This document shows, in pieces, positions 1 to 64,000 of a stretch of DNA of 64,000 bases. Each line of letters starts with the position of its first letter. Position 1 is the stretch's first letter. Made by a program: the position numbers and the translations under genes. The notes under the pieces are model-generated. The model was not told the DNA's origin. It saw only the letters and a list, made by a program, of their open reading frames with translations, and ran no database searches. Source of the DNA: a virus (Duplodnaviria; Heunggongvirae; Uroviricota; Caudoviricetes); the IMG/VR virus record IMGVR_UViG_3300032086_002076, positions 10,351 to 74,350 of that record, one strand, 5' to 3'.

Positions 1-15
1 AGGTTATTTGTGTTG

Positions 16-255
16 TCAAGCTAAAATTGTTAATTGACAGGATTTAAGTTCGTTTGACCTATGTTTATCCTTTTTAGGGTAGAGTGTGTACTCTGAAACA
101 CCCATGTATTCTTTAGACCTTTCTACTTTGACAGCATCTCGTTCAAAACCAGTACCTTCTATTAGGTAATCTAATATAGCTTTGTCTGCTACCTGAAAGT
201 TAGGGAATTCCCCTATTTTTATGTTTTTTGATGTATCTTCTAGTATTAGCTTCAT
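16..255 (-). CDS. hypothetical early protein
   Basis: Complete 79-aa ORF, collinear with the minus-strand early block. Confidence 0.4.
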   Translation of the reverse strand: MKLILEDTSKNIKIGEFPNFQVADKAILDYLIEGTGFERDAVKVERSKEYMGVSEYTLYPKKDKHRSNELKSCQLTILA

Positions 256-684
256 TTAGTAACTCCATACCCATCTTTCTTCAAGAGGTCTTGGGTCTAT
301 GTGTATGAATCTCTTACTGTGTTCACCTTTTTGACTAACCCCTATACCGTTCCAGTATTCTCCCATCTTGAAGATAGCTACGAGTATCCTAGAGGCTTTA
401 GCTCCTGAACATTTAATATCAAAAGCTGCTCTGTTGTGCCAACCTGCTTTTCCTACCTTTTTTATCTTAGCGGCTTCTATTGGATGGTATTCACACCTAA
501 AAGCAGAAGATAATGGTAATGACTCGTTAGCTATACCTCTAAGTGCTTCTAAATTTAAAAGAGCAAATACAAACTCATCACTATCATTGAATTTTGGACA
601 TCTGGGGTCTCCACAGCGACAAGCTAACTCATCGTCTGTGAAGTGGGTGACATTATAACCTAGTTTTTGGTAATGCTCTGACAT
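256..684 (-). CDS. peptidase M15-like (L-alanyl-D-glutamate / D-Ala-D-Ala peptidase family), possible endolysin
   Basis: Zn-ligand-like motifs: WHNRAAFD (H..D) and a C-terminal HID. Size 142 aa. Confidence 0.5.
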   Translation of the reverse strand: MSEHYQKLGYNVTHFTDDELACRCGDPRCPKFNDSDEFVFALLNLEALRGIANESLPLSSAFRCEYHPIEAAKIKKVGKAGWHNRAAFDIKCSGAKASRILVAIFKMGEYWNGIGVSQKGEHSKRFIHIDPRPLEERWVWSY

Positions 685-687
685 AGG

Positions 688-1194
688 TTACTCTCTTTTG
701 GTTAATAGAGATAACACTTCGTTTTTAAGTTTTGCAAATGCTAATTCTCTATCTACTTCAATTTCTGGATGTGAATCTAAAATCTTAATAAGAGCTTTCT
801 TAGATTTAGTTTCATTAACTAGAGATAGTGTGTCTTTTTCTTCTTGTACAACAACTTCTGTACCTTCTTCAGTGACCTGAATAGTAGACTCATCGTTACC
901 GTCAGTAGTGTCAGTAGTATCATCAGAAGAACTATCAGAGTCTGTATCAGAGCTTCCGTTATCTTCCCCAGAAGAATCTTTATCTTTTCCTTCACCGTCT
1001 TTATCTCCGTCATCTTTGTCTTCTTCAATAACTTCTTCTTCTAGTACAAAGTCTGCATACTTGTTAGTATTAACACCTGTGAAGAAAACACTGCTTTCAT
1101 CTAGTTCATAACCTTTCTTAACCAGATTAACGATATCTTTAATAAATTCTACAGGGTCATACCTGTTTACTTTTACTCTTGTAATCTTACTCAC
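688..1194 (-). CDS. hypothetical acidic protein (D/E/S-rich centre)
   Basis: 168-aa ORF in the collinear block with a low-complexity acidic stretch. Confidence 0.45.
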   Translation of the reverse strand: MSKITRVKVNRYDPVEFIKDIVNLVKKGYELDESSVFFTGVNTNKYADFVLEEEVIEEDKDDGDKDGEGKDKDSSGEDNGSSDTDSDSSSDDTTDTTDGNDESTIQVTEEGTEVVVQEEKDTLSLVNETKSKKALIKILDSHPEIEVDRELAFAKLKNEVLSLLTKRE

Positions 1195-1643
1195 TATTTT
1201 AAATCCTCTATAAATTGTTTAATCATATTTTCTACTTTCTGGTTCTTTCTAAGTTTAACACCAAAATTTGAGGCATATTCAGCAAGCTCGTCTTTTGTTT
1301 CAAATGTTTTAACTAAGTCCCAGTCAGGTAAACCTTTTTGATTTTCCTGTTTAGATACTTCTTTAAGTTCTTCCAAGTCTTCATTTTCTTGGAATTCTTC
1401 ATCTTTGTAAGAAAAACCTTCTTGAGGCTTTATCAAGGTCGCTGTCTTGTAAATCGTAGAAACTCTAGCAGTATTGGGTACGTAAATGTAACCTTCCTGT
1501 ACTTTCTTCTGAAATTCTGACATGAATTTGTCTACAAATGATGTGAATATTGTTTCTTCTTTAAGACACTCTTGTGGAGTATCCTCTTCTATGTTTTCTG
1601 ACATTATTCCTCCTGTTTTAAAAATCATATAAAATGATAACAT
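1194..1643 (-). CDS. hypothetical protein
   Basis: 149-aa ORF; its start overlaps the downstream gene's stop (ATGA-type coupling). Confidence 0.5.
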   Translation of the reverse strand: MLSFYMIFKTGGIMSENIEEDTPQECLKEETIFTSFVDKFMSEFQKKVQEGYIYVPNTARVSTIYKTATLIKPQEGFSYKDEEFQENEDLEELKEVSKQENQKGLPDWDLVKTFETKDELAEYASNFGVKLRKNQKVENMIKQFIEDLK

Positions 1644-1714
1644 TAAAACATAATTTTGTCAAGGATTTTATTACGCGTTGCGAAACAGGGGTTAGGGTAA
1701 CCCCCATAATTATT

Positions 1715-2206
1715 TTATATTAAATCTAGAAAAGATAACAAAACACTTGCAAATAAAATAAATATAACCACAGACACCCCAACAAATACGCTCTTAGAGA
1801 CATCTTCATTAATTTGATGGTACTCCTGCATATAACTTTTAGCTTCTTCTGCAATCAATCTGTGGTCTTCCCACTGATGTCTTACTCTACTTAGTAGTTT
1901 TACATACTCTTCTTCATTCAATTTATTATGAGGACTTAAGTAATAACCTTGTGGATTAAACTCAAAACCTTGTACATTTCTTATAAAATCACCTTCACAG
2001 TTAATGTGAATAATCTCAAGCTCTTGTAAGAAGATGGTTCCTTTATTCTTCTTAACTGTTGAAACATCCACCATTAATTTGATGAGACTGTTAAAGTTAC
2101 CTCTACTAGTGATGTAAAAGAACCTAGTATTCGATACAGAACCTGAGTTCAGTAACCTCTTATATTCTAATATCTTCCCAAGCACTTCTGTTGTATTATC
2201 CCACAT
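1715..2206 (-). CDS. hypothetical protein with C-terminal TM helix
   Basis: 163-aa ORF with a hydrophobic C-terminus (VVIFILFASVLLSFL). Confidence 0.45.
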   Translation of the reverse strand: MWDNTTEVLGKILEYKRLLNSGSVSNTRFFYITSRGNFNSLIKLMVDVSTVKKNKGTIFLQELEIIHINCEGDFIRNVQGFEFNPQGYYLSPHNKLNEEEYVKLLSRVRHQWEDHRLIAEEAKSYMQEYHQINEDVSKSVFVGVSVVIFILFASVLLSFLDLI

Positions 2207-2498
2207 CTTTCTTAGGCTCCTTAAAATTCTCTACCAATAAAACCCAAATATCATATTTGAGGAAAGGGAAAGCTTCTGTGAATAAATCTTCTCTAGTTAG
2301 AGATAACTTAGCCATCTCCCACTTACTAACCTTAAAACCTGTCTTCTCAACCACCTGCTCATACCTTGTACAAGCTAACCAGAATAAGATAGGTTTCCAG
2401 AAACGATTAGATTTATCTGCTGGACTCTTTTGCTCTCTCATAACATGGTACATGTAATATGGAGTTCTTCTAAATGCTAAATAAAATAATTTACCCAT
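2196..2498 (-). CDS. hypothetical protein
   Basis: 100-aa ORF collinear with its neighbours; preferred over the overlapping plus-strand ORF 2191..2457. Confidence 0.4.
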   Translation of the reverse strand: MGKLFYLAFRRTPYYMYHVMREQKSPADKSNRFWKPILFWLACTRYEQVVEKTGFKVSKWEMAKLSLTREDLFTEAFPFLKYDIWVLLVENFKEPKKDVG

Positions 2499-2691
2499 GA
2501 GGAATAAACCCCCTGTAATCCCCAGTATATGGGTCTAAAAATACTGTACCCTCTTCAGTAGGAAAACTAACACTATGAGGTTGCTCTAAGTCTTCCAAAG
2601 ACGACAAATAATTACCAAACGCTTTTTGAACCTCTAAAATATCCTCTTCAGGGATAAAATCCCCCCTATATAAACCTCTCTCTTGAATCAT
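2491..2691 (-). CDS. hypothetical protein
   Basis: 66-aa ORF with start/stop overlaps to both neighbours. Confidence 0.35.
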   Translation of the reverse strand: MIQERGLYRGDFIPEEDILEVQKAFGNYLSSLEDLEQPHSVSFPTEEGTVFLDPYTGDYRGFIPHG

Positions 2692-2882
2692 AATATCTCC
2701 TCTTTATAACAGCCACAAGGCCAACAAGTTAGGTGATTACCTTCAATTAATTCATAATTGACCTCTGAACCACACTTTGAACAACCCTCTCTAAACCTGA
2801 TTACACGCATATTGTAACTCCTCTCGTTACACTTAAACATGTTAATTTTACTACAAATAACACCAAAATCTTCTTCTGACAT
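2688..2882 (-). CDS. small zinc-ribbon protein
   Basis: CxxC...CxxC...CxxC cysteine pattern in 64 aa. Confidence 0.4.
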   Translation of the reverse strand: MSEEDFGVICSKINMFKCNERSYNMRVIRFREGCSKCGSEVNYELIEGNHLTCWPCGCYKEEIL

Positions 2883-2990
2883 GGTAAAAGTCCTCTAAAA
2901 TAGACATTTAACCCTCCTACAATGACTTAAGTGGTCATTTCTTTCATTTTTGGTATAAAAAGCTTACTTTTAACTCTTTTTCGTAATAAT

Positions 2991-3236
2991 TTAGTCTTCA
3001 ATAACTAATTCCTCTATCTTTTCTTTCCAAACAATACCATTATCATCTAATAAACCTCTAAGTCTAGTTATTTCAGAATATAGACATTGTTGCGTTAGAT
3101 TATTACTCTCTCTGTCTGATAAAAGAGTAGAATCTGCTATTTTAGCTAATTCTATCATGTGTCTTTCAGACCGCTTACCGTTGTATAGGTAATTCTTCAT
3201 TGTTCTTGTGAAAAAACCTTCTTTTTTATTCTCCAA
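2991..3236 (-). CDS. hypothetical protein
   Basis: 81-aa ORF. Confidence 0.4.
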   Translation of the reverse strand: MENKKEGFFTRTMKNYLYNGKRSERHMIELAKIADSTLLSDRESNNLTQQCLYSEITRLRGLLDDNGIVWKEKIEELVIED

Positions 3237-3420
3237 AGCTAATAATCTCCTCTAGTTTTAATCTTGAGTACTTGATAGGTCGATAACCTTTACACTTTCT
3301 AGCATAGGAACCATCGTTAGAGACATTGTAGTCAAATTTACCACAAATACCGTCTCTGTTTCTACCCCAACCAGCTATCTTCTTGTAAAAAGCACAATTA
3401 CCACACCTTCTCTGTCTCAT
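3226..3420 (-). CDS. small Cys-rich (zinc-binding?) protein
   Basis: CGNC...C...C...C pattern in 64 aa. Confidence 0.4.
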   Translation of the reverse strand: MRQRRCGNCAFYKKIAGWGRNRDGICGKFDYNVSNDGSYARKCKGYRPIKYSRLKLEEIISFGE

Positions 3421-3580
3421 ACTAATATCTCCTAATTAATTTAGAAATACCATGATATCACCTAAAAAGGTATTTGTCAATGTATCACTATAATCACTAT
3501 CTATATAAGTAGTGTTTTACTAGTTTTTGTTAAAAATCACTAAAATAATCACTTTATTTCATTTATTTTAATAAATATCC

Positions 3581-3609
3581 TTGACAAAGGTTATTTTCCA
3601 TGCTACCCT
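3581..3609 (+). promoter_or_regulatory. TTGACA-N17-TACCCT element, copy 1 (13-nt core tccatgctaccct)
   Basis: Sequence ccTTGACAaaggttattttccatgcTACCCT. The same 13-nt core with an identically spaced TTGACA recurs at 14531..14559. No plus-strand gene lies downstream here. Confidence 0.35.
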
Positions 3610-3947
3610 ATACCTATCTTTCGAGGTAGTTAAGCGAGAGATTTTTAAAGGACACTTAAAAAGACTCTTTATAGAATATTTTATGAATCACTAATACAAA
3701 GACTCTTTTTTATCACTACGTTCTTGTATAAGAGTTTTCTCATCTAGAGGAAACCTTATAAACACTTAGAGATTATTAGTTAAAACCTTATGAATATTTA
3801 TAGATTCATTTATAGATACTTATAAGGTACTTAATAAACATAGTGATACCTAAACTCACTAACACCCATACTAACCTAAGAAACCTATAAAGGTACTTTA
3901 ACTACCTAAAAAGTACCTTAAAGTGACTATTAAGGGGAATTAATTAC

Positions 3948-4349
3948 CTATCTAGGACTACACTTAGGACAAGGACAAGCTATACCTGCTATTTTATATA
4001 AACCTGTTTGGTTAAATTCATCTTTAATACATGTATCTTCAAAAGTCTTGTCATCTAGTAAGTTATTACCTAGGTTCCAAGGTTGTTCCCATTCTTCATA
4101 ACTCTTAAACTTGAGAGGTGTACCCTCTTCTCCATAACGTCTAAGTTCAAATGGTGTAAGTTCCCATAAATTAAAAGGGTTAATTTTATCTAAACCTTCA
4201 ATATCTAATACATCTTCCTTCGTATCCAGTATATGAGCCAACACATCTACCAACACTTCCATTGTAGACCTATCTACCTCCCTACCATCAATATCCTCTA
4301 CAAGAGGGACTGGTAACCCTCTTTCTCTTACTAAATCTTGTATTCTCAT
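3948..4349 (-). CDS. hypothetical protein (C-terminal CPCPKC motif)
   Basis: 133-aa ORF. Confidence 0.45.
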   Translation of the reverse strand: MRIQDLVRERGLPVPLVEDIDGREVDRSTMEVLVDVLAHILDTKEDVLDIEGLDKINPFNLWELTPFELRRYGEEGTPLKFKSYEEWEQPWNLGNNLLDDKTFEDTCIKDEFNQTGLYKIAGIACPCPKCSPR

Positions 4350-4669
4350 AAAAATTCCCCCTCTAAGGCTTTCTTTAACTTCTCTATTCTTCTATCTCTC
4401 ATACCTAGAAGTTTATCATACTCTCCATCTTCGTAATATTGTCTAAAATAGGAGAAAGCATTTAAATATACAATACTTCCTACACAATCTTCACCTGATA
4501 CACCCCACAACCCCAATTTACACTCTATTAAAATATTACCTTTTATTAGAGGGTCTTTCCTCAAATCAACACATTCTACAAACTTCTTTAAATCAGACAT
4601 TACTTTCCTCCAAAACTTGCACCTAATACAAATAACGCTAAAAACATATAAGCCATAACAACACACCAA
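4346..4669 (-). CDS. hypothetical protein
   Basis: 107-aa ORF overlapping its neighbour by 4 nt. Confidence 0.4.
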   Translation of the reverse strand: MVCCYGLYVFSVICIRCKFWRKVMSDLKKFVECVDLRKDPLIKGNILIECKLGLWGVSGEDCVGSIVYLNAFSYFRQYYEDGEYDKLLGMRDRRIEKLKKALEGEFL

Positions 4670-5277
4670 ATAAAATTTGAACCCTCTAATACCTTAATTA
4701 CTGATGTCTTAATTACCTTTTCTATTAAGTTTTTAAACATTCTATCTCTCCTCCTTGTTCATTAAAATAACCAGTCCATTAATAATGAACTTGAGCAATT
4801 ATTATACAGCAATACTTCCTATTTGTCAATTACTCTAAACCCTCCCTAACTCTCCTTTTTTCTATAAAATTTAATTAGTAAAGTAAAAACCTTACTATAT
4901 ATCAATATCTTAGAAATATCTACTCATTCAAATCAGTCGCTAGATACTATGAGATGGTGATTCCTGTCCTTTTGGACGACCCTCACAGTTAATTAACAGA
5001 GACCTGTAAAATGTTACCCCATTTATAGTATTTATTAGTAATTCATTCTGAGGACCACCTTTTCCCCTCAAAATTAAGTCAGAGTACCTTAAAAATCACT
5101 TTTAAGAGGTTTTAAGAAATATCTAATACTATGTGATAGGTTCTAGTGAAAGACTCATACAGGCCATTATAGAGGTTTATTTTAATGTAGTTATATTTCA
5201 TTTCATATTTACTGTCTCTGTAGTTTAGGTGTCTAGCCCTCCATAGGTCTTTGTCAATACCTTTTTATAATTTTGAA

Positions 5278-5421
5278 ATATCCACAGGTTATCCACAAGA
5301 TACTAACAGGTTATTAACAGAGTTATCCACAGATATACACCCACATATCCACAGGTTACTAACAGGTTATCCCAAGGTTACTGACAATGTTATCCACAAG
5401 TTATTCAGAGGTTTATCCACA
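5278..5421 (+). promoter_or_regulatory. cluster of seven DnaA-box-like 9-mers (candidate replication origin)
   Basis: aTATCCACA 5278-5286, TTATCCACA 5289-5297, TTATCCACA 5323-5331, aTATCCACA 5345-5353, TTATCCcAa 5367-5375, TTATCCACA 5390-5398, TTATCCACA 5413-5421. All are in the same orientation inside a 1.5-kb non-coding, AT-rich region. Confidence 0.6.
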
Positions 5422-5565
5422 GGTATAACTGGCATGTATCTTGCAGGTAATTGTTAATTCATTGTGAGTGTTAGTTAGCTATACTAATCAATATATTTAG
5501 CTATCCTAAGTAATAACCTTAGCCATACTAACTAAATAACTATGCAGTAATCATGCCAACCTATA

Positions 5566-5708
5566 TAGTTTACCTTTTGGTGTACTATTCAATCCTATTA
5601 AGTAAAGTAAAAGGTTTATTTAATATTGTACACTAAGAACTGATAATTAATTGATGGATAATTGATAAAGACTATCTAATTATTTGATAGTTTACCTTTT
5701 GGTGTACT
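5566..5708 (+). repeat. 21-bp direct repeat tagtttaccttttggtgtact (2 copies, about 100 bp apart), iteron-like
   Basis: Exact copies at 5566-5586 and 5688-5708. Further short repeats gataattRattgat (5642-5670) and cactgataa x2 (6113-6145). Confidence 0.5.
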
Positions 5709-6276
5709 GATAGATATAAGTTATGGTTATTGTAAGGTCATAGGAGGGAGCTATCAGGGGCTAGTCTATTAAATAATTCTCAACTACTTAAAAGAGTAAT
5801 TCTCAACTATGTCATAAGTACTTAACAACTACCTGATACTAACCCTATCCACTACCTACACAACCACTATTGCACTCTAATCTAATCTATGTTAGACACC
5901 CTAAAACAACCCCCTAGCACACTGAGTAATCATTGTAAACCCCACGTTTAAACACTCTGTATTGTCCTGTATCAAGACTTTAGAATGACCTATAACAATG
6001 TATTAGTGCTATTGAAATCTCTTAATCTATGAGAATTTAGCTAATTTAAAGGTCTCTATGGTGGGTATGTGGTTATGATAGGTTATTACAGGTTAATTAA
6101 GAATGAATGTAGCTATCACTGATAATTAGATGATAGTTCACTGATAAAGGTTGTTAATACATTCTAGCGATTGATTTAGAGCCTTAGATAGTAATTAATA
6201 GTTACCTTGGGGATTATTGACAGGTAATAAAAAGCCCTCGTTAGAGGGCTGTTAGAGTGGTACTTGAAAGTATTAC

Positions 6277-6471
6277 TTATTTAATTACTCTTATGCCCCT
6301 AGGAAATGCTCTCTGTAATTTTCTGGTCAAGTGTTTACAATCTTTTGTATGTAATCCACCATTACTGGTGTAACTAGATATTCTAGTAAATAGATTAGAT
6401 GCTTGACGGTCTTCTAATACCTCAGAGTTATTAAATCTATTTGCTAAGCTATTTTTGATTTTAAATGACAT
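6277..6471 (-). CDS. hypothetical protein
   Basis: 64-aa ORF. Confidence 0.4.
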   Translation of the reverse strand: MSFKIKNSLANRFNNSEVLEDRQASNLFTRISSYTSNGGLHTKDCKHLTRKLQRAFPRGIRVIK

Positions 6472-6473
6472 TT

Positions 6474-6638
6474 TTAAACACCTCGCAGGTTAAGTTCTTT
6501 CTGGACAAGTTGTAGAGTCTTCTGTGCCCTTGCTCTATTACCTTTTAAGAATCTAACACCTTTTAATCTATCTATCAGGTTAATTAGTCGTTTTTCTTCC
6601 TTAAGTAAAAATTGATTACTTTCTGTTCTAGGGTTCAT
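6474..6638 (-). CDS. small basic hypothetical protein (54 aa, absent from the ORF track)
   Basis: ATG preceded by the same AGGTGATTAAA-ATG cassette as gene 6666..7172; the stop abuts the next gene. Confidence 0.3.
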   Translation of the reverse strand: MNPRTESNQFLLKEEKRLINLIDRLKGVRFLKGNRARAQKTLQLVQKELNLRGV

Positions 6639-6665
6639 TTTAATCACCTGTTTAGTTTAGTTTGA

Positions 6666-7172
6666 TTATTCTACTAGCAAGTATCTTTCTACTAGTTCCT
6701 TTGCATGTTTCATAGAGTCGCAAGTACTACTATACAATTTAGATTGTAAAGCTCCATTTCTGAAAACTCTAATAGTCCATTTGTTACCCTTGTTATTTCT
6801 ATATATTCTTACTTTATCAATATCACTGATAAATAAATCATTATTTCTCTGTGAGTCATAAACAAACATTTTAGTAGTATTAGAATCTGGTATTAAGTTA
6901 GTTCTAGTGTACTTAATTTGCTCTCTGCTAGCTTTGTTTAGTAACTGTACTAATGATTCGATAATATTAGTTAGTAGTGTATTATCCACCCTAATACTCT
7001 TTTCCACTTCAAAGAATCTAATTGATAGAGTCAAATAGTCTATATTATCAGTGATAATGACACTCTCTATCTCTTTTGGTAATTTGTTAGTTAGTTCTAA
7101 AATAGTAGTATATTTTGGGCTAATAGAAGTTTTGAAAGTTAAAGAGTTGTTTGTATATTTCATTTTAATCAC
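6666..7172 (-). CDS. hypothetical protein
   Basis: 168-aa ORF with the RBS cassette aaacaggtgattaaaATG. Confidence 0.5.
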   Translation of the reverse strand: MIKMKYTNNSLTFKTSISPKYTTILELTNKLPKEIESVIITDNIDYLTLSIRFFEVEKSIRVDNTLLTNIIESLVQLLNKASREQIKYTRTNLIPDSNTTKMFVYDSQRNNDLFISDIDKVRIYRNNKGNKWTIRVFRNGALQSKLYSSTCDSMKHAKELVERYLLVE

Positions 7173-7191
7173 CTGTTTAGTTAAAGTTTGA

Positions 7192-7458
7192 TTAGCACAT
7201 TAAATCACATTTACTAGTTGTGTAGTCTTGTCCTTGTAGTTTGACAACTCCGTATTGGTCAGTGCCTGAGAGTTTGCACAACTCGCTAAAAGCATTGTCC
7301 ATTTGTTCTTGATAGAATTGCATACTCATAATTAGAGCTTGTTCTTTGGCTTGTTTTTCGTTAGTAGTTACTGTATTAGTAAAGTATTTCTTGCCTGAGA
7401 ACACTGCAAAACTGTTACTATTATTCAATTTTTTAGCATTATATTTCATTTTAAACAC
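7192..7458 (-). CDS. hypothetical protein (N-terminus MFKMKY, similar to the 6666..7172 product)
   Basis: 88-aa ORF with a related RBS (aggtgtttaaaATG). Confidence 0.45.
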   Translation of the reverse strand: MFKMKYNAKKLNNSNSFAVFSGKKYFTNTVTTNEKQAKEQALIMSMQFYQEQMDNAFSELCKLSGTDQYGVVKLQGQDYTTSKCDLMC

Positions 7459-7586
7459 CTAGTTATATAAGTAGTACTTGTTTAAAGTTTGGGAAAATTC
7501 CCGCCAACAATTAGAGGATAGCAAAAAAGCCCTGAATAAGTCAATACTCAGAGCTTAAATAATTAATATATTTTTAAGTTAATTAA

Positions 7587-7799
7587 TTAGTAGTAAGGTT
7601 TAAAAGCCTCATCATTGTAATCTAGTGTGTTTCCTCTGATATAGAATATTAATTCGCCTTCGTTATTGTATATAGGAGAGGCTTCCCCTTTTAAGGTTAA
7701 TACAAATTCTTTCTCGCTTGTATAGAACACAGTCCCCGCTGTATACACCCTGTCACCTAAAACTTGGTCCCTAGTTAGGTATACTTTGAAAACATCCAC
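7587..7799 (-). CDS. hypothetical protein
   Basis: 70-aa ORF. Confidence 0.4.
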   Translation of the reverse strand: MDVFKVYLTRDQVLGDRVYTAGTVFYTSEKEFVLTLKGEASPIYNNEGELIFYIRGNTLDYNDEAFKPYY

Positions 7800-8210
7800 T
7801 TATGCAACCTCCTTGAGAGTGTAGTACTCGTTATCAATGATAGAGTAGTCACCTTCGGGTCTAGTATCTACTTTGATTAAACTACCTGCGACACTATTAT
7901 TATTTTCTGATAAGAAAGAACATACACCAGAGCAGTACTCTATTAGAGCACATTCTTGATTAGTTAATTCTAGTAACTTTCTGATAAATACATGAATTAG
8001 GTTTTGTTGGTCACTATTAACACTAACTAATAGGCTAGATTCTTGATACTGTTCACCATTCTCATTTGTGTAGTGTCCTGTTATTTTCTTAGTTTTATAA
8101 TCTTTTAATAAAATAGATAAAGTATCGGTATGGTCAACCTTTCCAGTTTTATCTAAACAACCGATAAAGAAACGTCTAACTTTGAAAGCTTCTATTTGTG
8201 AGTTATTCAT
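7800..8210 (-). CDS. hypothetical protein (MNNS... N-terminus)
   Basis: 136-aa ORF preceded by a consensus promoter and the conserved UTR actcactcaataactaaggttaaaaaattATG. Confidence 0.5.
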   Translation of the reverse strand: MNNSQIEAFKVRRFFIGCLDKTGKVDHTDTLSILLKDYKTKKITGHYTNENGEQYQESSLLVSVNSDQQNLIHVFIRKLLELTNQECALIEYCSGVCSFLSENNNSVAGSLIKVDTRPEGDYSIIDNEYYTLKEVA

Positions 8211-8243
8211 AATTTTTTAACCTTAGTTATTGAGTGAGTCCTA

Positions 8244-8272
8244 AATATAATGGTTTATGACATCCTTGTCAA
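8244..8272 (-). promoter_or_regulatory. sigma70-like early promoter (TTGACA-N17-TATATT) for gene 7800..8210
   Basis: The minus strand reads TTGACAaggatgtcataaaccatTATATT with an exact 17-nt spacer. Confidence 0.6.
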
Positions 8273-8280
8273 GTATATTC

Positions 8281-8823
8281 CTAAACTATTACGTAATTAG
8301 CTTTTAATATCCCTTGATGACATTTTAAAACAAAATCCGATTCGTAAGTTTCACCTTGTATGGTAATAGGTTCAAAATCTGCTATTTCATAGAATCCGGT
8401 AAACTTGGCTAATTGGTTAACATAATCAATAGCAACTATAGAACTAGCGCTTTCATCGTTTGGTGCATAATATGAACAATCTTTAGTTATATAGACTAGT
8501 ATATAATCGCTAGCGTCAATATCATTCAAAATATTACTAAATGAATAATTACCACTTGTTAACTTGTTAAATAACTCGCTCTGTGCTTTGTACTCTTGAG
8601 AGTAAAAGATATTGTATAGAGTAATAGCTCTATCGTGTGCTATATCAATAGAATCGCATTCCTCATGCTCAAAAGTAGAATCTAAACAGTGCATAACGCA
8701 CCATTTACCATCCTCTAAAGTACCCATGTGATAAACTGAAAAGGGGTAGAATTCACCTATAGAATGGCCTCTTAATCCGCCGTGTACGTGGTCATGACCT
8801 TTAGTGATGTTTGAATTATTCAT
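8281..8823 (-). CDS. hypothetical protein (MNNS... N-terminus, shared 5' module with 7800..8210)
   Basis: 180-aa ORF whose UTR and first codons are duplicated from its neighbour. Confidence 0.5.
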   Translation of the reverse strand: MNNSNITKGHDHVHGGLRGHSIGEFYPFSVYHMGTLEDGKWCVMHCLDSTFEHEECDSIDIAHDRAITLYNIFYSQEYKAQSELFNKLTSGNYSFSNILNDIDASDYILVYITKDCSYYAPNDESASSIVAIDYVNQLAKFTGFYEIADFEPITIQGETYESDFVLKCHQGILKANYVIV

Positions 8824-8856
8824 AATTTTTTAACCTTAGTTAGTGAGTGAGTTTTG

Positions 8857-8885
8857 ATACTAAACGTTTATTAACTTACTGTCAA
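8857..8885 (-). promoter_or_regulatory. sigma70-like early promoter (TTGACA-N17-TAGTAT) for gene 8281..8823
   Basis: The minus strand reads TTGACAgtaagttaataaacgttTAGTAT, followed by ctcactcactaactaaggttaaaaaattATG. Confidence 0.55.
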
Positions 8886-8893
8886 CAACATAT

Positions 8894-9226
8894 TTAGTTA
8901 AATATAAAATACTTTTCTAAATCTTTGATAGTATAATCTCTCTCAAAGTGTGTATTGAACACTACTATACAATTTAATAGAAAACTACGTGTTATAGTCC
9001 CGTCGATATACTGTTGAAATCTAGCTTCTAAACTTAAATTCTTGTTAAATTTAAAACTGAGAAAAGGCATAACTTCCTTGTAGTCTCTTACAATCTCACC
9101 TATAGAACTTTCTGAGAAAGTAGCACATTCAATTTTAGTGACGTCATAGTCATCTTTAGAAGTAACTAAAAAATAAGGTCTAGATAATTCTTTTATTGCT
9201 CTTGCTTTCAATTCTTTTTTATTCAT
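8894..9226 (-). CDS. hypothetical protein
   Basis: 110-aa ORF. Confidence 0.45.
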   Translation of the reverse strand: MNKKELKARAIKELSRPYFLVTSKDDYDVTKIECATFSESSIGEIVRDYKEVMPFLSFKFNKNLSLEARFQQYIDGTITRSFLLNCIVVFNTHFERDYTIKDLEKYFIFN

Positions 9227-9228
9227 GA

Positions 9229-9501
9229 TTAAGCCGCTCTCTTGGTTGCTGTTAAATCTAAGTTATAAGATTGTAAAATTCTAGACTTACTGGTAATAGG
9301 TGCGTAAGTCTTAGCGCTATTAGTGTGTTTATTGGCATAGAACCAAACCCCACGATATTTAGTTGTCCACTTCTTTTGATGGTAAACAGTAACCAGAACA
9401 TAAACAGAATGATTGTTAATACTTCTGTAAAGGTAATCCGTTCGAGTTCCTTGTCTTTTTCTGGTCATAACTAATGTGTACTTGGTTTTGTTAATCTTCA
9501 T
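9229..9501 (-). CDS. hypothetical basic protein
   Basis: 90-aa ORF. Confidence 0.4.
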   Translation of the reverse strand: MKINKTKYTLVMTRKRQGTRTDYLYRSINNHSVYVLVTVYHQKKWTTKYRGVWFYANKHTNSAKTYAPITSKSRILQSYNLDLTATKRAA

Positions 9502-9571
9502 TTTGTAAATTCTCTTGATGTTTTATTAGTGAAATTAGAGATTAATCTATTTTAATTAATATGTCAAGCGT

Positions 9572-9814
9572 TTAATGCAGTCTTTTTAATTCTTCTTGTA
9601 ATTCTTTTATTTTGTTTTCTGTGGCTCTTTTCCAAGCTTTTGTTACATCCATATAAGGGAAATTATAACGATTAACCCCGTAGAATTCAGGTTTACCTCC
9701 TCTTTTACGAGAGTATATCATAATATTGTTTTTATCTTTCATTCCATAGATGATACTTTCACCATCTAAAGATTGAGCTACAATAGTTAATCTTATTCCG
9801 CCAATTACTTTCAT
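9572..9814 (-). CDS. hypothetical protein
   Basis: 80-aa ORF. Confidence 0.4.
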   Translation of the reverse strand: MKVIGGIRLTIVAQSLDGESIIYGMKDKNNIMIYSRKRGGKPEFYGVNRYNFPYMDVTKAWKRATENKIKELQEELKRLH

Positions 9815-10065
9815 TTTTTAACCTTCCTATTTTTACGTTGATTTTTCATTATTAATTCAAAAGCATCAATACTTAATTCATCCACTTGATATAGTGGTGG
9901 TAAAACTTCATAGTCTAAAGCTTCTAATTCTTTTGTATTATCTTTGATATCCTTAACAGGACTACTACTAGCAAAAGTAAACATTTTTTCTACTACCTTT
10001 CAATTAATATTCTCAATAGTCCTAGTCTAATTCAAGAATAAGACTATTGCAACTACTAACTGTAA

Positions 10066-10158
10066 TTATTTTGATTGCCAAATATTATGCTTTTCTCTTC
10101 TGTTCTTTCTGAGATTCTTAGCTTGTTTTCTTTCTTGCTTGGTTAATCGTTTTTGCAT
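10066..10158 (-). CDS. very small basic ORF (30 aa, MQKRLTKQERKQAKNLRKNRREKHNIWQSK)
   Basis: Preceded by the conserved actcactca UTR motif plus RBS aaagg; too short for the ORF track. Confidence 0.25.
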   Translation of the reverse strand: MQKRLTKQERKQAKNLRKNRREKHNIWQSK

Positions 10159-10215
10159 TGTTTTATACCTTTGTTTGTGAGTGAGTGTTAATAATAGTCG
10201 ATTTAGTTCTTAAAA

Positions 10216-10800
10216 TCAAGCTCTAAATATAATATTTCCTTCTAAAAGTTCATTATTAATTTTGTACCTTAATTCTTCTTTTCTTCTATGAAGATGTATA
10301 CTTAAACCTCCTAGTTTTTTACTTTCTTTCTCGATATCTTTTAATTCTTCTATTTCCTCAGTTAGTCCTAAAAACTCAGCAACAACAATTAAAGCTTCTG
10401 TATGCTGGTTGTTCTCTGTTAACTCTTCATATTCTTTAATCATTTCGTTAAAATACTTTGTTACGGGCTTTGTCGTGATATTTTCATTACTAGAATCTTC
10501 TAACAATGAAGCAGTAGATAAATCAGTAAAATCTAAAGACAATTCATCATTCAAAGCTTTCTCGACAAGTTTTTTATCTATCTTATTTGTAATAGTATTA
10601 ACAACTCTCTGAAAAATACACTTATTTTCTAGAATCATTTCATATACAAAAACCGGTGTATAATCTTCAAATAAGTCATTGATATTATCACTAACAAAAT
10701 TTAACAATTCCTCTCTTGATAATTCTTTGAAATTATCTGGTAACTGTTTAGTTAGATAAATATCAGAAGAAAATTGGGTTAATCTAGTATCTAAATCCAT
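10216..10800 (-). CDS. hypothetical acidic protein
   Basis: 194-aa ORF whose UTR contains actcactcataaacaaaagg. Confidence 0.5.
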   Translation of the reverse strand: MDLDTRLTQFSSDIYLTKQLPDNFKELSREELLNFVSDNINDLFEDYTPVFVYEMILENKCIFQRVVNTITNKIDKKLVEKALNDELSLDFTDLSTASLLEDSSNENITTKPVTKYFNEMIKEYEELTENNQHTEALIVVAEFLGLTEEIEELKDIEKESKKLGGLSIHLHRRKEELRYKINNELLEGNIIFRA

Positions 10801-10833
10801 TATCTTATCCTTTTGTTTATGAGTGAGTTAGAA

Positions 10834-11283
10834 CTATAAACCTAACTTAGTCTCAATGTCAAGACATTTAATAGGTAATAATTCATTATTTCTATGTAAT
10901 TCTACTAACTTAGTTTTTAACTTAGATATGATATTATCAAACCTTTTTATTACTTTTTGTTGGTCGCCTTTTATAGTTGTTGTTCTAATCTTTACATTCT
11001 TACAGTAATGATATGGGTTATCAGATTTAACACCACTAATGAAAGGTTTGAAATCGAATTCAAAAGTTTTAGAATCATTATTATAGTAGATAATACCTAC
11101 TGTTCTAATAATATCATTGTGTTCGATACCATTGTCGAACTCTTCCCTGTTTTTACCTAGTGTGATACCTACACATAATCCTTTACCTAAAGCAGACTTA
11201 TTAAAGTATATTCCACTTTCTGGAAAATGTTTATAAAATATTTTTTCTAGGTCTGTTTTAAATAGTTCTAGTAAATTAATCAT
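10834..11283 (-). CDS. hypothetical protein
   Basis: 149-aa ORF. Confidence 0.5.
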   Translation of the reverse strand: MINLLELFKTDLEKIFYKHFPESGIYFNKSALGKGLCVGITLGKNREEFDNGIEHNDIIRTVGIIYYNNDSKTFEFDFKPFISGVKSDNPYHYCKNVKIRTTTIKGDQQKVIKRFDNIISKLKTKLVELHRNNELLPIKCLDIETKLGL

Positions 11284-11349
11284 AATTTAAATTCTCGTTA
11301 TGTTTGAATGAAATTAGATATTAATACTTATAAAACTATTAGTCAACAA

Positions 11350-11625
11350 CTAAATATAACCTTTTGCTAATTCTTTTAAATAGTTGACATCAGAATCCTT
11401 ATGCAATACAATGCTGTCGCCTAAATACAAACTGTAAGAAAAGCCTCCTATTACTTTTTTAATGTAGAAGTAGGTTTTACCATGTTTGCTGTTAACTGTG
11501 CCAGTGAACTTTGTTCCGTCTCTTTTGTTGTTTCTACTCCAAGAGATGTTTAGTTTTTGTTTGTCTTTTGTTTCTGTGACTTGGTTGTCATTGGTGTTTC
11601 TTTGTGTGTTAATTTTTTGAGTCAT
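11350..11625 (-). CDS. hypothetical protein
   Basis: 91-aa ORF. Confidence 0.45.
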   Translation of the reverse strand: MTQKINTQRNTNDNQVTETKDKQKLNISWSRNNKRDGTKFTGTVNSKHGKTYFYIKKVIGGFSYSLYLGDSIVLHKDSDVNYLKELAKGYI

Positions 11626-11736
11626 TTAAAATTAATCTCCTATACTACAGGTTTTTGTGAAACTCTATAAATAGAGACCTCTCGTGATATTTCACACTAT
11701 TGAGACCTCTCGTGATATTTTCAATTTATAAAAATA

Positions 11737-12156
11737 TTAATCTATATCCCAGAAAGCTTTAAATACTTCATCTGTATCCTCTTTTGTTTCAAATAACATA
11801 CCTTTTTCAAAAAGTTCACGATGAGGAGTATAAAATGAATTATAACTTAAGATAGTTGTACCTACATAATTTACAAGATACACTAGTTGACCATTCACAG
11901 GTTCTTTTGCCATACCTGCTGGTATCTCTTTTTGTTTTAATAACCTAGTAGGTTTAATTACTTTATAATCTTTAAAAGATTTTGTAAAAGAAAGAGTATT
12001 ACTATCTTCACTAAAACCAAAAAGTACTATTTTATAACCTTCAACAAACATTTTTATTAATTTTATATTTTCCCTAGGAACACCTAGTCTATTAACAATA
12101 GTTGTTTCCCCTAGAATATCTAACAACCTTTTCCACTCTTCTCTAGTATAACTCAT
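11737..12156 (-). CDS. hypothetical protein
   Basis: 139-aa ORF. Confidence 0.5.
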   Translation of the reverse strand: MSYTREEWKRLLDILGETTIVNRLGVPRENIKLIKMFVEGYKIVLFGFSEDSNTLSFTKSFKDYKVIKPTRLLKQKEIPAGMAKEPVNGQLVYLVNYVGTTILSYNSFYTPHRELFEKGMLFETKEDTDEVFKAFWDID

Positions 12157-12198
12157 TTAATTTCTCCTATTCGGTTAAGTGTTTAAATTATAGTTTAA

Positions 12199-14361
12199 TT
12201 ACTCTTCTATAGCAAGAACTTTGTTAACTAATTCTATATAATGTTTCTTATCATTATAACTGTACAAAGAATCATTATAAATTAAAGGAAAGTTCTCTTT
12301 AAAGAAATCCTCTTCTTTATTTAAAATTTCTGTGTACTTATCAGCATAGAAACCTAAGTAGTAATTCATTTTAGCATTAGGTCTTATACCAATCCTATTA
12401 GCTAGATAAAGAGTAGAGTTATTCTTAAAAATCTCAAACTTATCTAAGTTTTTTCTATAGTTAATACTGTATATTTTATCATCCTTTAAAGAAGTACTTA
12501 AGCTTTCATTTAATAAGATATCTTCAATAATAGAAGGACAAGTATTACTTAGTGCTCCATATTTTGCAATTTTCTTTATATATTTAGTTTTTAATTTAGG
12601 TTCTAGAAACTTACTAAGCTCTTCTATAGTGATTTCCTTTAAGCCTTCCGGTATATATTTCTTAGCTACACTTGAGCGTAACAGGTATAAACTATCTTTG
12701 TCTACAAAACCAGAATTAATTAAGTTTTTACAAAAAGTATAAGTATTAAGGTACTCTCTATCACCTAGTTTGAAATTCTTTCTAAACATCTTAAGATAAT
12801 AACCTTTTGTGTCAGAAGGTATACTGTTTTTTGATTCAATATTTATATCATAATCTTTACCGTATTTATAAGTTTCAACCTTGAAAAGTCCTGATAGTTT
12901 AACGTACTCTCTTTTAACTTTAGGGAAGTAACTTTCATAATTATCTTTAACACTAATTACAGTTACAAAACCACAATATTTTTCTAAAACATCTACAACG
13001 TTTTGAGTACTAGTTAGTACGACATAAATACTACCACTTTTTTCAGAATACTCTTTAGCAAACTTGATACCTCCTTGTCCTCTATCATTAAAAACAACAT
13101 TTACTACGTCTTTGTTGTGTTTGTTTAATAAGGTTAAATCTAGTAGGCTCTTTAGGTGGTCAGTAGTATCCCATCTGCTTTTTCTTATATACCTTACCTT
13201 TCTGTTTAAGTCGTCTTCTTCAATCTTCTCTTGTAGATTAAGAGATAAACTTTTACCTTTAAACTGTAACCATTTAGGGTATACAAAATATTGTGTGGGT
13301 ATTTCTTTCCCTTCTTCCTCTAAAGTCTTTAATTCTTTTTCAGAAGGTTTTCTGTACTCGTAGTTATTTTCTGTTTTTAAATAGTAACTCTCTCTAAGTT
13401 TTAGGAAAACTTCACTTAAATCTTTACAATCGTCTATTTCTTTCTGGATAATTTTTTTATAACTATCTTTAATTTCAGAAACTCTCTCTGTGATAGCTTT
13501 TGTAGTTTCTTCATCCATAGATAAAGTCTCTCTACTAGCAGCTACCGATAAATCTCCAAGTTCAAAAGGTAAGATAATATTTGTTTTATGTACCTTAAGT
13601 AGGTTTGATTTCAACGGTTCAATAAAATCATTAGAAACTCTATAACAAACTCCCCCCATAGAAGCGTATACACTAGATTGCCAGATACTTTCATCTTTGT
13701 GTAAGATGTATTTACCTTTATCCACTAGTACTACGTTTTCTAGTTCTTCTCTCATATCACTACTATTCTCAACATTCACAGGATAGTTAAAATATTTTAA
13801 GAAGTTAAAAGTTTCTTTGTAAAAAGTACTGTGGTCTACAGAACTAATATGTAACTTAACCTCTAAACCTGTAGGTTCATCACTAGGTAAGCTAATAAGT
13901 TTAGTGACATTAGGTATACCATTCTCTAAATGTACAGTATATTGCGATTCTACACCATCAAACCAAGAGGTTACAGTGAAACTATCTGTATAAGAGAAGG
14001 GACTCTTACAACCAATACCTTTAGCCCCTACATAATCATTAGATTCTCTCTTAGTAGAGTGACCAAACCTTAAATATCTCTGCATAACATCTTTTTCAGA
14101 CATACCTACGCCATAGTCTCTTACAGACCACCAAGGTTGTAGTGTATTAGGTACATTAATCTTAATAGGTGTTTCTTCACCTTTTTCTACTTGGGAATCT
14201 TTAGCATTACATATGATTTCCCTTACGATGGCTTGTTCCTTATCTTCATAAATACCATCAAATAACAGTTTAAACATTTCAGGAGTCATTTCAATAGATG
14301 CTTGACTTACATCTAAATTACTACTTTTGATAACTTCTTCATATTTTGTGTTCTCAATCAT
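12199..14361 (-). CDS. GHKL-superfamily (HATPase_c; Hsp90/MutL/MORC-like) ATPase, 720 aa
   Basis: N-box REIICNAKDS, G1 box RDYGVGMSEKDV, G2 box GAKGIGCKSPFSYTDSFTV, all in the N-terminal 150 aa. No TOPRIM or recognisable partner domain was seen. Confidence 0.55.
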   Translation of the reverse strand: MIENTKYEEVIKSSNLDVSQASIEMTPEMFKLLFDGIYEDKEQAIVREIICNAKDSQVEKGEETPIKINVPNTLQPWWSVRDYGVGMSEKDVMQRYLRFGHSTKRESNDYVGAKGIGCKSPFSYTDSFTVTSWFDGVESQYTVHLENGIPNVTKLISLPSDEPTGLEVKLHISSVDHSTFYKETFNFLKYFNYPVNVENSSDMREELENVVLVDKGKYILHKDESIWQSSVYASMGGVCYRVSNDFIEPLKSNLLKVHKTNIILPFELGDLSVAASRETLSMDEETTKAITERVSEIKDSYKKIIQKEIDDCKDLSEVFLKLRESYYLKTENNYEYRKPSEKELKTLEEEGKEIPTQYFVYPKWLQFKGKSLSLNLQEKIEEDDLNRKVRYIRKSRWDTTDHLKSLLDLTLLNKHNKDVVNVVFNDRGQGGIKFAKEYSEKSGSIYVVLTSTQNVVDVLEKYCGFVTVISVKDNYESYFPKVKREYVKLSGLFKVETYKYGKDYDINIESKNSIPSDTKGYYLKMFRKNFKLGDREYLNTYTFCKNLINSGFVDKDSLYLLRSSVAKKYIPEGLKEITIEELSKFLEPKLKTKYIKKIAKYGALSNTCPSIIEDILLNESLSTSLKDDKIYSINYRKNLDKFEIFKNNSTLYLANRIGIRPNAKMNYYLGFYADKYTEILNKEEDFFKENFPLIYNDSLYSYNDKKHYIELVNKVLAIEE

Positions 14362-14530
14362 GTATATTTCCTCGTTTTGTTAATATGAGTGAATATTAAT
14401 ATAAATAATCACCTCTGTCAACTAAGAATCACTAAAAATCTACTTATTCTATTAAATATTCTATTTAGTTATTAAAAAATACATTAATAATAACTTAATA
14501 ATTAATTTTAAATTATTTTCAAGTGTTTGC

Positions 14531-14559
14531 TTGACAGTATTAAAAATCCATGCTACCCT
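14531..14559 (+). promoter_or_regulatory. TTGACA-N17-TACCCT element, copy 2, in the divergent intergenic region upstream of 14777
   Basis: Sequence gcTTGACAgtattaaaaatccatgcTACCCT, with the same core as at 3581. Confidence 0.4.
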
Positions 14560-14776
14560 TAGACTCCTATTTCTCAGGAGAGATAGTTCAGAGGTACTTA
14601 TAGTTTATTTAAAAGGGTTTATATAGAAACTTTTCAGTCACTAACAGGTTACTTAAAAGATAAAATCCTTTTTTAGAAGGATTGTTTGGTTAGTAATTCT
14701 ATTTTATAGTTTACTTTAGAGTTATTATATAGTACCTTATAAATACCTTATAAGTATACACAAGAGGAAAATTATA

Positions 14777-15487
14777 ATGCTTTTAATAAGTAAATTCAAT
14801 GATTATTATGATAGCTGTATAGGTTATGGTGTAGATAAGAGTGTAGTGTATAAAAGGGAGACTGAGGAAGGTAGATTAGATAATCCTAGTGTTATATCTA
14901 GTACTTTAAGAAGTTTTTACCAAATAGAATATAGTTACTCTAGTGATAGATTAAAGAGAGATTGGAGAGGTTTTAGTGTTTTAAGCTTCTGTGGTAAACC
15001 TTACGTTTTCTATACAAAAGAATGCTATAGTACTACTCATACAGATACTACTAATAAAAATAGGTGCTTATATACTTTAGAGGAATTGATAGAGTATTTC
15101 AATAAAAATGATAATAATAGTTACTCTCACATGGTTAGCTACAACTACGCTGTAAGAAATTTTAAAATATTACAACAAGATAGAACTGATTACTTACCTT
15201 TACATTTTAAATACAATTCACCAATATTACTGTTTGGTCATGAAGCAAATAAGATAGATAGTATCTATAGAGATGGTAGTGATATGATTATTAATCCTCG
15301 TCTTAAAGACATAGGGTTTCAAAAGAAAGTAGACCCTTACACTGCTTTCCAAGAGATTTCAATGTTCATTAGTGGTGTTTTAGGTAGTACTGAGAAAGAA
15401 ACTGTAAATATCTCAGATAAAGACTTGCGTGATGCTAAAGGTTTTGATAAGATGTCTTTCAAGAAATATCCAACCAAGAGGAAATAA
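14777..15487 (+). CDS. hypothetical protein
   Basis: 236-aa ORF, first gene of the plus-strand block. Confidence 0.55.
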   Translation: MLLISKFNDYYDSCIGYGVDKSVVYKRETEEGRLDNPSVISSTLRSFYQIEYSYSSDRLKRDWRGFSVLSFCGKPYVFYTKECYSTTHTDTTNKNRCLYTLEELIEYFNKNDNNSYSHMVSYNYAVRNFKILQQDRTDYLPLHFKYNSPILLFGHEANKIDSIYRDGSDMIINPRLKDIGFQKKVDPYTAFQEISMFISGVLGSTEKETVNISDKDLRDAKGFDKMSFKKYPTKRK

Positions 15488-15489
15488 GT

Positions 15490-15738
15490 ATGAGTATACA
15501 TCCAAACTATGATAAAGAGGAAGGTCGTTGGAAAAACAATGATAAAGTGAATCAATTTGTTGATGATGTTTTAGATATCTGGGAGGAAGGTGTGTCTAGA
15601 AGTTTCAACACCCAAACAGACCCATTTCTTGGCAATGAAGGTAATCAATTAAAACAGAATTATATAACTAAGAATAAATCGGAACTTATTAATTTAGCTA
15701 AAGATTTCTTAACTGAGGAGGGTTACAAAATTGCCTAA
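15490..15738 (+). CDS. hypothetical protein
   Basis: 82-aa ORF, tightly packed against its neighbour. Confidence 0.45.
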   Translation: MSIHPNYDKEEGRWKNNDKVNQFVDDVLDIWEEGVSRSFNTQTDPFLGNEGNQLKQNYITKNKSELINLAKDFLTEEGYKIA

Positions 15739-15813
15739 ACTAACAGAAGAAGATATTCAGAAAGAATTGGATAAGATATTTGATAAAGAACTTAAAGAGG
15801 AGAACTCCAAAAA

Positions 15814-16104
15814 ATGCAAGAAGAACAAGTGGAAAAGTGTGAAAAGAAGTATTTCAGTGGAAGTCTCCCCCTAGCCTTAGTCTTTTTTGGTAAAGCTATA
15901 GAGATTCATTCTGAGTTTCTATCAGTTATTAATAAGAAAGGCGGTTTAGAATTAGTGTCTATAACAGGTGTTAATTCTTTCACTGGTCAATACTATGACT
16001 TTACAGATATGATAAAAGGAGATACAAAACTTGAAAAGTTTATTATACAAACTATTGCTCATAATTACTCTAACATCGACGACACTTCTTGGTGGGAATC
16101 TTAA
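15814..16104 (+). CDS. hypothetical protein
   Basis: 96-aa ORF with RBS gaggag; its 3' end overlaps the next ORF, so one of the two start sites is probably mis-set. Confidence 0.4.
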   Translation: MQEEQVEKCEKKYFSGSLPLALVFFGKAIEIHSEFLSVINKKGGLELVSITGVNSFTGQYYDFTDMIKGDTKLEKFIIQTIAHNYSNIDDTSWWES

Positions 16105-16555
16105 CGAGAAAACTACTTGTAAAGTAATGAACTTGTTTGATGCAGAACAAAAAGAGGTTATCCAGAACTCTTATAGATATGGTAAATCTATGAACCTAGG
16201 TCACACACTAGCAGCGATATCTATAGTAGAAAGTAGTGCTGGTAAGCAGAAGACTAGGTTTAGAAATGATGCTTCCTTTGGACATTATCATATCTTACTA
16301 AAGACAGCCTTTAAAAGGTTAGGTGCTGATACAGAAGATGAACAGATACAAATAGTGTTAAGGCTATACTATGACCAAAGATACGGAGCTAATTTAGCTA
16401 TAACAGAGCTTCTTTATTGGAAACAAAGACACTATGGTGATTGGAAAAAGATGGTAGCCTCTTATAATGCTGGTAATTCTTGGGAAAATGGCAAAAATTA
16501 TGTTGACAAAGTAAGTTACTATGTATTAGAATTACAACATTGCAAACTAGATTAG
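16031..16555 (+). CDS. lytic transglycosylase, SLT domain (possible signal peptide if the upstream start is used)
   Basis: ES..(AISIVESSAG), GHYHI in the place of GLMQ, and AYNAG-like motif ASYNAGNSW. Confidence 0.55.
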   Translation: MKSLLYKLLLIITLTSTTLLGGNLNEKTTCKVMNLFDAEQKEVIQNSYRYGKSMNLGHTLAAISIVESSAGKQKTRFRNDASFGHYHILLKTAFKRLGADTEDEQIQIVLRLYYDQRYGANLAITELLYWKQRHYGDWKKMVASYNAGNSWENGKNYVDKVSYYVLELQHCKLD

Positions 16556-16567
16556 ATAGAGGTTACT

Positions 16568-16789
16568 ATGAAAAAACTTACAATGTTATTAGTTTTAATA
16601 TTTTTAACAGGTTGTTCTCAAACCGTCAATTTCAGCCAAATTAAAAGAGCAGAGTTTTTCTGTAAAGATAAATTTGGAATATCAAAAATTGATATTGACA
16701 AGTTGGGTGCTAAGGTGTACTGTGTTAATGGAGAGAGTGAATTTGTAAGAAAAATAATTTTAAGAGGTGGGGTTGATGAACAAGATTAA
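16568..16789 (+). CDS. small lipoprotein (lipobox LTGC)
   Basis: MKKLTMLLVLIFLTGCSQ signal plus lipobox; may be a spanin-type lysis accessory. Confidence 0.5.
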   Translation: MKKLTMLLVLIFLTGCSQTVNFSQIKRAEFFCKDKFGISKIDIDKLGAKVYCVNGESEFVRKIILRGGVDEQD

Positions 16790-17042
16790 AGATTATTTAG
16801 AAAACACAATCAGTTTATTATTAGTTGTATTTCTTGTTATTTTAATGGGTGGGTGTGATAATCCTGAAGACACACCAGTATATAAAAAGAATATAAAATT
16901 GGTAGGTAAAACTTGTGAAGTAGCAGGTTCTTTAGTTGCTGTTACAGAGTATAACCCTTATAACAGAACTTATATCGTTGTTTCTCCAAAAACAGGACGT
17001 ATCGCTGGAATTCACCCTACACAGTTAAAAAATTGTACTTGA
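16767..17042 (+). CDS. small lipoprotein (lipobox MGGC)
   Basis: Hydrophobic signal ending LMGGCDN; overlaps the previous gene, an Rz/Rz1-like arrangement. Confidence 0.45.
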   Translation: MGLMNKIKDYLENTISLLLVVFLVILMGGCDNPEDTPVYKKNIKLVGKTCEVAGSLVAVTEYNPYNRTYIVVSPKTGRIAGIHPTQLKNCT

Positions 17043-17048
17043 TATACT

Positions 17049-17510
17049 ATGAGACATATAAAAGGATATAAAGGGTTGTATAATATTTTACCTTGTGGTA
17101 AGATACTAAACTCTAAAGGAGAAGAACTAAGTACTGCTGTAAGAGATGGTTACCTAAGAGTCTGTCTCTACAAGAAAGGTAAGAGAAAGTTTCACAGTGT
17201 ACATGTGTTAGTAGCACACAATTACCTAACTAACAGGAATAAGTTACCTGTAGTTAATCATAAAGACGGTGATAGAAGTAATTGTCACAAAGATAATTTA
17301 GAGTATGTTACTCAGTCTGATAATGTTAAACACGGTTTTAAGAATGGTAGAAATAAGAAAAGAAAGAAATATTGTCCAAAAGTTGTTGACAAGGCTACCA
17401 AACTTAAGTATAATGATGGTTATTCGCTAAGGGAGATTTCAAGTAAATTAGAAGTTAACCTTAATACAATTAGAACATGGTTCAGGAGGTTAGAAAATGC
17501 AACACTTTGA
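17049..17510 (+). CDS. HNH homing endonuclease
   Basis: VNHKDGDRSNCHKDNLEYVTQSDNVKHG is a classic HNH motif; the gene is free-standing. Confidence 0.7.
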   Translation: MRHIKGYKGLYNILPCGKILNSKGEELSTAVRDGYLRVCLYKKGKRKFHSVHVLVAHNYLTNRNKLPVVNHKDGDRSNCHKDNLEYVTQSDNVKHGFKNGRNKKRKKYCPKVVDKATKLKYNDGYSLREISSKLEVNLNTIRTWFRRLENATL

Positions 17511-17703
17511 AATATTCGATATACCAGTACTTTTCATATTAGCTTTGTTTTGGTTATTTTTGTTCGGGTTCGAGAACTTTTATACAAGAGTAACAGCAAT
17601 GGTACATGGTTTTGGTACTACACAAAACAAGATATCTGTATTCGTAGATTGGTTAAGTTTAACAGTATTCATTTACTATATCATTCACTTTAATAGTAAT
17701 TAA
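17497..17703 (+). CDS. small hydrophobic membrane protein
   Basis: 68-aa ORF with two predicted TM segments. Confidence 0.4.
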   Translation: MQHFEIFDIPVLFILALFWLFLFGFENFYTRVTAMVHGFGTTQNKISVFVDWLSLTVFIYYIIHFNSN

Positions 17704-17768
17704 AATATAAAGGTTCATTACAGCAAACATTAAATTTTTTGTGGAAAAAAACTAAATATGAACCTGAT
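17704..17768 (+). repeat. conserved hairpin element, copy A (aaaGGTTCATtacagcaa ... taaatATGAACCtga)
   Basis: 8-bp inverted repeat AGGTTCAT/ATGAACCT enclosing about 40 nt. It lies directly after a stop codon; conserved flanks are shared with copies B and C. Confidence 0.6.
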
Positions 17769-17775
17769 AATGATT

Positions 17776-17960
17776 GCGCCCTTGTATATGGCAAAGCAAT
17801 TTAAACAGATAAATTATATACAATTAAAGATTGTTTTACAGCAAAAAAATTCAAGGCAACTCTGGGGACAAAGGTTCGATTCCTTTACTCTGTCAACTGA
17901 CGGAGTTCGTCTAGCGGTAGGACACCAGACAAATGAAAAGATAACAATCTGTTAGGAGGT
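17776..17960 (+). ncRNA. candidate structured ncRNA with a tRNA-like T-arm and D-arm-like segment (Y-RNA-like?)
   Basis: 190-nt ORF-free gap containing the T-arm aaaggTTCGATTccttt (17870-17886), the hairpin actctgtcaactgacggagt, and the D-arm-like gtctagcGGtaggac. It cannot be folded as a canonical tRNA. Confidence 0.3.
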
Positions 17961-17964
17961 TTAT

Positions 17965-18267
17965 ATGAAAATTAAGGTTAAAATAGTAGTAGGTAATAAT
18001 GCAAGAGTTAAGAGAATAATTCTTTGGAGAGAAGTTTTTGGTTTAACTCTAAAAGAAGCTAAAGCGTTTGATGATTCTAATATTGAAAATTCTTTTACAG
18101 ATTTTGCCGAGGTACATTTATCTTGTTTAGTTAGTGATACACAGTTAGGTAGATTAATCGCTCTTAGGAGAGAAAAGGAGTATGCAAAGATAGATGTCTC
18201 TATATACACTATAGATATTTATAACAGAGATAATATATTAGATTTATCAGGAGGAAGCTATGAGTAA
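17965..18267 (+). CDS. ribosomal protein bL12 (L7/L12) C-terminal-domain-like protein
   Basis: KIVVGNNARVKRIILWREVFGLTLKEAKAFDD resembles the bL12 CTD motif [24 protein letters not shown]. Confidence 0.45.
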   Translation: MKIKVKIVVGNNARVKRIILWREVFGLTLKEAKAFDDSNIENSFTDFAEVHLSCLVSDTQLGRLIALRREKEYAKIDVSIYTIDIYNRDNILDLSGGSYE

Positions 18268-18541
18268 AGAAGAAGAAAAAACACATTTTTTAGCTACTGG
18301 AGAAACTAAAGATAATACTTTATACGAGTTTTCTATAGACGAAGGTCACTATTTATATTACAATGGACTATACTATGGTTTTACTGGTAGTATTCTTATG
18401 CTTGATATAGATGAAAGAAAAAAGGTATTAAAGTTCTTAAAAAGTGGTAATTTTAGTCACTGTATAAACCCAGACACACTACTTAAATTAGATAGTGTAA
18501 AAATCTATAAACAAATTATATTGGAGGAAGACGATGAGTAA
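18260..18541 (+). CDS. hypothetical protein
   Basis: 93-aa ORF overlapping its neighbours by a few nt. Confidence 0.45.
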   Translation: MSKEEEKTHFLATGETKDNTLYEFSIDEGHYLYYNGLYYGFTGSILMLDIDERKKVLKFLKSGNFSHCINPDTLLKLDSVKIYKQIILEEDDE

Positions 18542-26238: not shown

Positions 26239-27977
26239 TGTACATTAACCCATTAACACAAAAAGACGGATACAAGGTAGACCACAGAAGACAATACCCT
26301 GAAGGTTCTAATCAAGTCTACACAAACAATACACATCGTTCTGATAAATTAGGTAAGTACCTAAAAGATTATTGGGAAGGTAAAATCACACACTATGGAC
26401 TAAACGCTTTTGTTCAATGGTTCTTAATTGATACATGGAATAATAACTTTTTCAACCTAGATAAAGATACAGTGGTAAGGTCTTATAAAAGAAGAATTGA
26501 TAACTACTTAGGGAAAGACGCAATAACAGTAGAGCACATTGAAGAGCTACATGACTTAGGTTATTTACCAATTGTAATTAAAAGTTTACCAGAAGGTTCA
26601 CAAGTCCCTATTGGTGTACCTACTTTCACAATTACCAATACTTTACCTGAGTTTTTCTGGTTACCTAATTTCTTAGAAACTGCTATTAGTTCAGAAGTTT
26701 GGAAACCTACTGTGATAGCTACAGTAGCTAACCAATATAGAAAACTACTAACTAAGTTTGCAGAAGAAACAGGTACTCCTACTGACTTTGTTGCTATACA
26801 AGGGCATGATTTCTCAGCTAGAGGTATGTCTGGATTACATGATGCAGGTTCTTCAGGTTCTGGACATCTTACATCTTTTGTAGGAACAGATACTATTGCA
26901 TCTATAGATTATGTAGAAAGATATTTACAAGCAAACTCAGATGAAGAGTTAGTCGCTTGTTCAGTACCTGCTACAGAACACTCTGTTATGTGTATGGGTT
27001 CTTATGAAGATGAGTTAGGTACTTTTAAAAGGTTAATCACAGAAGTTTACCCCAAAGGTGTTGTCAGTATTGTAAGCGATACTTGGGATTTTTGGAAGGT
27101 TATCACAGAGTATACTAAAACTCTTAAACAAGAGATTTTAAACAGAGAAGTTAATGAAATAGGTTTAGCTAAAACAGTATTCAGACCAGACAGTGGTGAC
27201 CCTGTTGAAATACTTTGTGGTATTAAAGCTAAAACTGTAAACTATACTGAAGACTTTGAAGAATGGAAAAAGTGGGTAGCAGAAGATATAAATGACACTT
27301 TTTGTAATGAACTAGTTGCAGAAGAACCTCATTTTGGTATGGATGATTTATACTCTTTTAATGGTAAGTATTTTAAAGTAACATATTCACCGGAGTTAAA
27401 TAGACATGATAAAACATACTACTACGTAGATAATTGGAAAGATACTGTAACCTATTGTACTTTTGAAGAGGTAGAAATGACTCCTGAGAAAAAAGGTGCT
27501 GTAGAAAGCTTATGGGATATCTTTGGAGGAACAGTAACAGAAGAAGGTTACAAACTACTTAACGAAAGAGTAGGTTTAATCTACGGAGATGCTATTACTC
27601 TAGAAAGAGCACAAGAAATTCTAGAAAGATTAAAAGAGAAAGGTTTTGCTTCAGGTAATGTAGTGTTTGGTATTGGTTCTTATACTTACCAGTTTAATAC
27701 TAGAGATACTTTTGGTATGGCTCTTAAAGCTACTTATGGGGAAGTTGATGGACAGGGTAGAGAGCTTTTTAAAGACCCTATCACTGACTCAGGAACCAAG
27801 AAATCTGCTAAAGGTTTACTAAAAGTAGATAAAGATGAAAATGGAGATTTTATTCTTGTACAAGGTGTTTCTAAAGAAGAAGAGAAAGAAGGAGAGCTTA
27901 AAGAAATCTTTAGAGATGGTAAGTTATTAATAAAAGAAAAACTATCAGATATCAGACAAAGAGTTTTGGAGGGTTAG
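26238..27977 (+). CDS. nicotinamide phosphoribosyltransferase (Nampt/NadV)-like enzyme; candidate Namat of NARP1
   Basis: 579-aa protein with a Nampt-family look (MYINPLTQKDGYKVDH..., GTDT..., conserved central region); ATGA overlap with the Prs-like gene. Confidence 0.6.
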   Translation: MYINPLTQKDGYKVDHRRQYPEGSNQVYTNNTHRSDKLGKYLKDYWEGKITHYGLNAFVQWFLIDTWNNNFFNLDKDTVVRSYKRRIDNYLGKDAITVEHIEELHDLGYLPIVIKSLPEGSQVPIGVPTFTITNTLPEFFWLPNFLETAISSEVWKPTVIATVANQYRKLLTKFAEETGTPTDFVAIQGHDFSARGMSGLHDAGSSGSGHLTSFVGTDTIASIDYVERYLQANSDEELVACSVPATEHSVMCMGSYEDELGTFKRLITEVYPKGVVSIVSDTWDFWKVITEYTKTLKQEILNREVNEIGLAKTVFRPDSGDPVEILCGIKAKTVNYTEDFEEWKKWVAEDINDTFCNELVAEEPHFGMDDLYSFNGKYFKVTYSPELNRHDKTYYYVDNWKDTVTYCTFEEVEMTPEKKGAVESLWDIFGGTVTEEGYKLLNERVGLIYGDAITLERAQEILERLKEKGFASGNVVFGIGSYTYQFNTRDTFGMALKATYGEVDGQGRELFKDPITDSGTKKSAKGLLKVDKDENGDFILVQGVSKEEEKEGELKEIFRDGKLLIKEKLSDIRQRVLEG

Positions 27978-28226
27978 ATGGTTTTAAGAGTAAGGTTTAG
28001 AGCAAATCAAGAAGATTACAGACCTGTTAAATGGCCTATAAAGTACCCTTATTGGTGTACAGGTGAAGATGAAACACACAGTATACTAGTCGCTTATGTA
28101 GAGTCTTTAGATGAATTATACGCTCTTTGGCCTGAAGCTGAAGATTTAGATGTAGAGGAACGTGATAAACTTACTTTTACAGATAGGTTCACAAAACCAG
28201 ATTGGTATTTAGAGGAGGTAAAATGA
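27978..28226 (+). CDS. hypothetical protein
   Basis: 82-aa ORF, tightly packed. Confidence 0.45.
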   Translation: MVLRVRFRANQEDYRPVKWPIKYPYWCTGEDETHSILVAYVESLDELYALWPEAEDLDVEERDKLTFTDRFTKPDWYLEEVK

Positions 28227-28996
28227 TTATAGGTATAGCAGCAAAAGCTAGGAGTGGTAAAGATACTTTCTTAGACTTTCTAATAGAAAGACATAGAGAG
28301 TTAGGAAATGATTATCATAAGAAATTTGTAAAACATCCCTTTGCAGCACCTTTGAAAGATTTTTGTGATGAAATGTTAGGTTTCACACAAGAACACAGAG
28401 AAGGTTCTTTAAAAGAAACTGTAGGTTTATTCCCTATTGATTTTGGTAATTTAAGAGATTTAATTATAAAACACTTTGGGAAACACCCTACAAAACCTGT
28501 AGACAGGAAATCTTCTACTAAAATACACCAAGCAATAATAGAAGTTTTTTGGGATAATTTGTTTTGTAAAGTCAATTCTTCTCAAAACTATTTACACGTA
28601 TCACCTAGAGAAGTTTATCAAAAAGTAGGTACAGAGGTCATGAGAGAAAACCACTTAGATTCTTTCTGGATTGATTACTTACAACAATACGATTTAAGTA
28701 CAACTATTGTTGGTGTACCAGATGTTAGGTTTGAGAACGAAGTTAAGATAATTAGAAAACTAGGTGGACAAATTACTCACCTAGAGAGACCTAATGTGGT
28801 ATCTGTAGCAAATCATTCTAGTGAAAATGGTGTTAGTATTATTGAAGATGATATTATCATAGTTAATGAAGGTTCTCTTGAAGACTTCAGGGAAAAGGCT
28901 GTATTTTTTTACAACAACGAGATAGAGGTACTGTGTGGTAAGGAAGAGAAAGAAGAAGAAGTACGTAGAGAAAGAAGCGGGGATATTTATTGGTAA
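28223..28996 (+). CDS. deoxynucleoside monophosphate kinase (T4 gp1-like)
   Basis: GIAAKARSGKDTF matches T4 gp1 SGVKRSGKDT; also PLKD and PDVRFENE. Start set at the ATG after RBS gaggaggt. Confidence 0.6.
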   Translation: MIIGIAAKARSGKDTFLDFLIERHRELGNDYHKKFVKHPFAAPLKDFCDEMLGFTQEHREGSLKETVGLFPIDFGNLRDLIIKHFGKHPTKPVDRKSSTKIHQAIIEVFWDNLFCKVNSSQNYLHVSPREVYQKVGTEVMRENHLDSFWIDYLQQYDLSTTIVGVPDVRFENEVKIIRKLGGQITHLERPNVVSVANHSSENGVSIIEDDIIIVNEGSLEDFREKAVFFYNNEIEVLCGKEEKEEEVRRERSGDIYW

Positions 28997-30881
28997 AACC
29001 AATTGTCCAAGTTGTGAAAGTCTTGATAACCTAGCTGTATATGAACACGAAGATGGTAGCCACAGTGCTACCTGCTTTGGTGAGACTTGTAGAAAGAGTT
29101 ATGTAGATTGGGATTATAAAAACAATAAAGCTATTAGTGTAGAGAGGAAAACTGAATATGAGGAAGACGATTTTATGGGGGTAGGTTTACCTACTCTCGA
29201 AGAGGTGAGAGACGATAGAATCTCTGTTAAACTTAATGATAGAAAAATTAAAGAAAGTGTATGTGAACTTTACGGGGTAAAAGTAGAACTCAACGAAGAT
29301 GGTGAGACAGTCGATAGACATTACTACCCAACATACAGAAAGAAACAACATGTAGGTTACAGAGTACGTTCTAGGTTTGAAGAAGGAGATAAAGAGGTAG
29401 AGAAAAAACCTAAACTCTTAGGTGTTCTTAAAAATTTCAAAGGTACTATAGGTGATACTAAAAAAGGTATTGAACTTTTTGGTCAACATTTATTTTCACC
29501 AGAAAAACATAAAAGACTATTTATCACAGAAGGTGAATTAGATGCAATGGTTGGTTATCAAGCTACAGAAGCTGGTGCTCAAAACATAGAAGGGGGTTAT
29601 GCTTTTGTATCTCTTCCTTCAGGTGCAAATATAGCAGGTTTAAAACCACAACTAGAGTATATCAATAAGTTTGAGGAGATTTATTTATGTTACGATAACG
29701 ATGAAGCAGGTAAATCTATTCTTGAGAAATCATTAAAGATTTTACCAGCAGGTAAAGTTAGAATAATGAAGTACCCTAAAGGTATCAAAGATATCAATGA
29801 TTGGTGGTTATCTTGTAAAACTAAACAGGAGAGAATGAATTTTCCTAAGAAGTTTTATAATAATATATGGAAATCAGAAAAGTATTCGCCAGCAGGTATC
29901 AAAAGTTTATCAGAAGGTTGGGGAGATTATATTCAAAGAGGTAAAGAAACACTAATACCTTTTCCTGCAAGTTTTGGAGATATGAATAAAAGAACTCATG
30001 GAGGTTATGCTTTAGGAGAGATTCTAACTATAGCGGCTCCTTCTTCTGTAGGTAAGTCTAGTTTTGTTAAAGAGATGATATACACAGCTTTGACAGAGAC
30101 AGACTACAATATAGGTATTTGTTCTTTTGAGGAAACGTTAGGGGAGTTTATTGAGGGTTTCTTAAGTGTACATATGAGTGAACAACTTAATGAGATACCT
30201 TACGATAAGAGAGACAGAGATAAGGAATGGACAGAGTTTAATAAACTAATAACAATGGGTAAATCTGATGAAGAAGTAGAGGAAGAAGGTTCTTTTGCAG
30301 ACAGAGTACATTACTTAGACCACCAAGGTTCTTGTGACGGAGACGAGTTACTAGAAAAGATAGACTTCTTAATCAATGGACTAGATTGTAAAATTATCTT
30401 TGTAGACCCTGTTACGTTAGCACTAGCTAATACTGATATGGAAGAAGACGAGTTTACAGCAGTTTTAGTTAAAAAGGTTAAGAAGGAGAATATCGCTTGG
30501 GTTAATATTCACCATGTCAGAAAGAACGCTGGAGGTTCTAAAGCTAACTCTGAGGGTGGTGATATGGCTGAAGAAGACATCAAAGGTAGTGGTTCTTGGT
30601 TCCAAACATCTATGATTAATATGTTATTGATGAGAAATAAGGTACATACTAACCCTATTGTTAGAAATACTACTACAATTAAGATGAGTAAGTGTAGAAG
30701 ACATGGTAAGAATACAGGGATAGCGGGTTATACCTTCTATAACGGTGATACAGGACGTTTAGAACTAGGGGTTAACCCAGAAGACTACTTAGATGATGAC
30801 GTAGATACAGACCACACGTTTGACCATGAGGAGCTACCTGATTCCTTTGTTGATGAGTGGCACAGGGGTGAAGAAAGTTAA
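28935..30881 (+). CDS. bifunctional DNA primase/helicase (T7 gp4-like: Zn-ribbon + TOPRIM + DnaB-family helicase)
   Basis: Zinc ribbon CPSCES..C..C; TOPRIM ITEGELDAM; Walker A AAPSSVGKSS; helicase motif HHVRK. The exact start is uncertain because of a 62-nt overlap with the upstream gene. Confidence 0.65.
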   Translation: MVRKRKKKKYVEKEAGIFIGKTNCPSCESLDNLAVYEHEDGSHSATCFGETCRKSYVDWDYKNNKAISVERKTEYEEDDFMGVGLPTLEEVRDDRISVKLNDRKIKESVCELYGVKVELNEDGETVDRHYYPTYRKKQHVGYRVRSRFEEGDKEVEKKPKLLGVLKNFKGTIGDTKKGIELFGQHLFSPEKHKRLFITEGELDAMVGYQATEAGAQNIEGGYAFVSLPSGANIAGLKPQLEYINKFEEIYLCYDNDEAGKSILEKSLKILPAGKVRIMKYPKGIKDINDWWLSCKTKQERMNFPKKFYNNIWKSEKYSPAGIKSLSEGWGDYIQRGKETLIPFPASFGDMNKRTHGGYALGEILTIAAPSSVGKSSFVKEMIYTALTETDYNIGICSFEETLGEFIEGFLSVHMSEQLNEIPYDKRDRDKEWTEFNKLITMGKSDEEVEEEGSFADRVHYLDHQGSCDGDELLEKIDFLINGLDCKIIFVDPVTLALANTDMEEDEFTAVLVKKVKKENIAWVNIHHVRKNAGGSKANSEGGDMAEEDIKGSGSWFQTSMINMLLMRNKVHTNPIVRNTTTIKMSKCRRHGKNTGIAGYTFYNGDTGRLELGVNPEDYLDDDVDTDHTFDHEELPDSFVDEWHRGEES

Positions 30882-30882
30882 T

Positions 30883-30911
30883 TTGACATAATCTGAAACC
30901 TGTGGTACAAT
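30883..30911 (+). promoter_or_regulatory. sigma70-like promoter TTGACA-N17-TACAAT
   Basis: TTGACAtaatctgaaacctgtggTACAAT. Confidence 0.55.
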
Positions 30912-30971
30912 GTTTGGTTCCCTCTTTGACGTATATTAAGAGGGGATTAAACTAAAGGAGTAATAAAAAAC

Positions 30972-31403
30972 ATGTTTTATATATTAGAAACTGCCTTAAA
31001 CTTGATTTGGAAAGGTTTAACAGCCTTTTTTATACTTTGGGTACTATTTGTTAATGGTATGCTAATTATCAAGAGACAGGATGAGATACCTGAGAAATAT
31101 CACAATTTCTTTAAGGTTATCATAGGTTTATCTTTCTTATGGGATGTTTTAGTTAACATCACAGTAGGTGCAGCGGTGTTTGGTAAAGAAAAAGCTTGGG
31201 ACTTTAAAGGTGCTCATGCTAGGTATTTACCTACACTTACCGAGACTTTAAGATTTACCTTAAGAACTTATGCTAAAGACCACTGGAGGTATAAACTAGC
31301 TGACTTTATTTGTGTTTGGTTAGTAGAACCTTATGATGAAGGTCATTGTAGTATAGAAGAAGCTGAAAAAACTTATAGACAAAACTTTAAAATGTTTGTA
31401 TAA
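30972..31403 (+). CDS. membrane protein (2-3 TM segments)
   Basis: 143-aa ORF with hydrophobic segments; lies upstream of the SPFH gene. Confidence 0.5.
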   Translation: MFYILETALNLIWKGLTAFFILWVLFVNGMLIIKRQDEIPEKYHNFFKVIIGLSFLWDVLVNITVGAAVFGKEKAWDFKGAHARYLPTLTETLRFTLRTYAKDHWRYKLADFICVWLVEPYDEGHCSIEEAEKTYRQNFKMFV

Positions 31404-31528
31404 TACAGTTTCTTAAGTAGTAAAGGGGTTTCACAGATAATATTAAATAATGGTTGATTTTAATATTCAAGTAGTATAAAATAGAGTCTGTGAAACACTA
31501 ACATTAATAATATTTTGGAGGAAAATAT

Positions 31529-32494
31529 ATGAAAAACTTTTTTAATTATTTTAAAAGCACGACAGTTACTAAAAGAGGTTACGATGGAAAATATGAAGAA
31601 GAGGTTGTAAGATTAAACTTTGCAAAAGTAACAATACATAGTGTGTTAGCTGTGTTACTCTTAATTCTAACACTAAATTCATACACAACAGTTCCAGCAG
31701 GTCATGTAAAAGTTCAAACACTGTTTGGTAAGGTCGTTGATGAAGAGCTTACAGAAGGTTTTCATATAGTTAACCCATTAGCAGATTTTAAAGTTTTTGA
31801 CTTGAGAGACACAACCGTTGATATTGAAAATATCATGATTCCAGCACAAGACAAGTTAAAGACTGACTTTGATGTTAGTTTAGTTTTAAAATTTGATGGG
31901 AATATGGCCTCAGACCTTTTAGGGGAAGTTGGACCTCAAGAGAAAGTTATTAACGATATTGTGGTTAAGAAAATAAGGTCGTTACTTAGAGAAACAGGAA
32001 AAAGTGTACAGAAATCACAGGACTTTTTCTTGGAAACTGTTCAGGTAGAGTTACAACAAAATGTAAAAGATGACCTTAATGAATATCTAAGAAAATACCA
32101 TATCAATATTGAAGCAGTACTGTTTAGAGATATAACATTACCTAAATTGATTACTAATGCGATTAATCAAACTAAACAGAGACAAGAAGAGATTGAACAA
32201 GAGAAAGCTAAACTTGATATTATTGAACAACAAGCCCAACAACAAGTGGTACAAGCTAAAGCTAAAGAAGATGCGGCTATCTCAGAAGCTAATGCTAAAA
32301 GGACATTAGCAGACGCTAGAGCTTATGAAATTGAAACAGTAGCACAATCTACAGCAAAAGGTAATAAACTGGTTAACAAAACTTTAACTAAAGACCTCAT
32401 TGAAACCCAACGTATTGATAAATGGGATGGAAAATACCCTACAACAATTATGGGAGAGAGCGCCGGAGTGTTGTTAAACCTTCCAAACAAATAG
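31529..32494 (+). CDS. SPFH/band-7 (prohibitin/HflKC-like) membrane protein with C-terminal coiled coil
   Basis: N-terminal TM segment followed by the SPFH-like core (VKVQTLFGKVV..., FHIVNPL...) and a Q/A/E-rich coiled coil. Confidence 0.55.
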   Translation: MKNFFNYFKSTTVTKRGYDGKYEEEVVRLNFAKVTIHSVLAVLLLILTLNSYTTVPAGHVKVQTLFGKVVDEELTEGFHIVNPLADFKVFDLRDTTVDIENIMIPAQDKLKTDFDVSLVLKFDGNMASDLLGEVGPQEKVINDIVVKKIRSLLRETGKSVQKSQDFFLETVQVELQQNVKDDLNEYLRKYHINIEAVLFRDITLPKLITNAINQTKQRQEEIEQEKAKLDIIEQQAQQQVVQAKAKEDAAISEANAKRTLADARAYEIETVAQSTAKGNKLVNKTLTKDLIETQRIDKWDGKYPTTIMGESAGVLLNLPNK

Positions 32495-32555
32495 AATAAG
32501 AAGTCCTTACCTTGTAGATTAACACTAAAAGGGTTAAAAAAATATAAAATAGATG

Positions 32556-32584
32556 TTGACTTAAAGAACCCATAAGTTCATAAT
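32556..32584 (+). promoter_or_regulatory. sigma70-like promoter TTGACT-N17-CATAAT
   Basis: TTGACTtaaagaacccataagttCATAAT. Confidence 0.45.
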
Positions 32585-32620
32585 ATACATTGTAAGGGTA
32601 ACTTCTCAAAAGGGGGAAAA

Positions 32621-32872
32621 ATGGCAGCTACTAAAGAAATAACATGCGCTTGCGGTTGTGGTAGAAAGAAGCAAGTAAGATTGTCAGATATTAAAAGAGG
32701 TTGGGGTAAGTTTTACAGTAAATCTTGTAAAGCAAAACGCCAAGAAAGAAGAACCGGACAATATAAAAATTATCTTTATTACAAAAATAATGGTGGGTCT
32801 TTCTTTAGAGGTAGAGGGGGTGAATTCCACCAAGCACACCTTTATAGTAATGAAGATTGTCATGATTTTTAA
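32621..32872 (+). CDS. small basic Cys-rich protein
   Basis: 83-aa ORF with CACGCG..C motif and RBS aaggggg. Confidence 0.45.
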   Translation: MAATKEITCACGCGRKKQVRLSDIKRGWGKFYSKSCKAKRQERRTGQYKNYLYYKNNGGSFFRGRGGEFHQAHLYSNEDCHDF

Positions 32873-33035
32873 AAAATAATATTAGACATACCATCACTAA
32901 GTACGGGTGTTCGAAGTCACCATAAGAGAATGTATAATGTCTCAACTGGACGTCTTTGTAGTTACAGGAAACTCTTGTACGCTCACTGTAAGAGTAAGGA
33001 GAGTGGAGATGGTAGCTCTAATATTATTTAATAAA

Positions 33036-33112
33036 CTCCTGTTAGCTCAACTGGATAGAGCACAAGATTTCTACTCTTGGTGTTGGAGGTTCGAATCCTC
33101 TGCGGGAGGCCA
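33036..33112 (+). tRNA. tRNA-Arg (anticodon TCT), CCA encoded
   Basis: Manual cloverleaf: acceptor ctcctgt/gcgggag, D-arm gctc-aactggata-gagc, anticodon stem caaga/tcttg with loop ttTCTac, T-arm ggagg-ttcgaat-cctct, discriminator g, then cca. Confidence 0.7.
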
Positions 33113-33214
33113 ATTTTTTAGGTTACAACGTGTTGCTGGAACAGGTATACAGGGGTGTGGTCATAAGTCAATATGGATGGGGTTGTAAATTCTAATAGCA
33201 ACTTCCTAGCTCAA

Positions 33215-33287
33215 GACAGAAACCACCTTAGTGTTAACAGCTAGACGTAATTCACTTATAAGGGTTCGAGTCCCTTACATGTTGTAA
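33215..33287 (+). other. tRNA-like element (T-arm aaggg-ttcgagt-ccctt); full cloverleaf not resolved
   Basis: Perfect T-arm at 33260-33276 but no convincing acceptor pairing; immediately followed by the repeated aattttatttaagaggta module. Confidence 0.3.
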
Positions 33288-33290
33288 TCT

Positions 33291-33308
33291 AATTTTATTT
33301 AAGAGGTA
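33291..33308 (+). repeat. duplicated RBS/UTR module aattttatttaagaggta (copy 1)
   Basis: The identical 18-mer recurs at 33781-33798, each between a tRNA-like element and a small ORF. Confidence 0.55.
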
Positions 33309-33314
33309 ATTACA

Positions 33315-33545
33315 GTGAGAAGGTATGCGTTATTAAGAAGACATAAAGACGGTAGAATATCCGCTATGATTGACTCAGCGTATTGTATGAAATGGTCTTA
33401 TGATAAGGCATATTTGTGGAGAAGTCCACCAGTGCATTATAAAGATAATACAAGTTTCATAGTGAGAGTAGGGAGTAAAAATTGTCCTATAAAAGTAACA
33501 AAAGGTTTAAAATGTAATAATGATTTTATAAAGCGTAGCACGTAG
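33315..33545 (+). CDS. small basic hypothetical protein (GTG start)
   Basis: 76-aa ORF following the repeated UTR module. Confidence 0.35.
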   Translation: MRRYALLRRHKDGRISAMIDSAYCMKWSYDKAYLWRSPPVHYKDNTSFIVRVGSKNCPIKVTKGLKCNNDFIKRST

Positions 33546-33699
33546 GAGTGATATACTATTGAGCGTGATTGGACGTGATTTTAGAGACTTAGCGGTTATC
33601 TAAAATATATGCAGCCATTAACAAACGAAGTTGTAGAGAGAGTGTTAAGGTTAATTAACATAATTTTAAGAAAGTTTGTTATCATTTTGGAGAGCCTAG

Positions 33700-33780
33700 G
33701 TTCTTAGTTTTAACCAGCGCCCTAGGTAAGTAAATGACTGTTCAGGTATCGAGAAGGTTTGAGTCCTTCCCTACGCATCC
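33700..33780 (+). other. tRNA-like element (T-arm gaagg-tttgagt-ccttc); unresolved
   Basis: T-arm at 33753-33769, followed by the second copy of aattttatttaagaggta. Confidence 0.3.
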
Positions 33781-33804
33781 AATTTTATTTAAGAGGTAGT
33801 AACA

Positions 33805-34020
33805 ATGTCAGAACTTATAGAAGTTTGTCCCATTTGTGAATGGGGTGTGTTAGAAAGTAAAGTTGAAAGTAATGAAGTTACTTACAAAAATGTAACTAAA
33901 AACATTCCTCTTTATTACTCTGTATGTGATTTCTGTGAAATGGAACAAGCAGATAATAAGCAAACAAACCTTAACAAATTAGAAATGATAAAATTTAGAG
34001 AAGAAGTAGACAGTATTTAA
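33805..34020 (+). CDS. YgiT/MqsA-type zinc-ribbon protein (no HTH domain)
   Basis: CPICEWGVLESKVESNEVTYKNVTKNIPLYYSVCDFCEMEQ parallels the MqsA N-terminal zinc finger (CPxC..G.....Y......C..CEE). Confidence 0.4.
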   Translation: MSELIEVCPICEWGVLESKVESNEVTYKNVTKNIPLYYSVCDFCEMEQADNKQTNLNKLEMIKFREEVDSI

Positions 34021-34279
34021 AAAAAAGTAATGACCCTAAAACCTAAGAACGGTTCACTAGCCTGTATATTTGCGGGTGTATAGGTCGCAGAGACGCCAAA
34101 TCGTGATATCAATTCTGGAGGGTGGTGATTTTAACTAAGATTGTTAGTAGTGTTTCTACCGCAAGGAACGGAAAACAGTTGGACATTATTATTGAGGAGT
34201 TCGAGACTCTACTAGGGTTACCATATTTAAATCTAGAACTATTAGAACTAGTTCCTTCTGCAAAGCCTTATGAAAGTTT

Positions 34280-34362
34280 GCAAACATACAGGTAACTACA
34301 GTTAACGGTGGTAACTTGAAATATTCTTATTGGATTACTAGGTTCGACTCCTAGGAGAAGAC
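34280..34362 (+). other. tRNA-like element (T-arm ctagg-ttcgact-cctag and D-arm-like agtta-acggtgg-taact); unresolved
   Basis: Good T-arm at 34338-34354; the acceptor stem could not be paired. Confidence 0.3.
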
Positions 34363-34412
34363 ATAAGGTGAAGGTACTAGTATTAATAGTTTTTTATATT
34401 AGGAGGTGTAAG

Positions 34413-34613
34413 ATGGCATTAAAAGAAGTTAAATACAGAGTTTTTTATACAGAATATGAGGCTGGTTGGGGTTCTAGACCAGATGGTTATAAAGATTTTG
34501 ACGAAGAAGAAGATGCAAAAAAACATGTGAAAGAATTCAATAGTTTTAATGACCAACTAAAAACACCAGATTGGTACATGGTTGCTTCTGAACCTAAAGA
34601 GGTTATTTTATAA
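34413..34613 (+). CDS. hypothetical small acidic protein
   Basis: Start trimmed to the ATG after RBS taggaggtg (MALKEVKYRV...). Confidence 0.45.
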   Translation: MALKEVKYRVFYTEYEAGWGSRPDGYKDFDEEEDAKKHVKEFNSFNDQLKTPDWYMVASEPKEVIL

Positions 34614-35464
34614 TGGCTTTTTCAATTACAGTACCTATTTCAGAAACTTATTTGTGTATAGATAATAAAAAGATTACACTGATGCCTCCTCTTAAACCTA
34701 AACCTAGGAAGATTAAGAGACCTAAGAAGAGAGTATATAACTCTGTAGAGGAAGAAATAGAACATCAAAAATACATAGCAGATAAAATACTAGAAACTTT
34801 CCCTGAAAAGTACTACAATGTTTTAATAGCGGGTGGTGCTCCTAGAGATTGGTACTTAAATAAACCTGCTAAAGATTTAGATGTTTATATACAGACAGTT
34901 ATGGATGAAAATTATAGAGAAAAAGAAGATTTTCTTGACAAACAACTTGATAGCTTAGGTGGTGTTTACATACGCTCAGAGTACAGGAAATTTAATGATG
35001 AAGAATTAGATGAACATGGAGAGATTTGCTATGAAGACGAGGAAGCCAACCCTTATGATGAAGGAGAGATAACAACTTTTTTAGAGTATAATATAGAAGG
35101 TGTAAGGGTAGAGTTTATGTTTATCGAAAAACACCCTAAAGATTATATCTTAGAGAATTTTGATATATCACTATGTAATATTCATTATGGTAAAGAAGGG
35201 ATACAAGCTTCTCATGATTTTATATTCTCTTTAGTTAATAAAACTATATATTGTTACAGTGGTGATAATAGAGTTTCAAAAGATAAACATAAAGAAAAGG
35301 TGGTTAAGAAGTTCCCAGATTTTAAGTGGGATTTATACGATTCTTCTTTTAAAAGAGATTTTGATATTTACTGTCAATGTAATAATATTTATCCATCAAG
35401 AGAACATTTAATTTTACATTTGGAGGAAAAGAATGGAGAGTGTGCTAATACAAAAAGAGATTAA
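34613..35464 (+). CDS. Pol-beta-superfamily nucleotidyltransferase with CCA-adding-enzyme-like head motif
   Basis: LIAGGAPRDWYLNKPAKDLDVYI resembles GGAVRD....DxD of tRNA nucleotidyltransferases; lies just downstream of the tRNA cluster. Confidence 0.45.
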   Translation: MAFSITVPISETYLCIDNKKITLMPPLKPKPRKIKRPKKRVYNSVEEEIEHQKYIADKILETFPEKYYNVLIAGGAPRDWYLNKPAKDLDVYIQTVMDENYREKEDFLDKQLDSLGGVYIRSEYRKFNDEELDEHGEICYEDEEANPYDEGEITTFLEYNIEGVRVEFMFIEKHPKDYILENFDISLCNIHYGKEGIQASHDFIFSLVNKTIYCYSGDNRVSKDKHKEKVVKKFPDFKWDLYDSSFKRDFDIYCQCNNIYPSREHLILHLEEKNGECANTKRD

Positions 35465-35615
35465 ATCAGATGTAGAGATTGAAATTAAAATAGATTCTGT
35501 TAAATGTGATACGTGCAGACAAGATTTAGAACACAGTGTAGAGGCAGATGGTTGGGGAGATTTACAGATAACTGTAGAACCTTGTTCCTGTAACTATGTA
35601 GAGGTTTCTGTATGA
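35433..35615 (+). CDS. small Cys-containing hypothetical protein
   Basis: 60-aa ORF overlapping both neighbours. Confidence 0.3.
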   Translation: MESVLIQKEIKSDVEIEIKIDSVKCDTCRQDLEHSVEADGWGDLQITVEPCSCNYVEVSV

Positions 35616-38038
35616 CAGTAGAAGTTAGAGAAGGAATGCTCCTCAACTTCGATATAGAATCTAATGGTTTATTACATGAAGTAGATAAAGTTTATTGTAT
35701 CTGTGGTCAAGATTATGAAACTAAACAAATGTTTCTATTCCATGATTACCCTGAATACGATGGTAAGAAAGTCTATGATGAGCATGATAATGAATATTAC
35801 TGGATAATGCCAAGAACAGGTACTTTAGAAGAAGGTTATGATTTCTTAGAAAGAGTAGGTAACAATAAAGGTAAATTGATTTGCCATAATGTGTTTGGGT
35901 ATGATTTATTTTTAATCAATAAGTTTAAACCTAAATGGAAAGTACCTATGTCATGTTTACACGATACACTTCTTCAATCACAATGCCAGTGGTTTGACAG
36001 ACCTGTACCTAAAGGTTGTAAAGGTTCTCATGGTTTAAAAGCTTTCGGGAGCAGATTAGGTATAAATAAACCTGAGATAGAAGATTGGTCTTTCATGGAC
36101 GCTTATAAGCTTCACAGGGTTATTGAAGATGTTAAGATTCAAACTAGAACCTATAACTATCTAGAACATGAAAGGTCTGAATTAGAAAAGAAAATCAAAG
36201 GTTCTGATTTTAGTAAAATTTTAAAGAAAGAACACAGGTACAGATTCTACTCTACAATGCAAGAGTTAAATGGTTGTGATGTAGATATACAACACATGGA
36301 AGAGTGTTTAAAAGAACTGGATGGTATTCTTGTAGAGTTAGAAGAAGAATTAGAACCTCAACTGTTTATGACTTTAAAAGTTAGAGCTAACAGGATTGGC
36401 CTTTATGACTTGCAAAAATTATTAGGTTTTAAGAACCCTAGAAGAGGAAAAAGAATATACAAGGAGACTTCAGAAGGAATAGTTGTAGAAGAAGAGAAGA
36501 ATTACTACAAACCCACGACAGACATTTACAAAATAGTTAAAACAAACTCATATACACCAGTTCATAAAAAGACAGGAGAAGCACATGAGGTCAGTTTTGA
36601 AAAGATAGCCCAAGCTAGAGACTATGTTAAGAAGTTAGGTTTTAAAACATCAGATTTTAAATACCCTAAAGAGGTTAAAGAGAGTAAACAACTCAATTTT
36701 CATACATGCAACCATTTTGACCTTAAACCAGAAGACACAGATAAAGTGGTAGGGGCTTTTACTAGGATTCAATATTCAAAATCTAAAATGTCTCAACATA
36801 GTATTGTTAAGATGTTTTTAATAAGTTTAGGTTGGAAACCTTTTGAATGGAACTTTAAAAAAGATGCTAAGACTAACAAATTAGTTAGAAGCGATAAAGC
36901 TTTTAAATACTACTGGCCTGTTAAAGGTAATGGTAAAAACCAAGTGGTTTATCATGTTAGAAAAGGAGGAAACTTACCAACAACACCTAAGCTTACAGAA
37001 GAAAGTTTTGACACCTTACCAGAAGGTATTGGTAAAAAAGTAGCTGAGTACAACACTTACTCTCATAGAAGAAAGTATATACAGAACCCAGACCCTAAGA
37101 ATAGTGATAAGGGTTTAATGCCAAATATTAGGTCTGATGGTAGAATAGCAGGAGGGATTATCACTTTTGGTACTTCTACAGGAAGGGGTGCTCAAAGAGG
37201 TATTGTTAATCTACCATCACCTAATGCCTTGTATGGTGGCAAGATGAGAAAAATTATAGTAGCCCCAAAAGGTTATGATTTAGTTGGTTGTGATATGGCT
37301 GGAGCACAATTAAGATTGGCTGCTGATTTCACTAATAATGAAGAGTACGCTAAAGCTTTGGTCTCAGGTGAAGAAACTGAAGAGAGAGAAGATGGTACAG
37401 AAATTTATCTAGGTACTGATGCTCATACTATCAACTGTATAGGTTTTGGTCTAGCTACAGAAGAAGATAGAGATTTAGCTGTAAAGACTCAACTCAAAAA
37501 GCATATACAATTTATGTCAGATGCTAGAAAGAGAGGTAAGAACGGTACTTATGCAACTATCTTTGGTTGTTCTGGTAATAAGCTAGGTTTAATGTTAGGT
37601 GTTCCCGAACATCAAGGTCAAGAAAGAAAAGAAGCTTTCTTAGCAAAGCTTAAACTAGATATACTGATAGAAGAACTAACAGAGATATATCTTAGAAATA
37701 AATACAGAGGAGGAGGATACATACCTACTTTGGGTGGTTACTACGTTTACTGTAAGAGTCTTCATAAAGTTTTAAACTACAAGATTCAAGGTGCAGAAGC
37801 TATCATTCAAAGATACGCAGTAATCAAAGCATGCGACACTATAAAGAGACAGAAGATGAAGTCAGAACTAATCTTAAATATTCATGACGAATACCTTTTT
37901 AGAAGTCCTTGCGAAGAGTCTAGGGAAATGGCAGCACTTTCGGAAAGCGCATATAAGTGGGCTGCTAAAGAACTTGGTCTCTGGATAGAATTTGGTGGTA
38001 CAGCTAAGATAGGTAAAACCTACTACGATGTTCACTAA
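35612..38038 (+). CDS. DNA polymerase, family A (with 3'-5' exonuclease domain)
   Basis: Exo motif LICHNVFGYDL; motif A LVGCDMAGAQLRLAA; motif B RKRGKNGTYATIFG; motif C NIHDEYLF. Confidence 0.75.
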   Translation: MTVEVREGMLLNFDIESNGLLHEVDKVYCICGQDYETKQMFLFHDYPEYDGKKVYDEHDNEYYWIMPRTGTLEEGYDFLERVGNNKGKLICHNVFGYDLFLINKFKPKWKVPMSCLHDTLLQSQCQWFDRPVPKGCKGSHGLKAFGSRLGINKPEIEDWSFMDAYKLHRVIEDVKIQTRTYNYLEHERSELEKKIKGSDFSKILKKEHRYRFYSTMQELNGCDVDIQHMEECLKELDGILVELEEELEPQLFMTLKVRANRIGLYDLQKLLGFKNPRRGKRIYKETSEGIVVEEEKNYYKPTTDIYKIVKTNSYTPVHKKTGEAHEVSFEKIAQARDYVKKLGFKTSDFKYPKEVKESKQLNFHTCNHFDLKPEDTDKVVGAFTRIQYSKSKMSQHSIVKMFLISLGWKPFEWNFKKDAKTNKLVRSDKAFKYYWPVKGNGKNQVVYHVRKGGNLPTTPKLTEESFDTLPEGIGKKVAEYNTYSHRRKYIQNPDPKNSDKGLMPNIRSDGRIAGGIITFGTSTGRGAQRGIVNLPSPNALYGGKMRKIIVAPKGYDLVGCDMAGAQLRLAADFTNNEEYAKALVSGEETEEREDGTEIYLGTDAHTINCIGFGLATEEDRDLAVKTQLKKHIQFMSDARKRGKNGTYATIFGCSGNKLGLMLGVPEHQGQERKEAFLAKLKLDILIEELTEIYLRNKYRGGGYIPTLGGYYVYCKSLHKVLNYKIQGAEAIIQRYAVIKACDTIKRQKMKSELILNIHDEYLFRSPCEESREMAALSESAYKWAAKELGLWIEFGGTAKIGKTYYDVH

Positions 38039-38101
38039 ATAACTAATGTAAATTAGTAAAAACTTAAGTTAATAATCCTAATTACGGAGGAAATATTTTA
38101 T

Positions 38102-38785
38102 ATGATTATAAAGAAAGCAACATTTATGTACGCTTGTGTAAACACACCAAAACTTGGCTTTAAGAAGAAAGCAGACCCTGATAATAATCTCTTGAATAAA
38201 GAGTACGCTATCGACTTGTTACTTCTACCTGCTGAGTACAAAAAACTTAAAAAAAGTAAATACAAAAAAGTAAAAGCTATCAAAGGTGCTAGAGAGTTTA
38301 CTAAAAAAGAGTTTGAGAAAGATTTCAAATTTGTACCTAAAGAAGAGTATGCTGATGAAGACGGTAACTACGTTGTTATTAAATTAAGACGTTCAGCTAC
38401 CTACACAGATGGTAAACCTTCTCTTGTACCTCTAGTAGGAGGTATTAAAGGTGGTAAAGGTAGTACAATGGGTAAGAAAGACTCTGAAGGTCAAAAAGTA
38501 CTACAAACTACTGCTTTAGGTAATGGTACTATTGGTGATGTACAATGTAAGGAAAGATTATGGAATAACGAACATGGTAAAGGTCTAGCTTTAGATTTAA
38601 TCGCTGTTTGTGTTAGAAATCTTGTACCTTACGAGAAAGAGTTAGAGTTTGATTTTGAAGAAGATGATGACGTTGATGAAGATGATTCGGAAGAAGAAGG
38701 TTTCGACCATGAAGATGACGATGATGATGATTTAGACACTGATGATTCAGAAGAAGATGAAGATGATGAAGGTTGGGATGACTAA
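38102..38785 (+). CDS. ssDNA-binding protein, T7 gp2.5-like, with acidic C-terminal tail
   Basis: YACVNTPK resembles gp2.5 YAYIAKP; long D/E tail ending EGWDD. Confidence 0.45.
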   Translation: MIIKKATFMYACVNTPKLGFKKKADPDNNLLNKEYAIDLLLLPAEYKKLKKSKYKKVKAIKGAREFTKKEFEKDFKFVPKEEYADEDGNYVVIKLRRSATYTDGKPSLVPLVGGIKGGKGSTMGKKDSEGQKVLQTTALGNGTIGDVQCKERLWNNEHGKGLALDLIAVCVRNLVPYEKELEFDFEEDDDVDEDDSEEEGFDHEDDDDDDLDTDDSEEDEDDEGWDD

Positions 38786-38811
38786 TCTAAAAACTCATAA
38801 TAAATAATTAG

Positions 38812-38839
38812 AAAGGGGTTTAATAGCCCCTTCTTTTTG
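38812..38839 (+). terminator. intrinsic terminator
   Basis: aagggg-tttaatag-cccctt followed by cttttt. Confidence 0.5.
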
Positions 38840-38849
38840 AGGAGGTAAA

Positions 38850-39431
38850 ATGAGTACTATTACAACAAACTCAGGTAAGGTGGTTGATTTTTTAAACCCT
38901 AATCCTGAGAGTATTTGTATATTAGATATAGCTAGAGCCTTATCTAAGATTTGTAGATATAGTGGTCAATGTGAAAGTTTCTATTCTGTAGGTGAACACA
39001 GTATTATATTATCAGATATTGTTAGAAAGATGGGTGGTACAGCTAGAGAACAACTATCTGCATTACTACATGATTCTACTGAAGCTTATATGGCTGATAT
39101 CCCTAGAGGTTTAAAAAGACTAATACCTGAATACTCTAAAATTGAAAAAAGATTGATGAGTGTTATAGCAGAAGCTTTAGGTACTGAAGAAATGAATCCT
39201 TTTGTCAAAGATTTAGATACAAATATTGTTAAGAATGAAAGTGATTTATTACTTAAGAAAAAACCTACTTGGTCTTTTAAGTACCAAACTGTTCCTTACT
39301 TTAAGATGTATTTCTATGGTGCAGGGATGAGTGAATTACCTTTCTTAGACAGGTATTATAGATTAAAGGATGAAATGAAGGAGGAAGATTCTTATGATTT
39401 ACGTATGCAGCGTATACTCTCAACTCGCTAA
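38850..39431 (+). CDS. HD-domain phosphohydrolase (YfbR-like 5'-deoxynucleotidase family)
   Basis: H (GEHS) ... HD (LLHDSTEAY) ... D motifs. Confidence 0.55.
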   Translation: MSTITTNSGKVVDFLNPNPESICILDIARALSKICRYSGQCESFYSVGEHSIILSDIVRKMGGTAREQLSALLHDSTEAYMADIPRGLKRLIPEYSKIEKRLMSVIAEALGTEEMNPFVKDLDTNIVKNESDLLLKKKPTWSFKYQTVPYFKMYFYGAGMSELPFLDRYYRLKDEMKEEDSYDLRMQRILSTR

Positions 39432-39777
39432 AGGTTATTCACCAGAAGCTAAAACATTGAGACAGCAAAGATTTGAATATGTAGGAGACAGAATAGCAGG
39501 TTGGATGAATGACGGTTTAAAGGTTTATTCGCCTATCTGTCATTGTCATGAACTAGCTAATAGAAATTCATTACCAAAAGATTATACTTTTTGGCAAGAG
39601 TTTGACAGACATATGATTGATGTAGCAGAAGAAGTATTTGTACTAAAAATGCCATTATGGGAGGACTCAACAGGGATAACTGATGAGGTTAAATATGCTA
39701 AAAGTACAGGTAAGAAAGTCACTTATTTTGAAGTAGACGATTACGAGGAAGACCCTGCATTGTGGGTAACAGTATAG
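39394..39777 (+). CDS. hypothetical protein
   Basis: 127-aa ORF. Confidence 0.45.
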   Translation: MIYVCSVYSQLAKGYSPEAKTLRQQRFEYVGDRIAGWMNDGLKVYSPICHCHELANRNSLPKDYTFWQEFDRHMIDVAEEVFVLKMPLWEDSTGITDEVKYAKSTGKKVTYFEVDDYEEDPALWVTV

Positions 39778-39811
39778 GAGATTAATTATTATTAAATATG
39801 CTTACCTCGAT

Positions 39812-40858
39812 TTGGACAGCGCTGCTTATAAGGGCGCTGCTGGAGTAGAGAAGAAAGAATATAAATGGATTCAATATGAAACTAAACCTGATTTAGAAAG
39901 TGAAGACAGACCAAAAATAATTGGAGAAAGTGAAGGTTTCTCTAAAGCTACTGATGCAGCTCTGTTCATGGAAAGGTTAGGTATGGCAGAAATAGAGGAT
40001 TTAGATTGTTGGGAAAGGGTATGTAATGTTGTTGTAGGTACAGAAGAAGAGACAGAGAAAACAGTTGAAGCTGCTGTTAAAGATTTTGTAGATACAGCTA
40101 AAAAGTTAAGTAAAAATAAGAAAATAAAAATAAAAGGATTCTTAACAGACTCTGGTGATAAACTTAAAACTTTACCTAAGACAGAGAATATGTACCAGTT
40201 CAACAGAGAAGGTAAAGAAAGACCTACTCACTTAGAATATGCTAGACAGTATATGCTTAAGAAATTCCCTTTTGTTTCTATGGCTAAAAAAGGTTGGGAG
40301 GCTGACACTCATTGTGTAGGTCTAGCAGAGAAAAAAGGAAAGGAAGGTGTTATACTTTCCGTAGATAAAGATTTAAAACAAGCAGAAGATACTAACTTCA
40401 TAGATATGAACGAACTACCAACTAGGAGAAAAATACTAGAAACTACTAAATTAGGTAGAGTTTGGGTAGAGGAAGATTATAAAGGTGATAAAGTTTACAA
40501 AGGAGAAGGTTTTAAGTTTCTTTGTTATCAAGCTGCTGTAGGTGACATCTCTGATGGTTATAAAGGTTTAAAAGGGTTCGGTGCAGTAGCAGGAACCAAA
40601 TTACTAGAGCCTTGTAAAACAAAAGAGGAATGTGTACAAAGTCTTTTAGAAGTTTATGAAAAGAAGCTTGCAAAAGGTGTGTTAGATAAGGCTGCTAAAG
40701 ATGCAGGTATTAAACCTAAAGAAGGATATATCAGATACCTTTCTTGGGATGGTCATAAGATGCAGTTGAATGCTAAAAAGTTATTACAACAACATTTTGA
40801 ACTAGCTTATCAAGAACGCTCACCTAAAGATAAATTTAAATTGGAGGATTATCTATGA
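39812..40858 (+). CDS. 5'-3' exonuclease / flap endonuclease (FEN; T5 D15 / T4 RNase H family)
   Basis: N-terminal LDLDSAAYKGA; VILSVDKDLKQ resembles the VSGDKDLLQL motif; H3TH-like GDISDGYKGLKGFGAVAGTKLL. Non-ATG (TTG) start. Confidence 0.6.
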   Translation: MDSAAYKGAAGVEKKEYKWIQYETKPDLESEDRPKIIGESEGFSKATDAALFMERLGMAEIEDLDCWERVCNVVVGTEEETEKTVEAAVKDFVDTAKKLSKNKKIKIKGFLTDSGDKLKTLPKTENMYQFNREGKERPTHLEYARQYMLKKFPFVSMAKKGWEADTHCVGLAEKKGKEGVILSVDKDLKQAEDTNFIDMNELPTRRKILETTKLGRVWVEEDYKGDKVYKGEGFKFLCYQAAVGDISDGYKGLKGFGAVAGTKLLEPCKTKEECVQSLLEVYEKKLAKGVLDKAAKDAGIKPKEGYIRYLSWDGHKMQLNAKKLLQQHFELAYQERSPKDKFKLEDYL

Positions 40859-41055
40859 CAAAGATTAGTGATAATGAAATATTTTATCAAATAGAAGGTA
40901 TATACGAAGGTCAAGATTACATACTTATGGAAAGAGACCACAGAGGTATTATTAATCATGTAATGTTCTCTTGTGGTACTAGATTCAAAATAGACATGTT
41001 AAATATCTACGATGAAGTACTAGATAATTACCTTTTATTGAAAGATAATTCATGA
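40855..41055 (+). CDS. hypothetical protein
   Basis: 66-aa ORF with overlapping stops. Confidence 0.4.
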   Translation: MTKISDNEIFYQIEGIYEGQDYILMERDHRGIINHVMFSCGTRFKIDMLNIYDEVLDNYLLLKDNS

Positions 41056-41561
41056 GAGTATTATCAGTAGACCAAAGTTTATCCTGTACAGCTTGGTGCG
41101 TTGCTTCAAAAGAAACAGACGGAACTATAACAGTTGAAGATTTTGGTATAATTAAAACTAATAAAGAACTTACTCTCTACCAAAGAATTATTAAGATAAG
41201 AGACGCTTTAATCTCAGTTATTAAAGATAATGGTGGTATAGATGAGGTAGTTTTTGAACAGTTAGCTTTTGGTGGCTATGGTAATGCTTCTAGAAATCTA
41301 GCAGGGCTACTAGCTTCAGTTATTATAGGTTTGTTAGATGAAGGTTTGTACACAGAAGAAGAGATACACCTTATTGCACCTAAAGCAGCTAAGAAAATAT
41401 TAACAGGTAATGGTAATGCTTCTAAAGATTTAATGGTAGAGAGTTTACCTAAAGACTTAAGGTCAAGATTTACAGAAGAAGGTTATAAGAAAACAACAGG
41501 TTTAAGAGATTTAGCTGACTCTTATGCTATAAGTCTTGGCTATTTTAAGAAGGAGAGTTAA
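41052..41561 (+). CDS. RuvC-like Holliday-junction resolvase
   Basis: MRVLSVDQSLSCTAW resembles RuvC MIILGIDPGS; the E/D catalytic pattern continues. Confidence 0.5.
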   Translation: MRVLSVDQSLSCTAWCVASKETDGTITVEDFGIIKTNKELTLYQRIIKIRDALISVIKDNGGIDEVVFEQLAFGGYGNASRNLAGLLASVIIGLLDEGLYTEEEIHLIAPKAAKKILTGNGNASKDLMVESLPKDLRSRFTEEGYKKTTGLRDLADSYAISLGYFKKES

Positions 41562-41839
41562 TGTCATTTTTTAAAGAAACAGAATATAAAGTAGTATCAG
41601 TATCTGATATGTTAAATCACCCGAACTATGAAGAACTAAATGAAAAAGGTGATGAAGGTTTATATAGAATTTTATGGGATATGGGGATTGATATTCATAA
41701 TAAGAAAGAACTAGAGTACTCTTATTGTCAACACAGAAGTGATGTGACTAAACAAGTTGTACATTGTGGTAGATGGGTTGGTGCTCTAAGGAAAGATGAT
41801 GAATGGAAAAGAATTATGTATATGATTAGGGGGTACTAG
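41561..41839 (+). CDS. hypothetical protein
   Basis: 92-aa ORF. Confidence 0.45.
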   Translation: MSFFKETEYKVVSVSDMLNHPNYEELNEKGDEGLYRILWDMGIDIHNKKELEYSYCQHRSDVTKQVVHCGRWVGALRKDDEWKRIMYMIRGY

Positions 41840-42828
41840 TGGGAAAAGTTACAACACAAGAACAAATTGATGAGATTATTAAACTCAAGAAAGAGAGAGT
41901 TACTCATAGAGAAATAGCAAAAAGAGTTCTAGGTAGTGTTTCCAAAGCTAGTACTGTTTACGATGTACTTAAAAGAGAATTCTATGATAAGGAAGATATA
42001 GATAAAGTTATGGAGAAACCTAAGATACTAGTTCTTGATATAGAGACAGCCCCTATAAAAGGTTTAGTTTGGGGACTTTGGCAAAACAACTTAAGTCTTA
42101 CACAGATTGATAGTGATTGGTTTATTCTTAGTTTTGCTGCATACTGGTTAACTAATGAAGAAGACTTACTTAACAAAAGAGATGAAGATAAAGTTATTTA
42201 TGACGATTTAAGGGGTGAAGTTATCAAAGAAAATGATAATAAACTGTTAAGTCAATTATGGAAGTTATTAGATGAAGCTGACATTATAATCACTCAGAAT
42301 GGTAAGAAGTTTGATGAGAAAAAGATTAATGCAAGATTTATATTAAATGGGTATTCTAAACCTTCACCATATAAACACATTGATACTCTACAGATAGCTA
42401 AAAAACAGTTTGGTTTCACTTCTAACAAATTAGCTTATATGACTGAAAAATTATGTACAGTCTATAAGAAACTAGAGCATGGTAACTTTTTTGGTTTTCA
42501 TCTATGGGAACAAGTTTTAAAAGAGAACCCTTTAGCTTGGGACGAGATGGAAGAGTATAACAGGTATGATGTACTAAGTTTAGCTGAGTTATATTATGTT
42601 ATGAGGTCATGGGATTCTTATGCTCCAAATATCGCACTATATAATGACGAGGAAACTTCTCAATGTAATGTGTGTAGTTCTACTAATCTTAAACAGAATG
42701 GCTATGCTTATACAAACCTTAGTAAGTTCCAAAAGTATCTATGTGGTGATTGTGGTGCTCATGTTAGAGGTAGAGTAAACCTTAACTCTAAAGAAAAGAT
42801 GAAAACCTTAAATATGAATGTGAGGTAG
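41839..42828 (+). CDS. DEDD-family 3'-5' exonuclease with C-terminal zinc ribbon
   Basis: Exo I motif VLDIETAP; QNGKKFDEK; C-terminal CNVCS..CGDCG. Confidence 0.55.
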   Translation: MGKVTTQEQIDEIIKLKKERVTHREIAKRVLGSVSKASTVYDVLKREFYDKEDIDKVMEKPKILVLDIETAPIKGLVWGLWQNNLSLTQIDSDWFILSFAAYWLTNEEDLLNKRDEDKVIYDDLRGEVIKENDNKLLSQLWKLLDEADIIITQNGKKFDEKKINARFILNGYSKPSPYKHIDTLQIAKKQFGFTSNKLAYMTEKLCTVYKKLEHGNFFGFHLWEQVLKENPLAWDEMEEYNRYDVLSLAELYYVMRSWDSYAPNIALYNDEETSQCNVCSSTNLKQNGYAYTNLSKFQKYLCGDCGAHVRGRVNLNSKEKMKTLNMNVR

Positions 42829-42834
42829 TTATTT

Positions 42835-43095
42835 ATGAATTATAAAGAAAGTAATAAGATTGTTACAGAGAGATTTAAAATAGTTGCAGAAATAAAATCT
42901 CATAAGGAGTATTCAGATTGGATGTTTAACTGGATAGAGGTATATTATAATATGTCTAAACAAAAACATTACATTTCTGTTTATGAACCAGATAATTATC
43001 TTTTATACGATGGAGATTCTGTGGACGAAGCTATATGGTCTTTTAAAAAGAGTACTCTTGGTATGGAAGACGCTTCATACATGCGGGAGGTATAG
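42835..43095 (+). CDS. hypothetical protein
   Basis: 86-aa ORF. Confidence 0.45.
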   Translation: MNYKESNKIVTERFKIVAEIKSHKEYSDWMFNWIEVYYNMSKQKHYISVYEPDNYLLYDGDSVDEAIWSFKKSTLGMEDASYMREV

Positions 43096-43098
43096 TTA

Positions 43099-43266
43099 GA
43101 TGAATTACAAACAATTCTTAGTAGTGTTCAAAAAGGGTTTTAAGCTTCCTAAGATTCTTGAATACTTAGATAAAGATGACTTTGAAAAAGAGGAAATCTC
43201 TGAAAGTTTCAAAGAACATTTTAATAATTACATGAATGAAGTAAGATTTAAAAGAGGTATTTTATG
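43099..43266 (+). CDS. small ORF (55 aa, absent from the ORF track)
   Basis: ATG after the sequence tatagttag; the stop overlaps the RNR start (ATGA). Confidence 0.3.
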
Positions 43267-45207
43267 ACAGAAATGAGCGAGTACCAAAGTTTCATAGCGT
43301 TAAGTCGTTATGCAAGATGGTTACCCGAAGAAAGAAGAAGAGAAACTTGGGAAGAGACAGTAGGTAGGTACATCAATTTCTGGAAAGATAGAGGACAGAT
43401 TGATGATAGTGTTGCTGAAGAACTTTTCCAAGCTAAAGTTAACTTAGAGGTCATGGGTAGTATGAGGGCTACCATGACAGCAGGTAAGGCTTTAGATAAA
43501 GACAATGTGGCTGGTTTTAATTGTAGTTACTTAGCAGTTGACCACCCTAGGGCTTTTGATGAAACACTTTATATACTTATGTGTGGAACAGGTTTAGGAT
43601 TTTCAGTTGAAAGACAATTCATTAACAAACTTCCAGAAGTAGCAGAGAGTTTCCATGATACAGATACAATTATTAATGTAAGAGACAGTAAGAAAGGTTG
43701 GGCTAAAGCTTATAAAGAACTTATTAGTTTACTCTTCAGTGGTGACGTACCTAAGTGGGATACAAGCAAAGTAAGAGGAGCAGGAGAGAAACTTAAAACC
43801 TTTGGTGGTAGAGCAAGTGGACCTCAACCTTTAGAAGATTTATTCAGATTCACTATTAGAACTTTTAGAGGTGCTGCTGGTAGAAAACTTAATTCACTAG
43901 AATGCCATGACATTATGTGTAAAATAGCTGACATAGTAGTAGTAGGTGGTGTTAGAAGGAGTGCTCTTATAAGCTTATCTAATCTCTCAGATTACAGAAT
44001 AAGAAACGCTAAAAGTGGTCAGTGGTCTACAGATAATCCTCAAAGAGCTTTAGCTAATAATTCTACTTGTTATACAGAGAAACCTGATTTTTCTGCTTTC
44101 TTAAATGAGTGGAAAAGTTTACATGATAGTATGTCTGGTGAAAGAGGTATGTTAAGCCGCCCTGCTATGATTAAACAGGCTGAGAAGAATGGTAGAAGAG
44201 ATATTAATCAAGACTTTGGTACTAACCCTTGTTCAGAGATTATATTAAGACCTAATCAGTTCTGTAACCTCTCAGAAGTAGTTATAAGAGAGAAGGACAC
44301 ACTAGAAGACTTGAAGAGAAAAGTACGCTTAGCAACGATTCTAGGTACACTACAAGCTACTTTAACAGACTTTAAGTACCTCAGACCAGTCTGGAGGAGA
44401 AATACCGAGGAAGAGGCTCTTTTAGGGGTTAGTTTGACAGGTATTATGGATAATCCGGTTATGAGTGGTAGTCCTTGCAAGGATATCTCATGGTTCTTTG
44501 GTGAAAGTAGAGGTGCTAACTATCTAGAGGAAGCTTTAGAAGAACTTAAACAGGTAGCTATTGATACAAACAAGGAATGGGCTGAGAAGTTAGGTATTAA
44601 CCCTTCTGTAGCAATAACTTGCGTTAAACCATCTGGTACGGTTAGTCAACTAGTAGATAGTTCAAGTGGTATCCATGCTAGATTTAGTGAATACTACATA
44701 AGAACAGTTAGGGCTGATAAAAGAGACCCTTTAGCTATTATGATGACTGATGCAGGTTTCCCAGTGGAAGACTGTTTTATGAAGGGAGATACAACACAGA
44801 TATTTAGTTTCCCTTGTAAGAGTCCTAAAAATAGTGTTAAAGTGGAACAACAAACAGCTTTAGAACAATTAAGAGTTTGGAAGGTGTACCAAGATTATTG
44901 GTGTGAACATAAACCTTCAGTCACTGTATATTACAAGGATAGTGAGTTCTTAGAAGTGGGTCAGTGGTTATATAATAACTTCAATGATGTTAGTGGTATT
45001 AGTTTCTTACCCTACTCAGACCACTCCTACGAACAAGCCCCTTATAAGGATTGTGATAAAGAAACTTACGAAAAAGCTTTACAAGCAATGCCAAAAGAAG
45101 TAAAATGGTCATTATTAGGAGAGTATGAGGAGGAAGACAATACCTCATCCACCCAAACTATGGCATGTTCTGGAAGTATCTGCGAGATAGTAGACATAAC
45201 CAGTTAG
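43264..45207 (+). CDS. nrdJ: ribonucleotide reductase, class II (adenosylcobalamin-dependent, NrdJ-like)
   Basis: 647-aa single-chain RNR with TNPCSEIIL active-site motif and overall class II organisation. Confidence 0.65.
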   Translation: MTEMSEYQSFIALSRYARWLPEERRRETWEETVGRYINFWKDRGQIDDSVAEELFQAKVNLEVMGSMRATMTAGKALDKDNVAGFNCSYLAVDHPRAFDETLYILMCGTGLGFSVERQFINKLPEVAESFHDTDTIINVRDSKKGWAKAYKELISLLFSGDVPKWDTSKVRGAGEKLKTFGGRASGPQPLEDLFRFTIRTFRGAAGRKLNSLECHDIMCKIADIVVVGGVRRSALISLSNLSDYRIRNAKSGQWSTDNPQRALANNSTCYTEKPDFSAFLNEWKSLHDSMSGERGMLSRPAMIKQAEKNGRRDINQDFGTNPCSEIILRPNQFCNLSEVVIREKDTLEDLKRKVRLATILGTLQATLTDFKYLRPVWRRNTEEEALLGVSLTGIMDNPVMSGSPCKDISWFFGESRGANYLEEALEELKQVAIDTNKEWAEKLGINPSVAITCVKPSGTVSQLVDSSSGIHARFSEYYIRTVRADKRDPLAIMMTDAGFPVEDCFMKGDTTQIFSFPCKSPKNSVKVEQQTALEQLRVWKVYQDYWCEHKPSVTVYYKDSEFLEVGQWLYNNFNDVSGISFLPYSDHSYEQAPYKDCDKETYEKALQAMPKEVKWSLLGEYEEEDNTSSTQTMACSGSICEIVDITS

Positions 45208-45213
45208 ATTATA

Positions 45214-45240
45214 GGGAGGGCTTCGGCTCTCCTTTTTTTT
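45214..45240 (+). terminator. intrinsic terminator (TTCG tetraloop hairpin followed by a T8 run)
   Basis: gggagggcTTCGgctctcc followed by tttttttt, immediately after the RNR stop. Confidence 0.65.
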
Positions 45241-45410
45241 GGTTAAATTTTAGGAGAAAATTATGCACTTGTTAGGGAAGATTATTATTACCTTCATTAT
45301 TTTGTATTACGGTAGTTACCTTGTTTATTTTGAAGAAGGTAATATAATTGAGAGTATAGGTACTTGCTTTATCATAGGTTTATTATTAGTGTGGTTGTGG
45401 GTGTGATTGT

Positions 45411-45677
45411 TTGGAGGTTAATGTGAACAGATTAAAAAAGAATGCTTGGTTTATAAAGAACCCTACTGGGAAGTTAAAAGATTCAATATGGTTTGTTTAT
45501 TACATGAGGGAACCTGTTTTTGGTAAGAAAAGAAAAGAGAAATGGAAAAAAGAAAATAGAGAACATTGGAGGAATATTCTTAAAAATTTAGATTTACCAA
45601 GAGCTGTAGATAAGTTCCATATAAGGTCAACAGGTATTGGTGCATTTGTGATATATGAAGGAGAAAGTAATGAATAA
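45411..45677 (+). CDS. hypothetical basic protein
   Basis: 88-aa ORF. Confidence 0.4.
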   Translation: MEVNVNRLKKNAWFIKNPTGKLKDSIWFVYYMREPVFGKKRKEKWKKENREHWRNILKNLDLPRAVDKFHIRSTGIGAFVIYEGESNE

Positions 45678-45858
45678 TAAACAATTAAAAATTCTAACAA
45701 TGTCTTTAATAATTCTTGTATTTGGTCAATTATACGGTATCATTATCTTTGATATAATGCCAGAAGGTCACAGAGGTATGATTTACTTTATAACAATATT
45801 ATTTGAAGCTTTTATAACTTTGATATTAGTTATTGAAGTAAAGGTATTTAAAAAATGA
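45655..45858 (+). CDS. small membrane protein
   Basis: Two hydrophobic segments in 67 aa. Confidence 0.4.
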   Translation: MKEKVMNNKQLKILTMSLIILVFGQLYGIIIFDIMPEGHRGMIYFITILFEAFITLILVIEVKVFKK

Positions 45859-46286
45859 TTCTTAATAAGAAAATAGTACCTAATTTCACTAGTAGGGAAA
45901 CTATAGAAGATAGAATATGGTGGAAGATGTGTGATTATAATATGGGTATGCCAGTACCTCTTAATAAAGCAGACCTTTCGGAAAGTTTTGTTTATGATAG
46001 AAAGTTTGGTGTATTTCCTGTAGGGAGATGTTATCATCAATTTGTTATGGCTACACTTCAAGCTTGGAACCTTGGTAAAGAAGACTACCTAGATATTGAA
46101 AAAGAGGAAGTAGGTTCTAAAAGACACCATTTTGATGTTTATGATATCTCTGATTTCTACTTGACAAACACAGTAGGAACATGTTATCTTTCCTCTATCA
46201 GCAGTACAGTACAAGCTGGAAAGAAAGGTAACCTTAATTCTAGAGAATTAGATTATTTTTACCCAGTACGTTATAATAGAGATTAG
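45855..46286 (+). CDS. hypothetical protein
   Basis: 143-aa ORF. Confidence 0.5.
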   Translation: MILNKKIVPNFTSRETIEDRIWWKMCDYNMGMPVPLNKADLSESFVYDRKFGVFPVGRCYHQFVMATLQAWNLGKEDYLDIEKEEVGSKRHHFDVYDISDFYLTNTVGTCYLSSISSTVQAGKKGNLNSRELDYFYPVRYNRD

Positions 46287-46298
46287 GAGGAAACAAGT

Positions 46299-46715
46299 TT
46301 GACTAGAATTAATTGTGTACCAGTAGAGTGTTTAACAAAATCACACCTAATGGCTGAATATAAAGAGAGTACTAGACCTTTTAATAAAGTAACTAAAAGG
46401 TTAGATAAAAACACTATGGTTAAAGTTAAAATACCTGAAAAATATTGTTTAGGTAAAGGTCATGAAACTTTCTTCTTTGACAAACTTATGTGGTTATTGG
46501 ACAGGAGGCAAGATATTTTTGATGAACTAATAAAAAGAGGTTTTAATTTAAATGTTAAACAGTTCATGGAAATACAGACAGACTTACATGATAAGTTTTT
46601 TAAAACAAAATATGGAGGGTATTGGGAACCTTCACCAGAGGACATGTATCTGAATATGTCTAGATTAGTTAAAAGAAGTAATATCGTTGAAGTTACTGAG
46701 GAATTAAGTTGTTAA
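46299..46715 (+). CDS. denV: pyrimidine-dimer DNA glycosylase (T4 endonuclease V, DenV)
   Basis: MTRINCVPV..LTKSHLMAEYKE..RPF matches the T4 DenV N-terminus [28 protein letters not shown]; also GKGHETFFFDKL vs GAGHVTFFYDKL and KRGFN. Confidence 0.8.
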   Translation: MTRINCVPVECLTKSHLMAEYKESTRPFNKVTKRLDKNTMVKVKIPEKYCLGKGHETFFFDKLMWLLDRRQDIFDELIKRGFNLNVKQFMEIQTDLHDKFFKTKYGGYWEPSPEDMYLNMSRLVKRSNIVEVTEELSC

Positions 46716-46733
46716 TAAAAAGAGGATGGTAAA

Positions 46734-47150
46734 ATGGGTTGTTTTAGTTTTTTATGTAAAGAGTGTGGTAAGGGTATTAGGTCTAATAGTTTCTCTGGAG
46801 AGAAATGTGAGCTATTCTTATTAGATACGGGTGCTGTAATTCAGCATATGTCTGGTCAGTATGATTCTTATGGTAGAGTCTTCATAGAAGGTACTCAGTC
46901 AAAGAAAGTAAAACACCCTCTTATGGAATCTCAAAAATGGAATTTAAGATGGGGTAAGGTGGTTGATTTAATGTTTGATGATGACCCTAGAAGTGGTATT
47001 GCAGCCTATCATTCTAAATGTTGGAAGGGTAACACACCGGAAAGTATTTCTGAAGGAGACCCTAATCAAGGTTGGGGAGAAGGAGAAGAAGAAGAAGAAG
47101 AGGATGAATGTTTAATATCTAATATAGACCAAGGTTATAAATATGATTAG
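46734..47150 (+). CDS. hypothetical Cys-containing protein
   Basis: 138-aa ORF. Confidence 0.45.
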   Translation: MGCFSFLCKECGKGIRSNSFSGEKCELFLLDTGAVIQHMSGQYDSYGRVFIEGTQSKKVKHPLMESQKWNLRWGKVVDLMFDDDPRSGIAAYHSKCWKGNTPESISEGDPNQGWGEGEEEEEEDECLISNIDQGYKYD

Positions 47151-47340
47151 TGGTACAATGACAGAAGAAAGAAGAAAAGAATTACATGAAAACTACGACC
47201 TTAATTTGACTAAAGAGGAGTTAGAAGAGGGTTACAGATTTTGTTGTGAGTTTGATGGTCTTCTTATTCATAAATCAGATTATGAGGCAGAGGTTTGTCC
47301 TTGTCTAATAGAACAGAAGAGGTATAAAAATGAGAATTAA
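47143..47340 (+). CDS. hypothetical protein
   Basis: 65-aa ORF. Confidence 0.35.
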   Translation: MISGTMTEERRKELHENYDLNLTKEELEEGYRFCCEFDGLLIHKSDYEAEVCPCLIEQKRYKNEN

Positions 47341-47593
47341 TATTTACAGTCAAGAGTTAACAGATGAAGTTAAGACTTTTACAAAGGAGAGTGACACAGG
47401 TATTAACTACCCTGCTGTGCAAATGATGTTACATTCTTCTGATAAACTTCATCACACACCAGATGATGATGATAGGAGTGCTGTTACTTTCTGGTTACCT
47501 AAATCAGAACATAGGAGAGAATCATTAGCTAAAGCTTTCGATAAAATGGCACAGTTTGTTAGAGAGGCTGAACCTGAGTTAGGTTTAGACTGA
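47330..47593 (+). CDS. hypothetical protein
   Basis: 87-aa ORF. Confidence 0.4.
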   Translation: MRINIYSQELTDEVKTFTKESDTGINYPAVQMMLHSSDKLHHTPDDDDRSAVTFWLPKSEHRRESLAKAFDKMAQFVREAEPELGLD

Positions 47594-47611
47594 GTATACT
47601 AGGAGGATAGA

Positions 47612-47785
47612 ATGAAAATAACACTTAATTATCAAGAGATTAAAGAAGCTTTAATAAAAGCTGTAGAAGAAAAGACACAACATGTTTTTGGAGGGATTAG
47701 CCAAGACGATTGCTATTTCTGTAATGAAGACTATGATTTCTCAGAATTGGAGTTTGTTTGTGGAATAGAAGAACTAGAGAGGTAA
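47612..47785 (+). CDS. small ORF (57 aa, absent from the ORF track)
   Basis: RBS aggagg followed by ATG; fills an intergenic gap. Confidence 0.35.
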   Translation: MKITLNYQEIKEALIKAVEEKTQHVFGGISQDDCYFCNEDYDFSELEFVCGIEELER

Positions 47786-47791
47786 ATAGAA

Positions 47792-48178
47792 ATGATTAAG
47801 AGTGTGGTATTTTGTGATTTATGTGGAAAATATATATCAAATGAAACAGAAGGTGTAAGTTTCTTCAAGAGTCATGGTATTGTAAACCGAAGAATACTTG
47901 AACATACTACAGAGCATGATGTCTGTCTGTGTAGCGAATGTTTAAAAGCAATAAACATTGACACTGATGAAGATAAAGCTTATACTGCTGAACTAGAAGC
48001 AGATAACGCTATACTAAAAGAAGGTATAAAGTGTGTAAGAGAACTAATAGATGATTCTAGTGGTGTCGCAGGTTTACACCTCAATGGTGTTGTTTCTTCT
48101 TGGGAAAGTTTAGAGGAAGGTGGTGAGAATGAAGAATGGTTAATGTCTTTTAATGATGCTGAAGAAATACTAAAATAA
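47792..48178 (+). CDS. zinc-finger-containing hypothetical protein
   Basis: CDLCG...CLCSEC. Confidence 0.45.
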   Translation: MIKSVVFCDLCGKYISNETEGVSFFKSHGIVNRRILEHTTEHDVCLCSECLKAINIDTDEDKAYTAELEADNAILKEGIKCVRELIDDSSGVAGLHLNGVVSSWESLEEGGENEEWLMSFNDAEEILK

Positions 48179-48185
48179 GGAGTAG

Positions 48186-48515
48186 ATGATGAGTGACCCT
48201 AGAAGTATTATAAGAGAAGCTGAACATGGTTTAATTTGTGGAGATAGTGAATTACAAAAAGTTTTAGGTATTGCTTCTGATTTAATATCTGAGTTAGATT
48301 TTAAAATTAGAGAACTTAAAACCCAACTCTCTGAATCAGAATATTTTGAATCTGTAGGGTACAAGAAAGTATTACAACTAGAAGAACAATTAAAAGAAAC
48401 AGTACCTAAAGCAAAGATTAAAGAACATTTATATGAATCAAACACAGTTTCTTTTTGGGTTTCTGATAGTTCAGCTTATAAGTATCTAGAGAAAGTATTA
48501 GAGAAGGAACTTTAA
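48186..48515 (+). CDS. hypothetical coiled-coil protein
   Basis: 109-aa ORF; preferred over the antisense ORF 48170..48445. Confidence 0.45.
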   Translation: MMSDPRSIIREAEHGLICGDSELQKVLGIASDLISELDFKIRELKTQLSESEYFESVGYKKVLQLEEQLKETVPKAKIKEHLYESNTVSFWVSDSSAYKYLEKVLEKEL

Positions 48516-48516
48516 A

Positions 48517-48654
48517 ATGTTATTAGAGGAAATGGACTGTTCAAATTGCGGAGAAGGTACAGGTTCTTGGTTTGAACCTTCAGGAGCACCACAATATCAC
48601 TTTTTCTACTGTGAACATTGTAAAGAAGAAATAGAGGACTCTGAGGAGGATTAA
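48517..48654 (+). CDS. small zinc-ribbon ORF (45 aa, absent from the ORF track)
   Basis: CSNCG...CEHC. Confidence 0.3.
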   Translation: MLLEEMDCSNCGEGTGSWFEPSGAPQYHFFYCEHCKEEIEDSEED

Positions 48655-48657
48655 TTT

Positions 48658-49194
48658 ATGGACTATTTAAGAAACCATTGCTGGTGTACTAAGTCTCACT
48701 GGGATGGTAAAATGTTTGACTGTCAAATAATTGTAACATTAAAGTCACATAAGAATGGTTATGTAGAAGATTGGAAGAATTTAACACATGAGGTTAAACT
48801 TTTTAGTCAAGAAAAATACGAAGAAGATATTAAGTACCTAGATTTCCTAAAAGAAAAGTTCCCTGATAATTTCGATGAAGATTATGCAAAGGAAGTTAGA
48901 GAAAGTGATGAAACTGGTAGAAGAAAAACTAGAGTTCTTAAACCAGATGTGTTACAATGGTTAGAAGATAATATAGAAGATTTCAAAGGTGGTAAAGGTT
49001 GGTGTGTTGGTAACAATGATTATGTTGTTAACGACATTAGTACAGGTTTATCTATCTTTATGCAACGTAGAAAAGATGCTATGAAGTTTATAAAGACTTG
49101 GAGTAAATGGAAAAAACCTATAAACTATTGTCAGTACTTCACAGATGTTAGAAAGAAATTAAACTTAAAAACTTTAAAATACGAGGTTGTATAA
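48658..49194 (+). CDS. hypothetical protein
   Basis: 178-aa ORF. Confidence 0.5.
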   Translation: MDYLRNHCWCTKSHWDGKMFDCQIIVTLKSHKNGYVEDWKNLTHEVKLFSQEKYEEDIKYLDFLKEKFPDNFDEDYAKEVRESDETGRRKTRVLKPDVLQWLEDNIEDFKGGKGWCVGNNDYVVNDISTGLSIFMQRRKDAMKFIKTWSKWKKPINYCQYFTDVRKKLNLKTLKYEVV

Positions 49195-49296
49195 CATGTG
49201 GGTTAGAATAGATGATGAATGATAACGATGACGACTGGTTTTTTTGGTTTATTTTTTTACTTATAGTTGCTTTTATTGCATGGGGGATGATGATGA

Positions 49297-49530
49297 ATGA
49301 GTGAATTTAATAGAGAAAACAGATATTTAGTTTTTAAGAGAAAAGATATTGCTAAATATCTAAATCAAGAGGATGTGTGTAATTTGGTTCATATCAGCAA
49401 CGATATTAAAGATGGTAGGGTCGAGGATGGTAAAGAGGGTCTTTCTTGTGTTGTAGTTGAATCAGACTGGCCTATTTATGAAAAAGTATGGAGCATGGTT
49501 GAAGAATCGGCTACCAATCACAAGGAGTAG
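49297..49530 (+). CDS. hypothetical protein
   Basis: 77-aa ORF. Confidence 0.4.
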   Translation: MSEFNRENRYLVFKRKDIAKYLNQEDVCNLVHISNDIKDGRVEDGKEGLSCVVVESDWPIYEKVWSMVEESATNHKE

Positions 49531-49665
49531 ATGATGGCATTATTTCCAATGACAGATTATGCAGTACGTAAAACTCAGAGATGGTTTATCCCGTTTCTAA
49601 TAGTCGCAATCGCTGGTCTAGTTTTCTTGTATTTTTATTTTAACTGATAAGGAAGGTAACGAGAA

Positions 49666-49905
49666 ATGAAATTTATATTAAAATGGATAATTGTTTTTTC
49701 ACTGATATGGCTTAGTGCATATTTACTTATGTCAACACTTGAATATAAATGGTTAGACCCTTTTCTATATTTTTCTAGATGGACACTAGAGAGTACTACT
49801 AAAGACCAAAGATTAGGTCTTATTATATTGTTACTTGTCAATTTGTTTGTTTCTCTAGGTATAACTATAAAAATTGAAGAGTATATAGAGGGGGTGAATT
49901 TATGA
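49666..49905 (+). CDS. small membrane protein
   Basis: Three hydrophobic segments with RBS aaggaagg. Confidence 0.4.
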   Translation: MKFILKWIIVFSLIWLSAYLLMSTLEYKWLDPFLYFSRWTLESTTKDQRLGLIILLLVNLFVSLGITIKIEEYIEGVNL

Positions 49906-50234
49906 AGAAGTTAACATATAAACAAGTAAGAGATTTGAGTGATACTGGTTTAACCAAAGGTATTGCTAAGTTGTTAGGTTTATGCCCGATTGTTGAAGGT
50001 AATAAAATACTAACAACACTACACTATGTACATGTGGATGGAACTGTTGACTACCTTAACAACTGGAATGATTTAATGCCTTTGGTAGAAAAATACAATA
50101 TCGGTTCAGGTTTTTGGGGTAATAAAGCACAAGCTTACAGAAATGATGTAGATGATTGTTATTCTATAAGTTTACAGAGAGCGTATGCTGAGTGTTTGTA
50201 TTTGATATTACAAGAGGAAACCGACAATGATTAA
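49902..50234 (+). CDS. hypothetical protein
   Basis: 110-aa ORF with RBS agggggtg. Confidence 0.5.
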   Translation: MKKLTYKQVRDLSDTGLTKGIAKLLGLCPIVEGNKILTTLHYVHVDGTVDYLNNWNDLMPLVEKYNIGSGFWGNKAQAYRNDVDDCYSISLQRAYAECLYLILQEETDND

Positions 50235-50478
50235 AAAAATAGTTGATATTGAAGATTTTGAGTTATACCAATACTATTGGTGTAGTTTTAATTGTGGTTG
50301 GTTGATAGGTAGGGTTATTATAACAGACCCTCTCAAAGTGTCAGGTAAGAAGAGTTGGAGAATAAGAGCTACTCCATTAAATGATAATAGTGATTATGTA
50401 TTCGATTTAGAAACAGCTATAAAGGTTTTTGTAGGTGGTATAGTAAAGGCTGAACTACCTTCTTTTATGAAAGATTGA
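50227..50478 (+). CDS. hypothetical protein
   Basis: 83-aa ORF. Confidence 0.4.
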   Translation: MIKKIVDIEDFELYQYYWCSFNCGWLIGRVIITDPLKVSGKKSWRIRATPLNDNSDYVFDLETAIKVFVGGIVKAELPSFMKD

Positions 50479-50541
50479 TTTGCATTCTATAAAAATTTAG
50501 TGTATTATACATAAACAATGTAGAGAGTAGGAGGACAGTTA

Positions 50542-50976
50542 ATGTATAAAATAGAAAATAAGTTACCAGAAGAGGTAAAAGAGATAACAGCAGAGGGTTG
50601 GAGAATAGTCTCTTTCTTAGGTTATGAATCTGTAGAAATTGTAGATTACAATGAAGATATTTGTACACACTTAGTAGCTGTCAATCCAGTAGGTGAGCAA
50701 GTAGGTATTCTAAGTTTCTACACAGACACAAGTATTAAAGGTAACGAAGCTAATATTCACCTACTCTACATAAAAGACAGACATAGAGGAAAAGGTATAG
50801 GTAAGAAATTAATTAAAGAGTTAGTTAATTATTGTGAAAACTTCGATATAGAGAGTGTTTGTACTGAATTCAATATATTTAATGGTATAGCTACTAAGTT
50901 CTTCTACAAAAATTTATACAGAGGTAGTACAGATGAATATAAGGCTTACAGAACAAGAGTAGAGGATTTAGTATGA
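50542..50976 (+). CDS. GNAT-family N-acetyltransferase
   Basis: Motif A RHRGKGIGKKLIKEL. Confidence 0.55.
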   Translation: MYKIENKLPEEVKEITAEGWRIVSFLGYESVEIVDYNEDICTHLVAVNPVGEQVGILSFYTDTSIKGNEANIHLLYIKDRHRGKGIGKKLIKELVNYCENFDIESVCTEFNIFNGIATKFFYKNLYRGSTDEYKAYRTRVEDLV

Positions 50977-51377
50977 TTAAACAAAACGCAATAAGAACAC
51001 CAGACGGTACTTTTTTGAATAGTACTCACAGACATGATTATAAAACACATACAGATACTGTTTCTGGTGAAAAATATATGGTAGATGGTGGTTTAGATTA
51101 TTACAGAGGAACTTTTAACAATGTAAAACCAGAGAGTTTTCATTTAAATGGTGATGAACCTTTTGAAGTTTTAAGAGATAAATTCTTATGGGGTTCTTAC
51201 GGTATATTTGGTGATGAACCTCTAAAGTGGAATATTCTATCAGAGATGGATGAATCTCATATTAAAGCTCTTATAAGATTATTTAAAGAATCTTCAAGAA
51301 GTAATAGTGAAAGATTAAAACTATTTATTAAAGAATTACAGTACAGAAAAAATAATGGTTTATTGAGGAGGAGATAG
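50973..51377 (+). CDS. hypothetical protein
   Basis: 134-aa ORF. Confidence 0.45.
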   Translation: MIKQNAIRTPDGTFLNSTHRHDYKTHTDTVSGEKYMVDGGLDYYRGTFNNVKPESFHLNGDEPFEVLRDKFLWGSYGIFGDEPLKWNILSEMDESHIKALIRLFKESSRSNSERLKLFIKELQYRKNNGLLRRR

Positions 51378-51379
51378 AT

Positions 51380-51559
51380 ATGAGTAAAACAAGAGTTATT
51401 GTAGAAGAAGAAGGTTATGTTTATAAAGAAATTGGAGGGTATATAGATGGTTACCTTATGGATAACTTCAACAAACCTCATGCAATTGTTATTCTAGATA
51501 ATGATGATGAAGTAAGATGTTTACCCATAGATGAGCTTCAGGTTGTTTTTGATGAGTGA
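51380..51559 (+). CDS. small ORF (59 aa, absent from the ORF track)
   Basis: RBS gaggagg followed by ATG. Confidence 0.35.
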   Translation: MSKTRVIVEEEGYVYKEIGGYIDGYLMDNFNKPHAIVILDNDDEVRCLPIDELQVVFDE

Positions 51560-51725
51560 AGAAAAAGAAGAAGATTTAAGTTTTTTATTAAAATACACTG
51601 ATAAGCAGTTGACAAAATACGTTAAGAAGAAGTATAATATGTCTGAGAGTTCAGCAAAGAACTATATAAAAGCTTTTAGAAGTGTATCTGGAACTAAGAC
51701 TAAGAGGAGGAAGAAAACAAAATGA
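51531..51725 (+). CDS. hypothetical basic protein
   Basis: 64-aa ORF. Confidence 0.35.
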   Translation: MSFRLFLMSEEKEEDLSFLLKYTDKQLTKYVKKKYNMSESSAKNYIKAFRSVSGTKTKRRKKTK

Positions 51726-51952
51726 GCGACTTTTTAGAGAGATTTGAAGGTAGAAACCTTCCCTCGTCTGTAACCAATGCTTTAAGAGAAGCAGATGAAT
51801 TAATTGATGATTATAAACAAAGTTTAATAGAAATGCACTCAGCTAATTTAGAAGACCTTATATGGGATATAAAACATAATAAGATTAAGGTTGTAGATTT
51901 AACGTGGGACTTAGAAAGATTATTCGAGTTTATTGATGAGAAAGAAATTTAA
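51722..51952 (+). CDS. hypothetical protein
   Basis: 76-aa ORF. Confidence 0.4.
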   Translation: MSDFLERFEGRNLPSSVTNALREADELIDDYKQSLIEMHSANLEDLIWDIKHNKIKVVDLTWDLERLFEFIDEKEI

Positions 51953-52139
51953 GATAAAGTACCCTGTTAGTTATCATGATGAAAAGTTAGCAGGAACTAT
52001 TTACAAACCTAAGAATAAAAAGATGGTAGTTATGAACACTGGTGGAGTATTCTTTCTGTTTTCAGGAGAGGATTACTACCCTTCTATTCAAAAGCTATCT
52101 GATGTGTTACCAGCATATGATGTAGAATGGAACGATTAA
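51933..52139 (+). CDS. hypothetical protein
   Basis: 68-aa ORF. Confidence 0.35.
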   Translation: MMRKKFKIKYPVSYHDEKLAGTIYKPKNKKMVVMNTGGVFFLFSGEDYYPSIQKLSDVLPAYDVEWND

Positions 52140-52208
52140 GTTTTAAACTACACATACCGGAAGGTAGCACCGGATTTTGCTATCCACAACAAAAGGAAAT
52201 ATAATATT

Positions 52209-52508
52209 ATGTTAAAAAAAGTAGCAATACTCTTACTAGCTTTATCCACAGCTTTGACTTTCAGTGTTTCAGCTAATGAAATGTCTAGTGATAATCAAGA
52301 GTTTTTCTCTATTAAGGCAATGGATGTTATTAAGGTTGCCCCAAGAGACCCTTATACACGATGTAAGAAGTTAAGAAAAGGTCATCCAAATTGTCCTGAT
52401 AATGTTTTAGAAATTCTTATCAATGAATTGATTCTAGAACCTTTGAAACTTAAGTGTAAAAAGGCTAAGACTTGTAGAAATGAACCTCTCGATGGTAAAG
52501 TAGCTTAG
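52209..52508 (+). CDS. secreted small protein (signal peptide, Cys-rich)
   Basis: MLKKVAILLLALSTALTFSVSANE signal-like N-terminus with 5 Cys in the mature part. Confidence 0.45.
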   Translation: MLKKVAILLLALSTALTFSVSANEMSSDNQEFFSIKAMDVIKVAPRDPYTRCKKLRKGHPNCPDNVLEILINELILEPLKLKCKKAKTCRNEPLDGKVA

Positions 52509-52515
52509 TTATACG

Positions 52516-52543
52516 AACCCTCATTAATTTGAGGGTTTTAATT
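52516..52543 (+). terminator. intrinsic terminator
   Basis: aaccctca-ttaatt-tgagggtt followed by ttaatt. Confidence 0.45.
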
Positions 52544-53032
52544 AGAGGAGGTTTTATGAATATAGTTTTCTTAGATATAGATGGTGTTTTAAATTCTAGA
52601 AATATGGAAAAAGATGATGTAGTGTTATTAGATAGTTGGAGACTGTGTAGAAGAAAAATCAATATTATTAATAGGTTTACAAAGGTAACTGAATCTAAGA
52701 TAGTTCTATCTTCTGTTTGGAGAGATTTTGAGGATATCGATAATAAACTTAAAGACTGTGGTTTAGAAGCAGAGATTATAGGTCACACCCCTCATGGTGG
52801 TAGAATGTCTGTCAGAGGTAATGAAATACACCAATGGTTAAAAGATAATGAAAAAATACTAGGTACATCATACTATTACTTTCATAATTATGTTATATTT
52901 GATGATGATAGTGATATGCTTTTATGGCAAAAAGAAAACTTCTTTGCTTGTGATAATAGTGTAGGCATAACAGAGAATGTAACTTACAGGGCTAGAATGT
53001 TTTTAGAAAGAACTACCAGTAAAGGTTATTAA
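52529..53032 (+). CDS. HAD-superfamily phosphatase (5'-nucleotidase-like)
   Basis: Motif I FLDIDGVLN. Confidence 0.5.
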   Translation: MRVLIRGGFMNIVFLDIDGVLNSRNMEKDDVVLLDSWRLCRRKINIINRFTKVTESKIVLSSVWRDFEDIDNKLKDCGLEAEIIGHTPHGGRMSVRGNEIHQWLKDNEKILGTSYYYFHNYVIFDDDSDMLLWQKENFFACDNSVGITENVTYRARMFLERTTSKGY

Positions 53033-53034
53033 TT

Positions 53035-53286
53035 ATGGATAAGAATGACAAGCGTTACAGAAAACTAATGATGAAAGCGATAAATGTTGCTAGAACTAGT
53101 TGTTTACATGTTGAAAAACCTTGCTCTAAACAATCTGGATTAAGAGTTATAAAAGATTTTGAAAAAGTTAATGGTATATCTTTTGACCCTAGTAATCAAT
53201 TACATTTGGGGAGAGTGGCTGGTATGGCACACCACTCCAATTTTCTTAGAAGAGCTAAAAGAATAATAAGGAGAGAAATAAAATGA
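53035..53286 (+). CDS. hypothetical protein
   Basis: 83-aa ORF. Confidence 0.4.
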   Translation: MDKNDKRYRKLMMKAINVARTSCLHVEKPCSKQSGLRVIKDFEKVNGISFDPSNQLHLGRVAGMAHHSNFLRRAKRIIRREIK

Positions 53287-53792
53287 GTAGTTTTATAAGT
53301 TGGAAAAATGTTTTTAATACTACAGATAGTATGGAGATTTTTTCTCAGAAGTTAAAGAGAACAATAAATAGAACAAACTACCAATATTTTATACATAATA
53401 AACAAGTTTACGACATAAACGGTTATTGTATTAAAGTATCTGTGAAACAATTAGATGAAGGTGGTGTTACTGTTTTTAATAAAGCTAACAGGCTAAAAAA
53501 TTTGTATGAAAAACAAGATGAGGGAGCTATTATACAATTCAGGACACATAAGGAGTCTAAGGTTTGGCACACTGTTAGTAATAAGAAAAAAGAAGGTACT
53601 AAATACACCTTCAGTCCATTCATAGAGTATAGAGTAAGACCTGCTAGGACTAAAGAAGAAAAATATAATGATTTCTTTACTAAGTTTAAAAACCAAATAC
53701 AAAGTTATGATGACAATTTTTATTATTTAACTGAACAAGATATACTAACTATCTACGAGAATGGTTGGAAAGATAAAGGAGAAAGATATTGA
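53283..53792 (+). CDS. hypothetical protein
   Basis: 169-aa ORF. Confidence 0.5.
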   Translation: MSSFISWKNVFNTTDSMEIFSQKLKRTINRTNYQYFIHNKQVYDINGYCIKVSVKQLDEGGVTVFNKANRLKNLYEKQDEGAIIQFRTHKESKVWHTVSNKKKEGTKYTFSPFIEYRVRPARTKEEKYNDFFTKFKNQIQSYDDNFYYLTEQDILTIYENGWKDKGERY

Positions 53793-54739
53793 AACAAATA
53801 CAAGATTTATATAAGAGAATTATAGCAGAGAATGTTGTAAAACTAGAGAATGATAGCTTTGGTATTAAAATGAGAGAAACACGTTCAGGTAACACAGCAT
53901 CAAGTTTTGGACATGTGCTAGCATTCGATTTAAGAGAAGGTTTCCCTGCTGTTACAACTAAGAAATTAGCTTGGAAAGCAGTAGTCGGTGAGTTACTGTG
54001 GTTCTTATCAGGTAGTACTAACTTAAAGAAACTGAGAGAGTATACAGAACTAGACGATGATGCTTGGACTATTTGGTCAGATGATTGTAAGAGGTGGCAC
54101 AAGAATAATGAAGATGCACCTGAAGATGAAAATGACTTAGGTGAGATTTATAGTTACCAGTGGAGAGATTTTGGAGGAAGTGAACATGTGAGAAATAACG
54201 ATGGAGTTATTGAACTGTTTGGAGAACAAGGTATTGACCAGATTCAGAATCTTATAACTTCTTTAAGAGAACAACCTGAGAGCAGGTATCACTTAGTTAG
54301 TGCTTGGAACCCTGTAACAAACTCTTTACAAAAAGCAGCTCTACCACCTTGTCACTACGCTTTCCAGTGTTATGTGACAGATGAAGATGAGAATGGTATC
54401 AGGTACTTAGATTTAATGTGGCATCAGAGAAGTGTAGATAGTTTCTTAGGATTACCTTTTAATATTGCTTCCTATGGTTTATTACTAACTATTCTAGCAA
54501 GATTAACAGGGTGTAGACCTAGATTCCTAAAATGTACGCTAGGGGATACACACATCTATGAACAACACTTGGAACAATGCCAAGAAATGATTGATAGAGA
54601 ACCTTTACCTTTACCAACACTTAAGTTTAGAAAGATAGAAAGTTTAGAAGATGTCTTGACAATGAAAGCTTCAGACTTTAAACTAGACAACTATGTTAAC
54701 CATGGTGTTTTAAAAGGTAAGTTGAGTGTAGGAGAGTAA
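53789..54739 (+). CDS. thyA: thymidylate synthase (ThyA)
   Basis: Conserved motifs LPPCHYAFQCYV (active-site Cys), the WNP region SAWNPV, and DLMWHQRSVD. Confidence 0.85.
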   Translation: MKQIQDLYKRIIAENVVKLENDSFGIKMRETRSGNTASSFGHVLAFDLREGFPAVTTKKLAWKAVVGELLWFLSGSTNLKKLREYTELDDDAWTIWSDDCKRWHKNNEDAPEDENDLGEIYSYQWRDFGGSEHVRNNDGVIELFGEQGIDQIQNLITSLREQPESRYHLVSAWNPVTNSLQKAALPPCHYAFQCYVTDEDENGIRYLDLMWHQRSVDSFLGLPFNIASYGLLLTILARLTGCRPRFLKCTLGDTHIYEQHLEQCQEMIDREPLPLPTLKFRKIESLEDVLTMKASDFKLDNYVNHGVLKGKLSVGE

Positions 54740-54741
54740 TA

Positions 54742-54960
54742 TTGTTAAAAGTGGAACCTAAAGAAGGAGAATTGTACTATTTTGTTAAAGATTTGAAAGT
54801 CTGTTTTGATATATGGAAGAACAGTGAAGTAAGTGATTATGAATTGAAGATGGGTAATTATTTTTTAAGTTGGGAAGAAGCTGAAGATGCTCTTAATTTT
54901 ACTAAGCTACTTTTAGCTAGGAGAAACCAATGTGAAGAGGAGGGTAATAATGGTGTATAA
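54742..54960 (+). CDS. hypothetical protein
   Basis: 72-aa ORF. Confidence 0.35.
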   Translation: MLKVEPKEGELYYFVKDLKVCFDIWKNSEVSDYELKMGNYFLSWEEAEDALNFTKLLLARRNQCEEEGNNGV

Positions 54961-55576
54961 ATATTTCAGAATAGGAGATAAGGTTTATGACCTAGCTGGT
55001 AGTATTATAGGTGATTGGATAATTAAATTTCCAAACCCTAGTAAAACTAATATAGATTTGCATGTCATCCACACATTAACAGGAGATACAATAATAGTTA
55101 AATTGTTTGATATGGATAAAGAAACTAATAGGGTTATTTGGGATTATAAAACATTCCCTAAAGATGAAAACCTATATTTTTGTCCAGTAGAAGACCGTAA
55201 AACAGCTTTTGTTGTAACTGAAATATCTGAGGAAGGTGTTGTTATAGACGGTACTTTCACTAGTTGGGTTAGCTTACACTTGAATTATTTGGTATTGACA
55301 GATTCTGGTGTAGTACCTTGTGGTAATAAAGTAGATGAAGAAGAAAAGATTCAGGTCTTTCACTCTTATAAAAGTTTACTTTTAGGTGGAACCCACTACG
55401 AAGCAGGTACGAGAGGTGCTATGACTTACATATTAGATGAAGATGGTAATAAAGTAACTAAAGGTTATCACAGGATAAAGTTTGATTGGGACACTATGAA
55501 AATAGTAGGAAAAACAGGTAATCATGAAGAAGAAGTATTATTCACAGGTAAACCTGATAAAGAAAGTATGTTATAA
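54932..55576 (+). CDS. hypothetical protein
   Basis: 214-aa ORF. Confidence 0.5.
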   Translation: MKRRVIMVYKYFRIGDKVYDLAGSIIGDWIIKFPNPSKTNIDLHVIHTLTGDTIIVKLFDMDKETNRVIWDYKTFPKDENLYFCPVEDRKTAFVVTEISEEGVVIDGTFTSWVSLHLNYLVLTDSGVVPCGNKVDEEEKIQVFHSYKSLLLGGTHYEAGTRGAMTYILDEDGNKVTKGYHRIKFDWDTMKIVGKTGNHEEEVLFTGKPDKESML

Positions 55577-55593
55577 AGAGGAGAAAATAAATT

Positions 55594-55992
55594 ATGAATT
55601 ATTTTTATAAAGATTTTAAAAGTGTGTTAGACTTCGAGGAAGAAGTAAAACAAGTATTCAACCCAGTATTGGGAGAACATTCTAAAAGGTTTGGAGGTTT
55701 TACAATTATTGGATTGTACGAAGACAAGGTTTTTAATAAAGGGGATTTTGTAACACTTACTAAATGGTTAAGTCATCAAGATAACTCTTATAAAGGTGAT
55801 GTATTAGAAGTTTTATTAGTTGAAGGTGATTATATTATTCTAAGAAAACATAGTAAATATGATTTCGAAAAAAACAGTAATATCGTTATAAATTTAAATG
55901 ATGTAGAATTAGTACACATTTCTGATGAGTTTATCAGATTATCTGGTGTAAAAATTAAACAAGAAGAAGAAGATGAGGAGGGTCACTTTTGA
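55594..55992 (+). CDS. hypothetical protein
   Basis: 132-aa ORF with RBS agaggag. Confidence 0.5.
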   Translation: MNYFYKDFKSVLDFEEEVKQVFNPVLGEHSKRFGGFTIIGLYEDKVFNKGDFVTLTKWLSHQDNSYKGDVLEVLLVEGDYIILRKHSKYDFEKNSNIVINLNDVELVHISDEFIRLSGVKIKQEEEDEEGHF

Positions 55993-56183
55993 GAGGTTCT
56001 AGAGCAAAAGGTTTGAGAGCAACCAGTAATAAAGTTTTTACAGGAATTAAGAAGACTACATATACTAGAGATAAAGTCTCTGGAAGTATTATTATGACTG
56101 ATAACTGTGATAGAAAACTCTACAAAGGTGTTAAGAAAGCTTATAAACAGTTACAAAAAAGCCCCAACAAAGGGGCTTATTAG
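55989..56183 (+). CDS. small basic protein
   Basis: 64-aa ORF, last plus-strand gene before the strand switch. Confidence 0.35.
   Translation: MRGSRAKGLRATSNKVFTGIKKTTYTRDKVSGSIIMTDNCDRKLYKGVKKAYKQLQKSPNKGAY
56155..56182. terminator. bidirectional hairpin terminator at the convergent gene junction
   Basis: aaaaaa-gcccc-aacaaa-ggggc-ttatt between the converging genes 55989..56183 and 56185..56742. Confidence 0.5.
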
Positions 56184-56184
56184 T

Positions 56185-56742
56185 CTATAAAGGGGTTCCG
56201 CCTGTACTGGTAGAATCCATAGTAACTGTTAAAGAGTCGATATTAGAGTTGTTTCCTATTTCTCTTATCTCTATAATTAATGTACAGAATTTAGAGTTTG
56301 AATTAGAAGCAACTAATGTCCATATCTTATCAGAATCCAATGTAATCCAAGTACCTAGGGCTGCACCAGTTGGTACATCTCCAGATGTTCTAGTAGCCCT
56401 AACTTCATAGTTAGTACCGATAGGTGTACCTGACTGTACCCAGTTAGTGTCTGTGGCTCCAAATTGGTTAGAATTAGCCCTAAGACCACCATCATCAAAA
56501 ACTGTAAAAGTACAAACCTGAATACCATTACCTTCTGAAGAGATGTTTCTAGTAGTTTCAAGTATATCAACTTGTGGACTAGCAGACTTACCTCTTAAAT
56601 CATTAAAAGATATCGGCCCAGAACTGATACCAGCCAAAGACCTCACATCTGCATCATTCAAAGAAATAGGACGAGGAGTCCTTACCCCATCTAGTTCCTC
56701 AATTACGTCAAGAAAGGTTATAGCACCTGTTGGTGTAGTCAT
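56185..56742 (-). CDS. tail-fibre-associated / receptor-binding-domain-like protein
   Basis: 185-aa ORF directly downstream of the large fibre gene, rich in T/S/G/N. Confidence 0.4.
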   Translation of the reverse strand: MTTPTGAITFLDVIEELDGVRTPRPISLNDADVRSLAGISSGPISFNDLRGKSASPQVDILETTRNISSEGNGIQVCTFTVFDDGGLRANSNQFGATDTNWVQSGTPIGTNYEVRATRTSGDVPTGAALGTWITLDSDKIWTLVASNSNSKFCTLIIEIREIGNNSNIDSLTVTMDSTSTGGTPL

Positions 56743-56744
56743 AA

Positions 56745-59700
56745 CTATCTCCTTTTAAGTTCATCCACTTGCTCAGAAAGCTCCTGAATAGCCCCTACAA
56801 GAAGTGCAATTAATTCATGCCCACCAGTCTTAATTTTAAGATAATCGCTACTACCGGACTTTTTAACTAGGTTGTCGATAACTTTTTCAACATCTTGTGC
56901 AATAAGACCTGTTTCTCTCTCTTCCTTACCTTCTTTATCATATTCACAAGCTCTTAGAGATTTAACTTTTTCTAAAGGATTCTCTATAGCTCGGATATTA
57001 GATTTAGAACGTATATCAGAAGTTTGATAACCTTCTATATTACCTGTACTGTAAACATCAGCATTATTCTGGATAGTTACTTGGTCTGCATCACTGAACA
57101 CTGATGAACTAGAACCTTTAAAGAATCTAGCAATATCACCTGTACCTCTTTGATTAACAAAAAGAGGGGGTGATGTACTATTTCTTGTAAAGTACATATA
57201 GTCTGAAGCATTAGAAACTGTACCAAACCTAGGGAAAGCACTAGCTTCATAACCGTCAAGTCTGTCAGCGTCTAATGCAGAACCAGCACCATCATTACCA
57301 GCATGCCAAATAGTGTTACCTTGGAACTGTAATAGTGATTGTGTAGCATAAAAACCATTAGTAGATGTAGTACCTACTTGTAAATCACCATCTATTCTAA
57401 ACTTACCACTATTAACATAGATACCGCTAGAGAAAGAACTACTAGGGTTAAGTCTCAACCAAGTATCACTGTACTGTGCAATGATTTTATTATCACCATA
57501 CAGGTTAGTACCATTCATATACAAGTTTCTACTTACATGAGCGTCACCTGCATTATCTACTCTGAATCTTTCTACTGGAGTTTGATTATCTGCGTTAGTA
57601 GAACTTACACTAGATATTTTAATCTGATTAGTTCTAGATTCTAGAACCATACCAGCTCTACCAGTAGTTCTTAGAGTGTTAGCATTAGTACCTTCAAAAC
57701 AGTTGAAAGCAATGTAACCATTACCACTAGACCAAGCACCTAGGGTGTTAGTATAACCTAAGTTGGTATGTCCCCATTCAAAAGCACTACCAGTTCTTCT
57801 AGAATAAGCTAGAGCATTACTTTCATGTCTAGTTTCAGTACCTATTCTTAAATCAGCACTGATTCTTAAATCATTAGTGAAAGTTTTGATACCTGCTATA
57901 GATTCATCACCTGTGTCTCTTACGAAACTTGAAGCACTGATACCTTCTAACTGGTTAGCATTTATAGTCATACCAGAATGAAGAATATTATAAATATTAG
58001 TACCGTTATCGTACTGTATAGTGAAACCTTCTATAACTGTTGGGTTTGCTGGAGTACCAACTATCGTCTTATTAGAAGCATCTCTTTTGATAAGATTACC
58101 ATTAATACCACCTGTTTCTTTACCAAGCAACTCTACATTATTGTTTAAAATAACATTACTAGAATGAGTTTGAACAGCAGACCAAGTTTGAGCAGTAGCT
58201 AATCTACCAAAACTAGTAGAATTAATACCGTCTAAAGTATCAGCGTCTAGTGTTGAACCTGTGTGAAGAATATCCCTAACAGTACCATTGTCATTATATT
58301 GAAGAGAAGTACCATTTATTCTTGTAGCTGTATTAGTGTTACCTAATCTCACAATGTTAGAAGTATCTATATAAACTAATGCTCTAGGTGTACCACCAGT
58401 CTCTTTACCTTGGAAAGCAATGTTATTATTAACTACAGGAGCTGTAGAGAATGTTTGAACAGCAGACCAAGTTTGAGCAGTAGCTATTTTAGCAAAGGCT
58501 GAAGCCTGAGAACCATCTAGTAAGTCAGCATCAAGACCACTTCCAGCACCATCATTACCAGCATGCCAAATAGTGTTATTCTTATAAGTAAATTTATTTC
58601 TCTGACACTCTAATAGTGCTGTCCAAGAAACTATCTCACCTTCTTCATCTGCTGGAGCAGCATAAACTTCGATACCATCATTTAGGTCAACTCTTGTAAC
58701 AACATCAGAAATCTCATAGGTATGTTGTCCTGCAATACCAGAGTAATTAACACCATACGAAATACCACCATAGTTACCACCCGAATAACCGATAGCTACA
58801 GCTCTAGGATTACCACTTTGAGAACCACCCCAAGTTACATTATTAGTAACTGTAAGTTGTCCACCAGAAACAGTTAAACCTGTTGTGAAGTCTAAGGCTT
58901 GGTCACTTCTTAAAAACTGTGAAGCGTGTAAACCATCAACTGTGTCAGCATCTAATGTAGAACCTGAACCATCATTACCAGCATGCCAAACATTGTTACT
59001 ATTAAACTGTAAGACGTTAGAACCTAGAGTTAAGTGTCCTCCACTAAACTCGTTTTCTATTCTCATTACATCACCAGATGTAAGACCTACATAACCTAAT
59101 CTAGTAGCACCTGTTTGGTCATAGAAACCAACATATTTAGCTTCCGCTCCTACTGTTCTTCTAAGTCTAAGAGGTGTAGCTGAAGCATTGTTTACTGTTT
59201 GTATTTGAGTAAAAGTGTTAGTTGCATTATTTCTAGCTAAAACTGAAGCTTGAACTCCGTCTACTGTATCAGCGTCTAATCCAGAACCTGAACCATCATT
59301 ACCAGTGTGCCATACGTCATAAGAAGTACTATTAGCAGTTGGTGCAAATTTAAGAACACCTGTATCATTAGCCCAAAGACTAGAATAACCTGCTAAACCT
59401 GTACCAGAAGCCCTAGGCCACAATATACCTTCACTAGGTTCAGTAGATGTATCAGAAAAATACAAACCATTAAGACCTATGACATCACTGTTATCTAAAT
59501 TAAGACTATGGTTACCAGAAGTAGCATAAGCTGTTTGTCCACCTAGTAAGTTTAGTACACCAGTTAGTGTACCACCACTTTTATTTAATTTTGCATCTTG
59601 TAAAGTTTTAACCGCTAAAGGTGTAGCAGCAAAACCTGAGTTAACATTTGAAGTACTAGTTAAAGAATCACTTAATCTAACTCCACCTGTCACAGAACCT

Positions 59701-59957
59701 GTACCAGTAACTTGAGGAAGATTTGTAAGTAAAGCACCTGAGATAGCTGGTAGTGCAGGAGTACCACCGTTATCAACTAATTGTATTAAATCTCCTGTGT
59801 TTAAACCAACATCATTATCTGTTAAAAAATCAGCTAAGAGATTAGAAACAGTAATTTGATAATCTAATGCTTGACCTGTTGTACTACTCTTAACGAGCAT
59901 ATAAGCGTCAACTGGTGCATCCGTTAAACTAGGTAAATCTTGTAATTTAACTGTCAT
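56745..59957 (-). CDS. large tail fibre protein with repeated WHxGNDGxGSxLDADxLDG modules and a C-terminal intramolecular-chaperone (peptidase S74-like) auto-processing domain
   Basis: Five copies of the (I/V)WH(A/T)GNDG(A/S)GS.LDAD.(V/L)DG module. The C-terminus SDIRSKSNIRAIENPLEKV...ETGLIAQDVEKV...ELIALLVGAIQEL matches S74 chaperone-domain features. Confidence 0.7.
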   Translation of the reverse strand: MTVKLQDLPSLTDAPVDAYMLVKSSTTGQALDYQITVSNLLADFLTDNDVGLNTGDLIQLVDNGGTPALPAISGALLTNLPQVTGTGSVTGGVRLSDSLTSTSNVNSGFAATPLAVKTLQDAKLNKSGGTLTGVLNLLGGQTAYATSGNHSLNLDNSDVIGLNGLYFSDTSTEPSEGILWPRASGTGLAGYSSLWANDTGVLKFAPTANSTSYDVWHTGNDGSGSGLDADTVDGVQASVLARNNATNTFTQIQTVNNASATPLRLRRTVGAEAKYVGFYDQTGATRLGYVGLTSGDVMRIENEFSGGHLTLGSNVLQFNSNNVWHAGNDGSGSTLDADTVDGLHASQFLRSDQALDFTTGLTVSGGQLTVTNNVTWGGSQSGNPRAVAIGYSGGNYGGISYGVNYSGIAGQHTYEISDVVTRVDLNDGIEVYAAPADEEGEIVSWTALLECQRNKFTYKNNTIWHAGNDGAGSGLDADLLDGSQASAFAKIATAQTWSAVQTFSTAPVVNNNIAFQGKETGGTPRALVYIDTSNIVRLGNTNTATRINGTSLQYNDNGTVRDILHTGSTLDADTLDGINSTSFGRLATAQTWSAVQTHSSNVILNNNVELLGKETGGINGNLIKRDASNKTIVGTPANPTVIEGFTIQYDNGTNIYNILHSGMTINANQLEGISASSFVRDTGDESIAGIKTFTNDLRISADLRIGTETRHESNALAYSRRTGSAFEWGHTNLGYTNTLGAWSSGNGYIAFNCFEGTNANTLRTTGRAGMVLESRTNQIKISSVSSTNADNQTPVERFRVDNAGDAHVSRNLYMNGTNLYGDNKIIAQYSDTWLRLNPSSSFSSGIYVNSGKFRIDGDLQVGTTSTNGFYATQSLLQFQGNTIWHAGNDGAGSALDADRLDGYEASAFPRFGTVSNASDYMYFTRNSTSPPLFVNQRGTGDIARFFKGSSSSVFSDADQVTIQNNADVYSTGNIEGYQTSDIRSKSNIRAIENPLEKVKSLRACEYDKEGKEERETGLIAQDVEKVIDNLVKKSGSSDYLKIKTGGHELIALLVGAIQELSEQVDELKRR

Positions 59958-59971
59958 TTAAATCTCCTTAA

Positions 59972-61513
59972 TTATCCGTTACCAACACCAGAAATAGTTC
60001 CAATATTAGGTAAATCTTGAGGCTCTCTATAATAAATTCTCTTAATAGAGAAACCTGTAACTTTTATTGCACCAGTACTATAAGTGTACTCTATCTGTTC
60101 ATTATCTGTAGCAGCATAAAAGAACTTAGCATTGCTTTGTAAACCTGTTGGTTCCATTGGTATAAAGAATTGTGGTGCTACAACTTCATCTATATCGTCT
60201 GTGTCAATCGCTACTACTATAACCTCTTTACCTTCAAGAGTTGTACCAGTGATTATACTTCCACCGTCTGAGGAGTTTAAGTTACCACCATATTGAGACC
60301 AACTAACTTTAGGTAAGTGTGTAGCTCTAATATCAGCAAGACCATCAAACAGGGCTTTAGAAGAACTGTACTGACTTGCATTATTTAAAGTATAAGAGTT
60401 ACTAATACCAAAGTTTTGAACATTCCCTAAACCTACATTACTTTTAGTAGTATTATGAGGATTAGATAAGTTTGTGTGAGCTGTAAGTGCATCTGAAGCA
60501 ACTGTTTTAGCATTAGCAACACCATCGTTAACTGCTTTAGCTGTAGCGTATAAACTTGCATTATTATTAGTGTAACTACTAGTACTCGCATAGTTAGAAA
60601 CACTACCTAGACCAACTTGAGCTTTTGTCACTTGATGTGGATTATCTAAATTATCTAAGTGACTAGTAATATCTATACCAATACTGTTTGAGAGAGTATT
60701 ATATAAATCATTAATAGCTTTCTGTGTAGCGTACAATGAAACACTATTACCTAAATATGAGTTAGTTGGTGCGTAGTTAGCAACACTTCCTAAACCTACC
60801 TGTGCTTTTGTTACAGAATGTGGGTTAGAAGTATTACTTGTGTGGTTTGTAAGATTAGTAGAAGCTGTAGATATTGCATTATCATAAGCATCTTTTACAG
60901 ATTTAGCAGAAGCATATTTATTAGTTTGGTTATCTGTGTAAACTAAAGATATACCATAATCTAAAACATTCCCTAAACCTATTTGAGACTTAGTAACACC
61001 ATGAGGGTTATTTGTCAAACTAGTGTGAGCTGTAAGATTACTGTCAGACTCATTTTTAGAATAAACATCTAAATTAGTTCTAGCAGTAGCTTTACTTACT
61101 AAATCAGAAAGGTTATTACTAGCTGTCAATTGTAAGTTATTTGTTACATTACTTAAACCTACTTGTGTCTTAGTGACAGCGTGTGGATTATCTGTCCTAC
61201 TACTGTGTACTGCTATTTGTGTAGCTATCTCTGATTTAGAATAAACATCTAGATTAGTTCTAGCCAAAGACGCACTAGCTAAGTCAGAGAGATTAGATGC
61301 TATTTTTAATTGAGCATCATTTGTCACGTTGCTTAAACCTACTTGAGTCTTAGTAACATTGTGTGGGTTATCAATTCTATCTTCATGTTCTTTTATAAGA
61401 TTAGCATAAGTCATCTTATAATCTGTAGTACCTCTCTTAACGTGAATTAAGTCAGTATCTTGAATTGAAGAGAGAGCTGGTAAACCCGATATTTGAATAT
61501 CTAAATCAGCCAT
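59972..61513 (-). CDS. tail fibre protein with six tandem repeats of about 45 aa ending (D/S)NPH.VTK.QVGLxNV
   Basis: Repeats DNPHNVTKTQVGLSNVTN, DNPHAVTKTQVGLSNVTN, NNPHGVTKSQIGLGNV, SNPHSVTKAQVGLGSVAN, DNPHQVTKAQVGLGSVSN, SNPHNTTKSNVGLGNVQN. Confidence 0.65.
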   Translation of the reverse strand: MADLDIQISGLPALSSIQDTDLIHVKRGTTDYKMTYANLIKEHEDRIDNPHNVTKTQVGLSNVTNDAQLKIASNLSDLASASLARTNLDVYSKSEIATQIAVHSSRTDNPHAVTKTQVGLSNVTNNLQLTASNNLSDLVSKATARTNLDVYSKNESDSNLTAHTSLTNNPHGVTKSQIGLGNVLDYGISLVYTDNQTNKYASAKSVKDAYDNAISTASTNLTNHTSNTSNPHSVTKAQVGLGSVANYAPTNSYLGNSVSLYATQKAINDLYNTLSNSIGIDITSHLDNLDNPHQVTKAQVGLGSVSNYASTSSYTNNNASLYATAKAVNDGVANAKTVASDALTAHTNLSNPHNTTKSNVGLGNVQNFGISNSYTLNNASQYSSSKALFDGLADIRATHLPKVSWSQYGGNLNSSDGGSIITGTTLEGKEVIVVAIDTDDIDEVVAPQFFIPMEPTGLQSNAKFFYAATDNEQIEYTYSTGAIKVTGFSIKRIYYREPQDLPNIGTISGVGNG

Positions 61514-61524
61514 TAATTAACTCC

Positions 61525-61899
61525 TTAAAGTGCTGTTTTCTCGAATACATGAACAGAAACACCACCTACGGTATCTGTAGTTCTTGTCCAAGTACCACCC
61601 CATCTTTCCCCTGCATTAACAGCAGTAATACCAGCAGTTTGAGCGACTATCTTAATCATCCCTACTGGAACAGCACCACCATCTGTAGCAGCACCTGTAT
61701 GGTCTGTTGCAAAACCTGCTAGATGTTCTATCCACAAACCAAAGTTATTAAAAGCTTGGTTGTGCCAAAGTCTAGGCCAAGGTTCATCTTCTAGTAAACC
61801 TGTATTAACTATTTCTGGGGGTGGAAAAGTTTTTAAAGGGTTCCCATTAGGGTCATTGTCTTCTATAGACCATCTAAAAATATCTGTTTGATATGACAT
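61525..61899 (-). CDS. tail/baseplate-associated hypothetical protein
   Basis: 124-aa ORF in the structural block. Confidence 0.45.
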   Translation of the reverse strand: MSYQTDIFRWSIEDNDPNGNPLKTFPPPEIVNTGLLEDEPWPRLWHNQAFNNFGLWIEHLAGFATDHTGAATDGGAVPVGMIKIVAQTAGITAVNAGERWGGTWTRTTDTVGGVSVHVFEKTAL

Positions 61900-61909
61900 C
61901 TTTTACCTC

Positions 61910-62800
61910 CTAAGTAATTGCATCTCGTTCTTTAGGTATCGTTACTTGCACTGTATCTAACAAAATACCTTTACTATTATCTATACCAGCTACTGTAGCT
62001 TGGAATCTAGCTGTACCTGAAGAGGTATTAACCAGTAACGCTTCTTCTCCAGACGCTGTGTCCATTAAGAAGTCTTCTTCTCTAAAACTTATCTCAGGGA
62101 GAATAGCATTTGCTATTTTAGGGTCACTCTCTATATCTCCTAAAGAGAAACCACCAAATATTTCATCCCTTACAACAATATTGTCTAAACCAGCACCACC
62201 ATCAGGAGAAACTACATTGTACTCAGTAGGTGTTTCATCATTTACTGTTAATTGTTTAACATCAAATGTTATTTCTGAAGGAATGAATAGTCTAGATTTA
62301 GAACCCCTTATTACACCAAAAACACAACTACCTGTTGTTATAGGTGAAGAGTTTTTTAAATATTTAGCTTCATTACCTGTCAGTGTATAATCTGAATTAG
62401 GTGACTCACCATAAGCAAAGATACCACCTACAAAATGTTCAAAGATTTTCATATCTTCTAACAGTGTTAAAGCTTGTAGTATCTCTCTTATTTTATCTGG
62501 TGTACCGTCTGAAGCTCTTGAAAGTATTTCACCAATAACCTTATCTAATAATTCAGAATCAGGTTCAGAAGCACCTCTAGTGATATTTAATCTGTTAGCT
62601 GTTTTATCTAAAACTATACCAGACATATTTTGGTAGAGGTGTTGTTCAAATAAATCTTTATAAAAAACATCTTCTACTTCTTGAATACTTTCTGACCAAG
62701 ATTTTAATAGTGCTAATATATTAGGTTTATCTGAGAATTGTTGTAACAGTAAATCTTTTGATGACTGTTCGTGGTCATCATTATAAACTGGTAAAGGCAT
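61910..62800 (-). CDS. baseplate/tail structural protein (hypothetical)
   Basis: 296-aa ORF in the structural block. Confidence 0.5.
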   Translation of the reverse strand: MPLPVYNDDHEQSSKDLLLQQFSDKPNILALLKSWSESIQEVEDVFYKDLFEQHLYQNMSGIVLDKTANRLNITRGASEPDSELLDKVIGEILSRASDGTPDKIREILQALTLLEDMKIFEHFVGGIFAYGESPNSDYTLTGNEAKYLKNSSPITTGSCVFGVIRGSKSRLFIPSEITFDVKQLTVNDETPTEYNVVSPDGGAGLDNIVVRDEIFGGFSLGDIESDPKIANAILPEISFREEDFLMDTASGEEALLVNTSSGTARFQATVAGIDNSKGILLDTVQVTIPKERDAIT

Positions 62801-62801
62801 T

Positions 62802-63440
62802 TTAACTTACCTCCATTCTGTTTGTAGCAAAACTAGAAACCTCAGAGTTTGATATTGCAATTTTAGTTTCAACATAAGTTAAACTCACATCATCCATACC
62901 TAATGCGTTATCAGTACTAATAGCTACAGAAACTGTCAAGTCATCTATACCATCAACACCACCATAAATAGGTCCGTAGAATCTTTTAGGAGAAATATCT
63001 TCACCAATAGTGTAAGAGTCTCCAGCTATAAGAATAGCTTTCTTAATTCTCTCATCTCCATCTGCTGGATAAGTTTCTTCGTTATGTAGAGTCTTAACTA
63101 TTTTAACGTAAGCATATTGAACTGTAGGTCTTGAGAACTTAACTGTTTGTGTTTGTCCAAAATCATCTGTAATATCTACAGAAGTGTTACCTATCGTTTG
63201 AATACCAGCAGGTTTAGTTTCCCAAATAGCTTTACCTATCTCACTAGAGTCTCCGTCATAAACGGTAACTGTATAAGATTTAGGTGGAAGGTTAGGAACT
63301 AATGTTGTGTCATTTGTCCAAGTATCATTCTCATAGAAGTTAGCAGCTTGTACGTTATCTATTTTTAACATTCTTTGTACGATAGTAGAAGGTGTACCAG
63401 AACCTGTTGTTTGGAATTCTTCTAATATCCTAGCTCTCAA
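62802..63440 (-). CDS. baseplate/tail structural protein (hypothetical; TTG start)
   Basis: 212-aa ORF, tightly packed against the 61910..62800 gene. Confidence 0.45.
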   Translation of the reverse strand: MRARILEEFQTTGSGTPSTIVQRMLKIDNVQAANFYENDTWTNDTTLVPNLPPKSYTVTVYDGDSSEIGKAIWETKPAGIQTIGNTSVDITDDFGQTQTVKFSRPTVQYAYVKIVKTLHNEETYPADGDERIKKAILIAGDSYTIGEDISPKRFYGPIYGGVDGIDDLTVSVAISTDNALGMDDVSLTYVETKIAISNSEVSSFATNRMEVS

Positions 63441-63752
63441 TTCTGAGTCAGTTTCTTTTTCTCTACCTAAGTTTAAATCTGTATTATTGTTAACAGAAGT
63501 CCAACCATTAACTGGTGTATCTATATTAACTAAAGATAAAGCATCACCAACAATAAAACCAAAGTCTACTGATATTACAATAGCTGGAGTTACTACTTCT
63601 GAGAAACTTACAAAAGTACTACCAGTTATATTTAATGTTGCTGTGTTATCTACAGAAGATATTAGTATTTCATCTCCGTCTAAAGTTGAAGTGAAGATAC
63701 CTGAACCTGCTTGTAGTTCTGTATTTAAACCACTAGCTATTTCTGTTAGTGT

Positions 63753-64000
63753 AGCTGAAGCATCTGAAGTGTAAGTGTAAACTGTGTCGTTAACTACTAT
63801 TTGGTATTCTTGAGAATCTATTACCTGAGAGATAGTTGCTCTTAGAGATAGTGCTTTTGTAGAGTTAATACTGAAATTAGATTCTGGTCTGAACTCATCA
63901 CCTTTTAAAGAACTTATTCTTGTAGTAGTTGATATTTGTACACCATCATCACCAGTAAACCAAGCAAAACCTCTAGTTCTCTGAGAAGGAAACCTAATTA
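63753..64000 (-). CDS. 3' end of a minus-strand structural gene continuing beyond the window (partial)
   Basis: Reading frame open on the minus strand from 63753 to the window edge (a stop lies at 63750-63752). Codon usage resembles that of the neighbouring late genes. Confidence 0.3.

Follow-up and report, generated by a model that had tools for sequence, protein, structure and literature searches.

The largest ORF-free stretch of the 64-kb window (the whole stretch of phage DNA that was analysed) lies downstream of the rIIA block and carries a dense cluster of DnaA boxes, which raises the question of whether it is a replication origin, as a preliminary description had proposed, or an element of another kind. 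The source phage is uncultured and marine, and its genome is of the myovirus type and related to FelixO1. Kinship to FelixO1-like phages was apparent in rIIA and the primase-helicase, and the replication genes of the phage's own include a T7-type primase-helicase and PolA. The second largest ORF-free stretch of the window measures 527 bp. The region had been described as ORF-poor, and no ORF longer than 68 aa was found in 4741–6276; this longest ORF (5251–5457, TTG start) is a repeat array translated in a stop-free frame. It had also been described as AT-rich, which does not hold relative to the genome, since the GC content is 0.322 in the island and 0.325 in the genome, and the class of early genes that it gave to the flanking minus-strand genes is an assumption. 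Table 1 lists the features of the island. The consensus promoter near its left end faces left and would drive the downstream block of minus-strand genes, and the terminator near its right end closes the upstream, rIIA-side minus-strand operon. Lying on opposite sides, these two predicted elements would keep the island largely free of flanking transcription. PHROG scans of the ORFs flanking the island were uninformative, and those covering 20 ORFs on either side (256–14361) yielded no annotation of the T5 pre-early type.

Table 1. Features of the ORF-free island (positions in the 64-kb window)
Feature	Position	Strand	Details and source
Conserved ORF-free island	4741–6276	.	1536 bp; ORF lists, collinear homologues
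Consensus sigma-70 promoter, TTGACA-17-TATAAT	4801–4829	-	12/12 match; predicted
AT-rich 33-bp unit	5186–5218	+	~60 bp left of the array; alignment columns 498–530
Head-to-tail array, 13 units (9-mer + 2–3-bp spacer)	5278–5424	+	Tandem Repeats Finder (TRF) and unit table
13-bp imperfect palindrome TTAGCYATMCTAA, three copies	5475, 5497, 5519 (5475–5531)	+	22-bp spacing; TRF period 22
Exact 22-bp direct repeat ATAGTTTACCTTTTGGTGTACT, two copies	5565–5586, 5687–5708	+	Repeat search
IHF-consensus match	5677–5689	-	Sequence match
Strand-asymmetric C/A-rich, G-poor tract	5810–5950	+	11 G per 141 nt
Second small array, GGTTAT-type units, 10-bp period	6071–6101 (element 6071–6147)	+	TRF and motif search
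Intrinsic terminator	6233–6250	-	7-bp stem (5 G-C pairs), 4-nt loop, T-run; predicted

Homologues of the island, in collinear arrangement, are present in TARA scaffold L128, L175 and L177. The TARA phage is a 94%-related relative, in which the genes adjoining the island are swapped. Alignment of the island core (4841–6240) with this relative showed 95.4% identity, compared with 87.4% at the third positions of codons in 12 orthologous genes of the neighbourhood (Fisher p = 2e-16), pointing clearly to purifying selection on the whole island. Both promoter hexamers are intact in the TARA relative, with three spacer positions changed, and the terminator stem is kept in the relatives, with one G-C pair replaced by G-U. 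Near-identity searches of GenBank phages with the island and with 20 kb of the window returned nothing, and an IMG/VR search with the flanking proteins did not find syntenic relatives. The distant rIIA relatives (L125, L130, L132 and L133; 32–43% identity) showed a different synteny and no DnaA cluster. Rfam gave no match, either at the gathering threshold for the window or at E values up to 1 for the island, and, the terminator aside, no folding z-score below −3 was obtained in sliding windows on both strands of the island. The island is best explained as a DNA element that acts in cis, neither a gene nor a structured RNA.

The most conspicuous part of the island is the array of 9-mers, in which units start every 11–12 bp over a length of ~146 bp. 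When the DnaA boxes were scored against the consensus TTATCCACA, four units on the plus strand were perfect (5289, 5323, 5390 and 5413), two on the same strand, both ATATCCACA, had one mismatch (5278 and 5345), and three had two mismatches (TTATTAACA at 5311, TTATCCCAA at 5367 and TTATTCAGA at 5401). The preliminary description had placed a cluster of co-oriented boxes at 5278–5421; both the cluster and the single orientation, with all boxes on the plus strand, were borne out, and its count of five perfect or 8/9 boxes becomes six. Strong boxes (TTATCCACA or ATATCCACA) alternate with weak ones (TTAYTAACA, TTATCCCAA, TTACTGACA and TTATTCAGA). Against the background rate of the window, the probability of at least six boxes with no more than one mismatch in 144 bp is 8e-11, and the array is real and non-random. 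As RNA, the array region folded worse than its shuffles, the array being unstructured.

Four substitutions distinguish the array from that of the TARA relative (5333, 5387, 5388 and 5399), and all four lie in spacers (p = 0.002–0.008). This comparison, which consists of one close relative covering the array and four substitutions, indicates that the 9-mers are the constrained unit and that the 2–3-bp spacers are free. Because the substitutions sit in the spacers and the 9-mers are constrained, we strongly infer that host DnaA binds the array. The earlier suggestion that host DnaA is recruited or titrated likewise finds good sequence support in the perfect boxes, the 9 + 2-bp spacing of the oriC type and the conserved 9-mers. 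In E. coli oriC, DnaA-ATP cooperatively fills weak sites from strong anchor sites. Since the co-oriented layout of strong and weak sites in the phage matches this filling layout, the array on phage DNA would be expected to assemble a continuous oligomer of host DnaA, as judged from its sequence and from established DnaA biochemistry.

The array is accompanied by further elements (Table 1). The 33-bp unit on its left is a tandem duplication in the TARA relative. The palindromes on its right appear operator-like, and a motif search of the window with TTAGCNATNCTAA returned three exact matches, all at 5475–5531. The direct repeat had been reported as exact and 21 bp long; it is exact, and its length is 22 bp. 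Its two copies, which are without change in three haplotypes, bracket a GATAATT/TTGATAA-rich stretch and the tabulated IHF-consensus match; the island as a whole is about ninefold enriched in such matches. An 18-mer of the repeat gave only chance matches in IMG/VR and the JGI metagenomes, among them a eukaryote-like 38-bp satellite (L149) and coding regions. The gataattRattgat and cactgataa repeats mentioned in the preliminary description are present, the former as GATAATT.ATTGAT-type stretches at 5639–5670 and 6118–6149 that are 81% alike, and the latter as two copies of CACTGATAA (6117 and 6139) to the right of the GGTTAT units. The GGTTAT units and both copies of CACTGATAA are invariant in three haplotypes, and the substitutions at 6105, 6109 and 6113 lie between them. 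The C/A-rich tract contains indels between haplotypes. Long inverted-repeat partners were not found in the island, the best candidate being 34 nt at 76%.

If the island were a host-DnaA-dependent origin, the oligomer on the array would melt nearby DNA, and a phage or host helicase would be loaded there. The box cluster is of the oriC type (six boxes with no more than one mismatch and three with two, all in one orientation). It shares with the low-affinity DnaA arrays of E. coli oriC (R1-tau-R5M-tau2-I1-I2 and R4-C1-I3-C2-C3) the 2-bp separation of 9-mers and the single orientation per array, and with oriC and datA the strong sites that nucleate the filling of weak sites and the IHF-type sites in the neighbourhood. 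The AT-rich unit ~60 bp left of the array with its duplication in the TARA relative, the additional repeats and IHF-like sites close by, and the transcriptional insulation of the island would also suit an origin, and Ori-Finder predicts, as predictions only, DnaA-box origins in related DTR myoviruses (PMC11512268). However, the oriC arrays consist of 5–6 units compared with 13 in the phage, and the phage array lacks an opposing half-array, an adjacent 13-mer or trio unwinding element and GATC, is not beside dnaA or dnaN, and is without a skew switch. Cumulative GC skew ran smoothly through the island with no switch at 4.7–6.3 kb, and its minimum (14575) and maximum (56251) both track gene orientation. 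A heuristic test detected no unwinding element beside the array; duplex stability was lowest at 14470 among the 40-mers of the window and at 4862, 400 bp off the array, among those of the island. No run of at least three in-frame TAA/TAG triplets was found by regex on 4741–6276 and by eye round the array, in a heuristic DnaA-trio test, and GATC was absent from 4741–6276 by regex. The equal GC contents of island and genome argue against an origin as well. No initiator or helicase-loader gene was found near the island, where the flanking ORFs had no matches to Rep, O or DnaA-like families, and the phage encodes the T7-type primase-helicase and PolA. An origin of the iteron type, such as P1 oriR or the lambda ori, was not recognised either, as the 22-bp repeat occurs in just two copies and has no cognate initiator. 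The replication of phages T7, T5 and T4 is not known to need DnaA. Skew, duplex stability, the trio and GATC searches and the search for initiator genes gave the proposed origin no support, and of the oriC or plasmid-origin architecture that had been seen in the island, the box cluster stands, but the unwinding element, the skew switch and the set of iterons and initiator do not. We consider an origin unlikely, also because the same array design occurs in the terminal repeats of T7-like phages and of T5, for which an origin function has been judged improbable.

The resemblance to terminal regions suggests a different explanation, which we favour tentatively: the island may be a host-DnaA-binding module of a region that controls the phage termini, DNA entry or packaging. 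By analogy, the island would contain or adjoin the physical ends of the genome, which would carry a short direct terminal repeat. Bound DnaA could then act on the ends, either by holding, bending or protecting the first-entering DNA or by causing the polymerase or the terminase to pause at the repeat, and origin opening would not be part of its role. The reading is modelled on the T5 injection-stop region and on the terminal repeats of Berlinviruses that carry DnaA boxes.

In T5-like phages, DnaA boxes are located in a conserved untranslated repeat region that spans the point where the long terminal repeat ends (bioRxiv 10.1101/866236). The T5 type of region has the pre-early genes A1, A2 and dmp beside it and goes with two-step injection. 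The boxes at the T5 injection stop have been on record since 1987 (Heusterspreute, as cited in bioRxiv 10.1101/866236), and an origin role was considered unlikely for them (Davison 2020, bioRxiv 10.1101/866236). Experimental tests of box function in the T5 region were not found in the literature searched. To our knowledge, DnaA has no demonstrated function at the ends of T5 or T7-like genomes, and the T5 model is a proposal. T5 Repeat Region 3 (iss) and the island are both large (1.2–1.6 kb), untranslated, ORF-free and repeat-dense, are conserved above the surrounding genes, which are small, and contain closely spaced consensus and variant DnaA boxes. The T5 region differs in having 7–8 boxes, with pairs 3 bp apart, long inverted repeats (IRD'/IRC') and a 52-bp spacer, whereas the boxes of the phage form one direct array and are not paired within inverted repeats. 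The Vibrio T5-like phage Thalassa has DnaA boxes placed as in T5-like phages.

A closer match to the array itself was found in Berlinviruses and Przondoviruses, which belong to another virus family than the island phage. In Shigella phage A7 (Berlinvirus, NC_048180.1), the terminal repeat is 177 bp long, is the same at the two ends of the record and is made up of eight co-oriented boxes, four of them perfect, at 11–12-bp spacing (nt 22–147); its weak box TTATCCCCA is closely similar to TTATCCCAA of the island. Similar arrays are present in phiEap-1 (nt 69–159) and Klebsiella phage ZK1 (nt 19–102), and near the record ends of E. coli phage P483 and Klebsiella phage 175002. The Berlinvirus and Przondovirus terminal repeats share with the island at least eight co-oriented TTATCCACA-like 9-mers at 11–12 bp over ~130–150 bp, weak variants such as TTATCCCCA and TTACYCACA, spacers of the AG/GG type, and an array that reads TGTGGATAA along the direction of downstream early sigma-70 transcription; the phage array is of this Berlinvirus type in its head-to-tail 9-mers, spacing and length. 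They differ in that their arrays are at both record ends as a terminal repeat, whereas the island phage is known from an assembled contig. A description of these repeats as DnaA boxes was not found in the literature searched.

The FelixO1-like phages, to which the source phage is related, have terminal repeats of ~600 bp (PMC4837284, PMC8303462). Comparison of the two record ends of Felixounavirus Ro111lw (MH571750.1) placed a 613-bp repeat inside ~1.7 kb without ORFs, downstream of the rIIA genes. Short direct repeats crowd this stretch, and many of them, as judged by eye, recur every ~10–12 bp. The island, too, is a large ORF-free region downstream of rIIA with dense short direct repeats. 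The Felixounavirus terminal region differs in lying between convergent gene blocks, in carrying a CTTGTTAAG-like motif and in having no DnaA cluster, and a blastn comparison with the island at word size 7 gave chance-level matches, that is, no homology.

A broader reading is that helically phased DnaA-box arrays are a recurrent feature, independently acquired in the termini of unrelated virulent phages, and that the island holds the genome ends; this we regard as possible but doubtful. It would span T5-like siphoviruses, Berlinviruses, Przondoviruses, the FelixO1-related marine myovirus and several uncultured lineages, and the host initiator, as an end-binding cofactor, would serve DNA entry, the protection of the ends or packaging, and not replication. 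The array adds a marine phage lineage unrelated to T5, in which a cleaner, oriC-style version of 13 units is located in conserved non-coding DNA, and terminal repeats built from the same type of array are found in some T7-like phages. If the link between array and genome end is true, it would point to a role of the host initiator in the entry or packaging of phage DNA that has gone unrecognised, for which P483 (E. coli) and A7 (Shigella) are tractable models. An origin, if true, would be likewise unusual, as a virulent phage that encodes a T7-type replisome would then still be DnaA-dependent.

Titration of DnaA offers another explanation. The amplified array, in the manner of multicopy datA, would soak up DnaA-ATP and stop host initiation, with no role on phage DNA. 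An E. coli cell is reported to contain roughly 1000–2000 DnaA molecules, and 13 sites multiplied by a burst of genome copies would approach or exceed the DnaA molecules of a cell. The alternation of strong and weak boxes would favour capture of the ATP form, and the IHF-like sites of the island have a counterpart at datA. However, titration leaves unexplained both the equal conservation of the surrounding 1.4 kb and the specific placement of similar arrays in terminal repeats, and lytic phages that degrade host DNA or shut it off would gain little from it; we regard it as quite unlikely.

It is also conceivable that the units are iterons for a DNA-binding protein of the phage, such as the small terminase subunit or a regulator, and that their match to the DnaA box is incidental. 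Every second unit or so, half of them in all, reads TTAYTAACA or TTACTGACA and is no DnaA box, and the several other repeat families in the island suggest phage-specific binders. Felixounavirus terminal regions carry another short motif that shares TTAACAG, and T7 has repeats of its own, of the CCTAAAG type. Nevertheless, it is very improbable that a 9-bp consensus of the host should occur by accident in four perfect and two near-perfect copies, and the constraint on 9 bp with free 2–3-bp spacers also argues against iterons. Moreover, the consensus recurs in T5-like phages, Berlinviruses, Przondoviruses, IMG/VR lineages and microviruses, for which the common factor is a host protein. Iterons of this kind are, in our view, decidedly unlikely.

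A non-coding RNA or RNAs, or a long leader with the repeats as RNA elements, would fit 1.4 kb of conservation without ORFs, the strand asymmetry of the C/A-rich tract and weak internal promoter-like sites (e.g. 6157 to 6130, minus strand), but is very improbable in view of the Rfam and folding results given above, including the array that folds worse than its shuffles, and of the loss of one −35 match from the best internal promoter in the relative.

The terminal-module reading predicts genome ends in or beside the island. The TARA scaffold and NODE_3628, which are independent contigs, continue straight across the island, and a collapsed terminal repeat would look alike. The TARA scaffold ends at window position ~18090, inside a coding sequence, which is uninformative on the termini, and the contig ends at ~6098 (L175) and ~5513 (L178) do not coincide. 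The termini are not stated in the V22 paper. Separately, a location of the island just upstream of the terminase was ruled out, as TerL is absent from the next 10 kb leftwards in the TARA scaffold. PHROG scans of the genes beside the IMG/VR arrays were uninformative. Of 120 tandem-box contigs from IMG/VR, 17 had the boxes no farther than 300 bp from an end of the contig, compared with 7.1 expected, an enrichment that could reflect assemblies breaking at repeats. In one IMG/VR lineage, the array is located just upstream of the genes for TerL and the portal protein.

Allowing at most one mismatch, the DnaA-box consensus TTATCCACA was matched 34 times in the window (19.8 expected), and six of these matches, four perfect and two of the form ATATCCACA, lay within 5278–5421, all on the + strand. 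Given the background rate, the probability of at least six boxes in 144 bp is 8e-11. The preliminary description had counted seven co-oriented boxes, five of them perfect or 8/9; the single orientation held, whereas the number with at most one mismatch was six. Tandem Repeats Finder resolved the array into 13 copies of an 11-bp unit (5279–5424), with spacers of 2–3 bp that are mostly GG or AG, and the unit-by-unit layout showed strong and weak boxes alternating along it.

No ORF-free stretch in the window is longer than the one that contains the array (4741–6276; the runner-up is 527 bp). This island is ORF-poor, as previously claimed: no ORF exceeds 68 aa, and the 68-aa ORF over the array is a by-product of the stop-free repeat. 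It had also been called AT-rich, but its GC content (0.322) is close to that of the genome (0.325). The direct repeat reported there is exact and present in two copies, although 22 bp long rather than 21 bp, and the further repeats described were recovered as related GATAATT/TTGATAA stretches and two copies of CACTGATAA. Both gene blocks beside the island are on the minus strand, and the terminator and promoter at its edges would largely keep flanking transcription out. The TARA relative keeps the two promoter hexamers unchanged, with a variable spacer, and also the terminator stem. A 38-bp satellite in an unrelated metagenome contig (LKMJ01023546.1; L149 4000–4360), the unit of which shares an 18-mer with the 22-bp repeat, was judged a chance resemblance.

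Coordinates of features in the window and of arrays in one IMG/VR lineage
Feature	Position	Strand	Remark
Strong boxes	starts 5278, 5289, 5323, 5345, 5390, 5413	+	
Weak boxes			ATACTAACA, TTATTAACA, TTACTAACA, TTATCCCAA, TTACTGACA, TTATTCAGA and one degenerate unit
Imperfect palindromes TTAGCYATMCTAA	5475–5531		three, 13 bp, spaced 22 bp
Exact direct repeat	5565–5586 and 5687–5708		22 bp
GATAATT/TTGATAA stretches			two, related, 32 nt each
CACTGATAA			two copies
Small GGTTAT array	6071–6101		
Sigma-70 promoter	4829–4801	minus	12/12 match, into next gene block
Intrinsic terminator	6250–6233	minus	of rIIA-side operon
ORF matching PHROG 2226	7800–8210	minus	PHROGs label 'SAM-dependent methyltransferase'
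rIIA	12199–14361	minus	
Terminase-side arrays	L114 12733–12881, L015 9755–9911, L041 10194–10273, L043 5976–6150, L064 7889–8022, L042 6817–6903		IMG/VR contigs

The island occupies the same place in the TARA scaffold (L128), an identical JGI fragment (L175) and NODE_3628 (L177), and the genes directly beside it differ on both sides in the relative. Its core (4841–6240) is 95.4% identical to the TARA relative, indels excluded, and in 12 neighbouring orthologous genes codon positions 1, 2 and 3 are 93.7%, 95.5% and 87.4% identical. Since the island exceeds third positions in identity (Fisher p = 2e-16), the whole 1.4 kb is under purifying selection, on a par with second codon positions. The four substitutions in the array (5333, 5387, 5388 and 5399) all fall in the 2–3-nt spacers and none in the 9-mers (p = 0.002, or 0.008 with the adjacent pair as one event). 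In a third haplotype (L178), which spans only the right half of the island, the 22-bp repeats, GATAATT stretch, GGTTAT units and CACTGATAA copies were all invariant.

When the island was the query of a sensitive DNA search, the only matches were array-to-array, in unrelated phages. A strong case that host DnaA would bind 5278–5424 comes from the perfect consensus, from the 9-bp length of the constrained unit and from the fact that unrelated phages carry this host motif too. T5 already provides an example of DnaA boxes in a non-coding repeat region of a phage. Among 25 T5-like phages, a 1.2-kb untranslated repeat region that straddles the long terminal repeat's end and carries eight DnaA boxes is conserved better than the adjoining ORFs; Davison proposed it as an injection-stop signal and deemed an origin role unlikely (bioRxiv 10.1101/866236). 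Boxes of the Vibrio T5-like phage Thalassa lie in an ORF-free region adjoining pre-early genes. What is new here is the different lineage and an array architecture that is different from, and much more regular than, that of T5.

T7-like phages resemble the window array more closely than T5-like phages do. Shigella phage A7, a Berlinvirus (NC_048180.1), has a 177-bp direct terminal repeat (nt 1–177 and 39882–40058, 100% identical; L179 1–177 and L180), which is made up of eight co-oriented boxes at 11–12 bp, 4/8 perfect. In essence, the Berlinvirus direct terminal repeat consists of 8 DnaA-box 9-mers arrayed in one orientation. Similar arrays are found at nt 69–159 of Enterobacter phage phiEap-1 and nt 19–102 of Klebsiella phage ZK1, and in P483 and Klebsiella phage 175002 they adjoin the end-of-repeat motif. 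Records of Przondovirus and other T7-like phages also have related arrays at their ends, and such arrays were seen at L127 3001–3129 and L169 1500–1620. Read in the direction of flanking transcription, the window array is TGTGGATAA, with a strong sigma-70 promoter and small genes ~450 bp on; this orientation fits the T7-like layout, a one-in-two coincidence only. The literature searched contained no description of DnaA-box arrays as T7-like terminal repeats or in FelixO1-related phages.

Tandem boxes at 2-bp spacing occurred in more than 120 IMG/VR contigs, with 50 clusters of at least four boxes in ORF-free stretches; these arrays lay within 300 bp of a contig end 2.4 times as often as expected, although repeats may also break assemblies. 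In one lineage (GC 40–44%), 6–10 DnaA boxes in a 0.5–1.3-kb ORF-free stretch immediately precede the genes for the large terminase (~418 aa) and portal. FelixO1-like terminal repeats of ~600 bp have been shown experimentally (PMC4837284; also PMC8303462). The 613-bp repeat of the Felixounavirus Ro111lw lies within a ~1.7-kb ORF-free stretch downstream of the rIIA gene block, which is dense in short direct repeats, many at ~10–12 bp by eye, but their motif differs from that of the window and the stretch has no DnaA cluster. In Alteromonas phage V22, which is the nearest marine relative in culture, convergent gene blocks enclose a 1.6-kb island free of ORFs and rich in repeats (L168 19365–20987; NC_048847.1 69365–70987), with its own repeat families, such as GGTGTCAAAAAGGT, and no DnaA cluster. 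The same array design in T7-like terminal repeats and near the T5-like repeat boundary, together with the relatives' terminal repeat in a comparable repeat-dense ORF-free stretch, leads us to favour, tentatively, the reading that the island may be a terminal, entry or packaging control region recruiting host DnaA. Contigs pass straight through the island, which is expected also for a collapsed repeat.

The host-DnaA-dependent origin proposed initially is borne out as far as the oriC-like array is concerned, with its 9+2-bp spacing, one orientation and alternating strong and weak sites, a layout on which, in E. coli oriC, DnaA-ATP can oligomerise cooperatively; the island also has more IHF-consensus matches than chance would give (3, ~0.3 expected, P ~0.002). 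However, a skew switch, nearby unwinding DNA and an initiator gene are missing. Cumulative GC skew is smooth across the island, with its extremes at gene-orientation switches (14575 and 56251); duplex stability is lowest at 14470 for the window as a whole, in the divergent intergenic region beside rIIA, and for the island at a point 400 bp from the array. No DnaA-trio-like triplet run was seen by eye near the array, no initiator or loader gene is nearby, and the phage itself encodes a primase-helicase and a polymerase. The window lacks GATC (0 sites, ~190 expected from base composition), so Dam/SeqA-type control at the array is not possible. We consider a DnaA-dependent origin at the island unlikely. 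By two criteria, duplex stability (least stable 40-mer at 14470) and cumulative GC skew (minimum at 14575), a more classical candidate than the island is the divergent intergenic region preceding rIIA (14362–14776). That the predicted DnaA sites form a pure DnaA sponge seems quite improbable, and that the constrained units are instead iterons for a phage protein is more doubtful still. A non-coding RNA is very improbable: Rfam gave no match to the island at E up to 1, no 120-nt window on either strand had a folding z-score below -3, the lowest score belonged to the terminator, and shuffled sequence folds better than the array. We read the island as neither RNA nor gene.

The 64-kb window (G+C 32.5%) also encodes a T7-type primase-helicase, family-A DNA polymerase, class II ribonucleotide reductase, NAPRTase and tail fibres. 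In a near-identity search, no GenBank phage was close at the DNA level; the polymerase shares ~41% identity with its counterparts in Aeromonas, Alteromonas and Vibrio myoviruses, and the primase-helicase ~47% identical to FelixO1-like homologues. The nearest relatives are uncultured marine contigs, namely the 92.6-kb TARA Oceans scaffold (rIIA 94% identical) and a few same-population fragments. Numerous perfect or near-perfect TTGACA-17-TATAAT promoters across the window suggest that the host has a sigma-70 of the classical type and is probably a proteobacterium. Two more DnaA boxes, CTATCCACA (52180–52188) and a perfect TTATCCACA (52242–52250), 62 bp apart on the + strand, lie 570–640 bp downstream of a 12/12 promoter (51609–51638).

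The ORF matching PHROG 2226, 1.5 kb from the island, is probably a T3-type, anti-restriction SAM lyase, since its L177 counterpart has Pfam S-AdoMet_lyase. ATGCAT, AGATCT and TGATCA are each absent from the window (21.6 expected each), and CGCG and ATCGAT occur once each (43.5 and 21.6 expected); together with the lack of GATC, this avoidance points to strong selection against restriction sites. The 481-aa ORF 22973–24418, probably rIIB from a Pfam hit in relative L129, contains a perfect 12-bp tandem repeat (AAGAAGATTTAG x5.6, 100% matches, 23610–23676). A tRNA-like fragment with a GGTTCGATTCC T-arm (~17860–17935), in a small ORF-free gap and called by neither ARAGORN nor Rfam, may be a decayed tRNA. 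The promoter-like motif TTGACA-N11-CCATGCTACCCT occurs on the + strand at both 3581–3609 and 14531–14559, each copy followed by a short hairpin; because one copy lies in the 527-bp ORF-free gap amid minus-strand genes, a small or antisense RNA might be transcribed from it.
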